Part shown: positions 1 to 64,000 of the stretch, piece after piece
Layout: each line of letters opens with the position of its first letter
How positions within the stretch are numbered: the first letter of the stretch is position 1
Assembly: GCA_041662125.1 (NCBI GenBank)
Contig: JBAZTA010000002.1
Coordinates: 9,064 to 73,063 of the forward strand
DNA: 64,000 nt
DNA from: Candidatus Omnitrophota bacterium
GTDB taxonomy: Bacteria; Omnitrophota; Gorgyraeia; Gygaellales; Profunditerraquicolaceae
Direction of reading: 5' to 3'
Translations under genes and position numbers: made by a program
The notes under the pieces: generated by a model
What the model was told of the DNA's origin: nothing
Seen by the model: only the letters and a program-made list of their open reading frames with translations
The model's database searches: none

Positions 1-2
1 TA

Positions 3-3000
3 GAAGCTAGCAGTTCAATCTGTATTGATAATGCAATAAACCAGCTCCTTGTTTTAAGAAAGATTAATGTGACGAGTATCCATCCCGATGCATTGAAGGT
101 AATTGAACAAGAAGCGAAGGCATTATATACAAATAACATAGAGTGGGTGATTAAAAGTATTCTAGGGAAAAACTCACAAGATCAAGTCACTGATGCGGAG
201 ATAAAGCTTTTACTGGAAAACGCAGAGATTGAGTTAGCCGTTATGCTTTATTCGCCTGTCCTCCGGCCGGATAATTTACTTCATCCCAATACATTGAAGA
301 AAGATATTCCCGTTAAAGGAGGGATACGTATTTTATCGCCCGTGATTGCTGAAGCAGTGATTGCTGAAATTGTAAAAGAACTAGAAGTAACATTCTCTTT
401 AAGCAAACTCTTAAACGAGTATAGAAGTAACAATAAAAGATTGTCAGTGGTAGGTAAGTATACTGGTGGCTTAATAACAGGGTTGCTTCTTGCACAGAAG
501 CTCAACTTGCCTTTCGATACACTTACTAAGCGACCTTTTAACTTTGAAACTTGTAATTTAGTGGTCACTAAGGTCGAAGAGCCCCACCTTCCAATTGATA
601 GTCCAGAATACTATTCTCATATGGTAGTTTATCCTGGCACAGGCGCTATAGTCGTAGATGATGAAATGACTAAAGGTAATGTCATTGTTAATACAAATAG
701 AGCTTTGGATGCGCTTGGAGTTAAGGTTGAGGCGAATGTGATAGTTCTGCAATCTACGGTGGAATCCGGAGTAAGGTTACGGGAGGAAGGATTAGACTAT
801 TACGTAATGGGGAGTATGGATTATGACCAAAAAGCAAACTTAGAAAGGCCAATGTTCCTGCCACTTAAGAAAATCAAAATAAATAGTAATCAGCAATTAT
901 TTTTCGGAGAATTCAATGCACATAGAGATATCCCATTAGTTGCATATGCCTTAAAAGAGCAATGTGGCAAGAAACACTATTTCGTCGATCATCCGCTTAG
1001 GGGTATGACCATGGCATTGGATGCAGATTTCTATGCTTGCTTCGCACAAATGATAAACGAAGAAATAGGTAAAATTGTCGGGAATATAGGTGCAGCAAGA
1101 AAGAGATATTATGAAAAAGGAAACAGTTTGTATATACTTGGACTAACGCCATCAGGGTTATATCCTGCATTGGCTGCTTCAATGGTTTCTCGGATTCCTC
1201 TCATAGGAGTAACGAATCAATCAGAACCCAGGGGATATCCAGGAGAAGTGATTACCTATATTACTTTAGGTGGTTCTGAATATTCTATTTACAATCTTAT
1301 TAAAGATGACGGTGTAATATTAGTTACAGGAGAGGTTATTAATGGAGAAGAACAGCTAAGAGTTATAAAAGCGTTGAAAGATAAGCAAATAGATGTATTA
1401 GGAGTAGTCTCTGCCATTGAAAATGCTAATTATAATGGGCAGGAGTGTATAGAAAAAATTACTGGAGTGCATTCAAATTCTTTCTATCATTATTCCTACG
1501 ATGAAAAAATATACTCAATAAATTTCTCTGACAAAGTTTGGAGTGCTTTGAAATATGCTGTTAAAGAAATAGAAAGGCAAATAAAAATTCTTAATCCAGA
1601 AGCAGGGATACTAAAAATACAAGTAATGCCATGTTCTTTAACTAGAGGGTTAATGCTTTATGGCAGTGATATTGATCACATGTATATATATATCAATGGG
1701 TTGAGTCAGGTCCAATTAGCAAAGCTAAATACTTTATTTTCTGGTTTATTAAGAATAGAAGGCTTAAATCTTGCAGATACTAATGAGAGCGCCCCCGTAT
1801 TATTATCAACGGAAAATTTAGAGGCTTACGAAGCTAAATATGAATTAAATGATATTCCGCAAATAGTTATCTATAGAAACGGTAAGTTTAGAGATATTTT
1901 GGAACTGGCCGAAGAAAGCAATGTTATGGAGTCAATGCGATTTTTTGAAAGAAACGCTGCACGAGTAAAGCTGCTTTTATTATTAAATGAACTGGATCCT
2001 TTATTGGGGAAGGCTTTTCTTAGATTTAGTTCAGTTAATAAGTATCAGCAAGATCTGGCGAGCTTTATGGATAATGCGCATCAGTATATATTGTCAGAAC
2101 CTGCCAAACAACTTGTGATTACCTTGGATGGCCTGTATAGAAGAAAACAGTGGCAATATAAGATTAATCATGAAGAAAGCGAAGTTTTGGGAGAGGTTTT
2201 GAATGAGTTAACCGAATTCGGTTTAGTAAGAATATATCATAATGCAATTATTCCTTTATGGAGATTGCATGGGATAAGATGGACAAAGCGTTTCTGGGAG
2301 CGTCAGATTAAAATTTCTAGCGATGAAGTCAATATTGAGGAAATATTAAACAAGGTGCAAGAAAAAAATGTGCTCTTTTTATCAGATATAAGTGACGATG
2401 ATCTTATTAAATTATTCCGTTCTGATGAGCCGCTTAAGGTAGAGCAAGCTATAAATGAAATTGGTCACCGCGATAACTTAGTTTCTCAGCTAGCCGAAGA
2501 GCTTATCGATAAGCTAATGTATCCTTCTGTGTTCGTGATAGCCGCTGCAATCAATGTGATTAAAAACCACGGGATAGTATTCCTACCCAAACTAAATAAA
2601 CAGCTTTTTGAGGTAACAAAATCTGGAAAGTTAAATGATATCTTTGGTCCTATGCAAGGGAAGGCACATTTAATTATCAATATACTATTTGATTTAGCTG
2701 TTGAAAATGTTGGGTTAACCGACCAAGTGGTTAGTTTTATATATGAAGATGTATTATCAGAAATTGAGAGGTTTTCAATTCCTCATATTTTGCCGGTTGC
2801 CCTTATGCAAGAGATTAGTATTCATTTAGGCAATATATTTAATAGTATATCTAATATTCAATTGAAAGAGAACGTCTACAGATTGCTTGTTAGGGCACGA
2901 GAAAGTAACGTGGCACGTACAAAAATGGTTGCTTCCGAAGCATTGGCTAAGGTAAAAAATAAGTCCCCTATTGCGGTAAATCATAATGTCGAGATAAGCA

Positions 3001-6000
3001 TAGATGTGAATTCAACCGAAGACGAAAGAGCATTAATTTTTAATGAATTGGAGAATAGAAGAAAAGCGGGTCAGTCTATTGAAATGATTATCGCTGACTA
3101 CGATGAAACCTTAATTAGATACATCCCTGGGGAAAACCGAACTCTCAAGCCTCAAGTATGTTTCTGGCTTAATTGGCTTATGAATAATGGCAGGCGTTTG
3201 ATAATTGCAACTGGCTCTACCTACGAGAGATTCTTTAATACCGCTTTAGATGAAAGGCTACCGATTCCTTTGATAAACTTAAAAGAACTGCATGTGTTCA
3301 CAGAAAACTGTAAATTTTATAATAATAGGGTGACTAAATTTGAAATTATCCCTAGAAAACTGAAAGAACATATTGCCGGTATGCTTAATGTTGAAGGATG
3401 GTATGAGTTAGACGATAAAAAACGTCCAGGAATTCGATTTGTAAAAGCAAATTTAAATAGATCTGAAACAATGACAGTGGCTAGAAGGCTGAACAACGAA
3501 CTTTTACGTTTAGGTTATAATTATGAAGTTATTGTTAATCGTTTAAGCGGACTGGGTGATCTGTGGGCAATAGGTATCTATACAATTACAAAATCAATCA
3601 TATTTGACCCTGCATTTTCATTAGGTATTAATAGCAACAAATCAATGCTTATATTTGACGATGCAGGAGAATTTGGGGTTGATAGATCTTTAAGTGTGCA
3701 TGCAAATGGCGCAATAATGGTGAATGTAGGAGAAGAAATAGCCACACCTATAGGGATGTATCAACTAAAAACCAAGAATGAAGATGGGGCAATTTTAGCA
3801 ATAGAGGCTTTGGTTGCCGCTACTATGAAAGAAATGTATGGAAGAAATTTGAATAATTTATTTCAAGAGTTAAGAATGAGATTGATTCAAACCAAGATAT
3901 TCGAGAACTCCGAAGTGGATTTGATTCTTCGACCTGTCAAAGCATTAACTTTAAAATGGTCATCATCAGCAATAACTATTACCGGGCACACTGGTGACAT
4001 CGGAACTGAGCTGGCACGATTTATCCTTAACAGAAATTTACCAATACGAGTGCTCGTAAGAGAAGAATCTATCCAAAAATCCCTCATGCGATTCAAAGAA
4101 GACGCGGAACTTATAAGGTATTATATCGGCGATTTATTATCTTTCTCGACAATAAGAGAGATGGTGTCTTCTACTACTAAAGTATTTTACCATCTTGGCG
4201 CAATGGTGAGTCAAGAATTTAGTTCTGAACAAAAAGCGTTAGTGTTAGCAATAAATGGTTTCGCAACAGGGTTGATTGTGAAGGCAATAAAAGATTCTAA
4301 TAGAGATATTAAATTAATTTATGCATCTAGTCAAAGAGTCTATCAGCTCTATAACCGGAAAGATGTAGTGGGTTTCATCCAGATTGCATACGATATGTTT
4401 AATAAAGAAATAGGATGTTTTTTTGATCCCTTAAATGCCGAAGTTAAAAGAAGAATATTAGCGGTAAGTCAGGCCTTATTAGATAAACTTCCGCCCGGAG
4501 TAAATATTTACGATATTTCAAAATTACTTGGAGAAAAGTTTGCTAGCGATCTCTCCAATATGACGATAGTCCGTATCAGTAATGTGTATGGCCCAGGACT
4601 TACAGGAAATAGATTGGTACGAAGGCTTATGGGAGGAAGGTTCTCTATTCAAGGTATTGAAATAGTTAATGAAGAAAGAAATTATATTTATTCTAATGAT
4701 TTGATTGAAATATTATTTAAGATTGGCGTTAATGTTAATTCGCCAAGAATCATAGATATTGCAACAGGAGCACAACTTGCCATTGAACAATTGATTAATG
4801 TTATATATAAGTTTACTCCGGACTGCTCAGGCATATTAACTCCGGTTGGTTTACACAAGCCTACTTCTGAGCAGGACGGTGATATTGCCAGGGAAATATT
4901 GGGCAGAGATTTTGTAGATTTGGAGACTGGGTTAAGAAATACTATAGATGATTATAGGTTAAGCGAAACGGATAATTACGTTCACTCGGATCCTGATATC
5001 ATTGTTTTTGATATCGGGGGAACTTCAGTGCGAGCAGGAATTTATAATAGAACAAAAGGAATTTTTAGCTTTATCAAAGAACATTCTCCAAACTTTTTCC
5101 TTTTAAATAGTGATGTTGAGAAAATGCAGGAAACGTTAATCCGTATATTAATCGACACAATCCAATATTTAAGGCTAGAGAATCCGAACAAGACACTGAA
5201 TTATGTAGGCATTGCTTTTCCTGGACCGGTGAATAACGATGGATTTATTACTGGTGCGGCTACTTTGTGGGGCAAAGCAGGAGAGGGCATTTATTATAAT
5301 TTAGCCACACATCTGAAGAAGACTATGCCTGATTTAAAGGAAGTGTTTGTATTAAACGATAATAGTGCGGCTACTTTTAGATATGTATACGAAAAAGATA
5401 TTGAAAAGATTTGTTTGGTTACAATTGGCTCTGGAGTAAGTAATAAGATAAATGATAAGAAGCAGGGGTTGTTAATGGACAAAACTGGGCTTACTGGAGA
5501 AATTGGACATTTGAAAGTCGATTTTTCACGCAATGCTTCTTTATGTGATTGTGGCGGAAGAGGCCATTTGGGTAGTGTAGCGAGTGGGAGGGCGGCTGAA
5601 AGGTTAGTAAAGAAAATGGCAGCACAACAACGTTATCGGATTCTATTTGAAAATTCTTTACTCTTCAAGTTAAGTGGTGGTGTCCCATCCATAATCGATA
5701 ATTCTATGTTAGTTAAGGCTATCAAGAATAATGATAAATTCGCCACGATAATCTTAGATAGGTTCACTTTTTATATGGCCTTGGCGATAGTGCACATTAA
5801 TTGTTCTCAAGTAATAGAAAAATTCTTTATCACTGGTGGCTTTGCTAACGCCTTAGGTCAGCATTATATAGAGTCATTGAAAAGAAACCTTAATAAGCAT
5901 GATTTTTATGGGAGAAAAGAAAACTATGTTGATTCTCTCGTTGAGTTAGGATATTCTGATGATTTAGATTGTTTAATTGGAATGGGATATTACGTAGATA

Positions 6001-9000
6001 ATCATCTGTTAACAAGAAAGCAATCTCTTATCGCTTACAAAGGAGATTTAAAAGAGTCAGCAGGTCAGCATAATAGTGTGCTTATTGAAGCAAGTGCTTC
6101 AGAAAAAATTGAATTTACGAATTATTTTACTACAAATATATTTAGTGAAACGAATACTATATTAGCTTCCTTATGTGAAGGTAGAAGTATTACAGTTGTC
6201 GTTGATGAAGTTATATTTGATTTATATAAAGATGCGGTGAGGAACTATTTAGAAAAACATAAGATTGCATTCACTTTGTATCCTTGGGCAGGGGCAGAAA
6301 GTAATAAGAATTTAGATTCAGTTTTAAGAATGATTAGTAAAGCAATAGAAGATAAAAGGGATCGCAAATCAATTTTTGTGGCAATAGGTGGTGGAGCATT
6401 AATGGATGTTGTAGGATTAGCAGCTCAGCTTTACAGAAGACAAATAGATTACATTAGAATTCCTACTACTTTGCTAGGGCTTGTTGATGCAGCGGTTGGT
6501 GTCAAAGTGGGAGTTAACTATGAAGGGCATAAGAACTTCGTCGGTAGTTTCCATGCCCCTTATGCCGTTATTAGCGATTCAGCTTTTCTTAGTACTTTAG
6601 ATGCAAGACAAATGAGGGCGGGTGTAGCAGAAATATTAAAAATAGCGATAGTATCCGATAAGGAGCTTTTTGAGCAAATTGAACAATGGGGTAAACAGTT
6701 AATTAATAATGAGCCATTTCATAAGAAAGATGGGATTATTAAACGGGCAGCTGTTGAATTATTGAAGCATCTTCAGCGCGACTTTTATGAAAGAGATTTA
6801 ATGAGACATGTAGATTTTGGCCATACTTTTGCCCATCAAATGGAAGATATGAGTAGATATTCATTATTGCATGGAGAAGCGGTAGGTATAGATATATTGT
6901 TCTCTAGTTATATTGCATTGCGGAGAGGTATTCTGCCAATTCTTGTTTTCCATAGGATTGTCAATTTGATTAAAAGTTTGGGATTACCTTTATTTGATGT
7001 CTCAATTAATTTTAATGAAATATGGAATGGTATAGAGAAAGCTAAAGCTCATAAGGGCGGCAAGCTTACAATGGTAATTCCTAAAGAAATCGGGCAGACG
7101 GTATTTATCAATTCTTTATCTAAACAGGAGATTAATGGAACCCTGGTTTATTTTAAGAAATTAAATGAAAACACGTTTCAACAAGATTCAAGTAGCCCGG
7201 TAAAATCAGAAAGGCGAGTTAAGATTGAAGAAAAACTAGCGGCGCAAGATCTGGAGCATAAGGTATATCTGATAGAACAAAAGCATATTAAACAAGTAAA
7301 AGATTTGTTTGTAAGGGGTTATGACTTTGATGTAGTTTATCATCCTGTGGAGGACTGGGATTCTGGTAAGCTATTCTCGTACTATGGAGAATTTGAACAG
7401 GTAGAAGACCCGGATGCTGGTAAGCCGTTCTCTCACTATGCAGAATTTGAATCTGCTGATAGGCCGGAAAGATTAGAAATTGTGGTCAAATCAAGCAGCG
7501 GGATAATATGGGCTTTGCCTCCAGAATTGCTGGAAATAGCATTAACTATTAGGTGTAACTTAAAGTGTCTTATTTGCTCAAGGTTTAACAATGACTGGCG
7601 TAAACAAAAATTAGCATATATATCTTTAAAGCATTTCGAGCATATTTTTTCCTCATATGATTATCCATTTCCTCGCATCCAGTTTTGTGGCACCTCAGAG
7701 CCAACGCTTAATCCTCAATTGGTGGATTTTATTCACTATGCTGCAACAAAAATGGCTTCCGGAAAAGAAATAGAGCTTATTACTAATGCTATATTACTCA
7801 CTCCTGCTCTTAGTATGGCATTAAAGGATGCAGGATTAACTTTATTAAAGGCGAGTATTGACGGCCCGGTTGAAGAAAGGTCACAAGGCGCCCCTCGACA
7901 AGCTCGGGGTAAACAGGTCTCAGGTCGCATGTTACAAGATTTTGGGTGTTTGGTGGGAGCAAGAAGCTCGACTTCACCCTTACGCGCTATAGATCAGGTT
8001 TTAAATAGTGAAAATAGAGTGTTTGGAAAGAGTATGATCCAATCGGTTATGCCTCGCGCTCCTCCGGCTATATATTCATCCGCTATTTCTATAGAAGCGA
8101 TTGGTAGGACGTTAAACCATTCAAGCAGCGCGATCACTGAAGCTCGCAACCGGCGCATATTACAGAGAGTGGTGAATTTCTTGTCAGTGAGAAATGAGTT
8201 AGAAAAAGTTGAATTGATGATGGTGTTGGGAAGTCCTGATTTGCGAATCCCGGAAGTTGCCGCTGAACTGTATAAGCAGGGTTATGCATTTAAGATAATT
8301 ACTTCCGGAGCCAGAGGCAGATGGGGTAATCAAGATTGGAAACTGACAGAAGCGCAGATTTTTAAGAAGATAATGGTAGAGAGAGGCGTGCCGAAGAAAG
8401 TTTTCTTACCGATGGATAGAAAAGCTACTAATACGGGAGCGAATTTGAGGAATATTATTGCTATTCTGAAGAAAAAGGAGATAAAGCCGGAGAGTATTTT
8501 ATTGCTTCAGACGCCTATTTCACAGAGAAGGACATGGGCTAATTTTACCCATGATTTTGAAGCGGAAAAAGGTTATTTCGGAGCAGTTAAATGTGTCAGT
8601 TATGCGCCGTATATCCCTGATGTGGCAGCAATGAGTTATGAGGAATTCTACAAGTTGCTTATTTTTACCTGGGGAGAAATAGAGCGGCTTGTTGAATATA
8701 CCTATAACGGTTGGTTAGATAAAAAGTTATCTAGAGTTTCTAAGAAAATGGTGATGCAAACAGCCGCAGCTTACATGGATGAACGAAAGAAAGAATTAGC
8801 TAAAAAGTTAGTTTCCAGTAGCCCGATACAATATACCGTTAATCGGTACCAACCTCAGGTTTATAGTGTTGATATGTGGGTTAATAAAGTTCCGAATGGA
8901 AGATATTATTTCAATAGAAAAACCAGCGTGGTTGAAACAACTATGCCTCATGATCCCAAAGCGCATGTTACAAAAATTGTAGGCAAACCAATAGAAGAAG

Positions 9001-12000
9001 CATTGGCTCAATATCAAAAGGGATTAGATAAGGATAGAATGTTGGTTAACCTTATCTTAGATGGTGACCTTTATAATAATGATTATTCCTGGACTTTTGT
9101 AAACGGGAAAATATATACTAATACCGAAGAAACAATTGAATATGCGGAGAACTTATGGTTAAAAGATATATATTTTTCCTTGATCATTCTCGAAAATGGC
9201 AGCTGGTCTATTGAAGATGTGAGAGTTAGAAACTTTGAGAAAATAGTCCATGATGATGGTTCTATAGAGTTTGTCGGCGCCAGGGTCTATCGTTTGGGTG
9301 GATCAGAGATAGAAAACGTTAAATATGCCAAATCGTTGAAAAGAAGGGTAGTCAATGGGCAGGTTGTAGATGTTGCTGATGTAGCGCTAGATTGCGCGGA
9401 TATGAATTGGCTGTTCAGGCTGCCGTTATTTAAGAAATTACAGACTGAAAAATATCGCGAGCTGTATTTTGGGACTGCAGAGTTGGCTACGGATAAGAAA
9501 AAGAGAGTTTTAGCGGCAGGCGGAGAAACTGTTGAACTTGGTTTAGCCGAATTAGACACTTTAGTATTCGGAAATAATTTAGCTGAAGAATATAAAGAAG
9601 CATTAATTGAAAAGGTGTTTGGAGATTGGGGATACGAGCGGGTAAAAGAAACAAGTGATATCATTGCCAGAGGCCAGTATGTTCTCGACCAGCAGAATAA
9701 CAAAGTTATTCTCAAGTTATTAGAAGGTATCAATCCTTTGAATCTGATCGGTATTGATAATGATGGTAATTTAGTCACTGTCGAGATCCATGGGGAAGCT
9801 CGTAAAGCAGGTGATTTGAGCACCGGGACAACCATGAATAAAGCCGCTCTTCTGATGAAGGAATTAGGTATTGTTAACGGCGGCATGTTGTCAGAGAGTA
9901 AAGATGTAAAGTGGTATAACTCGGATGGTACTTGGAAGTTCCAGTATGAAAATACTACTGCTATGGTATTTGTGACGAAAACAAAATCTGCCGGCAGCCC
10001 GATCCGCGCATTACTAGTTATAGTTGGTTTATGGGGTATAGTTTTTATTATTTGGCGTATATTCAAGAAATTGAACAGCCACTTGTTAGTAAAGCAAGTA
10101 GATATGTTGTTAGATAATACAATCCTAAGTTTATTTTCAAATCTGCACTATATTAATACCGAGATATTACAGATAGTTGAGCCGGGAACGGTTATTTTGT
10201 CAGAAACTGTAATTTTTGTGCCTAATTTATTGGCTGAATTTGATGATTCGCGTGTGGCTATAGTACATGGAGAAGGTAAAGGTAATGCTTTTATACGAGT
10301 GTCAGCGTTAAGGCAAGTTAATCCAGACAGAATTAATGATTACCATACACTTGTTTGGGAACTCCAGCGAATGGGATATACCATTAAGCATGTGGGATAT
10401 GTAGCATTTGAGAACGTTGATCTTAGTTCAGGGAAAACAAGCAGCCCGATTTTAGGAGAGTTTAGAATTAAGTGGTATCTCTGGAAACTAAGTAGTTCTG
10501 ATTCGTTCATTCAAGAAAGGGCATATAAAACTTTAAGTGAATTAGGTATAACTGTGTTACAGGTGATTCAGCGTTATAAAAAGGACGATAAAATATTAGA
10601 GGTTATTAATCGTAACATAGATTTCTTAAACTGGTATTTTAAGCGGGAATCTGTTTACAAGATTACTTGTGAATCTGGGGAGCGATGGGGAAGCGATGGG
10701 GAAGGGACAGGAGGAGCTTGTTTAAAGTCTTATTTTAATGCTAGTAGGGAGTTGGTTTATAAAGGGTATATGCGTAAGGGTGTTGGAGCAGAGGTGGACT
10801 TTGAGGAGTATGGGGAAGAGGTGGAATATCATAGTGCTGATGAATCTGAGCCTTGGTCAACTCCTTGGAAAGTGGAGACTTTTTATCGCCGTAAGATTGA
10901 ATTAGCTTTAGTGGAATTGAAAGAATTCGCTTTATCTCTTACACAGGAAAATGTGCAAGTAAAAATACACGAGTTGATGGTGAAGGCGAAATCCAGTAGT
11001 CCGATTGAGGATATACAGCAGATCACAAGCTGGGAGTCTTCTGAGGCAGTGTTTGTGTCAGAAATGCCGCTGGCCGAGGCGCCGGAATTGCTTGAGATAG
11101 AGACGTCCAATAAGTGTAATCTAGGCTGTGTCATCTGTTTCCATTCAACCAAAGAAATTAAGCAGGAGAAGCCTGCATATTTGCCTTTGCAGGATTTTAA
11201 ACGTATTCTGGATTCCTATGATTATCCTTTACCGAAGGTCCAGTTCTGCGGTTCTTCAGAGCCGACACTTCATCCTGAATTGCCGGGTTTTGTTGCTCAT
11301 GCAGCAATAATGGATCAAGGTAAAGGAGTGGAGTTGATCACGAACGCCACGCTCCTTACGGCTGAACTTGCAAAAGCTTTGAGCGATGCAGGGTTGACTT
11401 TATTGAAAGCAAGTATAGACGGTCCTGATGAGGTATCATACCGGGCGATCAGGGGACATGATCTTTATCCTGTATTGCGAAATCTTACAAGACTTTCTGA
11501 AATAACCAGTATCCCACTTTGGATAAATTGTGTGGTTACTCAGTATAATTTTAACAAACTCGCTCATATGCCTGCTCTTATTGCTTCTGTCGGTGCAAAA
11601 TATCTTGCTTTTAGGCTCTTTGAATGGCAGACCTCTAAGATTGGTACAGTAGGTTATTATGATAGCAAAGAGCTTAAAAATATGCTCGCGGCCGTGAAGG
11701 AAGAATGTGTAAAGAGAGATATCGTATTGATCTATCCGGATATAACAGAGACAGTAAATAAGGAATGTTTCTTGCAAAAAGAAGCGAATGTTAATCATCG
11801 CGGATTCTTGACACCTTGTTATTATCAACCTCGGGAATCCGTGGGTGAGAAATTAGGAGCTCGAGAGTTCTCTCAGGTCTGGAACAGCGAGGTAATGCGG
11901 AGAATCAGGGCGAATATCAATAATGGCATATATCTGCCTGAATGTTGTTGTTTGGATGCGATCTTCGCTCAGACTCAAACTGATCCTCAATTTCATTATC

Positions 12001-15000
12001 GTTCCAGCAGCGCGATGATGGGTGCCCATATAGGTAAAGGCGGGGACACTCTTGCAATAGTTGCAAGAAATGATGAGCGAGGAGTGACTCCTGCTACTTT
12101 ATCTTTACAGCTTGAGGTGAAGGATTATGTAGCGGGAGATGTTTCTGTCCCGGAGAAGAATTTTAGAATGCCTCACCAGGAACTTATATTTGTGGAAAAG
12201 GGTATAGCTAAAGTAATGCTTAAGGATATCTTGCCTAAATCTAAGGCTCAGTCAACGGAATTGTTCCAAGGAGATTCTGTCCTTAGCTTAAAGGATTTTA
12301 GGCTCAGCTTTAAAGAGCCCTCCACAGTTTCTGTCGTAAGGCAAACCCTTGAATTGAATGTTCAGAGGAACTTATCTGAAGAATTACCTGTAAGAGAGTT
12401 TAATGGGATACAGTTTCCAGAATTTATCTATGATGACAAAGGTGAATTGCTAGGTCTTGTGTTAAGGAGAAATATCGAGCCGCAGATATTCAATGTAATC
12501 ACGACAGCCTCATTTCCGATAGGCGTGGGAGTAAAACTGCCTCCAGAAACTAAGTATGCGGATAAAGCAATAGTACAGTGTCCTCGTGATAGACAAAAGG
12601 CCAAGATATTATTTTCTACAAAAGGCAGCTTAAGCGTACGTGTTTTTGACCGGGATGATACGCTTTTTAGTGTAGAAACTTTATATCCAGGAGATAAGAT
12701 CATTCTGTTGAGCGGGCATAATGTTAAATTCAATGATACAGTAAATAAACTTCTTGAAGCCGTGGAAGGGCCGTTTGAAGGAAAAGAGTTTTTTATAGAC
12801 AAGGGATTGATAGCCAGCAGCCCGATTGAAGGCGTACTATTTACCAAAATATTGAAAGCAGAAGAGTTTGAGAGTTCTGAAGAACTGCCGTTAATCGTAG
12901 AGACTATTTTTCTATTAAAGAAGGAACAGCTGCCTTTGTCAGGGCGTACACAAAAAGTAGTATATGTAGAAACTGGAAGCCTTGTTGTGACTCTGAAAGA
13001 TACTAAAACAATGTGCACCGTAGATACCGCGGACATAATCACAGTTTTTGAGCCGGCTAGCTTATATGCATTGAGAGATTCATTTATTACCATAATTAGA
13101 GAAGGCAAAGCAAATTTAAAACGCGGCCCTCCGGCAGATTCAAAGATAATTCCTGATTTAACACAACGTCCTCGTCAGTCTCCTGAAGGTGTCGCCTATC
13201 CTGAGCTTATCTTGGATACTCAAGATAAGCTATCCGCAATAATTTACAGAGCTGCCAATATATATCCAGAAAAAATGTATCCGGTCAGTATTCCTTCCGG
13301 CGCGATCGGTATTGGCGTAAAAACTGTCAACGGACCGGAAAAGCTGCATATCGAGCCGGATAACTATATGGAAGTTCTGATCGTTGTCAACGGCAGATCA
13401 CAAGCTGCATTTACCGATTCAAATTGGAACAATCCAATCTCAACAATAATTAAATCCGGCGAAAAAGTGATCATTTATCCTAACACCGGGCATGGATTTA
13501 TCTATACGGGTTGCAAGATGCTCGTTGTTATGCAAGGCCCCTTTACCGGTAATCCTAAAACGTATCCTTTAGAAAAATCCAGCAGCCCGGTACTTACTTC
13601 TGATGCGATTGTTTCACAGTGGCTTAAGTTTAATCATCCTCCTCAGAGCGTTATCCTTGGTGATGCTTTGGTGAATGTTTTTGTGACCCGGCAGGGCGTG
13701 AGCGGTTGGAATAATCATATTGCCGGCGGCACCGGACTCTACGCGAAGATCATTCCTTCCTTAACGCTTGAAGATGGTCGTTCCATTATATTTGTTGTGG
13801 GAGATATATTAGCGGTCAAGGATATTAAGCTATTGTATAAGGATGCGGAATTCTCTGAAAGTGTTAATGCTTTTGAACGCAAGGCGCGCAGGCTGCAAAC
13901 TCTTGAGCAGATGCGTTGGCCTCATGAAAGGGTTCTTTTACCCATTGTCAGACTTATGGGCTTGATGGCAGAAAAGTACCGTTTGAACGGCCGTAGTGTC
14001 ACCTTCGATTACGACGATGATAATTCCATGATACAAGCTATTGCAAGGAAAACGCTCATCTCGCTTTTATGGATACTCAAAGAAAATAATGATTCTGAGT
14101 TAGCTATTTACTTAAGCCAACGGCGTATGGATTTTGAAAAGCTCATCGCGCTTCCTGAATATGAGCTGCGCAAGTTTCCCCCTCACTTGTTTTTAAGAGC
14201 TGATCATATCCGTTGGCAGCACTATTATGAAAGCCGTAAGCATGCAGCAAATGATGATTTTCGGCAGTTGGCAGCTTTGAGAATGGAAAGCTATCCGCTG
14301 ACAGTAAAACATTTTGATATTGAGATGGTGAAATGGTTTGAGGCTTATCAGAAGCTCGGCGATTATTTGGATATTGGCTTTGAATCAGTATTCTCTCCGA
14401 TGCAAGAAGAACATGTTTCTCTGAGCCTGGCCACAGCTGCTCTGCGCGCTTTCCTTACAATTCTTTTTGAACGTCAAGACATGGTATTGCTGACTTTCGA
14501 ACGGATGAAAGGAATATCCTATGAACAGCTCTTATCTTTGTCTCGTCAAGAGCTCTTGTCTTTGCGCCTTGATCAGGTATGGTTAAGGGCTGAAGAGCTG
14601 CTTTGGCAGGAATATTCCGCAGGCAGGGATACTGATCAAGAAATCTTGCAATTTTCCCGCGAGCGTGAATTTATTTTGCGCAAGAATGAAGAGATCAGGC
14701 TTATGTCTGAGATCAATGCTTTTATTTCACAAGGCATGGGAGAACGCTTGGCAAAGAATATGGATGTGGAAGTAGAGATTGTTCAGTTGACCGATGAGCA
14801 GATAGAAAGTTCTTTAGGGATAGAGAGGTTGCGATCTGATAATGGGCAGCCAATTCAATTGAACGCCTGCACTTTCCCAGGGCTTGTTGGAAGATTAGCA
14901 TTTTTGTATGGAGACGGTGGTTATGTGCAGGGTGTTTCAGAATCAGGGGCGCTCTTCCCGATAGATTCTCAGGCTGATTTTGTAGAGGCTTTGGCGCGCG

Positions 15001-18000
15001 GTTATACTTTAGAGTTTGTGCCTGGCCGTTTTGATATCAAGGCTTTTGGCACGGTCAATCCTAAACTGCATAAGTTTGTGCATGACGGTAGAGTAGTGAC
15101 CATCCGTCAGGATGGAACGCTGGAAGGGCCCACTCAGGCTCTTCAGGAACATTTCGGCGCAAATATAACCGGTAATTTCCGTTTAGTTTTGAGCCGCGGG
15201 AATCAATCAAAAGAAGTTTCTGTAACCGAGCTCCTGGAAATACCGGGCATAATGTTTGCCAGTAAATACCAGCCGTCTTTCCCATCTCCTTCAGGAACAG
15301 AGATAGTCGATTATTCCGCGGAAGGTATGCTCGCTCAGAAGCGTTTTAATGAACTGGGAGGAGAAAGCCAGTATCACACCTTTAGTAGATTTTCTTTTGG
15401 CAGCGCTCTTAACGACGGGAAAGAAGTTGCCGGAAGCCTCAGGTTTACCAGGCTTGATCGCGGACATTCGTTGCGGTTGGTAGAAGCGCTTCAGGAATAC
15501 GCGTTAGATAAAGAAAACAGCTTGATCGGTGAGTGGAAAAATAGCGGTATGATCGATACGCGGATTGAAGAATTCTTCCGCGGGCTGGGCGTAAATTATT
15601 TTGCTCTTCTGGCGACAGGTAAGCTGTTGATCATTCTGGGCTCTGGCCGTATTTTGCATATGACGCTTCCTGTCAGGATTATGCCTCTGGATGAGACCTA
15701 TAAGTTCTTCCTCTATAACGTTGATATTATCAAAGGCCGTTTAGCAGACCTGGGCGATTATCTGGATATAAAAGAAAGTACTAATGATGTTGATACCCTA
15801 AGAGATATCCGTGAATCGACCGCGATCATGCTGGCTATGGTTTCTCAGTTGATACGTGATCTAGAAACAGCCGGAATAACTCAGGCTGATGATGCCCGCA
15901 GGCAGAAGTTCCTGGGAGCTTTTGCGGAAGGCTTTGCCAATAAAATCGTGCAAAAAGAGCTTCTTCCTGCTCCTGTTATGTTGAATGATATTACCTATAT
16001 ACGTAATGAAGAGAAGGTGCTGTATCATCGTTTGCAGCGCATATCCCGCCAGAAACTTTCAGATAATTTTGAGAATTTAGTCCATCTTCTTACTGCAAGT
16101 ATTCAGCCGGTGATGGCGCAGTGGCCGGTATTAGATTTCTCAGATCCCTTAGCTTTTAACATGAATGCCAGTGTTCCTTATCGTTTCAGCCCTTACGAAG
16201 ATTACACAGACAGAACAAAATATCCCGATCTTTGGTCAGAAACCAGGTCCGCGCTTAAGCTGCTTGCTGAGAGCCAAAGGCCTCAAGGCTACCCGGCTTA
16301 TTTCTGGAAGATCCGGGGAGAAGAGCTTGCTGAAAGAAAAGATCTTTTGGGTAATGGAGGGCGTTTGGCAAAATTGACGGGCGCTCTTCATGAAGCGTTT
16401 AGCGCGCAGAAGAATACGGTTTACGTCGATGAGCAGAAAGTATCTTTATTTGAGGCTTTAGATGAGCTTAATGTTTTGATCAAAGAGTCCAAGAAGGCTT
16501 ATCAGTCTTCCTCGAGTGCGATAGAGGCAGAAAAGGATCAGGGCTGGAACAGTGAAGGTATCTGTATCGCGGCGCAGACGTTATACCGAAACACGCAGTA
16601 CGGATGGGCGCGGCGGTTTGTTGAGGACATATATCGGGCGAACGCGGGGAGCGAGTTATTTGTGGCAGCGGCAGAGCGAGCGTTAGGGCGGTTAATGTTT
16701 GTGAAGCATTACCGAGCAGGGGTGGGATATATCACGCATCAGGTAGGGTTATTGGAAAGTGTGCCGATCGAGAAGTGGGATGAAGACAGGTCGGTGATGA
16801 AGGTATTGAAATGGTATGGGAATGGAGAGGCAGTGAGGAACGCAGAAGCGATAGAATTTATCGTATCATTTTACGGGATACTGAAGTATTGTCAAGAAGG
16901 GCAGAATCAGAGGAAATGGTTTGTAGGTGAGATATTGAGCATGTTGGCGTGCGAGGAAACAGAAAGCGTGGCGTACCACCGAGCGTTAGGGGTGTGGGAA
17001 TTGATCAAAGGGAGGGTGAGCGAAGAGCATAAGGTATGGTGGAATAAAGTAGCAGGAGAAGCTCGGTTAGATCAGGCGGTGATGAACCGGTTGAGGATAT
17101 TGCTTGGGCAGAAAGAACCGCGGGGTAAGATCAACAGAAGATCGGAATATGAGTTAGATGGTGCGCGATCGTTTAGAGAGCGGTTAGGGATATTAAAGGA
17201 AGCGATCGTGGTGGAAGGCGTTGAAGGAGTGGTATTGCAGAAGGCAAGCGGAGATTACCAGGTGACGATAGGAGCGGACCTGTTGACGCATTCAGATTGG
17301 GAGTTAGACGCGAGAGTTCGGTGGCGAAGGAAAGGCCAGCAGCAGTGGCAGAGGACAAAGATGTATAGTATTGGCGCATACCGATGGCAGGGGGTATGCG
17401 AGATAGGAAAAGATGATCCTGAGGATTACGAGTATACGTTGACGGCCTGGGTGAATGTGGGGGAGACCTGGAGACAGAATATCCGTGAGCGATGTGTGCT
17501 TGCGCCTGAAGAGATCAATGATATCAAGAGCGATGTGCTGCTGGGGATAGAGTTATTAAAGCAGATGATCACGGAATACGGGTTAGAGGGCGAAGAGGCG
17601 GGGAAGGTGAATAAGCATATTGCGTCATTAGAGATGGAAGCGCAGTACGCGGGAGATATCTGTGTGATCTCAGAGCGGGACGAGTTGAAGGAATTGATGG
17701 TGAAGTATCCGTTACGAGACCATTTGATCAGGTATGAAACATACGGGCCGCAGCTGAAGGTGGTAGGGGATAAGGTGGTCAAGAACGATAAATTGGTATG
17801 GTTATGGAATGAAAAGCCGATGGTAGATGACGGAGAGTATTCGGCAAAGAGGATTGTAGGAGAAGTAATAGAGGTAGAGATAGATACGATCATTATAGAT
17901 ACGAAACGGGTAATGTTAAAGTACCGCAGGAAGTGGCAGGCAGAGCCGTGGCAGCAGACAGTGATGGAATGTGTGAGTAGGGATGGGGTATACCGGTGGA

Positions 18001-21000
18001 AAGGTAAATTTAAGGCAGAAGAAGTTGGTCGGTATGAGGTAAGTTTTGAGATAGAAGATGGCTCAGGGTTAGTGTACCGGTATGAAGATGAGATCACGGC
18101 GCTCGAAGTGATGGTGAGCCCGGAAGTGGCGCGGTTCGGGACGTGGTATGCATCGTTCCCGAGATCGTTTGGCGGGTTTCGTGGGTTGATCAAAGATATT
18201 GAGCGGGTAGCAGGAATGGGATTTGATGTTTGGTATTTACCTCCGATCTATCCGATCGGGATAACCAATAGGAAAGGGCGTAACAACAGTTTAGTAGCAG
18301 GAGCGAATGATCCAGGGTCACCGTGGGCGATCGGGAACATTTATGAAGAAGTAGAAGGAGACCGCGGCCATAAATCAGTGCATCCCGGATTAGGGACAAT
18401 AGAAGATTTCAGGAATTTCAGGGAAGCGGCAGAGTCAAAGGGGATGAATGTCGCGTTAGATCTGGCGTTCCAGTGTTCACCGGAGCATCCATATGTAAGG
18501 GATCATCCGGAATGGTTTTATTTGCGTCCGGATAAGAGCATCAAATACGCGGAGAACCCGCCGAAGAAGTACCAGGATGTATACCCGCTTAATTTTTATC
18601 CTGAAAATAACGGGGATATGGAAGCGTTATGGAATGAGTTGAAGAGCGTGGTAGAGTTCTGGGTCGTGCAGGGGGTGAAGATATTCCGGGTGAACAGTCC
18701 GTATAAGAACCCGTTTCGGTTCTGGCAATGGCTGATCGATGAGATCCATAAGGTGAATCCAGAGGTAGTGTTTTTATCAGCGGCATTGACGAATCCTAAG
18801 GCGCAGCGGTTATTAGCGAAAGCAGGGTTCCAGTTGTCGTATACGGATTATCCGGCGCGCAACGACCGTGCGCAGTTAGAGGAACTTATCAGCGATGCGC
18901 AAACAGGGATAGCGACGTGTCAGACAAAGGAATACTTAAGAGGGTTATTGCCGGCCAATACGCCTGACATATTATCGAATTGGTTGAGCCGTGTGCCCAA
19001 GACAAAGGTAGAATTAGAACGGGCGTTTAAGATAAAGTATTTGTTGATGTTTTTGTCTCCGAGCGTGATGATCTATGGGCCGGCGTATGAATTGTGCTGG
19101 AACCAGCAGGTAGAACAGGGCGGGGTGCGGGAGTACGAGGATTCAGAGAAGTACCGGATCTACAACTGGCCAGAGATCATAAAAGAGGCACAAGAGAATA
19201 ACCAAGCGGATATCAGCGGGTTTATCGCGATGGTGAACCGGATCAGGAGAGAACATCCGGCGTTACAGTCTGATGAGGTACGATTCATAAAAATAGAGGG
19301 ACAGGAGCACCGGCCGGAAGACCAGCATCATATGGTGGTGTTCATGAAACGCTCGGAGGATAAGACTGAGACGATGATCGTGGCGGTGAACATCGATGTG
19401 TCGGGCGCGATGCGCTGGGTGAACGCGACGATACCGGTACAGGAGATGGGGATCGGCTGGGGCCAGACGTATGTGTTGGAAGATGTATTGAACCAGGGGG
19501 AATCCTACACCAAGAACAGCGCGGTCGTTGGTATTGGCCGTGGCGGAGAAAAAGATATCGCCCATATCTTTATCGTGAAAAAATCCTCTTCGGCAATTTC
19601 TGGTTTTGATGCTGAAAAACTCTGTCTTACCGCGCAGTTGTGGTATGCCAAAGACCGTTTTACCTGGGCTGAGAGATTCAGCCAATACTATTGGGAGAAT
19701 GCGCAGTCGGAATTCTTCGTGCCTGCGGCGGAAATTGCCCTCGCAAGGTTGCTTTTTGATAAGAACTTCTACGAAGGGGTAGCGTATGTCTTGCACAGGG
19801 TTAACTTATTGGATCCTGCTCCTATATCTGCGTGGGGGGATGATAAGTCAGTCGTTAATGTCCTGAAATTGTATGGGAATGGTTCAGAGGGAAGAAGTAA
19901 TACCGAGATAGAAAGATTAAGTAATGAAATAGTTGATTTTATGGTTTCTTTTTACGGATTACTTGCGCACCGTAAAGAGGGACAGCGGCAGAGAAAGTGG
20001 TTTATAGGGCAGGTTTTGAGCATACTGGCCAATGAAGAGCCGCAGAGCGTTGCCTATGAACGGGCATTGTCCGTATGGCTGGGAATAAAAACTAAGGTTA
20101 ATGATGAACATATAACATTCTGGAATGAGATAGTAAGCGGGATCCCGCTTGAAGAAAATATCAATAACCGCATAAAAATATTCCTGGGTAAGAGAGATGT
20201 TCGGTCAAGAATCATCCGCAGGGCAGATTATGATGAAGCAAGCGTTAAACCCTTCAGGCAACGGTTAGGTATTTTAAAGGAAGCTATCGTTTTTGATAAT
20301 ATGGAAGGCGGGGTTGAGCAGTTGGGTGATGGCCGGTATAACGTTATTATCGATGTGGATATGCTGGTCCATGAAAGCTGGGAATTAGGAGCCAAGATAA
20401 AGTGGAGTTTAAAAGGGCAGGACCAGTGGCAAGAAGCCTCTATGTTTGGCATCGGAGCCTATCGCTGGAAAGGGATCTGTTATATCGATCAAGAAGCTCC
20501 CCAGGATTATGAGTATTCGATAGAAGCCTGGGTAAATGTCGGTGAGACCTGGAGGCAGGAAATTATCAAGCGCTGCCTGGCTGCTCCTCAAGAGACCGTT
20601 GATATTAAGAGCGATGTGTTGCAGGGTATTAAGTTGTTAAAGCAATTGAGCAGTGATCGTTGTTTTGAAGCAGGTCAACTTCCGCGGATCGATAATCTTA
20701 TCAGGCAGTTCGAGGATAAAAATGCTTCTTTACCGCAAGGTGAGCTCAGTTTTGAGGTAAGGCAGGATTACTCCAAGAGCGTTTGTCAGCTTGCGGATAG
20801 TGACGATATCAAAGGATTGATGTTTGAGTATCCGTTGCGCCAGCATCTGATCCGGTATGACGTGTACGGCCCGCAGATAAAGGTAACGGGAAATAAAGTC
20901 GTCAAAAATGATCAATTGACTTGGATATGGAATGAAACTCCGGTTGTCAATGGCGGAGAATATCCTGTTAAGCGGATCGTAGGAGAGCCGATAACTGCTA

Positions 21001-24000
21001 CGATGGAGACGATCATTATCGATTCTCAATCGGTATTGTTAAAGTATCGCCAAAAGTGGGGAGAAACTCTCTGGCATACGGTTGAAATGGAATGTATTAA
21101 TAAAGACAGGGCGTACCGGTGGCGGGGTGAGTTTATTCCTTTAGAAGTGGGGCGCTATGAGATCAGCTTTGAAATCCGAGATATCGCCGGGCAGGTATAC
21201 AAATATGAAGAAGAGATAACGCCGTTAGAAGTAATGGTAAGTCCTGTGGCAGCGCGCTTCGGGACCTGGTATGAATCGTTCCCGCGGTCGTTTGGCGGGT
21301 TTAAAGGGATGATAAATGATGTAGATCGTGTCGCAGGGATGGGATTTGATATATGGTATTTGCCTCCGATACATCCGATCGGAGAGACTAAGCGTAAAGG
21401 AAAGAATGGCAGCCTTACCCCCGAGCCTGGTGCTCCGGGTTCCCCATGGGCAATAGGTAATATTTCTGTAGCAGTTGAAGGGGACCGGGGACATAAGTCA
21501 GTACATCCTGATTTAGGGACAATGGATGATTTTAGAGATTTTGTCGCTGCGGCGCAAGCAGTCGGAATTAAAGTTTCCCTGGATTTCGCGTGTAATTATT
21601 CCCCGGACCATCCGTATGTGCATGATCACCCTGAATGGTTCAACCGTAGGCCTGACGGCAGTATTAAATACGCGGAGAACCCTCCGAAAAAATATGAAGA
21701 TATTTATCCTTTGAATTTTTATCCCGAAAAAGACGAGGATATGGAAGCGCTGTGGTTTGCTATTAAGGACGCGTTTGAATTCTGGATCGAGCAGGGCGTT
21801 ACCGTTTTCAGGGTCGATAACCCTCATAAAAAACCATACGGCTTCTGGCGCTGGCTCATCGATGAGATACATAAAAGACATCCGGAGACGATCTTCCTGG
21901 CTGAGGCTTTTACCAACGCCAAGATCATGAGGCTTTTAGCCAAATCGGGATTCCAATTATCGTATACCTATTATCCGTGGAAGAATAGCAAGCCTCAATT
22001 GGAAGAATTTATTTTAAATCCGGAAATAGGGATCATGACCTGCCGGACAAAAGAATATTTCAGAGGGCTTTTGTCGGCGAATACTCCGGATATACTCCCT
22101 GAGTGGCTCAGCCGTATTCCCAGAAATAAGGAAGAACTCGAGCGGGCGTTCATGATCCGCTATATCCTCATGCTTATGTCGCCGAGCGTGATGATCTACG
22201 GGCCGGCGTATGAATTATGCTGGAATATGCAAGAAAAAGAAGGCGGTTCTACGGAATACCGCGATTCCGAGAAATTTGAAGTAAAACGCTGTAAAGAATT
22301 TTTGCAAGCCGCAAAAGAAGATGCCTTGAAGTCTCCCGAGGAAAGATCTATCCCCGACATCAGCGGCTTTATTACCGCGGTCAACCGGGTGAGAAAAGAG
22401 CATCCCGCGTTACAATCAGACGATATCCGTTTCATCAGAATAGAAGAACAGAAGCGCCGTCCTGAGGACCAGCATTATATGGTCGGTTTTATAAAGAAGT
22501 CGGTTGATAAGAATGAAGTTGTCCTGGTCATCGTAAATATTGATCCTTCAGGTACCGAACGCTGGGTGAATGCGACAATACCGATTGAAGAGTTAGGCAT
22601 CGACTGGGGAGAGTCATATGAATTAGTTGATGTGTTGAATCCCGGAGAGAAGTATACCAGAGACAGCGCGGTCATTGAGCTCATCCGCGGCGGTAAGAAT
22701 AGGCCCCTTGCTCATATCTTCGTGCTTAAGAAATTGCAAGATAAGGCATCTTCAGCAATTGTAGCCGCCTCCAGTGCAATAGGGGCAGAAGAAGATTCCT
22801 GGAGCAGCGAGGGGATCTGTATCGCGGCGCAGACGTTGTACCGAAGTGCGCAGTACGGATGGGCATTGCGGTTTGTGGAAGACATTTACCGGCCGAACGC
22901 GGGGAGCGAGGGATTTGTGATGGCGGCGGAGCGCGCGTTAGGGCGGTTGTTGTTTGTGCGGCATTACCGCGCGGGAGTGGGGTATATCACGCATCAGGCG
23001 GGGTTATTGGAAAGTGTGCCGATCGAGAAGTGGGATGAAGACAAGTCGGTGATGAAGGTATTGAAATGGTATGGTAACGGTGAGGCGGGCAGGAACGCGG
23101 AAGCGGTGGATTTCATCGTATCATTTTACGGGATCCTGAAGCATTGTAAAGAAGGGCAGAATCAGCGGAAATGGTTTGTGGGGCAGATTTTGAGTTTACT
23201 GGCGTGCGAGGAGAGCGATAGCGTGGCGTACCACCGAGCGCTGGGGGTATGGGATCTGATCAAAGGGCGGGTGAGCGAAGAGCAAAAGGTGTGGTGGAAC
23301 AAGGTGATCGGGGAGGCGCGGTTAGACCAGGCGATATTGAACCGGATGAGGATCCTTCTTGGGCAGAAAGAACCCCGGGGGAAGATCCTGAGACGGGCAG
23401 AGTATAAAGAGGAAGCAGGGAAATCGTTCAGGGATAGGTTAGGGATATTAAAGGAAGCGATCGTGGTAGAAGGAGTGGATGGAGTGGTATCGCAGAAGTC
23501 AAGCGGGGATTACCAGGTAGTGATCGGGGCGGACCTGTTGACGCATTCAGACTGGGAGTTAGACGCGAGAGTGCGGTGGCGCAGGCGAGGGCAGCAGCAG
23601 TGGCAGGGTGCGAAGATGTATAGTATCGGAGCGTACCGGTGGCAGGGGGTTTGCGATATCGGGAAAGACGATCCTGAGGATTACGAATATACGCTATCGG
23701 CATGGGTGAATGTGGGAGAGACCTGGAGGCAGAGTATCCATGAACGCTGTGTGCTGGCGCCGGAAGAGATCGCTGATATCAAGAGCGATGTATTGCTGGG
23801 GATCGAGTTATTAAAGCAGATGATCACGGAATACGGGTTAGGGGGCGCAGAGGCGCTGAAGGTGAATAAGCATATTGCGTCATTAGAGATGGAAGCGCAA
23901 TACGCGGGAGATATCTGTATGATCACCGACCGTGAGGAGTTGAAGGAATTGATGGTGAAGTACCCGTTACGAGACCACCTGATCAGGTATGAAAATTACG

Positions 24001-27000
24001 GCCCGCAGTTGAAGGTGGTGGGCGAGAAAGTGGTGAAGAACGATAAATTGGTATGGTTATGGAATGAAAAGCCGATGGTCAATGACGGGGAGTACGCGGT
24101 CAAGCGGATCGTGGGAGAGACAGTCGAGATAGAGATAGATACGATCATCATAGACGCGAAGAGGGTCATGTTAAAGTACCGCAGGAAGTGGCAGGGCGAG
24201 GATTGGCAGCGCACGGTGATGGAATGTGTAAGCAAGGATGGGGTGTACCGGTGGAAAGGGGCATTTAAGGCAGAAGAAGTTGGGCGGTATGAGGTAAGTT
24301 TCGAGGTAGAAGACAGTGCGGGGTTAGTGTACCGGTATGAAGATGAGATCACGGCGCTGGAAGTGATGGTGAGTGCGGAAGTGGCGCGTTTCGGGACGTG
24401 GTACGCGTCGTTCCCGAGATCGTTCGGCGGGTTTAAGGGGATGATCAAGGATGTTGAGCGTGTCGCGGGTATGGGATTTGATGTATGGTATTTGCCTCCG
24501 ATCTATCCGATCGGGATAAGCAATAGGAAAGGGCGTAATAATAGTTTGGTAGCAGGGGAGAATGATCCCGGTTCACCATGGGCGATCGGGAACATCTATG
24601 AAGATGTGGAAGGAGACCGCGGTCATAAATCAGTGCATCCGGGTTTAGGGACAATCGAAGATTTCAGGATGTTCAGGGAAGCGGCAGAGTCAAAAGGAGT
24701 GAATGTGGCGCTGGATTTGGCGTTCCAGTGTTCGCCGGAGCATCCGTATGTAAGGGACCATCCGGAATGGTTTTACCTGCGGCCGGACAAGAGCATCAAA
24801 TACGCGGAGAACCCGCCGAAGAAGTACCAGGATGTGTACCCGCTTAACTTTTATCCTGAGAATAACGGGGACATGGAATCGTTATGGAAGGAATTGAGGA
24901 GCGTGGTGGAGTTCTGGGTCGCTCAGGGGGTGAAGATATTCAGGGTGAACAGCCCGTATAAGAACCCGTTCCGGTTCTGGCAGTGGCTGATCGATGAGAT
25001 CCATAAGAATAATCCTGAGGTGGTGTTTTTATCTGCGGCGTTGACGAACGCGAAGGCGCAGCGGATGCTGGCGAAGGCAGGGTTCCAGTTATCGTATACG
25101 AATTATCCTGCCCGGAACGACCGCGCGCAGTTAGAGGAGCTGATCAGCGACGCGCAGACAGGGATAGCGACGTGCCAGACAAAGGAATATTTAAGAGGGT
25201 TATTGCCGGCCAATACGCCTGACATATTATCGAATTGGTTGAGCCGGGTGCCGAAGACGAAGGTAGAGTTGGAACGGGCGTTCAAGATAAAGTATTTGTT
25301 GATGTTATTGTCGCCGAGCGTGATGATCTACGGGCCGGTATATGAGTTATGCTGGAACAACCAGGTAGAACAGGGCGGGGTGCGGGAATATGTCGATTCG
25401 GAGAAGTACCGGGTCTACGACTGGCCGGAGGTTATAAGGCAAGCGCACGAGAATGATGATGCGGACATCAGCGGGTTTATCGCGAAAGTCAACCGGATCA
25501 GGAAAGAACATCCGGCGTTACAGTCTGACGATGTGCGGTTCATCAAACTGGAGGGCCAGGCGCACCGTCCGGAAGACCAGCATTATATGGTGGTGTTCAT
25601 GAAACGGTCAATGGATAAGTCTGAGGCGATGATCGTGGCGGTGAACATCGATGTATCCGGGGCGATGCGCTGGGTGAACGTGACGGTGCCGGTGCAGGAG
25701 CTGGGGATCGGCTGGGGCGAGACGTATGTGTTGGAAGATGTATTGAACCAGGGTGAATCCTACACCAAGAACAGCGCGGTGGTGGGTATCGGCCGTGGCG
25801 GAGAAAAAGATATTGCCCATATCTTAATCGTGAAAAAATCCTCTTCGGCAATTGTGGTTGAAGATGCTCTGCGTGCCCGGATAAGCGAACTTGGGATAGA
25901 AAGAGATGGAATTGGAAAAATTTTAACAGTTCGAATCAAAGAATGGGAAAACATTCAGGCAGTAATCGTTTCTTTAAAGTCTGAACATAGAACAAAATCC
26001 GGCGAAGCTGACAGGATCTGGGCAAAGACGGCAGATGTAAGAGCAAAAATACGGCTTTATTCTGAAGGGCTTGTTTTTTGGAAAAAGTTTTTGCGTTTTT
26101 TCTGGCCGTCTTCAGAACAAAGAGAAGTAAGGATAAAGGAACGTCTTTGGAAGAATTTGGTAAAGCAACGCGATGCCTTAATGAAGGATATTCGGAAAGC
26201 GCAGGCGGAAGAAAAAACTTTTGCAGGTGGGGTTAAACAGTTACAAGGCAACGTCTTTGTTATTAATGGTGAAATAGAAAAGCTTCAGAGGCAGCTTGAT
26301 GCCTTTAATAGTCCTATCCCACAGAAAATATTGGCTCCTGCAGTGGCTGATGTTTTGTCTGAAGCTGCTGCTGGTGTTTGCGTTGCTCAAAAGACGAGAG
26401 TTCCTGTGTGCCAGGAAGCTTCAAGAGCAGCCGCGCAGGGAAAACCCGTTATTCGCGTTTCGGCGAAACAGGCAAAAGCTTTGGTAGAGAATTTGACAGA
26501 ACATATCACCTTGTCCTATATCAAGGCGAATCAAGAAAACATGGTTGAACTTCTTGCGGCAGTTTGCGGAGAGTTGCCTTTAGAGCGCCTGGCAAAGCTT
26601 TTGGCTCAATACATGTGGCTTGACCCTTCTCAAAAACATATTATAGATGCGATCATGGACCGATTCACCAGCTTTGATCTTGGTATCTTTCAAGGTGTCT
26701 TTCAGGCGTGGGATACGCTTGAGAATATCGCTTTCGCCGAAAATACTTTCCAGGTTTATCTCCTCAAGAGGAATAGTGGAAATAATAGCCAATGGAAACA
26801 AGAACAACTGTTAAATGATTTAGCCGAGCAGCTTAAAAAGCAGCCGGGAACCAAAAGGTCAAAGAGTTCTTTAAAGATCGATAATAGTCATTTTGGACTG
26901 TATCATGCCCGCATCGATTCTAATAATTGGCGTATATTCTTCCGGATCAATTGTGATGAGAAAATAATCATTATTGTGGATATAGTTACGAGAGCGGAGT

Positions 27001-30000
27001 TAGATAAAACAGGGGCATATGATGAAAAAATAATCGTATTATTGGCAGGTAAATCAGCAGTGGTTTTGTTGCAGGAATATGATGTTATTCCTTACGGCAA
27101 TCTCGTTATTCCTGAACAGGCATTAATCAGGAAAGTCCAGCAAACAAGGGTTTCTGCTTCGCCTATTTCGAAAAATTTTTACGCTGAAAAGAAAACGTTT
27201 ACAAATTTAGTTGGGTTGCGGAGGTATGTTTTGGGCTTACCTCTTCCGTGGCTGGTGGGGGGCCTTTACTCCGCAGCCCATACTAATAATCAAGGAGGTT
27301 TCGGATGCTTAGTCAATATCAATTCAGTCAGTTACAGGTCTTACAGCTCAGGGTTTTATCTTCCCGCGATGTGGTTGTCTATACATGTGTTCCTGATTGC
27401 CAAACAGTATTTGAGTTTATCCTCTCGCCTTTGGGGTACGCGTGGGGAAAATCACCGGGCGGCTGGCTTGAGCTTACCTATGAATGCGCCGAGCAGATCA
27501 GGGAATTACTCCACGGACAAATTAAAGAAATCCCTATATATTTTGAAGGGCAGTCCTTGGGCAGCGCGTAATCGGGCTTATGCTGTTTTTGCCAGCAGCG
27601 CGCTTGAACATAATAGTTCAGCAGCACCTTATTCTTTAATTACTTCAGGCAAGCTTAAGCAATATGCTCGTTTCTGGTCGTTTTTGAGCCTTGGTTTGGG
27701 TGCTTTATGTGGCTTCTATAAGTTTGATTTTGTTAATTTGCCTTTTGTTTTTGTAACGATACTTTTGCTTGCGGTAATTATATCCACACAAGCATATGTC
27801 GTGCGCAGTTTGGAGGAGGTAATTACAGTTTATAATAAAGGAATAGAGGCTGATAACGGGAGTATTTGTTTCTTAGATGCTGCTCAAAATATTGTTGTTC
27901 ATCCGGCGATCCTTGCTGCCTCCCAGGAGAAGATACTGTCCCGTATCCTGATAACATTCTTGTCTCCCCTTTTGATCCTGCATAAAATAAACAATAAAAT
28001 TGTTTCTGCTATCTTACGCAGGGTATCTTTAACGCATCAACCTGTAAAGATGCTTTTACCCGTAGTTGATAGAACAGGAAGCTTCTTGTCATATACTTTG
28101 GGCGGCTATGTTTATGTTATGGCGCTGGAAGCGCTCACGATGATCATTACCTTACCATACGGAGTATTGCCTGCTTTCTTGTATCTTTTTGTTGTCAGTA
28201 TAGTGCCTTATTCCTTGGTGAGTGAATATCTTAATTCTCTTTGGATGAGCCGGTATTTAAGCCAGCAGTTAGGCAAAGCGTTGGTGGAAAAGGCAGAAGC
28301 GCGAGAATCGGCGATACGGGATCCTTTGACCGGCGCCTATAATCGTAGGTACCTTGATGAGGAATTGCCGAAATGGACTGCACGCGTCAGAAGAGGCAAA
28401 GATGAACTTTCGATCCTGATGCTCGATATCGATTTCTTTAAGAAAGTCAATGATACCTATGGCCATACAGCAGGAGATGTTATCTTGAAGGGAGTTTCTC
28501 GATTGATCCATGATTCGATCCGTACCAATGATTCATTATTCCGTTACGGAGGGGAAGAGTTTTGCCTTGCCTTGTCATGTAAATTAGCGGATGCCGTTGT
28601 GAAGGCGGAAAAGATACGGAGGGTGATAGAGGAATATGCGTTTAATCATCGTGGCGTTGAAATCAGTGTTACGGTCAGTATTGGGGTAAGCGAGTTTGAT
28701 AAAGAAAATATCGATGACAGCCATAAGGATGTTATTGAGCGGGCGGACAGAGCGCTTTATGAAGCTAAAGAAAGCGGCAGGAATAAAGTAGTGGCAAATA
28801 CCTTCGGCTCCAGCAGCTCTGCAATAAATAATAATCAGCTTAAAAAATATTTTATGAGTCTTTATTCGTATGCCGCAGGGCGAGCAGTTATATTGAATAC
28901 TAACGCGGCTCAGGCGCATATGGTATCATTGCCGATTGTCAGGGTTACAAACTTGCCCGAAGCACTCAAGATATTGGCAGATGAATCCTTTGGAAGATGG
29001 TTGGATATACAGGGGGCGTGGCGCGCTGAGCATACCATGGATATAGATGATTATCGGGGTTTTCTTACGGGTAAAGCAGAAGAGCCGGGGGAGTTATACC
29101 TTGTCTTTTCGTTACAGCCTTCTGTTATAGATGTTGAAGGTTTTGTGAATCTTAAGGTTTCCTTGTTGGGGCAGGATATGCGCGTTGTCCATGAATACGC
29201 GTTTCTGGAAATAGCGCCATGGAACCGGTGTCCGGTGGATCAGCGACGCTATTCAGGGCTCGGGCATGAATTGAGAATTTTTGGTATTCAGGAATTATTA
29301 TCACATGACCAAAAAATAGTACAGCAGGTTACCCGTGATAAAATCAGGGTTTTAGGCCACCGGGATGTTGCAGGGGATATTTTTGAGGATGGCATACACC
29401 GGGGGTATGTGGAGGAATATCTAACCGTTCAAGCAGAGAAAAGGCGTTTATGTATTGAAATGTTCGGCTTACAAGATGAAGCTGATATTCCGAGTTCATC
29501 TCCGATTAAAATTCCAGAAAAGGCGCAAGGAAAGGCTGAAGCTGTTTATGGTAAGAATAAAGTTTTATTCAAAAGACAACTCAAAGGTTTTGATATCGGC
29601 CTTCCTGGCGCTTTCTATAATGAAAAACATTACCATGTAATAAAAGATGGCCTGGAGAAGTTTGCTCCTCTTAGTTTGCGCGCGCCTCCTCTGTGGGCTT
29701 TGGAGATCACAACTTCTCTGTCATCCACCGGCGGAGAATATATTGCTTTAGATGCACTTTCTAGAACCGTTATTATTCATCCTGCCTATTTTGACCTTCC
29801 GCAAAAAAGCCAATTAGTGGCCCTGGCTAGTAAGCTTATTTTGATATTCTTGGGGATAGAACATAAATCATTATCAGAAACCGCGGCAGAGTCACTGGTG
29901 TCCAATAATAAGAATATGCTCCGGTTACTTTCTTCTCTTATCAACCTTCGTACTAAGCTTACCTATAGTTGCCTGTCACTCCATGATATTGAAGCAGCGC

Positions 30001-33000
30001 TGGAAGTTTATCTTTCAATCAGCGCGCCTCGGTACGCAGCAGCCTATTTTGAAATCGGATTAAGCGTATTAACACATATTCTGGACGTTTTGGAGATCTA
30101 TGTTGAATTCGTGGATCATGTGTCGTTTAATGCCCAAGCGCTTGTCGCGTTATTAATACATATTAATCCGACAAGGGAAACTAATTCCTTAAGCAGGTAT
30201 TTAAAGAAAAAATATATTAATGATAAGGCTACCAGAGACTATGTAGTATTAATGCAGCGGTTTAATTCTTTGCCTGCTTTACGGATCGTCAGAGGTGAGG
30301 ATGCTTTAGAAAAATATATCTGTATGATTTTAATGTTGTCAGGTGTTCATGGGATCATATTGGTGCTCGCCGATAAGCTTGCTTCCGGCAGGCATCTAGA
30401 GACAGTTGAGGAGAGGATCTCGTGGGCAAATGAAGTGCATTGTATTTACGCGCCTTTAGCTGAATTTTTGAAACTAGAAGGCCTTGATCGGCAATTCAGG
30501 GAAGTCGTTTTTTCTTATACGCATATCTATGAGCAAGTTGTTGCTGCGGTCCAGGAAATTATGGGAGGCAGGAATTTCCTGGAAGCACAGGATTTCCTGA
30601 AGGCAAAATCAGAAGAAATACAGCTTGGCCTGGCAGGAAAAACCATTTTTATTGAAGAGATTTTGTTCCGCGTGAAAGACGCTTATACCTGCTGGAAAAA
30701 GGCAATGACAAAGAAAGAATATGACAAAGATATCAAAAGGTTGAAAGATGTTTTTGGGGTCACGATCATCAGCAGGCAAAGGAATGATGTGTATCATATC
30801 TTGAGTTATTTATTAAGTAATTTCCCTTTGCAGGATCTTTCTGAAGAAAATCCCGAGTATAAACATCATAATAAGGAATTCGCAGGCATCCAAGCTCAAT
30901 GGAACGAGCATGTTGTTTTTATCAATATTGAAGGTGTGCCTTGCGAGGTCCAAATATTCTCCCGGGAAGATTGGAAAGCAAAGCAAATGTTTGACCGTCC
31001 GCATTGGGTATATAAATTAAGCCGTGAAAGCGCCGGCAAACATTACGCAAAGAACAATGTGGCTGATATTGAAATTGTATCCGGCCATATGAAAGGCATG
31101 AGGAGAGGTGCAGTCTTATTGCGCATGCCTCCGCAAAAATATGATTTGATTTCTTCCTGGCAAAGTATAAGCATGGAACAATACGAGGAAGTCATAGCGC
31201 TGATACGTAATAATACTTATTCAATGGTAATTCATCGGTCTCGTAAATATCCCGGGGTCCTGGAATTAACTTTCTCCGCGCTTGAAAATAAGCCGGGAAA
31301 TTTGAGAAGCCTTTTTGCTTTATTTGGCACACAGATGAAGAAAGTAGTCCCGGCGTATGGGCAGAATTTTAACTTAAGATCATCGCGGTTGTTCTTACTT
31401 CCTGTCCAAGGAAAAGTCGAAACCGGGGACATATTCTTGTCGGAAGCCGAGCATATGGTTGCCGGATCTGCGATCCATGCGCAAAGCAGCTCAAGCATTG
31501 TTAAGGAATTATTGCGGCCGTTGCGGTTCAAACGATTTGGTTTACCTTCCGTGGCTGGTGGGGGCCGGATCGCCGCAGCGGCCGTATTTATTTCGTCTTC
31601 CCCGATTTCTGCGCCGGTTGATGGGCTGATCTTTGGGTTTATCATTGCCGCAGGGTATCAAATTGGAGATGAAACTGTTTCGAGGAATTATTTTATCCCT
31701 CTCCATGTCTCTTTTGACCCGTATAAGACAATCAGCGGCAGTGAAGAAGAACGCCTTATCAATAATCTCCCTGAAATAATTATTGAGCAGGTTGAATGGT
31801 TAAGGCAGCAAAGATGGTTTATTGATAAAGGCAATAGCAAGCAGTACGCTCTGGAAATAAAAGATTTCTTTGTCTTGAGATGTAAAAACAGCATCAGCGA
31901 TAGTGATTTTATAAAGCAATTAGGCGGGATGTATGTTAATAAAATAAATGATCTCTGTCTGGTATTGGCGGAATATACGGATAGTTATTATCAGTCCTTG
32001 TTTGAGTGTATGGCCAGGGGAGCCAGTATTTTGACGCGCAATGATAATGTCGTTGAATTTAGGCATTTTAATGCCGTCTCAGGCATCGAAGAAGTTGAAA
32101 TTGAGAAAACTGATACGTTAGGACTGCCTTCTTCAAATGTGTTAATCCCGCTTCTTGGAAGGCAGGGTATCAAAGTATTATATAAGACATATAAAGTAGT
32201 TGGTATTAATCCGGAAGCAGAGCTTTTATCTGTGCTTACTGAACAGGGTTATTCTGCTATTCCGCGGTTACTTGGGACAGTTGTTTATCGTAAGGGTGGT
32301 GAGGTGGAAATGCCTTTAGGTATATGTATGCAGAGGATTGAGAATCAAGGTGATGGGGGTGGCGTTATCTGGGGTTGTTACGATCAGGTGATCGGAAATC
32401 ATGCGCCGGCGCAAAATGAAATAGTGAAGCAGTCTACAATAACACAACTGAAAAAAATGGCTCAAACTCTGGCATCATTCCATATTGCTTTGGCGCGGGT
32501 AAATGATGATAAATATATTCCCCTTGTATCGTCTCAAGAAGATAGGGGGCTCTGGGTTTCCGGAGGAAGCACGTATTTGAAACAAGCGACCCGTCTGCTC
32601 CGGGAAACAAAAGGTTCGGATACAATTGATTCGGTGAAATCACGGCTGCAGAGTTGCGAAGACAGTTTTGATGCTGCTTTAAGCGGAATAGTCGGTGCGC
32701 GAACTTTAGTCAAGGGGCGTATCCATGGTGATTTTCATTTTAGCCAGATACTCCGCAGTACCACAGGCCAGTATATCATTATAGATCTGGAAGGAGAGCC
32801 GTTGGCAAGCCCGCATCAGCGCTGGGAAAAGAAAACTCCTTTGCAGGATGTGGCAGGAGCAATAAGGTCATTTGGGTACATCAAACATCTGATCTACGCG
32901 ATCAAAGCCGGTTATATTAAAGGAGAGGAGATCGGACAGGAAATAAATGGAGAAGCAAAATATAAAGCGTCAATTGACTTCTTGGAAAAGAAGAATGATC

Positions 33001-36000
33001 CATTAGTTCAGGAAGTTAATACCTTAACGCAGCAATTAGTGAGCGCTTGGGTCGATGCTTATTTAGATACGATAGAAAAAGAAGAAATGACCGGGATTCT
33101 ATTCTCTGCCCAGTATTCGCGTGCCGAGGCTAAAAAGGTTATTTATGGGTTTGTGTTAACCAAGGCCGCTTATGAATTTAAGTATGAAATGGACGTGCGG
33201 CCGGGTATAGGGATGGAGTTGATCCCGGTTGAAGGGATCATAGATGCTTTACAACAGTATTATTCTTCTGAAAGTGGCAGCAGCCCCATAAGAACAAGGG
33301 GCAGTGAAAGTGATTTATATCAAATCGATACGGCTTCCCGTCCTTTCCTGGGTATTCGCTCTTTAGGTGTTTTTGCCCCGCTTGCTTATTGGAGAAGTGA
33401 ACATGATTGGGGTACGGGAGATATTGATGTCCTGTTAAAAGTCGTTGATTTCTCAAAAGGCATGAATTTATCTCCGCTGCAGCTGCTTCCTTTGAATTAT
33501 CCTCTCGGTGATAACTGTCCGTACCATATTGCCAGCACGTATTATTTGGACCCGGTATATATCGGTATCAATACTATGCTGGACTATTTGAATATTCCTC
33601 ACCAGGAAAGGACAGTGATGCTTGAGGGGTTAAGCGCGGACATAAAATCTTTACGAAAGCAGGCGTTTGAAAAATCAAAAAATGATGAAACGAGGGCGTT
33701 AAAGTACCCTGTATTTAAATTAGCCTACGAATACTTTAAAAACCGCTATCGAGAAGGATATTGTGACGCGATCTTCTCTTCTTTCACGCAGTACCTCTCT
33801 GATAACCATTTTTGGCTCAGCGACCATATTTTGTATTTTATTTTATCGAAACAATTCGGGAGTTATGATTTCCGGGAATGGGATAATAAAAATATTGTAT
33901 TACGGGATCGGGAGATGATCGAGTATTATAAAATGCTGCATAAGGAAGAAATAGAGTTTGAAGCGTTTTTGCAGTGGATATTGACCGGACAATTATTTCT
34001 CGTCAATAGACATGCTTATGAGGGGGATACTAAGGTTGATATTATGCTTGACCAGCCTTTCGCGTTTGGATACGCGGATGTCTGGTGTAACCCCGCGGCA
34101 TTTGTTATGGACCCTGATACCTACCAGCGGTATTTTACCCAGGGCGCTCCGCCTCACCGGCTCGATATTCCCCAACACTGGCAATTCCCCTTGCTTGATT
34201 TTAATAGCCCTGCGGCAAAGGAACTTCTTTTATCAAGGCTTAATTTCTTTTTACAGTTTTCATCAATACTGCGCATCGATCATCTCTTAGGGTATTATAG
34301 GATTTATCATATGTTTGATGATCCGAAATGGGAGATGACCTTGGCTCGGATGGGGATATGGGAAGAGATCGCCAAGATATACGAAAGCCAGATGAGCATC
34401 CTCGAGAAAAGAAAGGCCATATATGCGGTAATTCTTGAAGGGTTAAAAAAGAATTTACCGTATAGCATGGCGCGGCAGTTGTTCAATAGCTCCATGGATG
34501 ATCTTCAGCATGCGCATGTCATCCTTGCGGCACGCAAAGATTTTGCTTCTCTTCCAGCTAAGCGCGAGGAAAGTGGCTGGTACGCGCAGTACTCGACTGA
34601 ACATAAACAGGAGCTTTTATGTTCCATGCTTAATCCTAGCGAATACGGCGAAATAGATTATCTGGAATTGCTTATCAAGGATCCTGAAATGTTCTTGAAG
34701 CCTGACGATAGCATCCGCTGGTGCTATTTTAAAATGGGGTTGGGCGAAGAGATCATATCTGAGTTTATGGCAGCAGCTCAGAAGCAGGGAAAAGTTCTGG
34801 TCATGGAAAATCTGGGTGTCGTCCCTCAGGAAATTGATAAGTCGCTTTTTGAACTTGGCTCTTCGGTGTTTCGGCCGCTCTATTTCGGGTATAAATATTT
34901 TATCGGAGATAATAATCCGTATTGGTTCCCTAAAATAAACGCTCATGATTACGCTTGTTTTATGATACATGATTCGGTGACGTTACGCTGCTTCTGGGAG
35001 GCAAAAGGGAAATGGGGGGCAATCAAGAATTATTTTAAAGGTGGCCATGAAAAAGAAAACGTTGTGTCTTGGTTAAAAGAAAACGGATATTTGGCGCAGA
35101 AATCACCGGTTGACCTGTCTTGTTTAAACGGACACCTTCATTTTGCTGTTCTTGCTTCAGTGGCGGATTGCAATGCGAGTATGTGTGTTTTAATGATGCC
35201 GGATATATTCGGCTCAGGAGAAGAAGGCATTATCAATATGCCGGGTAATTCAGGCTTTTGGACCGCGCGCTCCCTGGTGACAATAGAAGATTTATTGTTT
35301 GAACTACAGAATGAATCACATCTTAAGACCAACGTTCCGGCTGCGCAGGCTGTGTCGATGCTTAAAGAATTAGCATATTATAGACAGCGGGATAGTTTCA
35401 TAAAGCAAGTGCCCTTATTGCCGGACAATACTGCTGCGCTTATTACGACCAATCCGTTGATGGGAGACGGTTTTAAGCAAATACGTTTCCAGGGCCAGGA
35501 TTTCCTTGTTGATGTGGTAGTCTATGGCCGGGCCCAAAAAGTAAAGCTTGTGCTTGATAATAAAACAGATATTGTTATGAAGAGGCTGGAAGTAAAATAT
35601 GGCTTGCCCGCAGGATTTTCAGTATACCGGGCAAACTTTCGCATTGATGCTGCGGCTACGGCGACAGTTTCCTATCGGATCAAAATTAATGGCAATACCC
35701 ATCATCTCGCCGGGTATCTGGTTTCCATGCCGCAGGGGACGGATACTAATCCCTTATCATATGATTATGGAAAGATAAAACAAGAGTCTTCTTCTCCTCT
35801 CCAGTCTCCTGTTTTCTTAGGTGCGTTGGTTAGTATCCGCAGTTGGCAAAGACAGAGCGCGTTGTTTTCCGTGGGAAGGTTAAATAAATCAACATCCAGC
35901 CCGCTTGTGAAGGTCGAGCCGATTGCAAGGATAGAGGAAATGCTCAAAACCTTCCCCGCAGAGTGTATTGATTGGTGGAATTGGGAAGAGCGAAAGTCTG

Positions 36001-39000
36001 AAAACGCCATTCTCAAATCAGGGCATATTTTAATGATTAGTAATCTGTATCCATTTCAGGTATATTTACGCCAAGAGTTAACAGGCCAGGACCAGTATAT
36101 ATCTTCTGTTGCCACGACTAAGCAAGAAAACGTCGTAATGCTCTATGGTTTAGCTCTGGGTGCCTATACCTTGAGTTTTCAATGGCCGGGGAATCGAGAA
36201 AATGGCGGTTGGGAAGGGCGTGGTTATCGCTTGTGGGTACTTGATCAAGGGGAAGATATTTGTTTTGACACTACGTTACTGTCTGCGTTTAATCGCAAGC
36301 TTAATACGATACAAGAGGATAATTTGGGTTTAATATTAGGCGTTAATCTTGCAGACCTGGGCGCGCGGGTAAAGGTTGATACAGGACTTCAGGGAGCCAG
36401 GCTTGTAATTAACAAAAATATCGCTGTCCGGGAAACGAGGAAGCTTATCAATGCCTTTCCAATAAATAATACTCCCGTTTCGTTCTATCTTTTTAATGTT
36501 TTAAAGACTTCCTATATCTCACGTTTGGTGCACGGCTTAAACTATCCTGAGATCACTCAATGGAATGAAGATAAAATACGTGCTCATATAGAGGAAAAGA
36601 TAGCTGAATTTGGGATCCATAATACGCAGGTAAAAAGTGTTCTCGTGCTGGCTGATTCTTACCTTTTGTTAAGGTTGGTAATTGATGGTAATGAGTTTTC
36701 GCTGCCCATGGGATATCATACCAAACAGGTTACCTATCGGCTGGGAAGTAAGAAGAGCCCTGTTACGTTCTGTGAACAATTCGGGAATCCATTCTCTCCC
36801 CGGGGGATCGTTGATGTTGAAAATTATATTGATGATTATCAGCTGCGGGGTATCATTGCAGCATTGCATCAGCGCGGGAAAAAAGCTCTCGGTGATTTCT
36901 ATGGATGGCGTATTGAAGGTTTGAGAGAAGATGCCTATAAATATTTCAGCCATAAAGTAATTGATAATACCGCTTTGAATTACCAGGAGATTACCCGTAG
37001 CTTTGGCCGCGGGATTGTATGGCATTTCAGCGATAAACAGGTATTGTTGTATTTTCGGGGTGATTCACAAGACCAGTTATTCCCTGATTTGGGAGAGAAA
37101 TATGGAAGTACGCAAGAACGGGAGAAATACGATTTCTGGAAAAACGCGTATTTGCGCTATTTAAAACAACGTATTGACCTTGGCTTTGACGGCTTTAGGG
37201 TTGATTTAGCCTATGAACTATGCAAATCAAAAGTAGGCGCAGGCAGGGACCATTCGCTTTTAAAAGAAGTATTGTTTGAAGCTATTGCGTATGCCCGCCA
37301 AAGCTATGGAAGAAAGATTTATTTTGTACTTGAGGTGTATGGCGAAGTTCCCCGAAATTATTTCAGGAGTTGGAATAATGAATTAGATTATGTGGCAATA
37401 AAAACTTATTTTGACGATGTTATGAAAACATTGCTTAAAAATGATTCTGCAACTCATAAGATATCCAATTTATATAACTCATTGCGTTGGGTCATGGCAA
37501 ATCCGCAGGGAGCATTAGCGGAAGTCTTGTTCTTGAGCAACTATGACGAATTGAGTTTAAAAGATATTATTCCCGACCCTGTTTTACGCAGGTTATATAT
37601 TAAGATGGCGCTTTTTATGGCTAAAAGCGGTTATAATGTGTTCTTTTGCCTGCGTGATTTTATCGAACATGCGGGTGAATTGGTCCCGGTGGCCGGCGGT
37701 GAACGCCACGGGAGCCGCTGGTACAGCCATAAATACCCGACGTTAATAGAATTAGATGAACGAAACAGAAATAAATCAGTGGTTTCTCTAGTCAAACAGT
37801 CTTTTGCCTGGCATGAATTTGTGTCGCCGGAACCTGTCGAAAGGCATTTGTTACGCAAAAAAGAACTGTTGTTTTTTACCCGTAATGGAAAGAGCAGGTT
37901 TAATCTGGCGTATATGGTGCATAGGCTTTCGTTTCTTTCCCGGGGCAAACGGTTTGTGATAACAGGGTCTTTTGCAAAGGCATTGCTTAAGTTAGAAAGA
38001 CACGTGCAGTCCCTTATTGATAAAGGTAAGGTGCCGGTTATTTTCCTGGATCTTGATTATACGTTGAGCGAGCATTTTTGGTCATCTCTGGCTGAAGGTA
38101 TCCCGGAACTTTTAGAGAAAATTGATGCTGCCGGCGGTATTATCGGGTTAAATACCGGTTGTGATATTGATATCTCGTGGGTCGGGCAACGGGTGTTACA
38201 ATCTACCCAGAAACTATTTTCTTGGAAGGTCATGATTCTGGAGAACGGGAAAAGAATATATGTCTGGGATAAAGAAGCTAAGGCTTATCAGGAGTTGCCT
38301 CTGACTGCGAGAAATAAGGCGGCGGCGATGGAACAAGTAGCTTTATCTCTTGGAATTTCACTGCGTGATTTTATTTACCTGGCAGATTTCCCGGAGAATG
38401 GCCATATTAATATTCCAGGCGAGGATGATCTTGTTCTGGATTATCCTTTGGGAGTTGTTATTTGCCAAGGCATGAGGAATAAGTTTCCGCTGCATTATAA
38501 AAACACTTTGTTTATTAAGCCTAAATATTTAAAGCAGCCTTGGGTGGGGCCTGCGGCTACCACAGAGTATTTAAGAAGTATCAATCTTGTTATGGGTAAT
38601 AATAGTGCTAAGCTTGTTCCTCAACAAAAAGAATTGCTGGGTTTTTTAAGCGTTAAAGTACCGTTCGAGCATCTTAAGGATGTTATTCCCATGGTGTGGA
38701 CATTTGATAATGCGGAAAGTATGAGCGTGGTTAATCAGGGTGTGCCGGTATGTGTTTCTGTCGGAGCTCCGGGAATGGTACATGCGGGAGTTAAAAGCAA
38801 AACCGGTGAATGGATACGTACGTATGACCAGCCATTGATATTTAATGAAAACCGGCGCATTTGGGAAGCATTATTACGTGATCCTGATATAAATGAATTT
38901 ACGTTCATCTGGTATGATCAAAAGGGAACCCAGGTTAAATGGGAAGGCAGGACTTTTTCGCTTGTCAGAGGAATAGAGTGGGATTGGAAACAGCATGCGG

Positions 39001-42000
39001 ATGCAGAAGTAGCAGTGCCGCTTGCTATGCCGCTGTTCATAAGAAATAAATTCAAGTTTAAAGCGTATATTTATAGGCAGTCTGATGGTAAAGAATGGTT
39101 CGTTGAACCTTCCTTTATACGGGGAAATAGAGAGTATGTCGCTCTTATTTATCCGGACCAACCAGGGCAATATACTTTAAGTTTTCGCTGGCCGGAAAAG
39201 CAGACAAATTCCGGATGGGAAGGCAGGGATTATTATTTCCGCGTTTTAGGGGAAAATGAATCGGGAAGCCCTGTTTCAAGCCCCATTACGTTGGATGATG
39301 TTGCGCAGATTTACCATAAAGGCAGAGGCTTACTTGCTGAATCTAAATTTGCAGAAGCATTAGTTGTCTTTGACCATGCAGTAGCGCAATGCAGGAGTAT
39401 TTCTTTAGGAAAGAATGAAAAGGTTTTCTTTGTGGATATTTTAGCTAATAAAGGTTTGTGTTTTGCGCATATGTCCCGCCTTGATGAAGCCCTTGTCGTG
39501 TATGAAGAAGCCTTGCGTATTGCCTCTGATAATTATGCTAAAGCTCAAGTAAGCAGCCTTTTGGCGAATACGTTATTTCTTATTGCAGAACGCACTGCTT
39601 CTGACATTGCGCCTAAAGCCTGGAATTACCTTGATGTTGCATTGAAAGCCCTTACTACTGAATTAAATACAAGAGGCATTACTCCTGAACAGGTTTTGAG
39701 AGTCAAAAGTAAGCAAATAGAGATGTTGTTGTTGCGGGGATATATGTATCAGTATAGCGGTAAAGATGATAAAGCTCTGAATAGCTTTAGCCAGGTGCTT
39801 TCGATATATCCTTTAGCTCCTGCGGAAAAACTGGAAGCGCAATATCATGGAGGGCGCTCTGCGCTGCGATTAGGAAAATATGATGTGGTCCGTGTTTATA
39901 TGGGGGAGGCACTGCAACATCTTTCCGGCTTTAACAGGGTAATTGCTTTGATCGCTCTGAGTGAAACCTATAGTTATAGCGAAGAAAATATTGATAAAGC
40001 ATTAGAGTTATTGCAGGAAGCTATGTCTCTTGAGCAGTCATTGCCCGAAGATGTAAGATTGAAGAAAAACAAGGGTGGCGAATATGGGTCTGATATGCTC
40101 CTGGGTAATATATATTTAGAAATCGTAAAAGCATATTATTTAAAGAAGGACAATCAGAAAAGCCTGCGTAACGCGATGCTCGGTTTAACGCAATTAGTCC
40201 CGGGGAAAAGTGTTGTTTCAGAGGAAAACCTGGAGAACTTTTTAGCAATGGTACCGTATATGGATTTTACCGTAGATCCTGAGTTGGAAAATATGCTGGC
40301 GCGCACTATTCTGCTTATGGCAGGCAGCTATTTAAATGCCGGCCTTTATTCCCAGGCAATCGCCGCAGGATCTGTTGCGGTGTTGCTTACTGACAACGAT
40401 ATAAGCCGTAAAGGTACTGCTCACCGGATAATCGGCGATTCTCTCTTATATCAGGCAGAAAACATGAAAGAGCAGGAGCCTGAATTAGCGCGTTTTTGTG
40501 CTTTTGAAGCAAGACGCGAGTTCCTTCGCGCGACGAATCTTGGATATTTCAATAAAGAATTCTATAATAATTATCTTTTGTCTGAGTTGTTAAGCGGTAT
40601 TTTGATCCGATCGGCGAGGGAAAGGTTTGTTAAGACTATCGTAAAGGCCAAGCGCCCCGATAGGTCAGTATATGAAACCTTCCAAATGGCTTTGGAATTC
40701 ATCGCTGCGCACGGGCAGGAGCTTGGCATTGAGGAAACCCAGGAATTGAAAATATTCTTAAGAGTGCTTGGTAATAGCGAATATATGAAAAAGTCAAAAG
40801 CCCGCGCGCAGATTGAACCGCTCGTGAGTGCTTTAGGATCTCTGGATGCTGAAATGGAAAGTAGAAAGCTTCGGCAGATTGAAGACAGCTATGAAGCGCA
40901 GGCGCGGTTATCAGCCAAGGGGATCCCGAGCAGGGAAACACTTGAACAGGATTTATTGAATGCGCGCCAGGCTGCGGCAGTCGAACTCGATCGCCAGTTG
41001 AAGGTTGAAATCGCAGGGTATACTGCTGTTTGTGATGCGGCTTATAGAAATGAGCAACAACAGTTAAAGCGGTTGGCGGAAGGCATCTACTTGCGTAAGC
41101 AAAACCGAAAATATACTCAAGAGTTTGAAATGTTGCGAAAATACAAGCCAGCTGAAACCTTGGATTTCCTGGGCGTTGTGCTGGATTATTGCCGGAATAA
41201 GAATTGGAATATTGCTCAGACTGATGCCTTTATAAAAGAGGTCCTTGAGCCCGGCAAAAGTATGATGCATAGCTTCGCGTTATTCCTGCATCAGATATAT
41301 CCGAATATTATCTCAGAGATATATAAAATAGTAGTTGAAACGCGTAAGAGAGGCTTTGATTACGCGGCAGTCTTAGATTTTATTGATTTTTGGAATGACC
41401 TGCGAGTATCTTTTAAAGAAGGGAAAGCCGTATTACCTGAAATTTTTAAGGCAGCAGATACGTATGGCCTGAGTGCACAAGATGTCATAAAGATGTTAGC
41501 TGATTTAAAAGATTTAGGGGTCAGTTCGAAAAATGACCTATTGCAGTCATATGAACTTATTTTTTCCGCTTCATCTGCTGCAAAGAGCAGCTCTGCGGTT
41601 TCGCAACGGATTTTCTCCGGAGTAAATAATTATGAAGCAGGCAGTCCGATAGAAGCAAATACGGCCGTTTCATATTATGATTTGAATAATTCTTCTATAC
41701 CTCAGAACGGATGGTGGGGGCAGTTTATTGCCCATTCCGGTGAAATAAACTCTTCCTTAGTAGCACAAGGGAATTATAACAAACAATGGCGGCAGCATTA
41801 CCTGAATCTGGAAAAAGGCTTTACCCAGGCAATAGCGCAAAGCCAGGGTAATTCCAATGCGCTTGTTTTTGGTTTAGGGATGCACGGCGATATTAATATC
41901 CACTTATTAAGCAATAAATTTCAAACGGTAAATGTTATTGATATCAATCGGAACGTCTTTGAGCAGGTTTATCGTCGTTTGCCGCTGGAATCGCGTTCTC

Positions 42001-45000
42001 GTTTAATCTTCACTCACGAGGATGCTTCTTTGGTAACTTTTGAACTGATCAAAGAAATTGAAAGCATAGTTCGTGAATACCATGAGGGAATAGTAAGCTA
42101 TAAAGAACTGATTTCTTTTGTTGCCGCTGGTTATCGGCGTTTAGTGAATGGGCAGCCTCTTGCCCTTATTGATAACAATGTCCTGCTTCTTCAGCGGATC
42201 ATTGATCTTATCAAGTATGCGAAGATCTCAAGAAAACTTCCTTTTAAAAATAATAGTATGGACCTGGTCCTTTCGAGCATGGTGCTCACCGTCATGCTGC
42301 CGGGTTATTTCCTTGATTTTGTGGAATCGAAATTAAAGAAAGAGTTAGGTATTAAACGCAAGAGTTATGAGAAAGAGTTTATTGCGCTGTATAATGCCTT
42401 CGCGTCTTTGGAAAGAAAGGCCGTTGCCGCGCATATCCGCGAACTTGTTCGTGTCACCAAGCCGGGAAGTACAATATACCTTGCCACAGACACTAAAAGT
42501 ATTAGAAAAGAGCGGGAAGATGTTTTATTTGAAAAGGATATTGTCGGTGAACGCAAGATTAATTCGTTCTGGCCTGGCAATGTTACACGGGTTTATAGGG
42601 ATAATTGGTTATGGGAGTTAACTCAGGTTTGGAGTCTTAGAAAATACCAGGAAGTACATTTTTGGGGGATGAAGAAAACAGATGGGCAAGTGCGCTCCAG
42701 CTCAGCAATAAATGAAGATCAGGATAAACCGGAGTTGCCGGTCGAGGTGCGCGAGAAAAGCCATATGCTTGAAGGGATCGCAGAGGAGGTAGCGCTGATC
42801 CAGAAAGCATTGCCTCAGATAGGGGCTTTGGGAGCGTCTATTAAAGATTTTAGAGTGAGAAATCGCCAGCTGAATATGTTCCAAATAGAGCAAGTCCAGC
42901 AAGAGCGCGAGTCGTTTGTGCAAGCCCTGGATGAAATAATTACGTTATTAAAGCTTGAAAGAGCGCGTGAAGCAATTAAAAAGAATAAAGTATATCCGGC
43001 GCTGCAAGAAGTTCGCGCCAAGTTGTTGTCGGGAGATTTTAGGGTTATTAAACTCTTGGAATCAGCCGGCGCCGCGCTTAAGGTCCGTTTGAATAATCTG
43101 CGAGCGCAGCAGCAGCGTATAACCGCGCATGTTAAGAAACTTATTATTGAAAGTCCTGCTCCGGCCGGCAAATCGTCAGAAAATACGCTTCCTGCAGTTG
43201 TGGGCGCGCAGTACCGGTTATGGCTTGCGGAAAATACGGGCAAGACTATTGTTGAGCAGATGGTCGCATATCTTACGATACGCGGTAACCTGGGTATCCG
43301 CGGCCCTCCTGCGGCGGCAGAGCTCAAACAATTCTTTGATCATTCTGCTATAAATTATTTATCTGAAATACTTGATCCCCGCTTTTTCCAATTGGAACCC
43401 CTTGCCAGAGCAGTGATCCTCAAGAAGATTAAAAAAGAACAAAAACTTACTGAGAGTGATAAGTATTTACTTCATTTGATCACTTTGACACCAAACTATT
43501 ATTGGTCAAGCAATGTCCCGCCTCAGGCGCGCGCCTATATTGCTGAGATCGTAGACCAGGAACATTTTGGCGTATTGTTCTCTGCCAGCCGGGGAAGAGT
43601 TGAAATCGGGTATGTAGGAGATAAGTCAGAACATGACAGGTTCCTTCAATTAAGTTTGAGGGAATTGACTACTGATGACTGCGGTAAGCCTATGTATTGG
43701 GTCCCTTCCACCAAAAGGCAATTGGCAAAAGAGCTTTCCAGGATGTATGGCGAAACGCAAGCGTCTTACTTAGTATTGTTCCAGGATCAAAAAGAATTTG
43801 TGCGGCACCAGCAAATATATATCAAGGAACGTCAATTAGGGATATTACATGATCGCATTATGGAACGTCTCGAACAAGTTTACGAGGTGGCTTATGACGG
43901 GCAAAAGGAAAAGCAAACACTGCGTATTATGTTGTTGGGTAAAAGGCCTGCGAAAACATTGCCAGAATTCCCTGTTACATTTTATGATTATCGAGTTTTG
44001 GAGGCTTCTTCTCCGATTGGTATCGATATATCACAACTGCCCAAAATCGATCTTCCGCTAAAAGATAAACTTCCCCAGATCAAGCGTGTTTTGATCCTGA
44101 CCATTCCTAAAATGGATTACGGCGCGGAATTGGTCTGGAGCCTGATCATGAATGTGCTGGCAATGCATAATCAGATAGAAGAAGTGGTGGTGGCTGCTCA
44201 TCAAAATAAAAAGAGCATTTGGCAGGCGCGTGAGAAAAAATTCTCTCATACGGTATATGGCTATAATGAGATCGATATATTTAAGGTACATTTTCGACAG
44301 GATACCAGTACGACTGATTATCAATACAATGCTAAGTTGCTTGCCAATTACCTGAAACAAGAGAAATTCGACCTGGTTATTTCAGCTAATCCCTTCCCGG
44401 ATGTGATAGGCGTTATAAAAGCCACTCATACGCCGGCTATATTTTATCTACCTGCGGAACAATCGCTTCATACCGATTATTATATTCTCATGAAACAAGA
44501 TATCCTTTATTTTGACGGGGCTCAAATGTTTCTTGTTAAAAGGAAAGCCGCTCATATCAATATCTATACGCAGCTGCAGCAATCATATAGAAATATCGGG
44601 TTTTTAGGGAAAAATGAATATATAAAAAAGTCGTTCCTGCCTGAATCATTTTGCCTCGAAGAAAACCGGGTTATGGTCTTGTTCAATAATTTCAGTTCCA
44701 GCGAACGCAAGGACTATGATTATGGCGATATGGTAGATGTTGTCGCGGGGTTGCTCTTTACCTTTAATGAGCGGATAGGGTTATTATTTGATTCCGGTGA
44801 GACTGCGCTTAAACATCAAGTAGCCGGTGAATTCTGGGCGCAGTTGAGCAAACGTATCGGTAAATTAAAGTTAAACAAAAGTTTGATGTTGCATTTCGCG
44901 GAGCAGAATATCGCAGGCTTGCTTCGTTTTATCGGGTCTGCTGATATCGTGGTCACTCCCGACACCTTTGTCATGCATGCGGCAATAGCCGCAGGCAAGT

Positions 45001-48000
45001 GGGTCATTACTCCCTGGGGCAATTGTATCGAGAATGCCTTTTTACGCTGGGCGCCGCAATCAAACCGCTATTTACCTTTGATCACTCATTCTGTGAGCGC
45101 GGAACATAAGCGAAAACCCCTGGTTGATAAGGCGCTTTTAGAAAAAGCCATTGAATTAGCGGTTAGAGCCGTAATGATTCAGAAAAGTTCGAAGGTATCG
45201 AATGCCGGCACTCTCGATTATATATTTAAAGAAAACAAGGTTAATCAGGGCAAAAGAGTCCTGGCAGATATTATGAATCTGCAGGCAAAGCTTTTAAAAT
45301 CATGGAAAACCGGGAATAGCTCGAGGGTCAGAAAGAACATTTTCCTACTGCTTGCTTCTCTGGTTGATTTCGAGGAAAGCATGCATCCTGATTACCGCAG
45401 GCTAGCTTTTCACCAATTTGAAGATGGCCGAGATTATTGGCGGGAAGGGGTAATGCATTTTCTCGTCCGCAAAAAAGCGCCTATGGCGGTGGAATTATTA
45501 TTAGGCAGTACCATGATGCGGTTCGCTAACTTTTTAAATGCGCATTTAGAATTGATCCGTCGATCAAGCTCTCCGGCCAATGCGTCGTCATCATCTGCCC
45601 TTGACGCAGGGCTTCTGTATAAATTGAACGGGACGTATGTCTCTCGTTATCTGGATTCCCGCTTGAAATTTCCGGAAGAATTCAAGAAACAGCTTCCTGA
45701 TGTGGTAAGGTTCGTTTTGATCAAGAGGCAAAACTGCGTTATCGGGTATCCTGTTACTGAATGCCTGAGGCTGATGCACATACGCGCGCGCAGGGTCATC
45801 CTTCAGTTATTAAATTCAAGAGCAAAATATATTTTTGACCCTTCCCTCGGTGAAGTATATGTCAGCGCTTTAGATGAGCAGGGAAATTTAATGATAGAGC
45901 CGGAATTAGCGAAAAGCCTTGGAATATCGGAAAGCGATGATGTTGTTTTCACAGGCAAAGACCTCAGCTTTGAAATCTCTCCGCGCTCAAGCTCTCCTGT
46001 AATTCTTTTTGCTGCCTCCCGGAGAAAAGGTAACAGAATAGAAAATGTGCCTGTTGAAAATACCGCGTTAGACCTATTGATACGCTATGAAACAGAAGAA
46101 AGCAATGAGGCCAGGACATTACAGGCAATAAGAAGTTCCGGGGTAACGGATAAGTATTTGAATATTCTTATCCGGGTGTTGAGTGGCGAGAAACTTAAAA
46201 TAATAGCCGCTGATTATAATAATGTATCTGTTGTGCGTATCAGTGATATTGCTCTGAAAACGAAAGAAAGAGTGATTAAAGTCCTCTGGTCCCTTGGCTA
46301 TGATATAACCGCATTTATGTCTCAAGAGGAGCTGAAGAATATTCCTGAAGCAAGTTTGTCTGTCTATAGAAATGAAAATAGGCGCTTGTGGGATGCTTTA
46401 CGGGGAACCAAAGATAAATCATCTTCTCCTGTTAAATCCGGAGAATGGTTCATGGGTATGGTTATGGGAACGTTCATTGGGGTTATTATTTGTGATATCC
46501 TTAAATTCTCAATGCTGTCTTTTTCTTATGACTTGAAGCCGGTCTATGTTGTATATATCATTGGAGCCTGCGCTTTGTTGGGAATAGTGATCTACTCATT
46601 CATTGATAATGCCCAAGGAAATAAAACAAATAATAAAGAGCAAGAAGAGGATAGCGATGAATCTTCCGGTTCCCCAATAGTAATACGCGAAGAAACTATA
46701 CCTATCGAGACGACATACGCTAAACACCACGAAGGTTATCGCCGGTTTATTATGCAGCAAGTCGGCAGGGATAATTTTGTGCTCTCGGTTGGTTGCGGAG
46801 ACGCTACCTTGGAATCGCTTTTACTTTCGCAAAGAAATAGAGTTATTGGCGCGGATAAATCAGCTTACGCGTTATCTCAGGCCGGCAATAAAGGATTGGA
46901 TTTATTAGTGAGAGTAAATGCAGAGGTGCTTGCTTTCGCGAAAAATTCCTTTGATGTGGTGCTTTTTCCTGAATTGATCGGCCATCTGGAAATCCCGCTC
47001 GCGTTAGAAGAGGCCAGCCGGGTTTTAAAAGAGGGGGGCAGGATCATTATTGCAACGGATCCTCCTCGGGACGGTTCCGACAGGCAGGTCGTTAATGATT
47101 ATGTACGGATCGCGCTCTGTGATTTAGAACTTTTAGTTAAACAAGCAGGGTTTCGTATTATCAAGGCTTTGGAAATTTTTCTTCCTATGGAGGATCTTTT
47201 AATGACATTGCCGGGCCACGTGCTTTTTATTATTGGAGAAAAAGGCTTGAAGCAAGAAAAGCGGAATATATTTTATTTCTCCGGCTCTCCGGTTACGAAT
47301 CATAATTTTGCGAGCAGTGCAATAAAAAGCAATAATGCCGAGTCCAAAGTGGTAAAACACGCCTGGGGAATGATGGGATATGTCGCGCATGAGGATGTTC
47401 ATATTAAAGAACATGATGGGATGAGATATTCGTGGAATGATGAAAAGCATATGAGTAGCACCGTGTTTGAAAAATGTGTTAAAGCAGCGTTGGGCAATTT
47501 AGATTTATCTGACCTTTTTGAGGCTGTAGAGGTTGCTGAAGCATTAAGGAAGTTAATTGTTACGATAAGGAGAAAAGGATACGCTGATGATAATTTGACT
47601 GAATCATTACCGGTTATGGCTAAAGCTATTCGTGATCCTCAGGGTTTTCTCAAGGCTCTTTCTTTGGAATTAAAATTATATAAAGTATTGTTAACTGACA
47701 CAAGGAAGTATCAATATGATTGGCAGTGTAGGGATCAGGATTCTTATAGCGGTACTGATAGCGAGGTAGTAAGGGCTGTTTCAAAATCTGTTTTCTCTGT
47801 TTATCAAGGATTATGCGCAAGTGAAAACGAATTGAAAGATTTGATTGAGAGGGTTCTTGAGTTTTTTGAGGAAGATCCTATTCTGGTAGATGAGCTGGAT
47901 AATGAAGCTAAGTTGTACGTATTTTTTATGAGTAAAGCCAAAAAATTGCCTGATTCTATAGTTAAATGTGTTGTGGTTGATGCCGATGGAGTTTTATGGG

Positions 48001-51000
48001 GAGGGATTGTTGGAGAAGATGGCATAGAAGGCGTAGAATTGACAGAACCATATATAGCATTTCAGAAAGAATTAGTTGCGCTTAAACTGAAAGGATTTTT
48101 GTTAGCCATTAATAGTAAAAATAATCCTATTGACATATTTGAGAGGGATTTAAGATGGAATAGGGGAATATTCGCGAAACGCCAGGAAATGGTATTAAGG
48201 GGAGAAGATTTCGCAGTTATGCAGGTTAATTGGCAAGATAAAGCGGAGAATTTAAGGAAAATAGCGTTGGAATTAAATATAGGTTTAGAGAGCCTGCTTT
48301 TCCTAGATGATAGCGTTCATGAGCGTGAATTGGTAAGGCAAATGTGTCCTGAAGTGTTTACTCCTGAATTTCCCACTGATCCTGAGCAATATGCTGATTT
48401 TATTAAAAATTTAGCTGTTTTACAGAAAGATATCGTTACTGTCGAGGATAGGAGGAGGTCAGAGTTATATCTAATACAGCGGGAAAGGCAAGAGTCAAGA
48501 GCAAGGGCTGGTTCATACGAAGAATTCTGCCGTTCTTTAAATATTAGAATTATTATTAGAGAAGGAGCTGAAAACCTTCCCTATCTATCCCGATTGTCAC
48601 AGCTTACTCAGAGAACGAATCAGTTTAATGTCAGGGGTAGCAGGTATGATGAAGTAACAATTACTTCATTCATAGATAACCAGGATTATTTGGTTTATAG
48701 CTTGGAGTTGATGGATCGTTTCGGAAATGATGGGATTGTTGGCTTGATTATTGTCCGTAAGTTTGAAAGAGTCTATTGGATAACGGCTGAAGAGAATGCT
48801 TGGATTATAGATACGTTTTGTTTAAGTTGTCGAGCAATAGGCAGGACTGTAGAATGGGCATTTATGAGTAATGTTGTTGACCGGTTAAAAAGTAAGGGAG
48901 TAAATCTTTTAATAGGAGAGTATGTTCGTACGGAAAGGAATGAATTAGTTAAAGATATCTATGGAAAGTTTGGTTTCTCAAGACGTAACGATACATGTTT
49001 CTGGAAAGCGCAGGTTGCTTGTTTAACTGTTAAGGCGCCGGATTGGGTAAAGATTGAACGATCCAGTTCTCCGATCCTGGTAACTCAAAATAAAACCATG
49101 CCTGCCTGCCGGCAAGGCATGGACTATCGACCATGGACTATCGACCCGAAGAACAATATTAACACCAGAGGAGCTCTGATGACTACGTGCGGCACGCAGC
49201 GTGTTCTTGGCCGGCAGTGGAGTTCTTCAGCTATTCGCAGAGTAACAAAAGATGAGCAGGACAGTAAAGTCCTTGCCGGCGTCCCGGTTATATTGAATCA
49301 AGCCGAAGAAACGGTGCAGGGTAAGATTGAAGAACTCAGCAGTGAGCATCTTCCTTTGTTCCGTGATTGGTATCATTCCTCGTGGATTTCGTTCGGGAAG
49401 CTTAATTTATTTGATCAGGGCCATGTAGAGTCGTTATTTCGATATTCCTCGCCCCGTCAGAAAACTTTTGTTGCCTTAACAGAGATCCCGGGCTTTGATG
49501 AGATACTGTATAACAGATTCGGTTTTTTAAAGAATAGGTTTGTGGTTTCAGGGCAAAAGCAGGTCCAAGGCGCTGTCAATATCAGTATTAATTATAAGAG
49601 TGTTATTATCGATCAAATCGAGACTGCGCCATGGAATCAATTCAGGAAAAATCCAGTTGTTTCTTTAGTGGGGAGTAGTTTAATTTGGTTTGTTTGCTCT
49701 CGGTATATAAAGGCAACCAATCGAGTCCTTCGTATTCGTGACCCATCGCCTCAAGGGATAGAATTCTTTAAACACTTATTCTTCCGCCAATCTTTGCACT
49801 ATACCGCTGATGAAGTTGGGAGTTTTATACGACGATACGAAAACCTTTATAAATCTTTTTATCATCTTTCTTCTTCCAGTATTCAAACTATTCAGTTAGT
49901 CAAGAGTATTTCAGCGTCTCCTGTAAGAAAAGTTAAGGTTGATTCTATCAGCGAACTTGCTGAGGGGCATGATTTTTGGGTTTATGATTTTCGCCTGCAA
50001 TTCAGGCATTACCGTTTGGGCCTGCTTCATGAAGTCTTTCAAGCTTTAGGGAAAGAGGGTAAATTCTATTGGATCGAATGGCGCCAGCATTTGAAGCCGC
50101 AGGTGATCCATTTGGGAGTTGAAGCCCAGACAGTGGAAGACGCGCTCATGATCAAAGAGCGGTTATCCGGGATCGAGGACAGGATAGATCAAGATTTCGA
50201 AACATCGTATAAAGACCGGGAAAAATGGATCATGGAGTTTCGCATTCCTCATGACATGGAGCAGGTCAGGGCAATAACGCAGTATTTATATAAACAGGAT
50301 ATTAATATCAGCGCTTTCTTTACTCCCCGCCTGAGTGATGGCTGGGATGAAAAGAAGAGAAAAGCGGATTTTCTTTTTGAAATACAGTCTCCTCATGATT
50401 TCCAACCGGAAAGAATAATCAGGAACATTAAAAAGATGATCGGCTCCGATAAATTCTCTCTTGAACGCAGGGACCTGATCGGTAAGATAATTTCCTTGTT
50501 ATCAGCTCAGTGTAATATAGCTTTCAATAATGACGAGAGAGAGCTGATGAGGAAGGCATTTGAGGTAGTCGCCTCCAAGCATGCCAGTCAATCAAGAAAA
50601 GACAAGGTAAACCCGTATTTTTCTCATTTGATCGATGTCGTTAAAATGCTCCTGGTTGATTGTAAGCTTCGGGATATTGACCGTAAGCTTCGTCAGGTCA
50701 TTATTATCGCCGCTATACTCCATGATAGCCTTGAGGAAAAAGATATTACTGATGAAGTCCTCCTGGAGATTTTCGGGCCGCGCGTATATAGGATAGTTAA
50801 ATTACTCACGAAGCATTCTAAGAATGGCGCTCTTAATTTGAAAGAATATTATACGAAATTAAACCGGGCAGAAGGAATAGAAGGCGTTATCGCTCGGCTA
50901 ATAAAAATGGTTGACCGTATTCAAAATGTGGCGACCATGACAGGCAGGTTCTTGAAACCTGATTTTGTGACCCAGAATTTTATCGAAACCCAGGAAGTTT

Positions 51001-54000
51001 TTATCCCTGTTTTTATGGAGCCGGCCTATACCCGGATAATGTTTACCCTTGGGCTTAATGAGTATACCCGGTATTTCCTGGTAGCCTTTGGCGAAGCGTT
51101 GGAATTGTTCTCCCGGACATTTTTCTGGACCGGCGGGCATCCGATCTGGCGGTATGTCAGGCAGGACCGCAGGGACCGAATTATCGGGTGGTTCAGGGAA
51201 AAATCAGATTCCGTATGGTATTTAAAGTTTAAGATCTGGTTAGAGGTATTTAGTCCTTCAGGGGAATTTTCTTTACCGCAGGAATTTCGCGGCACTGAGG
51301 GCAAAGCGATAGAATTATATATTATCGATAATTTCGACCAGTTTGTCACTAAGGCCGCCCGGAAGATCATTCAGGCAGAGAAAGAAAAAAATAAACGGTT
51401 TTCGGGAGAAAGGGGAAGTTCTCCTCTTACAATAAAACTTATTCTCCTTGATATGGATCAAACACTCTATACCTGCCCTCAGTTGACCCGCTCAATCCTT
51501 GAATTGAGCTATTCTTTCGCTCTTTCATTTGGCATAACCGCTTCTGAGTTAGCGCAAAGAATAAGGATTTCCGGAGGGAGCATGACGGCCGCGATCAAGT
51601 CGTTCGGGTTATCGATCGATGAGTATTTCTATTATATAGGAAAGAATTCTGTTTTCAGCGAACTCAAGCCTGAGCCGGGTTTATGGGAATTGTTTGCGCA
51701 GCTTCGCCAGGAAGGGTATTATCTGGCTATCGCTACCAACAATGGTTTGATATTAACGGACAAGATCCTGGAACGGTTGCGGCTTAAGGAGTTTATCGAT
51801 TTTACCATAACACAACAACAGACAGGCCGGGGAAAGCCTGATGAGTTGATGTTCGAGATAATATGCGAGCATTTCCATCGGCTCACCGGGGGCAATAATG
51901 AGCGGATAGTTTCAATCGGTGACCGAAAAGAGTTTGATCTGTATAGTGCGGCTCGTATCGGTATCGCGGGAATATTAGTTAAGGGGCCGCGTGATCTGGT
52001 AGAGAAACTAAAGAGAAAAATAACCGAAATAATGTTACTGCGGGCAGGGCTGTCGGCGGCAGTTCCGCACGATTTGGTCATTCCCGGCATTAACTTTGCT
52101 TCTTCTTCTGTCGTAGATCATTCATCTTCGCCGCTCGGGCCGGAAAATAGAACCGTTCCCATTTCTAAAGATTGTTTTGAAAAGGTTCAAAAAAGCGCCT
52201 TTAGCGTCATTCCGGAATATCTTTCCCTTTTCGCGACCGTTAACTTTACGGCAGCCTCACCGGTTATTACTCGAGAACTTAAAGCGATAAAAGAATTAGT
52301 GGGTTATTTAAGGGAAGGAAACGTTAAGTCCATGGGAGAGATGGAACCGTTACTCTTATTATTAAGAAGTAACTTAACCGGTTTATCCATAGAAAGCCAA
52401 GATATTGAAGTAATGTTGCAGCAGATAGAGCAAGATAAGTATAGGGTACGTCAAGAAACAAAGATTATCAAATATTTGAGGGGAGAATTTGCGGATATTG
52501 TTGATCAAGACGATAAAGAAATCGGAGTGACTGAGGTTGGATTCGCGCATATATTCGGATTAAGGCATAGAACTACAAATGCTTTTGTAGTGACTCCCGA
52601 AAATAAGATCTTATTACAGCGAAGAGCTCCGGGCCGCGCTTATGAACTATACCTTTCTATTTTTGGCGGACACCTAAAAGCTGGCCAGGGATATGTCGAG
52701 GCAATAAGGGAGGAATTACAACAAGAGTTGCATTTGGCAGGTTTACCAAAAGGCCGATTGGTCGAATTAGGTAAAGAAAGGTATGAGGTTGAAGGAGACA
52801 AAAACCGTGAATTCAGGGCGTTGTTTATCTATTTTTTGACCGATGAGGAATATCGAGAAGTAATGGATTACGCGTTGTTATTGAAGGATATTGTAAAAGT
52901 TAATACCCGGGAAGCGTTCGTTCAATATTTTGATGGAGAAAGTAAGAATATCGGTTATGGGGAAGTATGGAGTTATTGCGAGTTTGATTTGAAGGAAGTT
53001 ATCAATGCTCCTGCGAGAATGCAAAAAATAAGGGAATGGGGACAATATGCAAGCTTACATTACCTTCTTTGTAGAGATGAGTTTAAAAACGGGGCAGTTA
53101 TCTTACGGTCTTTCTTTACGCCTGATCTATTGGAACGGCTAATCCTTAATGAAAAAATATTATTATTGTTGCAAGATAATATTAGAAAACGCGATGTTAG
53201 CTCTGCTTTAGCGGCTATGCAGGATAGCAATATTATAAGTGACGATTTGCAAAAGTTTATTGAAACATTAATTGAATTATTAGGCAAAGAAAATACCATT
53301 TCGTTAATGAAACGCTTAGAAATTGCGCGGAAATTATTGTATTTCGCAAGTATAGATGAGAGCAATGTGAATATTGCCCTTTCGCTTTTTAATATCAGTT
53401 TAGCAGAAATCATAAGCAGGTTGGTAGACTACCCGTCAGGCTACTTTCTCTCTGAGGTGTCTTTTACAAAAATGCATTTTTGCCACCCCGCAAATATAGA
53501 GAAGATATTGGGTATAGAAAATATTTGTTTCGAAAGGAAGGAGGCGGATATTGTGGTAGTGGGAGCCGGTAAGATTGGAACAATGGCGGGGGGGATAATC
53601 GGAAGAATGATTAATAATAAAGCAGAAGGCATAAATCTTATAGGAGTTGTGGAGCCGTCGTTAGAAAACTCCAATAGGTTCGTTGAACATTTCAGGCGAG
53701 TAAACCATACTCAGTATGCCCCTGATATTTTTAGGAATGAAGATGAATTGAGCAAGTGTGGAAATTTTTGTCCTGATAAAACAATTGCATATATTGCGAC
53801 ACCGGATCATATGCACTACGGTTCGATCCGGCGTTTATCAGATATAGGGGTTAAAAAATTCATTTTAGAAAAACCTGTCTCCGGTTCAGTGGAAGAACTA
53901 AGAGATATGGTTGAATTTATTACAAGTAAAAAGCTCGTCGTTGTGGTTAATGAACAATATTTTTATTCTCTGGCTATGGGGATATTACAGGAGTATTTAA

Positions 54001-57000
54001 GCAGAAATATGAATATCGTTCCTTTGTTTGGAATAAATTATTGGACGAAAGATCGCAGGGAAGACGCCGCGCGCGGGAGAAATACTAATACGGCTAGTAT
54101 TTTTAATTACGATATTTTTCATCAAATTTCAACATTTTACAGTTTGTTAGGGGCACCTGCGGCGATTTCGGCTTTAAGCGAAGATATGGTGTTGGATAGA
54201 AAGGTTATCCCCGGACATGGTCAGGGAGTTGTATTTTTGCAGCATATTGCTTTTAATGGAACCGGCTCCATTTCCATGATGGACCACGAAAGAAAAGGTA
54301 AATACCATCCTACTGAGAGGGTACTAAATCTATTCGTGAGGGATTTAAAAGACGGCAAGGTTAAAGTTATAAGAGTCAACTTTGGATATGCCGATTATCT
54401 TTATAGCTATATAGATATTGCCGATGATGAAGGAAACACGCAAGTTATATCAGAAGGTATCAGGGATGATTCTATAGCTAGTTCAATGTACTATTCTATT
54501 AGAGGGTTGATAGGTCAATATAGGGTCCCGGGAGTTTTGGATAAGGTGCTCCCGATTCATGAGATAATTGCTGCAGCTGAAAAAAAGAATAGACAAGCGG
54601 TATCGAAATTTCCTCCTGTGATGAAAATTAAATCGAATGATTTTAAATCAGTGAAAAAGTTGCAAAGTGCTATTTGCGTTGTTTATCCCTCATGTGCCGT
54701 TGATGTTAAGGGAGTAAACGGAAATGTCGGCTTAGGTAATAAATGCGCTGTTACCATCCTGTGGCTGTTGGAAGGCAATGCTTGGTTGATGCATAAGGAT
54801 GTTGATACTCTTGTTTCTGTGGGCGACCAGATTGTGATAAGCGCAGGAGATAGTTTAAGGCTTTCTGGCCGGTTCAAATACCTGTCTATAGTACTGAATG
54901 TAGGAAACCCGGAAACTTGGGTCACCTCAATAACTCTTGTAAAAGATTTACCGGATGTTCCTGGGGGGTGTAATATCGCTGGAGAGAACGTGTTTAGAAG
55001 GTTATTACTGTCTTACGACCCAACAGGTATGAGGCAAGGAGTGAACGCGCACTTAGTAAGAATAAATAAGAATACGTCGGTCCCGCATTTTCATGTTAAG
55101 CAGCAGGATGAATTGTATTTAATAATGAGATCTGAAGAGTTTAGCTCGGATAATTGCTCCATCCGGGGAACCCTGGATTTATACCTGCCGAGTAATGATT
55201 TTAATAAGTATGAGCGTATCAGAGTTAAAGCTGAACCGGGAGAAATTATTTATATACCCACAGGAATAGGCCATCAGGCAGATAATATGTGGGCGTTGGT
55301 GATTGCAATTCCCGGATTTATTCCCGGTAATGAAATACCTATAGTACAGGAAAGGTTGCCTGAACTTATCGTGTGCTCTTCTGCGATACGAAAGGATGTT
55401 TTTGATGATTTTATTATTGCTCCATTTACCGGAAAAGAAAAAACGCAAGGTATGGAAGTGTTTAGTTTAATAGAACGTATGAGGGTTGAAGATTATATGG
55501 CGATAATTAGGCCGATTTTACGCACAGAACAGAGTTTCAATAAGAGCCGCGAGCTATCAAAATTAGCTGCTTCAGGAGAGTTGTTTAGGATATTCCCTTT
55601 TCTTGTAATGTTAGCGTCAAAAGAAATGCTGGGTCATCCTGCGGTTTGGGAATTTTTTGATGCGCTTGATAGGATCATGCGTTTGGATGATGAAATATTT
55701 GAAGAGAAAAGAAGATCAACGTATGTTCGGGCAGGAGGAGTGGAAAATGACCTTAAACCATTGGATTTATCAAAGAATGAGATTTTAGCCGTTTTAATAA
55801 AGCGCTTGTGGGCGGATATGAAGGAGCAGGAGAGAGAACTGTTGTTTCTAATGCCGCTTGTTATAGATATAGGTAGATGTGTGAAGCCTCAGGCGCATCC
55901 GGAAATAGCCGCAAGATATTTTATTCCTTTGGTATTAGCAAAGTTGGGCTTTAGTGATACAAAAACTGAATTAGGAGTAAATTTAGCGTTTAGTCATACA
56001 GATATCGGGACTGTGATTACTTCGGAGGCAATTCCTTCAAGGTTAAGCAGGTGGCCTCTTAGTAATCAGCGGGAATTGGATATGCTTACGGTTATTTCCA
56101 TAGCCGATAGAAGTTATGGCGCAAGAGCGGCTGATTTGACGCCTGAATTACTCGATCAGTATTTGATGTGGGGTGACTTTAAGCTAAGAAAAACTATCCT
56201 TCTTGAAGATTGGCATTTAAGAAGGTTAGGGCGTTATCTTGCATTATCTCTCGCGCAAACAAAGGAAAGGTTGACTTTTTTCATGCAACAAGAAGGGGTA
56301 TCTTATGATGATTTGTTGATCTTGGAAAGATTCTTTGGCTGGCAAATCGAATTTATCGACTATGGAGAAGCAGTGTTTAAATATTTAGCCTCACAAGATA
56401 ACAGCGGATTACTTTTAATTAAAGCGTTCTTCATTTTATCAAAGACGGTGGTTGAACTTTTAGAGAATGTTAGTCGTCTTAATTTAGTGAAAGAACGTTC
56501 TCAAATAGAACGTTTAAGCGAGGCAATAGTTCGTGCAGATGTGAATAATCCGCCTGCTTGGCATTTAAAACACTTTGCAGAATACGGGGTTCATCTTAAA
56601 GCGGCAGGAGATAAAATCGTCAATATTATCGCCGCAAGCAGTGCTATCAAAGTCGTTCATGTTTCATACCAGGATCCAAGCCATCTCGCCGGAGGCCAGG
56701 GGGTTGCCGTTTTAAATATATGCGAAGCATTGGTGCTAAAAGGGTATGAAACGGTTTGGATTTCTCCATGCGTTAAGGATGAGTTCCCGGGAGAGTTTCG
56801 ATATCTGGATGGTAAATTAAAAGTTGTAAAGATCAAGTTAGGCGATAACCCCCTTTCGCTTTTCGCAAGCAATGAAGCGACACAGGCGTATAGGGAAATC
56901 TTTGGAGATAAGTTTGTGCAATACATAAAACGTCATTATCATCCCCGGGAATGTTATATCCATCTGCATGGTTTCTTGGAGGAGCCCAGAAGAGCAAAAG

Positions 57001-60000
57001 GTTTAATGGAAAGCGGCTATAATGTTACCTCTACTTTTCACATGTTTCTTTCTCCGAGGTTAGAAGAAACAAGGGAACAACAACCGTTCCTTGCCAGATT
57101 AATAGAATTGGAGCGAGAAGCCATCGCGGCAAATGCAAAAATAATCGTAAACAGTGTAATGATGAAAAGAGAACTCCTAAGATTATGCCCTGATTACATG
57201 GGAGATTTGTTTGTTATCCCTAATGGCGTCGATGAATATCATTTCGAGATGAAAGAATTTCCTCAGAACAAAACACCGATAATATCTACTTACGGCAGGA
57301 TTTCCCCGGAAAAAGGTTTTGATATTTTTATAGAAGCGGCGAAGATTATAACCGAAAGAAGGCGCGCAGATGGTAAGCAGCCGGTTGATTTCTTGTTGTT
57401 CGGTAAGACTGATGATAGTATAGAAATTAGAAGGAAGTATAAGGAGAAATTGGAAAAATCAGCTGCTGGTTTTGATAATATCAGGCTTATTATGACGCCA
57501 GAAGGCGTGTGGGGGGCAAATAGAATAAGGCTTATCGATGAGAGTTGGGTAGGAGTAGTGCCGTCACTCTATGAGCCGTTTGGTTTGGTTTTGACGGAAT
57601 ATATGTCACGAAGAAAAGCTGTAGTAAGCACTTTGACGTATGGGGCAAGAGATATACTGGGAAAAAACAGCTTAGGAGAGAAAGGTATAGAAGAAACACT
57701 GTTTGGCCTGGTGGTAAAAACCGACGCGGTTTTTATTGCTGAAGCTATTGAACAGTTATTGAGTGATACTCGGGGAAGGATAGAGAAAGGCAATGCCGCC
57801 GGAAGAAGAGCCCTGGAGATGTATAGATGGCCAAGGATAATCAAAGACATAATTAAGGTGTATCAAAATCATGCGGCGGATCATACTCGCCCAGGAACTG
57901 GGGGGGATTTGTTTGTTTTGCGTCAAGATATTGAACACCGGTGGAATGAGTTAGTAAACAAGGAATTAGCAGAGAGAGTGGAAAATCAAGGGATACGTGA
58001 GGTTGAAACTACTGGGGATTTGAGTAAAGAAGATGGGATTATATGGTTCCCAAGATTGTTAAAATATAAAGTTTTGGATAAACCGGGTGAAATTGTAGAA
58101 TTGCCGGGTCCTTTAGCGTATCAAGAAGGAGAGTGGTTAGTACAATACAATTTGAGCAGGGGCGTCCCGCGCGGCGAAGGACAGGATAAGGCTCCTGTAG
58201 TGAAAGACCAATGTGTATTTTGCAGAATGGTAGGTAATGCTGATAATAAATTTTTGCTTATTGATTTAGAAGAGTACTTTGGCCTGCCATATAAACTTGT
58301 GGCCGACTCGCGCCCATTCTTTGATAGGCATATGCTTATTTTGGAAAAAGGGCATACAGGAGGTATTACTGTTAAAGGTATGAAAGACCTGTTGTATATA
58401 TTTAACAGATTATTCCCCGGCAGGAGAGGTAACATCGGCACCGGTAATCAAGCCGCGCATTTACATATCCATGTTTATGATATCGCTTTTCCTATTGAGC
58501 GTCAGAAGCGTGAGTGGTTATGGCAGGCTCAAGGAGTTAAAATCGGTTTGTTGGAGAACGGAATTGGTACCGCGGGATTTGTGGTGGAAGGAATTGATGC
58601 CGGTAGCTTGGCAATTAATTCATTTTGGCTTTTGGGCGAATTAGAAGCTTTGGGTTGGCTCATGGTGGTTATGACTGCCCCTCACCAGGTTTACATTATA
58701 CCGCAGAAAAGCAAGGAAATAGGCGATGCCTATCCGCCGATATTAGATGCATTTAAAAAGAACAGGCCAATTGGTATGCGGCCGCGTTATGTTGGCCCGG
58801 TCGAAGTAGCGGGTATTTGGCTTTGTTACAGCCGCGGGGATATCCACGCGATGGAAATAATGTATGAAACAATAGATTTGGAAATATATAAAAATATTTT
58901 GCGGGATACCGGAGTTAACAAAAGTGACCCGGGTGTAATAGATATAATTAATAAAATCTCTGCAAGGCAAGCATCTTCCAGTATTAAAACCGATCAAATT
59001 AAACATTTGCCGATTGATCATTTAATTGACGAAAAATGCATCTTTTTAGAGTTACACTTGACGAACCAATGCAACCAAGATTGTGATTGGTGCAGCTATA
59101 AAGAGGTCAGAAACTTTGAATATATCAAATTCGAAGATTTAGATAACGTGGCTTCTCTATCTCCGGAAGAAATCTTGATTGTTGGCGGAGGAGAGCCTAC
59201 TCTGTATGAAGACGCAGGTAAGGATTTTAATGATGCGGTGTTACGGTTAAGAAAGCTTTTGCCAATGGTAAAAATCAGGCTTATAACCAACGGAACATAC
59301 ATCCCGGAAGGGCTATGGTATAAGGAAATATCAGAAGTCAGCATATCCTTAGATGCGACCACGAGGGAAGATTATTTCAGAACGAAGAAAGTAGATTTAT
59401 TCGTTAAAGTTTGGGATAAGATTAATTGGTATTTCCGGATAAGCCGTATACCCATCGTGAGAGTTACCATGATCTATAATAAAGATAATTTGAGTAATGC
59501 GATTATCTTGGCAAGAAAACTCTGGGAGGTAGTTACAACACAAAAAGAGGGGGCTCCGGCCAATACGTCAACGTTGTGGTTTATGATATTTCCTATGGCA
59601 AATGATAAAAATTTCGCCGCGCCATACGAATCGACCGAATTGAACGATAAAGAGAAAGAAGATTGGAAAGAGAAGCTGGAAGAAATCAAGAAAACAAACT
59701 ATCCTTTTTGGGTTTTCTTAACTCAAAATACTAATCTTGCCACTCAACCATTTCGGAGGCTTTTCGTACGGCCGGCTCACTGGTGTTGGCAGGTTTCAAA
59801 TTATGTGATAGTGGGCGCGGATGGTAATTTCTATCCTTGTTTCGCAGTGTGCGAAACGCATAGAATAAATCATTTAGGATCATTGAACCAAAGCGCCAGA
59901 CAGCTTAGGGATAAGAGGGTGCAAATATTCAGAAATCCTCCTATGGAATGTAGAAAGGGTTGCAGGCCGATTACTACTTTTTACGGGATAAAATCAATGG

Positions 60001-63000
60001 GAGCATTAATTGATAGGTTTAAGCGGGATATTTTACCTATGGATGCCTATGTAATTAGCTTTTTTGACAAACGCGCAGAAAATGTTGAGGTCGCAGGCGG
60101 CAAGGGTAGTAATCTTTATCGGCTGAGCACATTGGCCCATACCAAGAAAGATTTATATATTCCTGAAGGGTACATTTTAACGTCGGAATTATTCTGCGAT
60201 ATGGTTGTGGAACAGGAAGGGCTTAAGGGGAAACTTGTGAAATTGGAAAGTTTATTTGAGGAATCAAAGATGCTTCCCGCGGGTGATAAGGTAAAAATAC
60301 AAAGCCAAATTAAAGAAATCTCAGAAATGATACAGCAGGTAATCTTAAAAATAAGTATACCAGAAGAAATTCAGGACAGGGTATTCATTTTGTTTAAGAT
60401 TCTAGGAGAGAGAGTCGCAGTAAGGAGTTCGGCTAATATTGAGGATGCTAATAATATTTCTTGTGCTGGTCAGGCAAAGACTATTTTAAATGTTATCGAT
60501 GAGGGGCAACTGTTAGAAGCTATTAAGGCAGTATGGGCAAGTTTATATGATTATAGTTTTTTAGTTTATTGTAAGGAAAATAATGTTTTATTAGAGAATA
60601 TAAAAATGTCAGTTATTATTCAGGAAATGGTTGATTCAATTGCCGCGGGGGTTGTCTTGTCTGTTGATGAGCAATCAAAACGTCCCGCTTTTATCATTAA
60701 TGCCAACTTTGGCTTCGGGGAATCGGTAGTGAGGGGGAATATTATCCCCGATAGTTTTCTGGTAGGTCCTGATGCAAAGCACATCTTAGATGTAAAAATA
60801 GGCTCTAAAAATAAAAGAGTCGTGAGTGATGAAAAGGGAGGAATAAAAGAAATAGATGCCGTGGGGCAAGATGTTGTTTCTTTGGATGATACAATGGTCT
60901 TAAGAATAGCTGCTGTTGTTCGGTCTATTAGGGATTATTATAGAGAACGAGGTTTCGCAAAACACGTAGATGTCGAGTTTGCTTTAGAAGAAGGCGCTGT
61001 TAAGGTATATATTCTTCAGTGTCGCCCGGTAACATCACTCCAGAATAGAAAAAGAATAAAAATAAAAACGGCGGTGCACGATTATTGCCCGGAAATCCCT
61101 CGGATAGAATTTCGCTCAGGTGTAATAAGCAACAAAGGTGCTGTGTATGGTAGATTGCAAGTGATCTATGATTCTGAAGGGTACGATAATGTAGAGGAAG
61201 GGGCGATATTGGTTACATCTTTTACCACAAACAGATGGAATGATGCGTTTAGGAAAATAAAAGGCGCTATTTCTGATTTAGGTGATAACGGAAGCCATAC
61301 GGCTATAGCTTCTAGAGAGTCATGGTGCAACGTGCCTTCTTTAGTGGGGACTTCTCATGCAACAGCGCTATTGCGGGAATGGGATGGAAAGATGGTTACT
61401 TTTGATTCGCGTTTGAAAACTGTGTTTCTAGGCTGGTTATCCATAGAAATAAGGGAAATAGATATTTCTTTTTGGGAAGATGACGATGCTTTGGAAACAA
61501 CTCAAGATGATTTTGATGCTGATTCATGGGATCAGCTTAGTAAAAGGCAGAATGCTCGATTAGACTTTGAGGGGGCATGGTTTGCTAAGCCACTAAAAGA
61601 ATACAGTTACTTTCAGCTTAGTTATTATGATAGGGCATTTGACGTTATTTACGAAATACACAAAAGATTTAATTGGCCAAATAATGCTTTTCAAAACAGG
61701 GATACCGTTATTGAGCCGAGGAAAAGAAAAATCAGAAACGGGATTATTTATGTTGAAATAGATCCTTCTCAAATAATTGGAGCGTTGGGTAAGTTTTTCT
61801 TTAGCTTAACGTTGGAGGGTTATGAGTATTTATTGGAGAGAAGATGGGAGTTCTATAAGCAACTGGAAAGTTTTTCCGGTGAATTGCAGGAAATAAACGC
61901 TTCTAACGTAGAAGTAGTCGTCAATATGTTGGTTGATGTTTTGTCTTGGAGTACTATGGTATTTGAATTAGATCATGTTTTCAAATATAGGTTTCTTAAT
62001 CCGCAAAAACGGTGCATTTCTCATGAGGGGGACTGTAATTATCAGGAATTAGCTTCTAAATTCGCTTTACTTAGGTTATTCCCGGAAAGGGCCAGGAGTT
62101 TAATTAAAGAAAAGACAAAGCAACTACGGATAATCGCTGAGATCGTCAATAGAGACCTTGAGGCTAAGGAGATTTTTCAAGCAAATGACAGTGAAGTGTT
62201 TAAAATAGAAAAACCCGAAATTTGTAAAAGAATCAACAGCCTTTCCCGCCAATATAAGCTTAATTCAGAGGATATCAGAATAAGTTGTGATTTTGAGGGG
62301 AACTTTAATCTTGTAGGCGAATATTTGAATAAAAAGATGCCCTTTGAAGAACTTGTTGATTATTGTGAGAGTTATTTTAAGAAAACAGACGCTGGTTTAT
62401 TAAACTCCGCCGTGTGTTCGGAAAAAGAAATTAGTTTGTTGTTAAGCGGTTATCTGCGGATCAATGAAAACCTTAGTGCCCAGGACCGAATATCTGAACG
62501 CATCCCCGGCTTAGTCGATGAAATAAAAACTAAAATTAGGAAAAATGAAAGACATGCGGAAACAGTAATAGATGCGTTAAAAACATATCCCCGCATGGCA
62601 AGAGTACTTGCTATAGGAAAACAGAATGAAATTATTAGAAACGATGCGCACCATATTATATCTCGATATCAGCGAAAAATATGCCCTATGATGTTAGCGG
62701 TGGCGCGAAGGCATAGGCATGTTTTGGGTGATGAATTACATATTTTTGATTTAAGTATAGAAGAATTTGTTGCTTTGTTAAAAGAAAAAGACCCTTCATA
62801 TCTCAAACATACATTTGAGAGAAACAAAAGAATTGAAGTAATTGAAGAAGCGCTGGAAATAACTTGGGAAAAGAATAGAATCCTAGCCGTAGAAAACTAT
62901 GAGAAAGGTCTTCAGGGGGTATTCAATATTTTAGATATGCAATTAAGCCAATCTGCTGAAGTCAATGTTTCGGGGTATTACAATAAATTAAAAGTAAAGT

Positions 63001-63920
63001 ATATTTCTCGTCTAGGAACATTAAGATTACTAGCGGATTCTATGAGTATCCAAGAAAAAGAGTGTTTAGATGATGTTCAAAAAGAAAAAGTATTTTCCAC
63101 ATCGTCTCCGGTCAAATATGCGAATTTGCCAAGAGTTAAAGACAGGTTTTCCGTCACGGCGTTTTTATCAGTCAATAGACAATGGTTAGTTTATCAAGGT
63201 CAAGCAACTTCGCCTTTGGCAATTCCTGAACGGGGTTTTTCATCATATGTTCTTGTTTTTATTCTAAGCTTTTTGAACGCTTGCGCTCCTCCTGCTTTTA
63301 TTCGCAATATTCCGACTTCTCCGTATCATATTCCTGCGTCTATTGAACGCAAGCCCGCTAAAGACATAACTTCGGTTTTGACTCCCCGGAAATCTAAATT
63401 GCAATCTGGCATTTTTACTCTCCACGATATTAGACAAAGAAAGGGTAGTTTAAGTATAGATGAATCTTCCAAGGTCATTGGCAGGCTTTGCGGTATTGAT
63501 TGGCGTTTTGTAGCTGAACGTCTCGGAAGAAAGCCGTTGATCGTCCCCGCGTATATCCCGGATTATCTGCAGTATAGCCCGCTGCCTCCAGTTATCAATA
63601 AAATAAAAAGCCATCACAAATTTGTCCTTATCGTGAAATTTATTCACCATAAAAATATTGAAGGAAAAGCGTATCCGTTCCCGGTTTCTTTCCTTGGTAT
63701 GTATGCGCGAGGAAAACTTGTGCGCTCGTTTCAGGTGGGGATCGGAGAAAATCCCGGAAATACACCATTAGGCTGGCACAGGATCACCCGGTTTGACCGC
63801 TGGCATAAATCAAGCTCATATAAGACGCCTGACGGGCTTCCCGCGCCGATGTATTGGGGCCTACAATTGGACGGTAGCCGTATATGGTTACATCAGGGGA
63901 CGATTGCCGCTCCTCTTTTA
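3..63920 (+). CDS. Giant multidomain protein, 5'-partial. At least 21,305 codons lie in the window, ending at TAG 63918-63920, which is probably not the true terminus.
   Basis: No stop codon in frame 0 (codon starts divisible by 3) from nt 3 to 63917. The frame was confirmed by direct codon reading at 3-13140, 16500, 18120, 19584, 22740, 25833, 27183-27700, 28020-28560, 30300, 30900, 31539-31620, 32700, 33360, 37182, 44952, 46779, 52662, 53544, 57555, 58452, 59040, 60084 and 63720-63920. Every listed + strand ORF is in frames 1/2 and 92 aa or shorter. Conserved catalytic motifs occur in frame 0 throughout. Confidence 0.9.
438..770 (+). other. Type I phosphoribosyltransferase (orotate/purine PRTase-like) domain
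   Basis: Translation RLSVVGKYTGGLITGLLLAQKLNLPF ... GAIVVDDEMTKGNVIVNTNRALDALGVKVEANVIVLQS. The PRPP-binding motif is the acidic-hydrophobic VVDDxxTxG (645-690). Confidence 0.6.
3972..4960 (+). other. NAD(P)-dependent epimerase/dehydratase (extended SDR) domain
   Basis: Rossmann motif ITITGHTGDIGTELARF at 3972-4020. Later IYASSQRVY (4320) and RISNVYGPG (4572-4598) match the NVYGP motif typical of NAD-dependent epimerases. Confidence 0.6.
4995..6000 (+). other. ROK-family sugar kinase-like domain
   Basis: N-terminal DIIVFDIGGTSVRAGIYN (ATP-binding DxGGT) at about 5001-5040. A zinc-motif-like SLCDCGGRGHLGSVASGRAAE lies at 5541-5600; the ROK consensus is CxCGxxGCxE and the second Cys is His here. 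Confidence 0.6.
6150..7100 (+). other. Dehydroquinate-synthase-like sugar phosphate cyclase domain (DHQS / 2-deoxy-scyllo-inosose synthase / EEVS superfamily)
   Basis: SIFVAIGGGALMDVVGLAAQLYRRQIDYIRIPTTLLGLVDAAVGVKVGVNYEGHKNFVGSFHAPYAVISD...RAGVAEILKIA at 6372-6660. Metal-binding FGHTFAHQME...LLHGEAVGIDI at about 6810-6900. These match the DHQS hallmarks GGGxxxD, IPTTLL, KN.G.F, GHT.GH and HGEAV. Confidence 0.75.
7500..7885 (+). other. Radical SAM core domain, copy 1
   Basis: IRCNLKCLICS at 7548-7580 (C-x3-C-x2-C), then YDYPFPRIQFCGTSEPTLNP, GKEIELITNAILLTP and AGLTLLKASIDGP. Confidence 0.7.
8210..8550 (+). other. DUF218 (YdcF/ElyC/SanA-like) domain
   Basis: VELMMVLGSPDLRIPEVAAELYKQGYAFKIITSGARGRW ... 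GVPKKVFLPMDRKATNTGANLRNI ... ILLLQTPISQRR resembles the DUF218 pattern (vvLG...R...a..ly..g....ii.SGg ... S.nT.eNa ... vlvT...H..R). Confidence 0.45.
10008..10076 (+). other. Predicted single transmembrane helix inside the giant ORF
   Basis: ALLVIVGLWGIVFIIWRIFKK: about 20 consecutive hydrophobic residues followed by basic residues. Confidence 0.5.
11080..11960 (+). other. Radical SAM core domain, copy 2 (paralogue of 7500-7885), with a C-terminal Cys-rich extension
   Basis: ETSNKCNLGCVICFH at 11100-11145 (C-x3-C-x2-C). YDYPLPKVQFCGSSEPTLHP, GVELITNATLLTAELAKALSDAGLTLLKASIDGP are about 60% identical to copy 1. Downstream Cys cluster LPECCCLDAIF (about 11935), possibly SPASM-like. Confidence 0.7.
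16500..19600 (+). repeat. Tandem module A (~3.1 kb): N-terminal helical/beta region plus a GlgE-like alpha-1,4-glucan:maltose-1-phosphate maltosyltransferase (GH13_3) catalytic domain
   Basis: GlgE hallmarks in frame 0: PEVARFGTWYASFPRSFGGF (18120-18180), [80 protein letters not shown]. The module starts with QSSSSAIE (16503) and ends with KKSSSAIS (19584). Confidence 0.8.
19600..22760 (+). repeat. Tandem module B (diverged copy) with a GlgE-like catalytic domain
   Basis: Collinear with A and C at about 60-70% aa identity: ARFGTWYESFPRSFGGF (21250), [66 protein letters not shown]. Ends at ASSAIVAASSAI (22746-22781). Confidence 0.8.
22760..25860 (+). repeat. Tandem module C (about 90% nt identity to A) with a GlgE-like catalytic domain
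   Basis: 22801-22920 is nearly identical to 16541-16660. VARFGTWYASFPRSFGGF (24370), [35 protein letters not shown]. Ends at KKSSSAIV (25839). The A to C offset is about 6255 nt, also mirrored by duplicated antisense ORFs in the track. Confidence 0.85.
27305..27571 (+). other. Embedded alternative-frame (frame 2) ORF with a canonical RBS inside the giant ORF. Status uncertain: possible overlapping gene or chance ORF.
   Basis: TAATAA (27284-27289, frame 2), then AAGGAGG (27292-27298), a 6-nt spacer, and ATG 27305. 88 codons to TAA 27571. Frame 0 stays open across the whole interval. Confidence 0.25.
27640..28260 (+). other. Cluster of about 5 predicted transmembrane helices (membrane anchor preceding GGDEF)
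   Basis: Hydrophobic stretches FLSLGLGALCGFYKFDFVNLPFVFVTILLLAVIIS, ILITFLSPLLILHKI, GGYVYVMALEALTMIITLPYGVLPAFLYLFVVSIVPYSL. Confidence 0.55.
28290..28800 (+). other. GGDEF diguanylate cyclase domain
   Basis: RDPLTGAYNRRYLDEEL ... [30 protein letters not shown] ... DSLFRYGGEEFCLAL (GGEEF at 28548-28562) ... RADRALYEAKESGRNKVV. Confidence 0.85.
30250..31110 (+). other. RelA/SpoT-homologue module: HD (hydrolase-type) domain plus (p)ppGpp synthetase-like domain
   Basis: HD part: GVHGIILVLADKLASGRHLETVEERISWANEVHCIYAPLAEFLKLEGL (30345-30480; compare IKLADRLHNMRTL and IYAPLAxRLG). Synthetase part: DVFGVTIISRQRNDVYHILSYL and GIQAQWNEHVVFINIEGVPCEVQIFSREDWKAKQMFDRPHWVYKL (30890-31020; compare EVQIRT...HW.YK). 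Confidence 0.7.
32180..33230 (+). other. Maltokinase (Mak/Pep2)-like aminoglycoside-phosphotransferase-fold kinase domain
   Basis: RIHGDFHFSQILR at 32721-32759 (Mak catalytic RIHGDLHLGQVLR). YIIIDLEGEPLASPHQRWEKKTPLQDVAGAIRSFGY at 32770-32880 (Mak: IDFEGEP...PLRDVAGMLRSFDY). Confidence 0.7.
33360..35330 (+). other. GH77 4-alpha-glucanotransferase (amylomaltase / MalQ-like) domain
   Basis: GVFAPLAYWRSEHDWGTGDIDVLLKVVDFSKGMNLSPLQLLPLNYPLGDNCPYHIASTYYLDPVYI at 33366-33560 matches the GH77 N-terminal signature (G.F.PL.SL.S..WGIGDF ... Q.LPL......SPY.S.S.FA.NP..I). LRIDHLLGYYRIY and VMENLGVVPQE fit later GH77 motifs. Confidence 0.75.
36160..36260 (+). repeat. About 33-aa beta-strand motif, copy 1 (YTLSFQWPGNRENGGWEGRGYRLWVLDQGE)
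   Basis: Second copy at 39165-39265 (YTLSFRWPEKQTNSGWEGRDYYFRVLGENE). Looser relatives occur in the N-terminal parts of the GlgE modules, so this is possibly a carbohydrate-binding / domain-S-like unit. Confidence 0.5.
36640..37720 (+). other. GH13 (alpha-amylase superfamily)-like catalytic region
   Basis: Conserved region II GFDGFRVDLAYEL at 37182-37220. YFVLEVYGEVP follows, consistent with region III (E). The rest is uncharacterised, so subfamily and activity are unknown. Confidence 0.45.
39300..40640 (+). other. TPR-like helical repeat region
   Basis: Recurrent 34-aa amphipathic patterns, e.g. AEALVVFDHAVAQ...LDEALVVYEEALRIASDNYAKAQ and DDKALNSFSQVLSIYP, with W/LG/Y/A/F/A/P-type spacing. 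Confidence 0.5.
44060..45060 (+). other. GT9 (heptosyltransferase-like) glycosyltransferase domain
   Basis: KRVLILTIPKMDYGAELVWSLIMNVLAMHN near the N-terminus. C-terminal VVTPDTFVMHAAIAAGKWVITPWGN at 44949-45020 resembles the GT9 DSGPMHLAAALGTPTVALFGPT motif. Confidence 0.45.
46440..46600 (+). other. Two predicted transmembrane helices
   Basis: WFMGMVMGTFIGVIICDILKF and VYVVYIIGACALLGIVIYSFI. Confidence 0.5.
46690..47110 (+). other. Class I SAM-dependent methyltransferase domain
   Basis: Motif I VLSVGCGDATL at 46779-46811. Acidic end of strand 2 (VIGADKS), FDVVLFPELIGHL, and post-motif LKEGGRIIIAT. Confidence 0.65.
47950..49020 (+). other. FkbH-like HAD domain followed by a GNAT-like acyltransferase region
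   Basis: VKCVVVDADGVLWGGIVGEDG at 47958-48020 (FkbH: DLDNTLWGGVIGEDG). LAINSKNN and LFLDDSVHERE match HAD motifs II/III. C-terminal IIDTFCLSCRAIGRTVEWAFMSNVVD is GNAT-like. Confidence 0.5.
50560..50960 (+). other. Second RelA/SpoT-type HD (metal-dependent phosphohydrolase) domain
   Basis: YFSHLIDVVKMLLVDCKL...VIIIAAILHDSLEEKDITDEVLLEIFGPRVYRIVKLLTK...IARLIKMVDRIQNVATM (compare AALLHDvvEDT...FG..va.lV.gvTK...IKLADRLHNMRTL). Confidence 0.6.
51430..51960 (+). other. HAD-superfamily hydrolase domain
   Basis: Motif I ILLDMDQTLY at 51442-51471. Motif II LAIATNN. Motif IV SIGDRKEFDLYSAARIGIAGI. Confidence 0.65.
52540..52900 (+). other. Nudix-like hydrolase domain with a degenerate Nudix box
   Basis: AFVVTPENKILLQRRAPGRAYELYLSIFGGHLKAGQGYVEAIREELQQELHL (box-like at 52662-52730; canonical Gx5Ex7REUxEExGU is only partly satisfied). 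Confidence 0.4.
53540..54560 (+). other. Gfo/Idh/MocA-type NAD(P)-binding oxidoreductase domain
   Basis: ADIVVVGAGKIGTMAGGIIG at 53544-53603 (Rossmann). TPDHMHYGSIRRLSDIGVKKFILEKPVS matches the EKP motif of the family. Confidence 0.55.
54940..55330 (+). other. Cupin-like beta-barrel domain
   Basis: GVNAHLVRINKNTSVPHFHVKQQDELYLIM ... GEIIYIPTGIGHQADN (two-His/Glu spacing typical of cupins). Confidence 0.35.
56640..57900 (+). other. GT4/GT5-type (GT-B) glycosyltransferase domain
   Basis: N-terminal IKVVHVSYQDPSHLAGGQGVAVLNICEALVLKGYE. C-terminal VVPSLYEPFGLVLTEYMSRRKAVVSTLTYGARDIL at 57555-57660 (E-x7-E motif). Confidence 0.65.
58180..58510 (+). other. HIT-like (histidine triad / GalT-like) domain
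   Basis: CVFCRMVGNADNKFLLIDLEEYFGLPYKLVADSRPFF ... NQAAHLHIHVYD (HxHxHxx at 58458-58478). Confidence 0.5.
59040..59990 (+). other. Radical SAM core domain, copy 3, with a C-terminal Cys-rich region
   Basis: LHLTNQCNQDCDWCSY at 59055-59100 (C-x3-C-x2-C). ILIVGGGEPTLYED at 59175-59215. Downstream cysteines AHWCWQ...YPCFAVCE...MECRKGC, possibly SPASM-like. Confidence 0.7.
60050..61060 (+). other. PEP-utilising-enzyme ATP-grasp N-terminal domain (PPDK_N-like; pyruvate-phosphate dikinase / PEP synthase / glucan-water-dikinase type)
   Basis: VEVAGGKGSNLYRLS...IPEGYILTSELF (60084-60190) and VAVRSSANIEDANNISCAGQAKTILNV (60418-60500) match the vGGKganL / VAVRSSa.EDl..sfAGq.dT.ln signatures. Confidence 0.6.
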
Positions 63921-64000
63921 GAGAAGCGTGAAAATAGCCTTTATCGCGGCTCACACGGGTGTATCCGCGAACAGGAGGAAGATGCCTCACGGTTGTTCAA
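63738..64000 (+). other. L,D-transpeptidase (YkuD/ErfK) catalytic domain, interrupted by the frame-0 TAG at 63918. The catalytic Cys motif lies in the -1 (frame 2) reading.
   Basis: Frame 0: IGENPGNTPLGWHRITRFDRWHKSSSYKTPDGLPAPMYWGLQLDGSRIWLHQG then RLPLLF*. Frame 2 from 63899: EIAAPLLEKRENSLYRGSHGCIREQEEDASRLF (compare YGIHGT...SHGCIRMxNEDxxELF). The junction is at the GGGG run 63896-63899. Confidence 0.65.

Follow-up and report, generated by a model that had tools for sequence, protein, structure and literature searches.

The window, that is, the whole 64-kb stretch of DNA analysed here, is occupied by a single open reading frame (ORF). The plus-strand frame starting at nt 3 holds no stop in 21,332 codons, against 746 to 1,973 stops in each of the other five frames. 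Pfam and NCBIfam profile searches of the whole window place domains along the full length of the ORF, with more than 25 Pfam families in at least 21,332 aa. The chain comprises about 40 modules of unrelated chemistry, among which the glucan modules are a minority. The original prediction had located the glucan enzymes in one ORF, which is true but understated, as the frame spans the entire window. This ORF also encodes a YkuD domain and gives a weak match to NAGPA.

The module order from 16.5 to 35.8 kb is pseudo-GlgE, GlgE, pseudo-GlgE, ParE-like, GGDEF, a module without family, RelA/SpoT, maltokinase-like and GH77. The features are the following:

3..63998, plus strand: single ORF of 21,332 codons that runs off both ends of the 64-kb window
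16509..16523, plus strand: junction motif SSSAI, upstream boundary of unit 1, one of 10 sites in 16.5-35.8 kb
nt 19,584; 22,749; 22,770; 25,839; 28,812; 29,493; 31,593; 33,279; 35,787, plus strand: nine other junction sites
16512..19586, plus strand: unit 1, predicted pseudo-GlgE module of 1,025 aa (Pfam GlgE_dom_N_S, Alpha-amylase, GLGE_C)
19587..22769, plus strand: unit 2, GlgE module with intact catalytic set (match to S. coelicolor GlgEI, 4u2y, E=6.5e-104)
22770..25841, plus strand: unit 3, second predicted pseudo-GlgE, near-copy of unit 1 with the same five active-site substitutions
25842..27593, plus strand: module weakly matching a ParE/RelE-like toxin fold (PF05016 E=1.6e-4, 22.6 bits, cutoff 23; match about nt 26,799-26,999)
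27594..28814, plus strand: predicted membrane-anchored diguanylate cyclase module, hydrophobic segments followed by GGDEF (nt 28,311-28,787)
28815..29495, plus strand: 227 aa motif-delimited module, between junction motifs at aa 9604 and aa 9831
29496..31595, plus strand: RelA/SpoT-homologue module with weak HD and synthetase domain (PF04607 E=2e-8, PF13328 E=8e-3, TIGR00691 E=6e-14)
31596..33278, plus strand: maltokinase-like kinase module (kinase core nt 31,980-33,239)
33279..35789, plus strand: GH77 4-alpha-glucanotransferase module (PF02446, nt 33,393-35,270)
35790..39275, plus strand: 1,162 aa module with GH13-style motifs (DGFRVDLA at nt 37,191; YFVLEVY; LSNYDE)

The glucan modules are not contiguous; a gap of ~6 kb with four unrelated modules separates the GlgE block from the kinase. 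The diguanylate cyclase in this gap is matched by PF00990 (E=1e-40) and TIGR00254 (E=3e-50), contains GGEEF (nt 28,548) and RxxD (nt 28,521), and its module shows hydrophobicity peaks at aa 9243-9406. The 227 aa module matched no family in a Pfam search up to E=1. Further downstream, the GT4 and PPDK_N domains that had been predicted were both found by domain search. The GH13-like domain also proposed there is reflected in the motifs of the 1,162 aa module, but was supported neither by Pfam, PDB sequence search and hhalign nor by the predicted model, which has a pLDDT of 41 and gave no significant fold match. This module has a standalone homologue, P0161, with 31% identity.

Three GlgE-like units

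The three tandem GlgE-like domains of the original prediction were recovered, with the catalytic parts at about 18.10-19.58, 21.22-22.68 and 24.35-25.84 kb. The homology to GlgE covers the N/S, catalytic and C domains, with matches to PF11896 in six stretches (E=6e-76), to PF00128 in three (E=2e-18) and to PF21702 in three (E=1.5e-15). Unit 1 begins with a helical N-terminal region of ~235 aa without known family, which is followed by the GlgE N/S domain, a second beta-sandwich, the GH13_3-like catalytic domain and the C domain.

The catalytic and binding residues of S. coelicolor GlgEI are named in PMC7805345, and its numbering, with Asp394 as nucleophile and Glu423 as acid/base, is used here. 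The equivalents of both residues are kept in unit 2 only, which contains FRVDNPH (nt 21,807), FLAEAF (nt 21,894) and NTPDIL (nt 22,080). In unit 1, FRVNS at nt 18,684-18,698 corresponds to D394N and N395S, followed by H397Y, and FLSAAL at nt 18,771-18,788 corresponds to E423A; W448A is present too. Unit 3 has lost the nucleophile and the acid/base through the same substitutions. Judged by these residues, units 1 and 3 are predicted pseudoenzymes rather than GlgE enzymes, and the claim of three maltosyltransferases is reduced to three GlgE-like units with one catalytic set.

Unit 3 is 88.6% identical to unit 1 in amino acids and 86.9% in nucleotides, while unit 2 shares 58-59% identity with either of them. 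For the pair of units 1 and 3, dS is 0.55 and dN/dS is 0.115 over the whole unit and 0.096 within the dead catalytic part. The dead outer copies are under strong purifying selection. The duplicated unit is a segment that runs from one junction motif to the next.

The kinase and GH77 modules

The kinase core matches TIGR02457 ('putative maltokinase') over nt 31,980-33,239 with E=5.6e-48 and 163.9 bits, below the curated cutoff of 375, and maltokinases of the PDB match it at E=5e-14 (5jy7). In the alignment with 5jy7, 4u94 and 4o7o, it keeps HGD (nt 32,724) and the Mg-binding D-x-EGEP (nt 32,781), followed by PL(R/Q)DVAG..RSF. The glucosamine kinase model also matches, with 59 bits. By these matches the kinase is a clear relative of maltokinase and not a certified equivalog. 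The identity and location (32.2-33.2 kb) given for a Mak-like kinase in the original prediction agree with these results, and the peptides quoted from it (RIHGDFHFSQILR, IDLEGEP and PLQDVAGAIRSFGY) are all found in the translation.

The GH77 module passes the cutoff of PF02446 (E=7e-55, 187.1 bits; cutoff 25), scores 118.9 against 205.65 with the equivalog model TIGR00217, and is matched by E. coli MalQ (4s3p) at E=1e-15; both identity and position (33.4-35.3 kb) are as had been predicted. Its LRIDH (nt 34,269), ENLG (nt 34,800) and HD (nt 34,962) align with LRIDH, GEDLG and THD of E. coli MalQ, and are taken here to be the catalytic Asp/Glu/Asp motifs of GH77. The module has an insertion of ~150 aa and a conserved beta-rich C-terminal region that ends in ...NPLSYDYG, and its relatives show 39-53% identity across the entire module.

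In other long proteins the kinase and GH77 are likewise fused, in both orders. P0163 (MFA5337784.1, an Omnitrophota ORF fragment) is collinear over both modules, with 36.8% identity over 1,099 aa, and has an SSP motif at the same kinase/GH77 junction. P0008-P0011 are kinase-GH77 fusions without a junction motif, and P0012 and P0013 (51% identity) are standalone homologues of single modules. From these sequences, the kinase and GH77 are considered a conserved pair. GlgE is present in none of the fetched relatives; therefore, conservation is demonstrated for this pair and not for the GlgE-kinase-GH77 trio.

The junction motif

The peptide motif S-S-S-[A/P]-[I/L/V/M] falls at nearly all module junctions. 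SS[AP][IL] is found 31 times where 1.66 would be expected (about 19-fold; maximum of 7 in 2,000 shuffles), and SSS[AP][IL] is found 16 times where 0.12 would be expected (about 135-fold). The codons of the motif vary synonymously, whereas the peptide is kept. The motif is placed right where standalone enzymes start (epimerase ITITGHTGDIG, HAD ...LLDMDG, GT4 IKVVHVS) and also directly after domain ends; the neighbouring epimerase, ROK and DHQS domains have no motif in between. The same motif is found in P0017. Other long GH77-bearing proteins have motifs of their own, namely RSE[LV]R (13 against 0.04 expected) and GAR[LM]A (12-13 against 0.4-0.8). The motif is, by its position and enrichment, a candidate processing site.

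This arrangement resembles viral and eukaryotic polyproteins, in which gene-sized units in one frame likewise have a short peptide motif between them that is conserved and specific to the lineage. Unlike these, the present chain is bacterial and longer by an order of magnitude, no protease domain is found among the domain matches within the 64-kb window, and the motif is only a candidate cleavage site.

Proposed glucan route and alternative readings

The closest relatives of the ORF are ORF fragments labelled Candidatus Omnitrophota, among them the GH77 cluster nearest to this one (53% identity) and two further relatives. Given these labels and the stop-free frame, the window represents one section of a giant multi-enzyme gene, at least 64 kb long and most probably of Omnitrophota origin, and belongs to a class that preprints already describe: the Omnitrophota giants include the 'Archaeovorins' (West-Roberts et al. 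2023, bioRxiv 10.1101/2023.11.21.568195) and a 'multi-enzyme metabolic cluster' class (Nielsen & Lui 2026, bioRxiv 10.64898/2026.06.07.730766). The ORF resembles these giants in its length far above 10,000 aa, its hydrophobic segments and the label of its relatives, and has the repertoire of the latter class (GT, methyltransferase, NUDIX, HAD, HD, ROK and radical SAM). SecA-DEAD and C39/S8 peptidase domains are reported as common in full-length Omnitrophota giants; the 64-kb slice gave no SecA-DEAD, C39 or S8 in domain searches, but the ORF runs past both window ends. The texts of both preprints do not mention GlgE, maltokinase, GH77 or a junction or cleavage motif, and West-Roberts et al. state that the cleavage points of the giants are unknown.

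The HMM assignment of the segments to GlgE, maltokinase and GH77 was obtained with strong E-values, and unit 2, the kinase and GH77 keep their predicted catalytic residues, which units 1 and 3 have lost. Two broader claims of the original prediction are not supported. The GlgE pathway is not complete in its canonical set, as TreS and GlgB have no domain in the window (the only matches being short, below threshold and internal to the GlgE units), and a dedicated fused mega-enzyme is not what is seen, the glucan modules being few among about 40 and signalling modules being interposed.

The reading preferred, with a confidence somewhat above even, is an Omnitrophota giant multi-module gene with a trehalose-independent cytoplasmic glucan route. 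GH77 would disproportionate maltodextrins and release maltose, the kinase would phosphorylate maltose with ATP to maltose-1-phosphate, and unit 2, the sole GlgE predicted to be active, would transfer the maltosyl units onto alpha-1,4-glucan. Such a route from maltodextrin or maltose via maltose-1-phosphate to alpha-1,4-glucan is supported as biochemically coherent by analogy: MalQ and the maltokinase Pep2 make maltose-1-phosphate from maltohexaose and ATP in vitro (PMC8084333), and the kinase and GH77 pair would fit this MalQ to maltokinase sequence. The three activities would operate on the cytoplasmic side, because modules of the chain depend on ATP, GTP and SAM. The dead GlgE copies may have a non-catalytic role, as partners in dimerisation or in binding glucan. 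The single ORF would fix co-expression, and the chain may stay whole or be cut at S-S-S-[A/P]-hydrophobic.

The fate of the chain separates two of the other readings. Cleavage at the junction motif would release GlgE, pseudo-GlgE, kinase and GH77 as separate proteins of ordinary size, with no channelling mega-enzyme. This is a substantial possibility, though short of an even chance. It is favoured by the enrichment of the motif and the constancy of its peptide, by its placement at expected enzyme starts and past domain ends, by the motif-bounded GlgE duplication, by the junction kept in P0163 at 37% identity, by the separate motifs of other long GH77 proteins and by the standalone homologues P0012, P0013 and P0161. 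On the other hand, the window has no protease domain, the motif could instead serve as a linker or be modified, and some adjoining enzymes (epimerase-ROK-DHQS) lack it. The intact mega-enzyme of the original prediction, with intermediates channelled between covalently linked active sites, appears unlikely. All activities share one frame, and P0008-P0011 indicate that direct fusion of the kinase and GH77 is tolerated; yet the stretch from GlgE to the kinase includes unrelated modules and a predicted membrane-spanning segment, the junction motif speaks for units that can be separated, and the structural model is of low confidence (mean pLDDT 59.6). Because of the conserved junction motif, release as separate proteins is at least as likely as channelling.

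It is also doubtful, with a little more in its favour than channelling, that the kinase is not a maltokinase (e.g., an amino-sugar kinase), with GlgE fed from elsewhere and the pathway a coincidence of the domain collage. The TIGR02457 score below its cutoff, the glucosamine kinase match and the lack of GlgE in the relatives fetched would be compatible with this, but maltokinases come first among both the family and the PDB matches, and repeated fusion with GH77 suggests maltose or maltodextrin as substrate. An extracellular, prey-directed role, in which the glucan modules would degrade or remodel host alpha-glucans at the cell surface, is improbable: giant proteins were tied to prey cell-wall degradation by West-Roberts et al., some multi-enzyme giants were placed outside the membrane by Nielsen & Lui, and the ORF has YkuD, the weak NAGPA match and hydrophobic segments, but outside the cell there is no ATP for the kinase, no GTP or ATP for GGDEF and RelA/SpoT, and neither SAM nor a reductant for the radical SAM domains. 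That assembly or sequencing error has joined the separate genes of an operon is hardly credible. Errors make stops and frameshifts and do not erase them; this frame has no stop in 21,332 codons, against hundreds to thousands in the other frames; the junctions bear a conserved peptide motif instead of stop/start signals, and similar giant ORFs were assembled independently many times.

With the TreS-Pep2-GlgE-GlgB pathway of mycobacteria, Streptomyces, Pseudomonas and some Chlamydiae, the window shares a GlgE with the D394/E423 equivalents and a Mak/Pep2-like kinase with HGD and D-x-EGEP. It differs in the lack of TreS and GlgB in the window, in the kinase not being fused to TreS, in the single ORF, in the helical N-terminal region of ~235 aa and second beta-sandwich added to each GlgE unit, and in the two extra dead copies. 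The trehalose-free MalQ-Pep2 bypass of Pseudomonas aeruginosa, in which GH77 feeds maltose to the maltokinase to form maltose-1-phosphate for GlgE (Woodcock et al. 2021, PMC8084333), is like the route proposed here. In Pseudomonas this bypass is encoded by separate genes in two operons, whereas here and in the relatives the two enzymes are adjacent modules or direct fusions.

The giant reading frame and its domains

The + strand frame starting at nt 3 contains no stop codon in 21,332 codons, and each of the other five frames holds 746 to 1,973. The original prediction that the enzymes lie in one ORF is thus borne out, yet understated, since the ORF runs past both ends of the window. The modules discussed below are listed here.

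Modules of the giant ORF (all + strand; nt and aa positions of the window)
3963-7190, +, 1,076 aa covering three enzymes with no internal junction motif: an NAD-dependent epimerase, a ROK kinase and a 3-dehydroquinate-synthase-like domain
16,512-19,586, +, GlgE-like unit 1 (aa 5504-6528)
19,587-22,769, +, GlgE-like unit 2 (aa 6529-7589)
22,770-25,841, +, GlgE-like unit 3 (aa 7590-8613)
31,596-33,278, +, maltokinase-like module (kinase)
33,279-35,789, +, 4-alpha-glucanotransferase module (GH77, MalQ-like)
35790-39275, +, 1,162-aa module directly 3' of GH77, with DGFRVDLA at nt 37191, YFVLEVY and LSNYDE
59970-61442, +, ATP-grasp and mobile phosphohistidine domains, the N-terminal half of a PEP-synthase-like dikinase (positions 4-454 of the 798-position model)
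63699-63998, +, YkuD L,D-transpeptidase domain, truncated by the window end

The remaining domains include three radical SAM domains (one with SPASM), TPR repeats, methyltransferase, HD, HAD, NUDIX, GFO/IDH/MocA and GT4. The GT4 and PPDK_N-type dikinase domains that had been predicted further along are present by domain search. No C-terminal PEP/pyruvate domain is recognisable in the dikinase; this layout is also known in phosphotransferases acting on other substrates. The YkuD domain is a cell-wall enzyme that shares the ORF with cytoplasmic-type enzymes. The epimerase, ROK, DHQS-like, HAD, NUDIX and GH77 domains raised the idea of a cyclitol pathway like that of acarbose. It was dropped, because the 3-dehydroquinate-synthase-like domain fits AroB models best and not the sugar-phosphate cyclase model; its top matches are true AroB models, with scores under their cutoffs.

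The domain repertoire matches that described for the Omnitrophota giants known as Archaeovorins (West-Roberts et al., bioRxiv 10.1101/2023.11.21.568195) or multi-enzyme metabolic clusters (Nielsen & Lui, bioRxiv 10.64898/2026.06.07.730766). On sequence grounds, the window is most likely part of one of these Omnitrophota giant multi-enzyme genes. Scans for its source and orthologues gave no match, either in genome and metagenome contigs, each searched with a protein pattern and an exact 42-mer, or in viral contigs. The giant genes are already known; what is new is the GlgE/maltokinase/GH77 set, the two selected pseudo-GlgE copies and a junction motif that makes processing testable.

The Rfam search of the window returned no RNA families. 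Six minus-strand ORFs of 150-259 aa (9287-10066, 12428-13108, 17426-18193, 19263-19796, 23996-24448 and 42815-43327) show no sign of being genes and are probably shadow ORFs of the purine-rich coding strand (GC skew 0.1-0.38).

One GlgE unit with its catalytic residues and two pseudo-GlgE copies

Between 16.5 and 25.9 kb, Pfam searches assign GlgE_dom_N_S to six stretches (E=6e-76), Alpha-amylase to three stretches and GLGE_C to three matches in total, and unit 2 aligns with the GlgEI of Streptomyces coelicolor (4u2y) at E=6.5e-104. Each unit comprises about 235 N-terminal aa, a complete N+S domain, a second beta-sandwich and then the catalytic and C domains. The N-terminal region has no Pfam family and is predicted as all-helical at low confidence; the AlphaFold model of unit 2 (mean pLDDT 59.6, N-terminal region 40-55) is usable for the secondary-structure layout only. 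In a word-index search, the homologues of the unit were standalone GlgEs only (39-43% identity), and its N-terminal 539 aa gave only weak N/S matches.

The active sites were mapped onto the S. coelicolor GlgEI residues, where Asp394 and Glu423 are catalytic, Gln324 and Asn352 belong to the maltose-1-phosphate (M1P) site and His397, Trp448 and Arg449 to the acceptor site (PMC7805345). Unit 2 retains D394, E423, H397 and W448, with Q324N and R449K as changes. Units 1 and 3 carry the same replacements (D394N, N395S, H397Y, E423A and W448A). The three predicted GlgE-like maltosyltransferases are all GlgE-family units, and the catalytic residues persist in unit 2 alone: the equivalents of Asp394 and Glu423 are not absent from all copies, and are lost in units 1 and 3.

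Protein identity between units 1 and 3 is 88.6% (86.9% for DNA), whereas unit 2 shares just 58-59% with either. Between them dN/dS is 0.115 at a dS of 0.55, so the dead copies are not decaying; the regional ratios are 0.13 (N-terminal part), 0.12 (N/S part) and 0.096 (dead catalytic domain). Judged by these rates, units 1 and 3 are selected pseudoenzymes. Strong purifying selection on this pair speaks for the modules being functional proteins and not decaying cargo.

The GC3 of units 1, 2 and 3 is 0.59, 0.49 and 0.68, and that of every other module 0.30-0.48. A/T in unit 1 is paired with G/C in unit 3 at 128 synonymous sites, and the reverse holds at 42. The mosaic composition and this bias suggest a foreign block undergoing amelioration. 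GlgE motifs are absent from all fetched relatives of the kinase and GH77 modules, which together with the GC3 offset points to the GlgE block as a lineage-specific addition of foreign composition.

The kinase-GH77 pair and the pathway reading

The gap of about 6 kb between the GlgE block and the kinase holds four modules: one with a weak, in-frame match to a ParE/RelE-like toxin fold at about 26799-26999 (PF05016, E=1.6e-4, just below cutoff), one that combines hydrophobic segments with a GGDEF domain (E=1e-40) in which GGEEF and the RxxD I-site are present, a third of 227 aa with no family assigned, and a RelA/SpoT homologue. The kinase has no Pfam match. Its segment at nt 31,980-33,239 matches NCBIfam TIGR02457 'putative maltokinase' at E=5.6e-48 (163.9 bits, under the curated 375), and it matches PDB maltokinases at E=5e-14; both the HGD loop and the D-x-EGEP...PLxDVAG..RSF motif are conserved. 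The GH77 module has a Pfam match at nt 33,393-35,270 (E=7e-55). In the alignment with E. coli MalQ it keeps LRIDH, ENLG and HD and shows an insertion of some 150 aa. The Pfam, NCBIfam and PDB sequence matches thus confirm the GlgE, Mak-like kinase and GH77 identities where they had been predicted. For the module that follows GH77 and bears GH13-style motifs, the Pfam and PDB sequence searches gave no match in favour of a GH13 identity, and the hhalign probability was 0.3%. Foldseek placed nothing at E<=0.001 against its AlphaFold model (pLDDT 40.9), and the matches beyond that limit were generic TIM barrels. The module has a homologue that stands alone (P0161; 1,085 aa, 31% identity).

An exhaustive search with the kinase and GH77 segment recovered GH77 relatives at 39-53% identity, many of them within proteins of 1.4-7.2 kaa. 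The closest cluster (P0016, 53% identity) includes P0163, or MFA5337784.1, annotated 'partial, Candidatus Omnitrophota bacterium', which has 1,932 aa and fills a 5.8-kb contig; P0017 and P0046 are likewise Omnitrophota fragments. A 1,099-aa alignment shows window aa 10,647-11,638 (kinase and GH77) to be collinear with P0163, with 36.8% of residues identical. The linkage recurs in both orders, GH77 then kinase in P0008-P0011 and P0015, and kinase then GH77 in P0021, P0022, P0025, P0027, P0034 and P0163. No GlgE, TreS or GlgB was found among the gene neighbours of P0008, P0010 and P0015.

The original prediction of a complete GlgE pathway is not borne out in the canonical sense, since TreS and GlgB were not found in the domain searches of the window; the enzymes do lie in one frame, and the interpretation placed on them is supported in part. 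The module set can be read as a pathway with direct biochemical precedent: Woodcock et al. showed that MalQ together with TreS/Pep2 forms maltose-1-phosphate from maltohexaose and ATP by a route that bypasses trehalose (PMC8084333). Given this precedent and the recurrent kinase-GH77 linkage, the simplest mechanism would be that GH77 supplies maltose, the kinase converts it to M1P and unit 2 uses M1P for alpha-1,4-glucan. The dead units may act as binding or dimer partners; GlgE is a homodimer. The glucan modules would lie at the cytoplasmic face, because the neighbouring modules depend on ATP, GTP and SAM.

A junction motif and possible processing

The four most over-represented 4-mers of the ORF are SSSP, SSPI, SSAI and SSSA. 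SS[AP][IL] occurs at 31 sites (1.66 expected; maximum of 7 in 2,000 shuffles) and SSS[AP][IL] at 16 (0.12 expected). When V or M is admitted at the last position, S-S-S-[A/P]-[I/L/V/M] has about 40 sites along the ORF.

Examples of the junction motif (+ strand, nt)
3960, 8121, 10992, 16509, 19584, 25839, 28812, 33279, 35787, 42696, 49062, 51417, 56637

The motif is located at module edges. It stands directly ahead of canonical N-termini (epimerase SSSA-ITITGHTGDIG, HAD SSPL-TIKLILLDMDG, GT4 SSAI-KVVHVS) and shortly past the ends of the DHQS_C, SPASM, GGDEF, kinase and GH77 modules, and each GlgE unit spans exactly one SSSAI-type motif to the next. A DNA element was rejected, as the codons vary freely from site to site, which places the constraint on the peptide level. 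Internal translation starts were also rejected, as no Met follows the motifs. The most economical reading of the sequence is that the motif is a candidate processing site; the domain searches of the window found no protease.

The Omnitrophota fragment P0017 has the motif too, 15 times where 1.3 are expected, and in P0163 it occupies the junction between kinase and GH77. Other long GH77-bearing proteins (P0025, P0030, P0040 and P0042) have different motifs, RSE[LV]R 6 and 13 times (0.03-0.04 expected) and [GA]AR[LM]A 12-13 times (0.4-0.8 expected), and the junction motifs appear to be lineage-specific. West-Roberts et al. stated that the cleavage points are unknown and that this gap blocked their analysis (bioRxiv 10.1101/2023.11.21.568195); neither they nor Nielsen & Lui mention junction motifs. 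Tentatively, the Omnitrophota giant genes could be polyproteins cut at a lineage-specific S-S-S-[A/P]-hydrophobic site, with RSE[LV]R and GAR[LM]A used in other long-protein lineages, a proposal we regard as rather doubtful. If true, whole pathways would lie in one ORF and the window gene would release about 40 enzymes, among them one GlgE, two pseudo-GlgE partners, a maltokinase and GH77. The motif, statistically overwhelming, splits the chain into units the size of single genes. Processing is testable with existing proteomic data and across the thousands of catalogued giant proteins.

Many long GH77-bearing proteins (P0014, P0015, P0018, P0025, P0027, P0029-P0031, P0037, P0040-P0042 and P0047) begin with a signal-like N-terminal segment, followed by a conserved …H[IV]QD[VA]H.N.EAQ…LEGA.G… region. 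They come from Elusimicrobiota, Verrucomicrobiae and other sources, and many of the C-termini read …SA, …QA or …QAA.

Follow-up and report, generated by a model that had tools for sequence, protein, structure and literature searches.

A triplet of GlgE-type modules in a giant bacterial reading frame, two of which have lost key catalytic residues

GlgE enzymes (α-1,4-glucan:maltose-1-phosphate maltosyltransferases, GH13_3), such as GlgEI of Streptomyces coelicolor and GlgE of M. tuberculosis, are free proteins of about 650–700 aa with an N/S domain, a GH13 core and a C domain. The roles of their residues have been described (PMC4526890, PMC5076824), their dimerisation runs through domain N, and their D394A and E423A variants, used precisely as catalytically compromised forms, still bind malto-oligosaccharides (PMC5076824). 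No pseudoenzyme member of the GlgE family was described in the literature searched.

In the D1 and D2 domains of receptor tyrosine phosphatases, a catalytically dead paralogue is kept under selection beside an active relative. The ψKR and ψME pseudo-domains of animal fatty-acid synthase are likewise inactive paralogues kept by an active relative, and the ectodomains of 4F2hc and rBAT are dead GH13 domains. In α-glucan metabolism, BAM9, a paralogue without catalytic residues that is retained with an active relative, serves as a dead-paralogue partner that activates AMY3 in starch degradation (PMC12046210; 10.1101/805119). The locus described here resembles these active/inactive pairs, but differs from them in what appears to be a dead–live–dead triplet within a bacterial giant polypeptide.

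The setting of the triplet resembles the multi-enzyme giant proteins of Omnitrophota (bioRxiv 10.64898/2026.06.07.730766; West-Roberts et al., bioRxiv 10.1101/2023.11.21.568195). The window, by which we mean the whole 64-kb stretch of DNA analyzed, contains one frame with 0 stops against 746–1,973 in each of the other five, and this frame belongs to a giant multi-enzyme gene whose total length exceeds 64 kb. It exceeds 20,000 codons, and its enzyme Pfams match the published domain lists. More than 25 Pfam families of enzymes (including ROK, radical SAM, GT1/GT4, HAD, HD, NUDIX and methyltransferase), form a chain along it without a single dominant repeat, so that the frame has the features of the giant multi-enzyme type (more than 10,000 codons, many enzyme families). 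Repeated Pfams within one polypeptide are the rule in that literature, occurring in 65% of long proteins (bioRxiv 10.64898/2026.06.07.730766, 10.1101/2023.11.21.568195). However, GlgE or amylase domains go unmentioned in both papers, and neither reports an arrangement of live and dead copies of an enzyme or a motif that recurs at boundaries. No marker gene lies in the window; a relative of another block of the frame (P0156) is labelled Candidatus Omnitrophica, and the sole genome-level relative found, a contig that we call L001, is labelled uncultured Planctomycetales.

Three in-frame modules of about 1,025–1,054 aa each, here called A, B and C, fill nt 16,524–25,853. The in-frame triplication of about 3.1 kb that a preliminary description of this DNA had proposed is real: direct-repeat families occur in three copies with start-to-start spacings of 3,123 and 3,132 nt, protein self-BLAST recovers the copies, and all three lie in one frame that is kept over 9.3 kb and through every junction. 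Each module joins a helical domain of no known family to a long maltosyltransferase of the GlgE type (GH13_3), the latter composed of an N/S domain, a second N-like domain, a catalytic core and a C domain. The features are as follows.

3–63,998, +, stop-free reading frame of 21,332 codons, open at both window ends
16,512–16,523, +, SSAI motif (…KKAYQSS-SSAI) directly 5' of copy A
16,524–19,598, +, copy A (aa 5508–6532), GlgE-like module predicted to be catalytically dead (Pfam, PDB GlgE match)
About the first 210 aa of copy A, +, helical domain of no known family
About 17,235–17,744, +, copy A GlgE N/S domain (Pfam)
About 17,814–18,044, +, copy A second, partial N domain
About 18,102–19,511, +, copy A GH13 core (Pfam)
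18,684–18,707, +, copy A degenerate nucleophile motif FRVNSPYK (D394N, N395S, H397Y; Sco GlgEI numbering)
18,771–18,791, +, copy A degenerate acid/base motif FLSAALT (E423A, F425L)
18,837–18,986, +, candidate short gene-conversion tract between A and C (partner in C, 25,092–25,241)
About 19,317–19,574, +, copy A GLGE_C domain (Pfam)
19,587–19,598, +, copy A terminal SSSAI
19,599–22,760, +, copy B (aa 6533–7586), GlgE-like module, catalytic machinery intact (PDB alignment, Pfam, residue map)
About 20,385–20,867, +, copy B GlgE N/S domain (Pfam)
About 21,219–22,718, +, copy B GH13 core (Pfam)
21,807–21,830, +, copy B intact nucleophile motif FRVDNPHK
21,894–21,914, +, copy B intact acid/base motif FLAEAFT
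22,077–22,097, +, copy B ANTPDIL motif (D480)
About 22,467–22,721, +, copy B GLGE_C domain (Pfam)
22,749–22,760, +, copy B terminal ASSAI
22,761–22,781, +, B/C junction with doubled motif …ASSAI-VAA-SSAI (second SSAI, 22,770–22,781)
22,782–25,853, +, copy C (aa 7594–8617), GlgE-like module predicted to be catalytically dead
24,939–24,962, +, copy C degenerate nucleophile motif FRVNSPYK
25,026–25,046, +, copy C degenerate acid/base motif FLSAALT
25,842–25,853, +, copy C terminal SSSAI

These motif-defined limits place the modules 15–35 nt away from the starts given earlier (near 16,537, 19,620 and 22,796), and the KKSSSAI-like module ends are as described, each unit closing with ...HI(F/L)(I/V)(V/L)KK and then (S/A)SSAI. 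Copies A and C share 88% amino acid identity (protein self-BLAST, about 1,000 aa) and 86.8% nucleotide identity in the codon alignment, the earlier figure of about 90% being reached in individual 300-nt segments (87–91%). The divergence of B was borne out, with amino acid identities of 56% to A and 56–62% to C by the same self-BLAST over about 1,000 aa, or roughly 58% to either copy. The A-to-C offset is 6,255 nt, as reported. In contrast, segment 16,541–16,660, said to be nearly identical to 22,801–22,920, matches that segment at 22.5%, and matches its true partner, 22,796–22,915, at 82.5%. Antisense open reading frames in the region merely reflect the repetition on the sense strand; 17,426–18,193, 19,263–19,796 and 23,996–24,448 exist, with the ends at 18,193 and 24,448 exactly 6,255 nt apart, but 25,597–25,820 falls below 150 aa and is absent from the list of reading frames. 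The order A–B–C is not the outcome expected from simple adjacent duplication of a dead copy.

All three copies carry a GH13 core and GlgE-specific N/S and C domains recognizable by sequence, with PF11896 (GlgE_dom_N_S), PF00128 (Alpha-amylase) and PF21702 (GLGE_C) above gathering scores, and matches to PDB GlgE structures reach E=6e-104 for copy B and 6e-96 for copy A. They depart from GlgE in lying inside a polypeptide of more than 21,000 aa, in adding a helical domain of about 210 aa and the second N-like domain, and in the loss of nucleophile and acid/base residue in two of three copies. Confidence was low in both AlphaFold models (pLDDT 58 and 52). We mapped active-site residues in Sco GlgEI numbering and judged conservation in 107 full-length relatives. 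Copy B retains the full catalytic triad of GlgE, namely the nucleophile Asp394, the acid/base Glu423 and the transition-state residue Asp480, together with all four phosphate ligands (N352, K355, Y357 and N395). It differs from most GlgE proteins at three donor-site positions (N268G, Q324N and Y535F), variants that are seen in 5–7 of the 107 relatives. Copies A and C have Asn394 and Ala423 instead, and share with the L001 module seven active-site substitutions (H256Y, D394N, N395S, H397Y, E423A, F425L and W448A), each at a position at least 95% conserved among the relatives; D394 and E423 themselves are present in 105–106 of 107. The same three modules keep K264, N268, S279, Q324, N352, K355, Y357, D359, R392, D480, K534 and Y535, so that in A and C the -2 subsite (K264, N268, D359, K534 and Y535) is whole and three of four phosphate ligands persist. 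Lacking both the nucleophile and the acid/base residue, A and C derive from GlgE but do not belong among the GlgE enzymes.

Among 1.84 billion representative proteins, A, B and C are mutual closest relatives, which supports their being paralogues within this gene lineage. The best outside matches cover the GlgE core only, at 30–42% identity; in the same set no protein matched a whole module, and the first 210 aa or so of the module matched nothing outside A, B and C. The second N-like domain is common only to 'long' relatives such as P0005 (30–32% identity). L001, the one related genome fragment found, carries a C-like module (93% amino acid and 91% nucleotide identity to C) directly after a block that in the window precedes a further 975 aa and then A and B.

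Pairwise comparison of the copies, also suggested in the preliminary description, revealed strong purifying selection in two genomes, with ω values of 0.116 (A–C), 0.110 (C–L001) and 0.122 (A–L001). Copies A and C are therefore homologues of an enzyme that have lost catalytic residues and are maintained by evolution, as pseudoenzymes are. Between A and B synonymous sites are saturated with dN merely 0.32, which indicates long-term constraint and not drift. Synonymous distances and shared derived states give the tree ((C,L001),A),B, with 87 states uniting C and L001 against 36 for A and C and 28 for A and L001. Copy C is nearer to the L001 module (dS 0.37) than to A (dS 0.56); consequently, the A/C split is older than the divergence from L001.

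The module ends exemplify a motif found throughout the gene, SS[A/P]I, which occurs at 24 strict sites against 0.7 expected and at 38 relaxed sites against 2.7 expected in the window frame. None of the 38 falls inside a Pfam envelope, all four synteny breakpoints with L001 fall at the motif, and it is kept at matching positions in P0156, conserved as peptide and not as DNA. The duplication units are the segments from one motif to the next. The motif is a candidate for linking modules or for processing; a role as a structural linker or as a place of modification would fit equally well, and it matches no cleavage site that we could name. A recurrent short motif at module boundaries of a very long reading frame is a feature shared with viral and other processed polyproteins. 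However, unlike polyproteins with protease motifs, the 64-kb window holds no protease domain (no peptidase Pfam was found within it, and the gene runs past both its ends), and any cleavage here is hypothetical.

The preliminary description attributed the likeness of A and C to recent intragenic duplication or gene conversion, with the middle copy drifting. A and C do resemble each other much more closely than either resembles B, and in a single tract of about 150 nt (A 18,837–18,986), the only candidate for conversion found, A and C agree against L001 at 15 sites while C and L001 agree against A at 3 (Fisher p=3e-5); the longest stretch of exact A/C identity, 56 nt beginning at 18,936, overlaps with this tract. 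The dS values just given, however, contradict a recent event, differences between A and C are evenly spread (75–93% identity per 180 nt), long identical tracts are missing, and B, far from degenerating, keeps every catalytic and phosphate-site residue and lies slightly closer to canonical GlgE than A or C. We therefore hold this explanation to be very improbable. A different history, in which A and C were inserted separately by shuffling or transfer between related giant genes at SS[A/P]I boundaries without tandem duplication in situ, is unlikely yet agrees with several observations: A and C are non-adjacent, the motif is doubled at the B/C junction, the L001 module directly follows its preceding block, without the intervening 975 aa, A and B, and the coincidence of all four breakpoints with the motif means that insertion or deletion at module level clearly occurs. 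GC3 is raised in A (0.59) and C (0.68) relative to the gene (0.42), as it is in the L001 module (0.67) relative to its contig (0.43), and the gap between A and C fits separate insertion as well as duplication in situ. Against it, the order is explained equally well if an A–B or B–C pair was duplicated and one copy was then lost, the unique N-terminal domain is common to all three modules, and their mutual closest relationship in very large databases means that any donor would have to be the version of this gene carried by a close relative; database searches found no such donor sequence.

That the copies, or the A/C pair, arose by mis-joining of strain variants or by repeat expansion during assembly is extremely unlikely. 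Repeats of 3 kb are a classic source of assembler trouble, and the L001 contig stops exactly at its module's end, as in a repeat-induced graph break. But the copies differ at 13% of positions, mostly synonymous (ω 0.12), a signature of evolutionary divergence and not of error; the frame is intact throughout, and the junction sequences are unique. An exact shared run of 56 nt is too short to mislead modern assemblers, and the risk of A/C collapse is therefore modest, in disagreement with the hotspot proposed earlier. A further alternative holds that A and C are active, neofunctionalized enzymes with new chemistry or specificity. Purifying selection agrees with activity, as does the persistence of R392 and D480, of the whole -2 subsite and of three of four phosphate ligands, and sequence-based pseudoenzyme predictions are sometimes overturned (reviewed in PMC10211241). 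Nevertheless, D394N and E423A affect the very positions whose replacement compromises GlgE (PMC5076824), N395, H397, H256 and W448 are lost as well, and the aligned catalytic motifs of A and C contain no evident replacement acidic residue. We consider such activity improbable.

The explanation that we favor, and regard as probable, is that three paralogous GlgE-type modules coexist in one giant polypeptide, B being catalytic and A and C conserved pseudoenzymes, as a result of an ancient duplication and a later one. The comparisons above establish the anatomy of the modules, the residue losses, the purifying selection and the order of the duplications. The ancient event, old enough for synonymous sites to be saturated, separated a catalytic lineage, now B, from one in which the nucleophile, the acid/base residue and a further five near-invariant residues of the active site were lost. 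This dead lineage duplicated again (dS about 0.56), before the divergence from L001, leaving A and C flanking B, with units duplicated from motif to motif. We infer from its residues that B is enzymatically active and would add maltosyl units to an α-1,4-glucan, using as donor a sugar 1-phosphate that homology suggests to be maltose 1-phosphate; given its variants N268G, Q324N and Y535F, the donor may not be maltose 1-phosphate. Copies A and C probably bind maltosyl or glucan ligands, because their -2 subsite is whole and their phosphate site largely preserved. Instead, or in addition, they may act as non-catalytic partners of B, through an A–B or B–C pairing that would replace the homodimer of free GlgE and would hold or present the growing glucan.

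More speculatively, SS[A/P]I might be a specific processing or hinge signal and the giant frame a bacterial polyprotein, with release or folding of the triplet yielding three GlgE-like subunits, one active and two inactive, of a heteromeric glucan-synthesizing unit, a proposal that we rate as doubtful. If true, it would supply the 'cleavage points' missing from the giant-gene literature, where they are stated to be unknown (West-Roberts et al., bioRxiv 10.1101/2023.11.21.568195), with SS[A/P]I marking the limits of the three GlgE-like copies and of some 24–38 further modules.

Plus-strand frame 3 runs from nt 3 to nt 63,998 without a single stop (zero over 21,332 codons) and is open at both window ends; each of the other five frames carries 746–1,973 stops. 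Because the whole of this frame is one stop-free stretch, just six ORFs of at least 150 aa have both start and stop inside the window. An alternative genetic code was rejected as the source of the long ORF, the frame being without any TAA, TAG or TGA. More than 25 different domains, for enzymes and for signalling, are strung along the frame. They comprise an epimerase, a ROK kinase, a dehydroquinate-synthase-like domain, two radical SAM domains and three GlgE-like modules (A, B and C), then GGDEF, RelA/SpoT, GH77 4-α-glucanotransferase, TPR, methyltransferase, HD, HAD and NUDIX domains, and then a GFO/IDH/MocA oxidoreductase, GT4, a further radical SAM, a PPDK-type dikinase head and YkuD. By architecture, the gene belongs to the multi-enzyme giant protein class described for Omnitrophota.

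Since the stop-free frame spans the window, the triplicated modules sit within a giant gene that extends past both ends. The in-frame triplication with a period of about 3.1 kb, put forward in the preliminary description, was borne out by repeat spacing, protein self-comparison and the shared frame. Six direct-repeat families are each present three times in register, at intervals of 3,123 and 3,132 nt (outer-copy offset, 6,255 nt), and self-comparison of the protein over about 1,000 residues gave identities of 88% for A–C, 56% for A–B and 56–62% for B–C. No remnant of a fourth module was detected downstream of C. An adhesin-type repeat was rejected, the modules being enzyme folds and not Ig, cadherin or RTX repeats.

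GlgE-like modules, with bounds taken from the junction motif
16,524–19,598, plus strand, copy A
19,599–22,760, plus strand, copy B
22,782–25,853, plus strand, copy C

The similarity of A and C stood, although at 86.8% nucleotide identity across the codon alignment instead of about 90%. A 120-nt stretch regarded as nearly identical in the two copies reaches 82.5% identity when paired at the correct offset of 6,255 nt, the coordinates originally paired being out of register. Antisense ORFs are indeed present and recur at the module offset, their ends differing by exactly 6,255 nt. Long ones are confined to the GC-richer GlgE modules, and they look like by-products (shadows) of the repeated sense sequence rather than genes.

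Antisense ORFs
17426-18193, minus strand
19263-19796, minus strand
23996-24448, minus strand

Each module opens with about 210 residues that match no Pfam family. Behind them come the GlgE N/S domain in complete form and a partial second domain that is N-like, then the GH13 catalytic core and the GlgE C-terminal domain. Solved structures of GlgE maltosyltransferases were matched by B (E=6e-104) and A (E=6e-96); in NCBIfam, a library without a GlgE model, all GH13 matches fell below threshold. Searched exhaustively with HMMER, 1.84 billion representative proteins yielded 4,765 GlgE relatives, among which there was no giant protein and no match to a whole module. The best of them (P0005, 972 aa) aligns with module residues ~211–1,025 at 30–32% identity, and the first ~210 residues matched nothing in the same search. 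An AlphaFold model of this N-terminal domain has about 11 helices at low confidence (pLDDT 58), and that of the whole of copy A is likewise of low confidence (pLDDT 52, pTM 0.28). Both models were too uncertain for fold searches, and we took from them no more than the order in which secondary-structure elements occur; in the low-confidence model of copy A this order agrees with the Pfam anatomy. In the search for further orthologues, a word-indexed protein search returned ordinary GlgE only, a search of genome contigs returned one locus (L001, described below), and none was found in metagenome scans with automatic patterns and a hand-made AWVNVGETWRQ pattern or in a scan of viral contigs. A search with the HD–HAD–NUDIX block gave no match.

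The three copies differ in their active sites. We mapped functional residues of Streptomyces coelicolor GlgEI, with roles taken from PMC4526890 and PMC5076824, through an alignment with 107 full-length relatives. Only B carries the full set of catalytic residues by which members of the GlgE family are recognized; A and C do not. The A, C and L001 modules share an eight-position signature found in no other relative examined.

Functional residues (S. coelicolor GlgEI numbering)
B, retained: nucleophile D394, acid/base E423, D480, R392 and all four phosphate ligands (N352, K355, Y357, N395)
B, changed: N268G, Q324N and Y535F, minority variants present in 5–7 of the 107 relatives
A, C and L001 module, changed: H256Y, D394N, N395S, H397Y, E423A, F425L and W448A, each at a position at least 95% conserved across the family
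A, C and L001 module, retained: K264, N268, S279, D359, K534 and Y535 of the −2 subsite; Q324, R392 and D480; three phosphate ligands

Laboratory-made GlgE variants carrying D394A or E423A are impaired in catalysis yet retain binding of malto-oligosaccharides, and GlgE works as a dimer centred on domain N (PMC5076824). Given these properties and the loss of catalytic residues, we predict that A and C are pseudoenzymes, which may have kept the binding of sugar ligands, and that B is the catalyst of the triplet. The locus would work like a GlgE maltosyltransferase with a GlgE-derived pseudoenzyme on each side. We found no mention of a dead GlgE in the literature searched, and no pseudoenzymes have been described in the family. 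The closest functional analogues are tandem pairs of active and inactive domains and pseudoenzyme activators, such as BAM9/AMY3.

The history of these copies can be read against L001, an 11-kb contig from a metagenome-assembled genome labelled uncultured Planctomycetales. The searches turned up no other related genomic sequence. L001 too is a single open frame, with a single GlgE-like module that shares 91% nucleotide identity with C and 85.6% with A. The contig ends (nt 11146) about 20 nt short of the end of that module; such an ending resembles an assembly-graph break at a repeat and hints at more than one copy in that genome.

Nei–Gojobori estimates for module pairs
A–C: dS 0.555, ω 0.116
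C–L001: dS 0.367, ω 0.110
A–L001: dS 0.616, ω 0.122
A–B and B–C: dS saturated, dN 0.32

When B served as the outgroup, derived states shared between modules favoured the topology ((C,L001),A), by 87 against 36 and 28. From these comparisons we conclude that the dead type had a single origin, that its duplication predates the divergence of the window and L001 genomes, and that strong purifying selection has acted on it ever since. The outer copies had been taken for products of recent duplication or gene conversion, with the middle copy drifting. Duplication did occur, but it is old (dS of 0.555 for A–C compared with 0.367 for C–L001), and the likeness of A and C is instead explained by shared ancestry and selection. 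Evidence for conversion is limited to one candidate tract of ~150 nt (A 18,837–18,986; C 25,092–25,241), where sites with A=C≠L001 outnumber sites with C=L001≠A by 15 to 3 (Fisher p=3e-5, ~6e-4 corrected for 21 windows) and which overlaps the longest exact A/C match (56 nt). Nor is B the drifting copy: it is slightly nearer to canonical GlgE (mean identity 41.3%, against 39.4–39.7% for A/C), has lost 10 conserved GlgE columns against 17 in A/C, retains the catalytic residues and is predicted to be a functional enzyme. Given the order A–B–C, either a dead and live pair was duplicated and one copy then lost, or the second dead module was inserted separately.

The GlgE-like modules (16503-25853) also form a GC3 island within the frame, with values of 0.59 in A, 0.49 in B and 0.68 in C against 0.42 for the whole frame and 0.41–0.44 in the flanks. 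The same holds for L001 (0.67 in the module, 8106-11144; 0.43 in the remainder of the contig). The stem leading to C and L001 shows a net gain of GC at variable sites (56 W>S against 16 S>W), and A has more S>W changes. An insert of foreign origin that arrived recently and is simply ameliorating was therefore rejected as the cause. GC-biased conversion, codon selection and exchange between genomes differing in GC are all possible sources of the island.

The "KKSSSAI" junction between modules is one case of a gene-wide motif, [S/A]-S-S-[A/P]-I. We counted 24 instances of its strict form in the frame, where composition predicts 0.70 (the highest count in 1,000 shuffles was 6). Outside the GlgE region there are 19, with 0.71 expected, and the other frames have 0–4. 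The relaxed form SS[AP][IVLM] has 38 sites where 2.7 would be expected, and the four most over-represented tetrapeptides of the frame are SSSP, SSPI, SSAI and SSSA.

Strict motif sites (plus strand; window aa, nt = 3 x aa)
1321, 2692, 2708, 2939, 3480, 3665, 4272, 5504, 6529, 7583, 7590, 8614, 9605, 9832, 10532, 11093, 13092, 14233, 14669, 15771, 16355, 16408, 18459, 18879

Both serine codon families are used at the motif, and Ala, Pro and Ile codons vary. This free codon variation indicates that conservation acts on the peptide, and conservation at the DNA level, as a recombination site or RNA signal, was rejected. None of the sites, strict or relaxed, falls within a Pfam envelope (P≈5e-4 for the strict ones), and several lie 3–40 residues from domain edges. 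When the frame is cut at the motif, segments match duplicated units end to end, both in the GlgE triplet and in an older pair (aa 4006–4530). Synteny between the window and L001 breaks at four points, every one of them exactly at a motif of SS[A/P][I/V/M] type.

Synteny breakpoints
Window nt ~8076-8830; L001 nt ~1750
Window nt ~10005; L001 nt ~2935
Window nt ~12816; L001 nt ~7350
Window nt ~13590; L001 nt ~8097

Modules at aa 2700–2937 and 4531–5503 are extra in the window relative to L001, which has unrelated content in place of window aa 3336–4264. In L001 there are six relaxed sites where 0.42 would be expected. A more distant relative, a giant-gene fragment labelled Candidatus Omnitrophica (P0156, 2,235 aa), matches window aa 1159–1879 at 52% identity over 730 aa. 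It contains motif-like sites at three places (GSSPL, SSSSI and TSSPL at aa 163, 781 and 1516), with 0.23 expected. GSSPL aligns with the SSSAI that precedes the epimerase domain of the window, and SSSSI lies where homology to the window stops. A further sequence, P0155, was considered as a stand-alone gene beginning at a motif boundary and dropped, its frame being open upstream as far as the contig edge.

We interpret the motif, on these sequence patterns, as a probable delimiter of evolutionary modules and as a candidate linker, modification site or protease (processing) site. The window contains no peptidase domain. The giant-gene papers describe no such boundary motif, and SSSPI/SSSAI in this sense was not found in the literature searched; in the giant-gene papers cleavage points are not known and whether the products are cleaved is left open (West-Roberts et al.).

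Other features of the frame deserve mention. The older pair is an adjacent tandem duplication (12018-12827 and 12828-13592) of a ~260-aa module without a Pfam match; its copies are 23% identical and end in SSPI and SSPV, respectively, and the second also occurs in L001. Two radical-SAM segments ~3.5 kb apart (~7521-7874 and ~11082-11432; 57–58% mutual identity) represent another intragenic duplication. Second-messenger domains are fused to the metabolic enzymes (GGDEF, ~28311-28787; RelA/SpoT synthetase, ~30669-31019; HD_4, ~50556-50963), and two TM-like segments (aa 9243 and 9380) lie upstream of the GGDEF domain. About 1 kb downstream of C, a ParE-toxin-like segment (~26799-26999; PF05016, E=8e-5) is barely at gathering score, an odd location for a toxin–antitoxin fold. 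Domains related to α-glucans occur elsewhere in the frame as GH77 4-α-glucanotransferase (~33393-35270), GT4 glycosyltransferase (~56691-57845) and a PPDK_N plus PEP-utilizers dikinase head (~60087-61406), which suggests a theme of glucan metabolism surrounding the GlgE triplet.

Giant genes were discovered in bacteria only recently, and it is still open whether their products work as a single chain or in many pieces (West-Roberts et al.). The weight of our findings lies mainly in the dead–live–dead arrangement, so far without described precedent in GlgE, and in the boundary motif. The triplet indicates that giant genes grow by duplication of whole enzyme modules, copies of which would be convertible to conserved non-catalytic partners. 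The motif predicts module limits, which permits rational cutting of giants for structure prediction and expression, and it offers proteomics a specific site to examine, making the processing of giant proteins directly testable. A GlgE-type α-glucan enzyme in a giant multi-enzyme protein ties such proteins to the synthesis of storage or surface glucans. GlgE is a validated drug target in tuberculosis, and a naturally inactivated, conserved GlgE with its −2 subsite could reveal functions of the fold that are independent of catalysis.

Follow-up and report, generated by a model that had tools for sequence, protein, structure and literature searches.

The closest described systems are the Archaeovorin giant genes of the Omnitrophota, whose encoded proteins count GGDEF among their 20 most frequent domains and just downstream of which PilZ genes have been reported (bioRxiv 10.1101/2023.11.21.568195). 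As in Archaeovorin (West-Roberts et al. 2023), one ORF spanning tens of kilobases occupies the window, i.e. the whole 64-kb stretch of DNA that was analysed. The frame starting at nt 3 contains no stop in 21,332 codons and is open across the full window, whereas the remaining five frames contain 746-1,973 stops each. Accordingly, the signalling features are truly located within the ORF, and the embedding of a cyclase, an RSH pair and a distant HD domain in one giant frame, as proposed in an earlier note on this DNA, was borne out. The Radical_SAM, TPR, PPDK_N, NUDIX, GGDEF, HAD_2 and glycosyltransferase domains encoded in the window agree with the published Archaeovorin repertoire, and many metabolic enzyme domains were found on the open frame, in agreement with its description as a giant metabolic polypeptide. 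Scattered transmembrane (TM) segments are a further shared property. Since GGDEF domains in Omnitrophota Archaeovorin giants were already published (bioRxiv 10.1101/2023.11.21.568195), a cyclase within a giant protein belongs to a known kind of observation, and the designation of the signalling domains as unusual was overstated. The giant ORF is probably a member of this Omnitrophota giant-gene type that carries a conserved two-unit signalling cassette, composed of the cyclase and a RelA-like unit.

Both units were found adjacent to each other in two other giant ORFs, termed L001 and L002, with 66-74% identity and dN/dS values of 0.12-0.35 for the pair. The unit order and the open frame are common to the window, L001 and L002. 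L002 originates from a Candidatus Omnitrophota MAG and, as the closest relative on a long contig, adds to the likeness with Archaeovorin. The features of the region are as follows, with positions referring to the window.

27153..27167, + strand: SASPI junction motif (aa 9051-9055) closing the ParE-like unit; L001 and L002 have an equivalent at this junction
27172..27555, + strand: in-frame stretch of about 380 nt upstream of the cyclase, conserved at the nucleotide and not at the protein level
27591..27605, + strand: ASSAL junction motif (aa 9197-9201) opening the cyclase unit
27672..27797, + strand: putative first TM hairpin (aa 9224-9240 and 9243-9265; hydropathy 2.58 in the second helix)
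28089..28223, + strand: putative second TM hairpin (aa 9363-9384 and 9389-9407; hydropathy 2.06-2.14)
28224..28310, + strand: helical linker from the last TM helix to GGDEF (aa 9408-9436), read from the sequence
28311..28787, + strand: GGDEF diguanylate cyclase domain (aa 9437-9595), supported by Pfam, NCBIfam, the PleD alignment and the orthologues
28521-28532, + strand: I-site RTND (RxxD)
28548-28562, + strand: A-site GGEEF
28812..29492, + strand: orphan 227-aa unit that separates the cyclase from the RelA-like unit, with SSSAI and SSSPI as its borders
29493..29915, + strand: head domain (aa 9831-9971) at the N-terminus of the RelA-like unit, starting with the junction motif SSSPI
30021..30464, + strand: degenerate HD (pseudo-hydrolase) domain (aa 10007-10154), supported by HD_4, the M. 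tuberculosis Rel alignment and the fold
30669..31019, + strand: RelA_SpoT synthetase-type domain (aa 10223-10339), supported by Pfam above the cut-off, the alignment and the model
31020..31592, + strand: C-terminal tail of the RelA-like unit
31521..31579, + strand: sequence repeating, in part, the hairpin portion of the conserved stretch
31593..31607, + strand: SSSPI junction motif (aa 10531-10535) closing the RelA-like unit
50556..50999, + strand: second RSH-type HD domain with intact His-Asp pair, small-alarmone-hydrolase-like, supported by HD_4, Rel and MESH1

The GGDEF domain matched the Pfam profile over its full length (positions 1-161 of 161; E 1.9e-41; 142 bits with a cut-off of 23.8) and the NCBIfam GGDEF model TIGR00254 with 172.8 bits (cut-off 37.4). 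PleD was the best solved structure (E 1.6e-31), and the alignment revealed that DIDFFKKVND, GD, RTND, GGEEF and RADxALYEAKxSGRN are kept, including the metal and GTP residues. The motif RDPLTGAYNRRYLDEEL is located at nt 28317-28367 and RYGGEEF at nt 28542-28562. The PleD-type cyclase residues are all invariant in L001 and L002, and the dN/dS of the cyclase is 0.15-0.17. The claim of an intact-looking GGDEF domain was confirmed. The cyclase looks fully active, and the residues for catalysis and product inhibition are all present. It would most likely make c-di-GMP as a dimer; since only one GGDEF domain is encoded in the window, dimerisation would require two chains or released units. The helical linker preceding GGDEF is nearly invariant across the three orthologues and may have a role in dimerisation. 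Neither PilZ nor another c-di-GMP effector was detected within the 64-kb window.

Hydrophobic segments were identified by the Kyte-Doolittle method with a scan length of 19, and the topology rests on hydropathy and flanking charges. Strong peaks in the cyclase unit were located at aa 9243-9261 (2.58) and, as a double peak, at aa 9366-9406 (2.06-2.14), with weaker ones at aa 9224-9240 and 9311-9329. The first hairpin has the short loop FDFVN and a K/R-rich flank on its N-side, the second a loop of four residues, PYGV, and both are conserved in both relatives. These data are best read as two hairpins of two TM helices each, in which both ends lie on one side of the membrane. The earlier note had proposed an anchor of about five TM helices and a chain that crosses or anchors in the membrane; the anchoring stood, the fifth helix did not, and with hairpin ends on the same side the large domains are not expected to be threaded through the membrane at the cyclase unit. 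Unit 1 (nt 27591-28811) would accordingly be a diguanylate cyclase held at the cytoplasmic membrane by two TM hairpins that keep both ends and the GGDEF domain in the cytoplasm. The further TM segments indicated in the earlier note were recovered by the same method, one at 10.0 kb (aa 3336-3354) scoring 2.46 and two at 46.4-46.6 kb (aa 15482-15500 and aa 15516-15534).

The stretch upstream of the cyclase is characterized by a third-codon-position identity of 0.88-0.95 and an amino-acid identity of 0.65-0.80, with dN/dS values of 1.58 and 1.17 at dS values of 0.09 and 0.18. It yielded no Rfam match, no tRNA and no folding signal. At 31546, within its partial repeat (31521..31579), begins an empty target site, CTTCCGTG|GCTGGTGGG, for the palindromic mini-element. 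The relatives carry in-frame palindromic insertions of 80 nt. The orphan unit is absent in both relatives and has no Pfam, PDB or sequence homologue; its single-sequence model (pLDDT 37.7) was unusable.

The region nt 29973-31142 adopts in the AlphaFold model (pLDDT 79.6, pTM 0.79) the fold of the two-domain catalytic half of a long RelA/SpoT protein. The model matched the catalytic domains of S. aureus Rel (Foldseek E 5e-11, TM-score 0.56/0.65) and additionally T. thermophilus Rel, RelA and SpoT, whereas small synthetases matched at E 3e-4; the acceptor loop (residues 297-309) is its low-confidence part. The Pfam RelA_SpoT profile was matched with E 1e-8 (35.7 bits, cut-off 27), and the significant matches of the PDB sequence search were RelA, Rel and SpoT structures only, headed by residues 138-366 of E. 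coli RelA (E 1.4e-8); residues 36-355 of M. tuberculosis Rel matched with E 1e-5. The distance from canonical long RSH proteins is reflected by the NCBIfam RelA/SpoT model (51.6 bits, cut-off 499) and the RelA model (44 bits, cut-off 728). The motifs IYAPLAEFLKLEG, GVPCEVQIFSREDWKAK and HWVYKL are located at nt 30444-30482, 30933-30983 and 31002-31019, respectively. The HD_4 score of the HD domain (19.7 bits, E 7.4e-4) is below the cut-off of 27.2, and in comparison with M. tuberculosis Rel, LIHI replaces LLHD and the ED pair is missing; its predicted active site marks this synthetase-adjacent HD domain as a pseudo-hydrolase.

In the synthetase, K10225, K10233, D10249 and E10315 (K235, K243, D259 and E325), invariant in a 42-sequence alignment, are retained, as are the near-invariant R233, Q327, H344, Y347 and K348. 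Three motifs deviate, with DxxGxR reading DVFGVT, GYxSxH reading GIQAQW and ExQxRT reading EVQIFS, and all three are altered in the three orthologues as DVFG(V/I)T, G-I for G-Y and EVQIFS. The acceptor-stacking Tyr is thereby replaced by Ile and two conserved Arg by Thr and Phe, positions that vary in the Omnitrophota-type clade as a whole. dN/dS values were 0.12-0.21 over the pseudo-HD and synthetase domains, 0.13 for the synthetase and 0.08-0.13 for the tail over aa 10346-10480. A separate scan of the tail (nt 31035-31592) yielded no Pfam match and no TGS or ACT domain. The head domain, without a Pfam family match, recurs in other giant proteins with an HExxH motif that is lost here. With respect to the expected RSH pair, the fold was recovered and the Lys/Lys/Asp/Glu core is kept, but the canonical sites are partly degenerate, the HD site being lost and the synthetase motifs altered. 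Unit 2 (nt 29493-31592) would represent, in RelA-like form, a long RelA/SpoT catalytic half in which a dead hydrolase domain serves as scaffold alongside the synthetase-type domain. As the metal and ATP-phosphate residues are kept and the Tyr and both Arg are lost, the synthetase is probably a pyrophosphate-transferring enzyme with an acceptor or regulation unlike that of RelA; synthesis of (p)ppGpp is possible.

The second HD domain, present 20 kb downstream as the earlier note had indicated, matched HD_4 with E 6.6e-10, the HD domain of M. tuberculosis Rel with E 1.2e-10 and MESH1 with E 4e-9, and is followed by a HAD phosphatase. It could supply alarmone hydrolysis.

That the RelA-like unit has lost catalysis and acts as a scaffold or sensor, binding a nucleotide or partner and making no alarmone, appears rather unlikely to us, even though the HD site is dead, the Tyr and Arg positions are replaced in all three orthologues and variable in the whole clade, and the equivalent Tyr of FaRel2, Y128, described as highly conserved, is essential, its loss abolishing activity (10.1101/2021.04.30.441581). 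The Asp and Glu that bind metal, R/K/K of the first synthetase motif and H..YK would have been free to drift in such a protein and yet are kept, while the constraint on the synthetase fits dead and active cases alike. Activity on a non-guanine acceptor (for example, an adenine nucleotide or the 3' end of an RNA), in the manner of toxic small alarmone synthetases, would account for the retained donor-side and metal residues next to a rebuilt acceptor-side motif, and a ParE-toxin-like unit lies just upstream at all three loci. However, toxic SAS enzymes keep the stacking Tyr (10.1101/2021.04.30.441581), the fold is much closer to long RSH catalytic halves than to small synthetases and no antitoxin-like partner was identified, which makes this explanation distinctly improbable.

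The continuous frame itself might be an artefact of assembly or annotation or else an array of decaying pseudogenes, and the G+C swing from 0.35 to 0.51 along the window, suggestive of a mosaic origin, can be quoted in support; the stop-free frame, its occurrence with the same unit order in two independent assemblies and the purifying selection on every enzyme unit tested make this extremely improbable. A more serious alternative concerns the unit borders. The pattern [SA][SA]S[AP][IVLM] occurs 32 times (0.7 expected) at unit borders and its strict form SSS[AP][IVL] 21 times (0.16 expected), and all 32 sites fall outside the 33 Pfam domain intervals (P about 1e-4). The codons of the motif vary, indicating conservation at the protein level, three paralogous GlgE-like units start exactly at the motif, and unit insertions or deletions among the orthologues are bounded by it. 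This serine-rich motif, a more interesting result than the signalling pair, appears to delimit units and to mark former gene boundaries, and it may be a processing site. All these properties would fit a polyprotein cut at the junctions, as would the location of the motif at the place of the initiator Met of stand-alone enzymes, e.g. SSSAI-TITGHTGDIG at an epimerase Rossmann strand. Near junctions, in-frame Met is depleted (4 found, 10 expected) and there is no enrichment of Shine-Dalgarno-like sequences, from which it follows that the units are not separately initiated, and the published Archaeovorin work calls cleavage points unknown (bioRxiv 10.1101/2023.11.21.568195). On the other hand, the HExxH of the head domain, present in related giants, is lost here, the window yielded no protease domain, and a similar pattern could arise without cleavage if a short linker rich in Ser precedes the first hydrophobic strand of each following domain. 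We therefore regard the polyprotein as a tentative possibility only. If it were correct, the cyclase and the RelA-like unit would be ordinary separate proteins and their mid-protein position a genetic arrangement only, which is compatible with the favoured assignment to an Archaeovorin-type ORF with a two-unit cassette.

Viral polyproteins and engineered 'fuse-and-cleave' Nif polyproteins (PMC6130400) resemble the window in the concatenation of many enzymes in one frame with a short recurring peptide per junction, but no protease domain was located here, and the junction motif is unlike known viral protease sites. The main text of the Archaeovorin paper (bioRxiv 10.1101/2023.11.21.568195) mentions neither a RelA/SpoT unit nor a junction motif or cleavage points, and the HEAT repeats, SecA-like domains and N-terminal peptidase domains of Archaeovorin were not seen in the 64-kb piece. 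In comparison with MESH1 and bacterial small alarmone hydrolases, the second HD domain aligns the R, H, HD, E, D and N positions with M. tuberculosis Rel, whereas its ED pair reads EE and it is fused to a HAD phosphatase in the same giant chain. The RelA-like unit shares with E. coli RelA the arrangement of pseudo-HD and synthetase domains, the acidic stretch that precedes the conserved Tyr of the 'DY' pair and the H..YK motif, but differs in the replaced stacking Tyr and two Arg and in the missing TGS, zinc-finger and ACT region, so that sensing of ribosome and tRNA is not expected. The cyclase corresponds to PleD/WspR-type enzymes in the GGEEF A-site, in the RxxD I-site that lies five residues before it, and in the residues for metal and GTP. 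In place of their receiver domain, its input module consists of two predicted TM hairpins and a cytoplasmic insert of about 100 aa without a detectable family and, unlike in PleD and WspR, the GGDEF domain is embedded in a giant chain.

Read from nt 3, one frame stays open over all 21,332 codons and runs past both ends of the window, whereas the other five frames contain 746-1,973 stops each; amino acid i of the translation corresponds to nt 3i to 3i+2. The observation of an earlier note that signalling-nucleotide enzymes are embedded in the middle of one giant protein was confirmed. The enzyme domains of the window form a string of unrelated kinds. A Pfam search with the whole translation detected phosphoribosyltransferase, NAD-epimerase, ROK kinase and dehydroquinate-synthase-like domains, four radical-SAM domains, DUF218, NAGPA, four GlgE/alpha-amylase-like units, a ParE-toxin-like domain, GGDEF, RelA_SpoT, GH77, TPR, methyltransferase, HD_4, HAD, NUDIX, GFO/IDH/MocA, GT4, PPDK_N with PEP-utilizers, and YkuD. 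Three GlgE/alpha-amylase-like paralogues of about 1,025 aa each (56-88% mutual identity) lie in tandem at nt 16509-25838 (aa 5503-8612), and each opens with SSSAI or ASSAI. The G+C content of this region is 0.45-0.51 vs 0.35-0.44 elsewhere, a contrast that suggests recent acquisition or duplication. The features that constitute or surround the signalling units are as follows.

Features of the window, all in the open frame from nt 3
nt 27172-27555 (L001 2603-2995; L002 8227-8744): conserved stretch, in-frame and stop-free, just upstream of the cyclase unit
nt 27591-28811: cyclase unit, with the GGDEF domain at nt 28311-28787 (aa 9437-9595; Pfam, TIGR00254 and PleD alignment)
nt 28812-29492 (aa 9604-9830): orphan unit of 227 aa
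nt 29493-31592: RelA-like unit, with the head domain at nt 29493-29915 (aa 9831-9971), an HD_4 match in the hydrolase domain at aa 10007-10154 (19.7 bits, under the cut-off of 27.2) and the RelA_SpoT synthetase domain at aa 10223-10339 (Pfam, 35.7 bits vs a cut-off of 27)
nt 50556-50999: second HD domain

The GGDEF domain matches the Pfam profile over its full length (positions 1-161 of 161; 142 bits, cut-off 23.8; E 1.9e-41), TIGR00254 with 172.8 bits (cut-off 37.4) and PleD with an E-value of 1.6e-31. The roles of GGDEF residues are known from PleD and WspR. In the PleD alignment the window keeps the GGEEF A-site, the metal and GTP stretches DIDFFKKVND and GD, RADRALYEAKESGRN and the C-terminal RADxALYEAKxSGRN; D327, N335, D344, K442 and R446 are the metal and GTP-binding residues of PleD. 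The active-site, metal and GTP residues are invariant in the three orthologues, namely the window and two further giant open reading frames designated L001 and L002. An inhibitory I-site RxxD, which is typical of GGDEF cyclases but not obligatory, stands five residues ahead of the A-site, where RTND-SLFRY-GGEEF aligns with RAID-LPCRY-GGEEF of PleD. The description of the cyclase as intact therefore holds, and the domain has the sequence features expected of an active, product-inhibited enzyme.

Upstream of the GGDEF domain, the hydropathy profile peaks strongly at aa 9243-9261 and 9366-9406 and less so at aa 9224-9240 and 9311-9329. Just 2-4 residues lie between the members of the hydrophobic pairs 9224-9240/9243-9265 and 9363-9384/9389-9407, and the flank on the N side is rich in K and R. 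We read this profile as two transmembrane hairpins; the GGDEF domain and both ends would then face the cytoplasm, and aa 9311-9329 would be part of a cytoplasmic insert of about 100 aa between the hairpins rather than a fifth transmembrane helix. The five membrane segments proposed previously were thus not recovered, and of the membrane claim the anchoring of the chain at the cyclase was retained, not its threading through the membrane. A relationship of the insert to the head domain was rejected, as the head-domain HMM matches aa 9831-9971 only. The cyclase would be tethered to the inner membrane face and work as a dimer, and its c-di-GMP might be read by PilZ proteins like those reported beside such genes; PilZ genes were noted directly downstream of Omnitrophota giant genes (bioRxiv 10.1101/2023.11.21.568195). 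The unit at nt 25839-27152 (aa 8613-9050), directly upstream of the cyclase cassette and conserved in both relatives, carries a ParE/RelE-type toxin domain at its end (Pfam E 8e-5, just at the cut-off), and no antitoxin for it was recognised. At nt 63246-63998 (aa 21082-21332) a single hydrophobic helix (aa 21082-21100) is followed by a YkuD L,D-transpeptidase domain, a type of enzyme that acts outside the cytoplasm, and here, unlike at the hairpins near the cyclase, the chain may truly cross the membrane.

The RelA-like unit is predicted to adopt the two-domain HD and synthetase catalytic fold of long RSH enzymes, and this fold is not in doubt because Pfam, PDB sequence matches, the AlphaFold model and Foldseek agree. 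The only significant matches in a PDB sequence search were RelA, Rel and SpoT. The AlphaFold model, computed from an alignment with 41 homologues (42 sequences), reached a pLDDT of 79.6 and a pTM of 0.79, and its best Foldseek matches were the catalytic halves of S. aureus Rel, T. thermophilus Rel, RelA and SpoT (E 5e-11 to 1e-6; 343-394 aligned columns), with small alarmone synthetases ranking far behind. A His-Asp pair and an ED pair of the HD domain are needed in hydrolase-competent Rel and SpoT and are absent in RelA. The HD domain of the window keeps the first His but reads LIHI for LLHD and NPTRE for VEDT, so that the ED pair is lost as well. Within the synthetase core, K10225, K10233, D10249 and E10315 (model K235, K243, D259 and E325) are invariant in the 42 sequences, and the near-invariant R233, Q327, H344, Y347 and K348 (model numbering) are kept in the window. 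Deviations comprise Thr in place of Ser in the R.K...S...K motif, DVFGVT for DxxGxR, GIQAQW for GYxSxH and EVQIFS for ExQxRT; the acceptor-stacking Tyr is missing in the window and in both orthologues, as are the Arg of DxxGxR and that of ExQxRT. The lost Tyr corresponds to Y128 of FaRel2, which is reported to stack on the pyrophosphate acceptor and to be highly conserved and essential, and the retained Asp corresponds to Mg2+-binding D90 (10.1101/2021.04.30.441581). Judged by its residues, the unit combines a RelA-like fold with a hydrolase site that is dead and a synthetase site that is rebuilt in part. What had been noticed as an RSH-like HD and synthetase pair is thus a pseudo-HD followed by a non-canonical synthetase.

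In the proposed mechanism the unit would move pyrophosphate from ATP to an acceptor, possibly not GDP or GTP. It would also be outside ribosome control, since the TGS and ACT domains appear to be absent: nt 31035-31592, where a TGS and ACT/RRM region would be expected, gave no Pfam match of any kind at E-values up to 1, and the NCBIfam RelA/SpoT model TIGR00691 aligns over model positions 96-320 of 687 only (51.6 bits, cut-off 499). The main rivals are that the unit is a pseudoenzyme, a reading to which the missing acceptor residues lend themselves and beside which the invariant core has to be set, and that it has undergone a toxic-SAS-like change of acceptor, which likewise touches the acceptor side of the site but has to be reconciled with a fold closest to long RSH enzymes.

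A word-indexed protein search with the cyclase and RelA-like units together returned generic GGDEF proteins only (11-16% query coverage), and the RelA-like unit alone gave no match; giant proteins of this kind are evidently poorly represented in that database. An exhaustive HMMER search detected 178 relatives, the best being a 5,805-aa protein with 34% identity, and many of the top matches are pieces of very long proteins. When 16 of these sequences were aligned, 14 fell into a divergent clade that comprises both giant-protein units and stand-alone proteins. The HD pair lacks its Asp in all 14, and most have altered synthetase motifs, being variable at the Arg of DxxGxR and ExQxRT and at the stacking Tyr, whereas the synthetase Asp and Glu are always kept. 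This clade of giant-protein fragments and some stand-alone proteins represents an undescribed RSH variant with clade-wide loss of the hydrolase, and it may prove to have a new acceptor specificity.

Of the two orthologous loci, L001 (72% identity) lies on a 9.7-kb contig from a bin labelled Planctomycetales and L002 (67% identity) on a contig of 838 kb from a Candidatus Omnitrophota MAG; a metagenome scan returned the L002 contig only and no further relatives, and an exact 50-mer of the window had no match among GTDB species genomes. L002 is open throughout in a single frame, and L001 is open but for one stop near the contig end. In both, the cyclase is directly adjoined by the RelA-like unit, and the catalytic as well as the deviant residues of the two units are identical in the three orthologues. 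Nei-Gojobori dN/dS ratios were obtained for four regions.

Nei-Gojobori dN/dS in the cyclase and RelA-like units
GGDEF domain: 0.15-0.17
Pseudo-HD domain: 0.12-0.21
Synthetase domain: 0.13
Transmembrane region: 0.27-0.35

The cyclase and RelA-like units are under purifying selection, and their pairing is conserved. The orphan unit, which splits them in the window only, is an insertion, since the RelA-like unit directly follows the cyclase in L001 and L002. It has no Pfam, PDB or sequence homologue, the word-indexed protein search included, its single-sequence AlphaFold model was unusable (pLDDT 37.7), and the guess of a GNAT-like identity found no support.

The head domain of the RelA-like unit spans about 140 aa, belongs to no Pfam family and recurs in the giant-protein fragment P0121 and about 15 others. 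Elsewhere it shows the pattern xYPLxVP...GRAPP...ITTDLxLTQGNVAAC...IHPYFF...ILYHELISHI, which includes HExxH, a motif typical of zinc peptidases. P0121 matches the query in five stretches and visibly holds several copies of the domain; the window has one copy, in which HExxH reads SKLIL and SSSPI occupies the alignment position of xYPL in the other copies. In related lineages the head domain could be a self-processing module.

A further RSH-type HD domain had been noted about 20 kb downstream and was verified (HD_4, E 6.6e-10; hydrolase domain of M. tuberculosis Rel, E 1.2e-10; MESH1, E 4e-9). It is fused to a HAD phosphatase and keeps the R, H, HD, E, D and N positions (ILHDSLEE, VDRIQN), including the His-Asp pair, so that it looks like a competent small alarmone hydrolase, which may remove the product of the distant RelA-like unit.

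The conserved stretch ahead of the cyclase is kept as DNA and not as protein. Nucleotide identity amounts to 87-88%, third codon positions are 0.88-0.95 identical vs an amino-acid identity of 0.65-0.80, and dN/dS is 1.58 and 1.17 at a dS of 0.09 and 0.18, while all flanking units have a dS of 0.4-1.5 and a dN/dS of 0.08-0.35. Alternative coding was rejected, all other reading frames being closed. There was no Rfam match at gathering thresholds or at E-values up to 10, no tRNA or tmRNA, no promoter or terminator signal above chance and no occurrence of a 25-mer of the stretch in viral contigs, and neither strand had a better folding energy than its shuffles (z-scores 0.08 and 1.14). RNAalifold predicted one 12-bp helix from the three sequences, with too few covariations to decide, and L002 carries a 138-nt insertion at its apex. 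The orthologues also contain a palindromic mini-element of 80 nt.

Positions of the palindromic mini-element, in-frame and stop-free
L002 8302-8381 and 12158-12237: two copies
L001 6470-6549: one copy
Window 27243 and 31546: empty sites

The element has 15-nt inverted ends, CCCCGTTGGAAAATA and TATTTTCCAACGGGG, and adds 28 codons together with a 4-nt CGTG duplication; its loop holds a copy of its own target, CTTCCGTGGCTGGTGGG. The two copies of L002 are identical and are read in two different frames. In these respects it resembles the palindromic elements of Rickettsia, which insert into coding genes.

The borders of the enzyme units are marked by the peptide [SA][SA]S[AP][IVLM], which occurs 32 times vs 0.7 expected from shuffles (strict form SSS[AP][IVL]: 21 vs 0.16), for instance at aa 1320, 5503, 6528, 8613, 9604, 9831, 10531 and 18878, and only twice in 116,279 residues of ordinary GGDEF proteins. 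It falls inside none of 33 Pfam domain intervals, and Ser codons of all six kinds are used, which indicates conservation at the protein level. The three paralogous GlgE-like units of 1,025 aa start exactly at the motif, the edges of units gained or lost among the window, L001 and L002 coincide with it, and orthologous junctions retain it with variation inside. It stands in place of the first residues of a stand-alone enzyme, e.g. in SSSAI-TITGHTGDIG ahead of the Rossmann strand in the epimerase. The motif is also present in L001, L002 and the giant-protein fragments P0124, P0125, P0133, P0137 and P0200, and absent from some fragments such as P0121. As a linker motif, GSPWA was rejected, since three of its four copies belong to a conserved motif that the GlgE-like paralogue units share.

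The idea of internal translation starts at the borders found no support: in-frame Met codons near the junctions are depleted (4 vs 10 expected) and there is no enrichment of Shine-Dalgarno-like sequences, so the units do not appear to be separately initiated. It is possible, if rather doubtful, that the motif is a bacterial polyprotein processing signal. Dozens of enzymes would then be made as a single chain and released or hinged at the motif, and they would include a membrane-tethered c-di-GMP synthase and a RelA-like pyrophosphokinase whose acceptor site is rebuilt. No protease domain was found in the window, and its copy of the head domain has lost HExxH. A giant-gene study states that the cleavage points are not known and names the unit borders as an obstacle to structure prediction and to deciding on cleavage (bioRxiv 10.1101/2023.11.21.568195), and a 2026 survey is silent on cleavage and motifs. 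If true, the processing-signal reading would give the giant genes of Omnitrophota the cleavage map that is missing from published work; the motif is in any case a concrete, testable hypothesis for where units start and end.

The mere presence of a GGDEF and an RSH domain in a giant gene of Omnitrophota contributes little, since GGDEF has been listed before among the domains of these proteins, and the finding itself is moderately interesting. The conserved pairing of the intact cyclase with the RelA-like unit and the separate hydrolase-type HD domain in the same chain suggest a giant protein equipped with c-di-GMP and alarmone-type control of its own. The motif at the junctions and the conserved stretch are the parts of most value for follow-up.

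With respect to known systems, the arrangement is less unusual than had been claimed, as Radical_SAM, TPR, PPDK_N, NUDIX, GGDEF and HAD_2 are among the 20 commonest domains of the Archaeovorin giant proteins of Candidatus Omnitrophota (bioRxiv 10.1101/2023.11.21.568195). No HEAT repeats were found in the 64-kb window. The size criterion for Archaeovorins is a single open reading frame of more than 30,000 aa; the frame seen here has at least 21,332 codons and continues beyond the window on both sides. The window shares with the published list the same mixed domain repertoire and, in addition, several transmembrane segments. The window accordingly appears to belong to a giant open reading frame of the Archaeovorin type that combines a domain of known kind (GGDEF) with a divergent member of the RSH superfamily.
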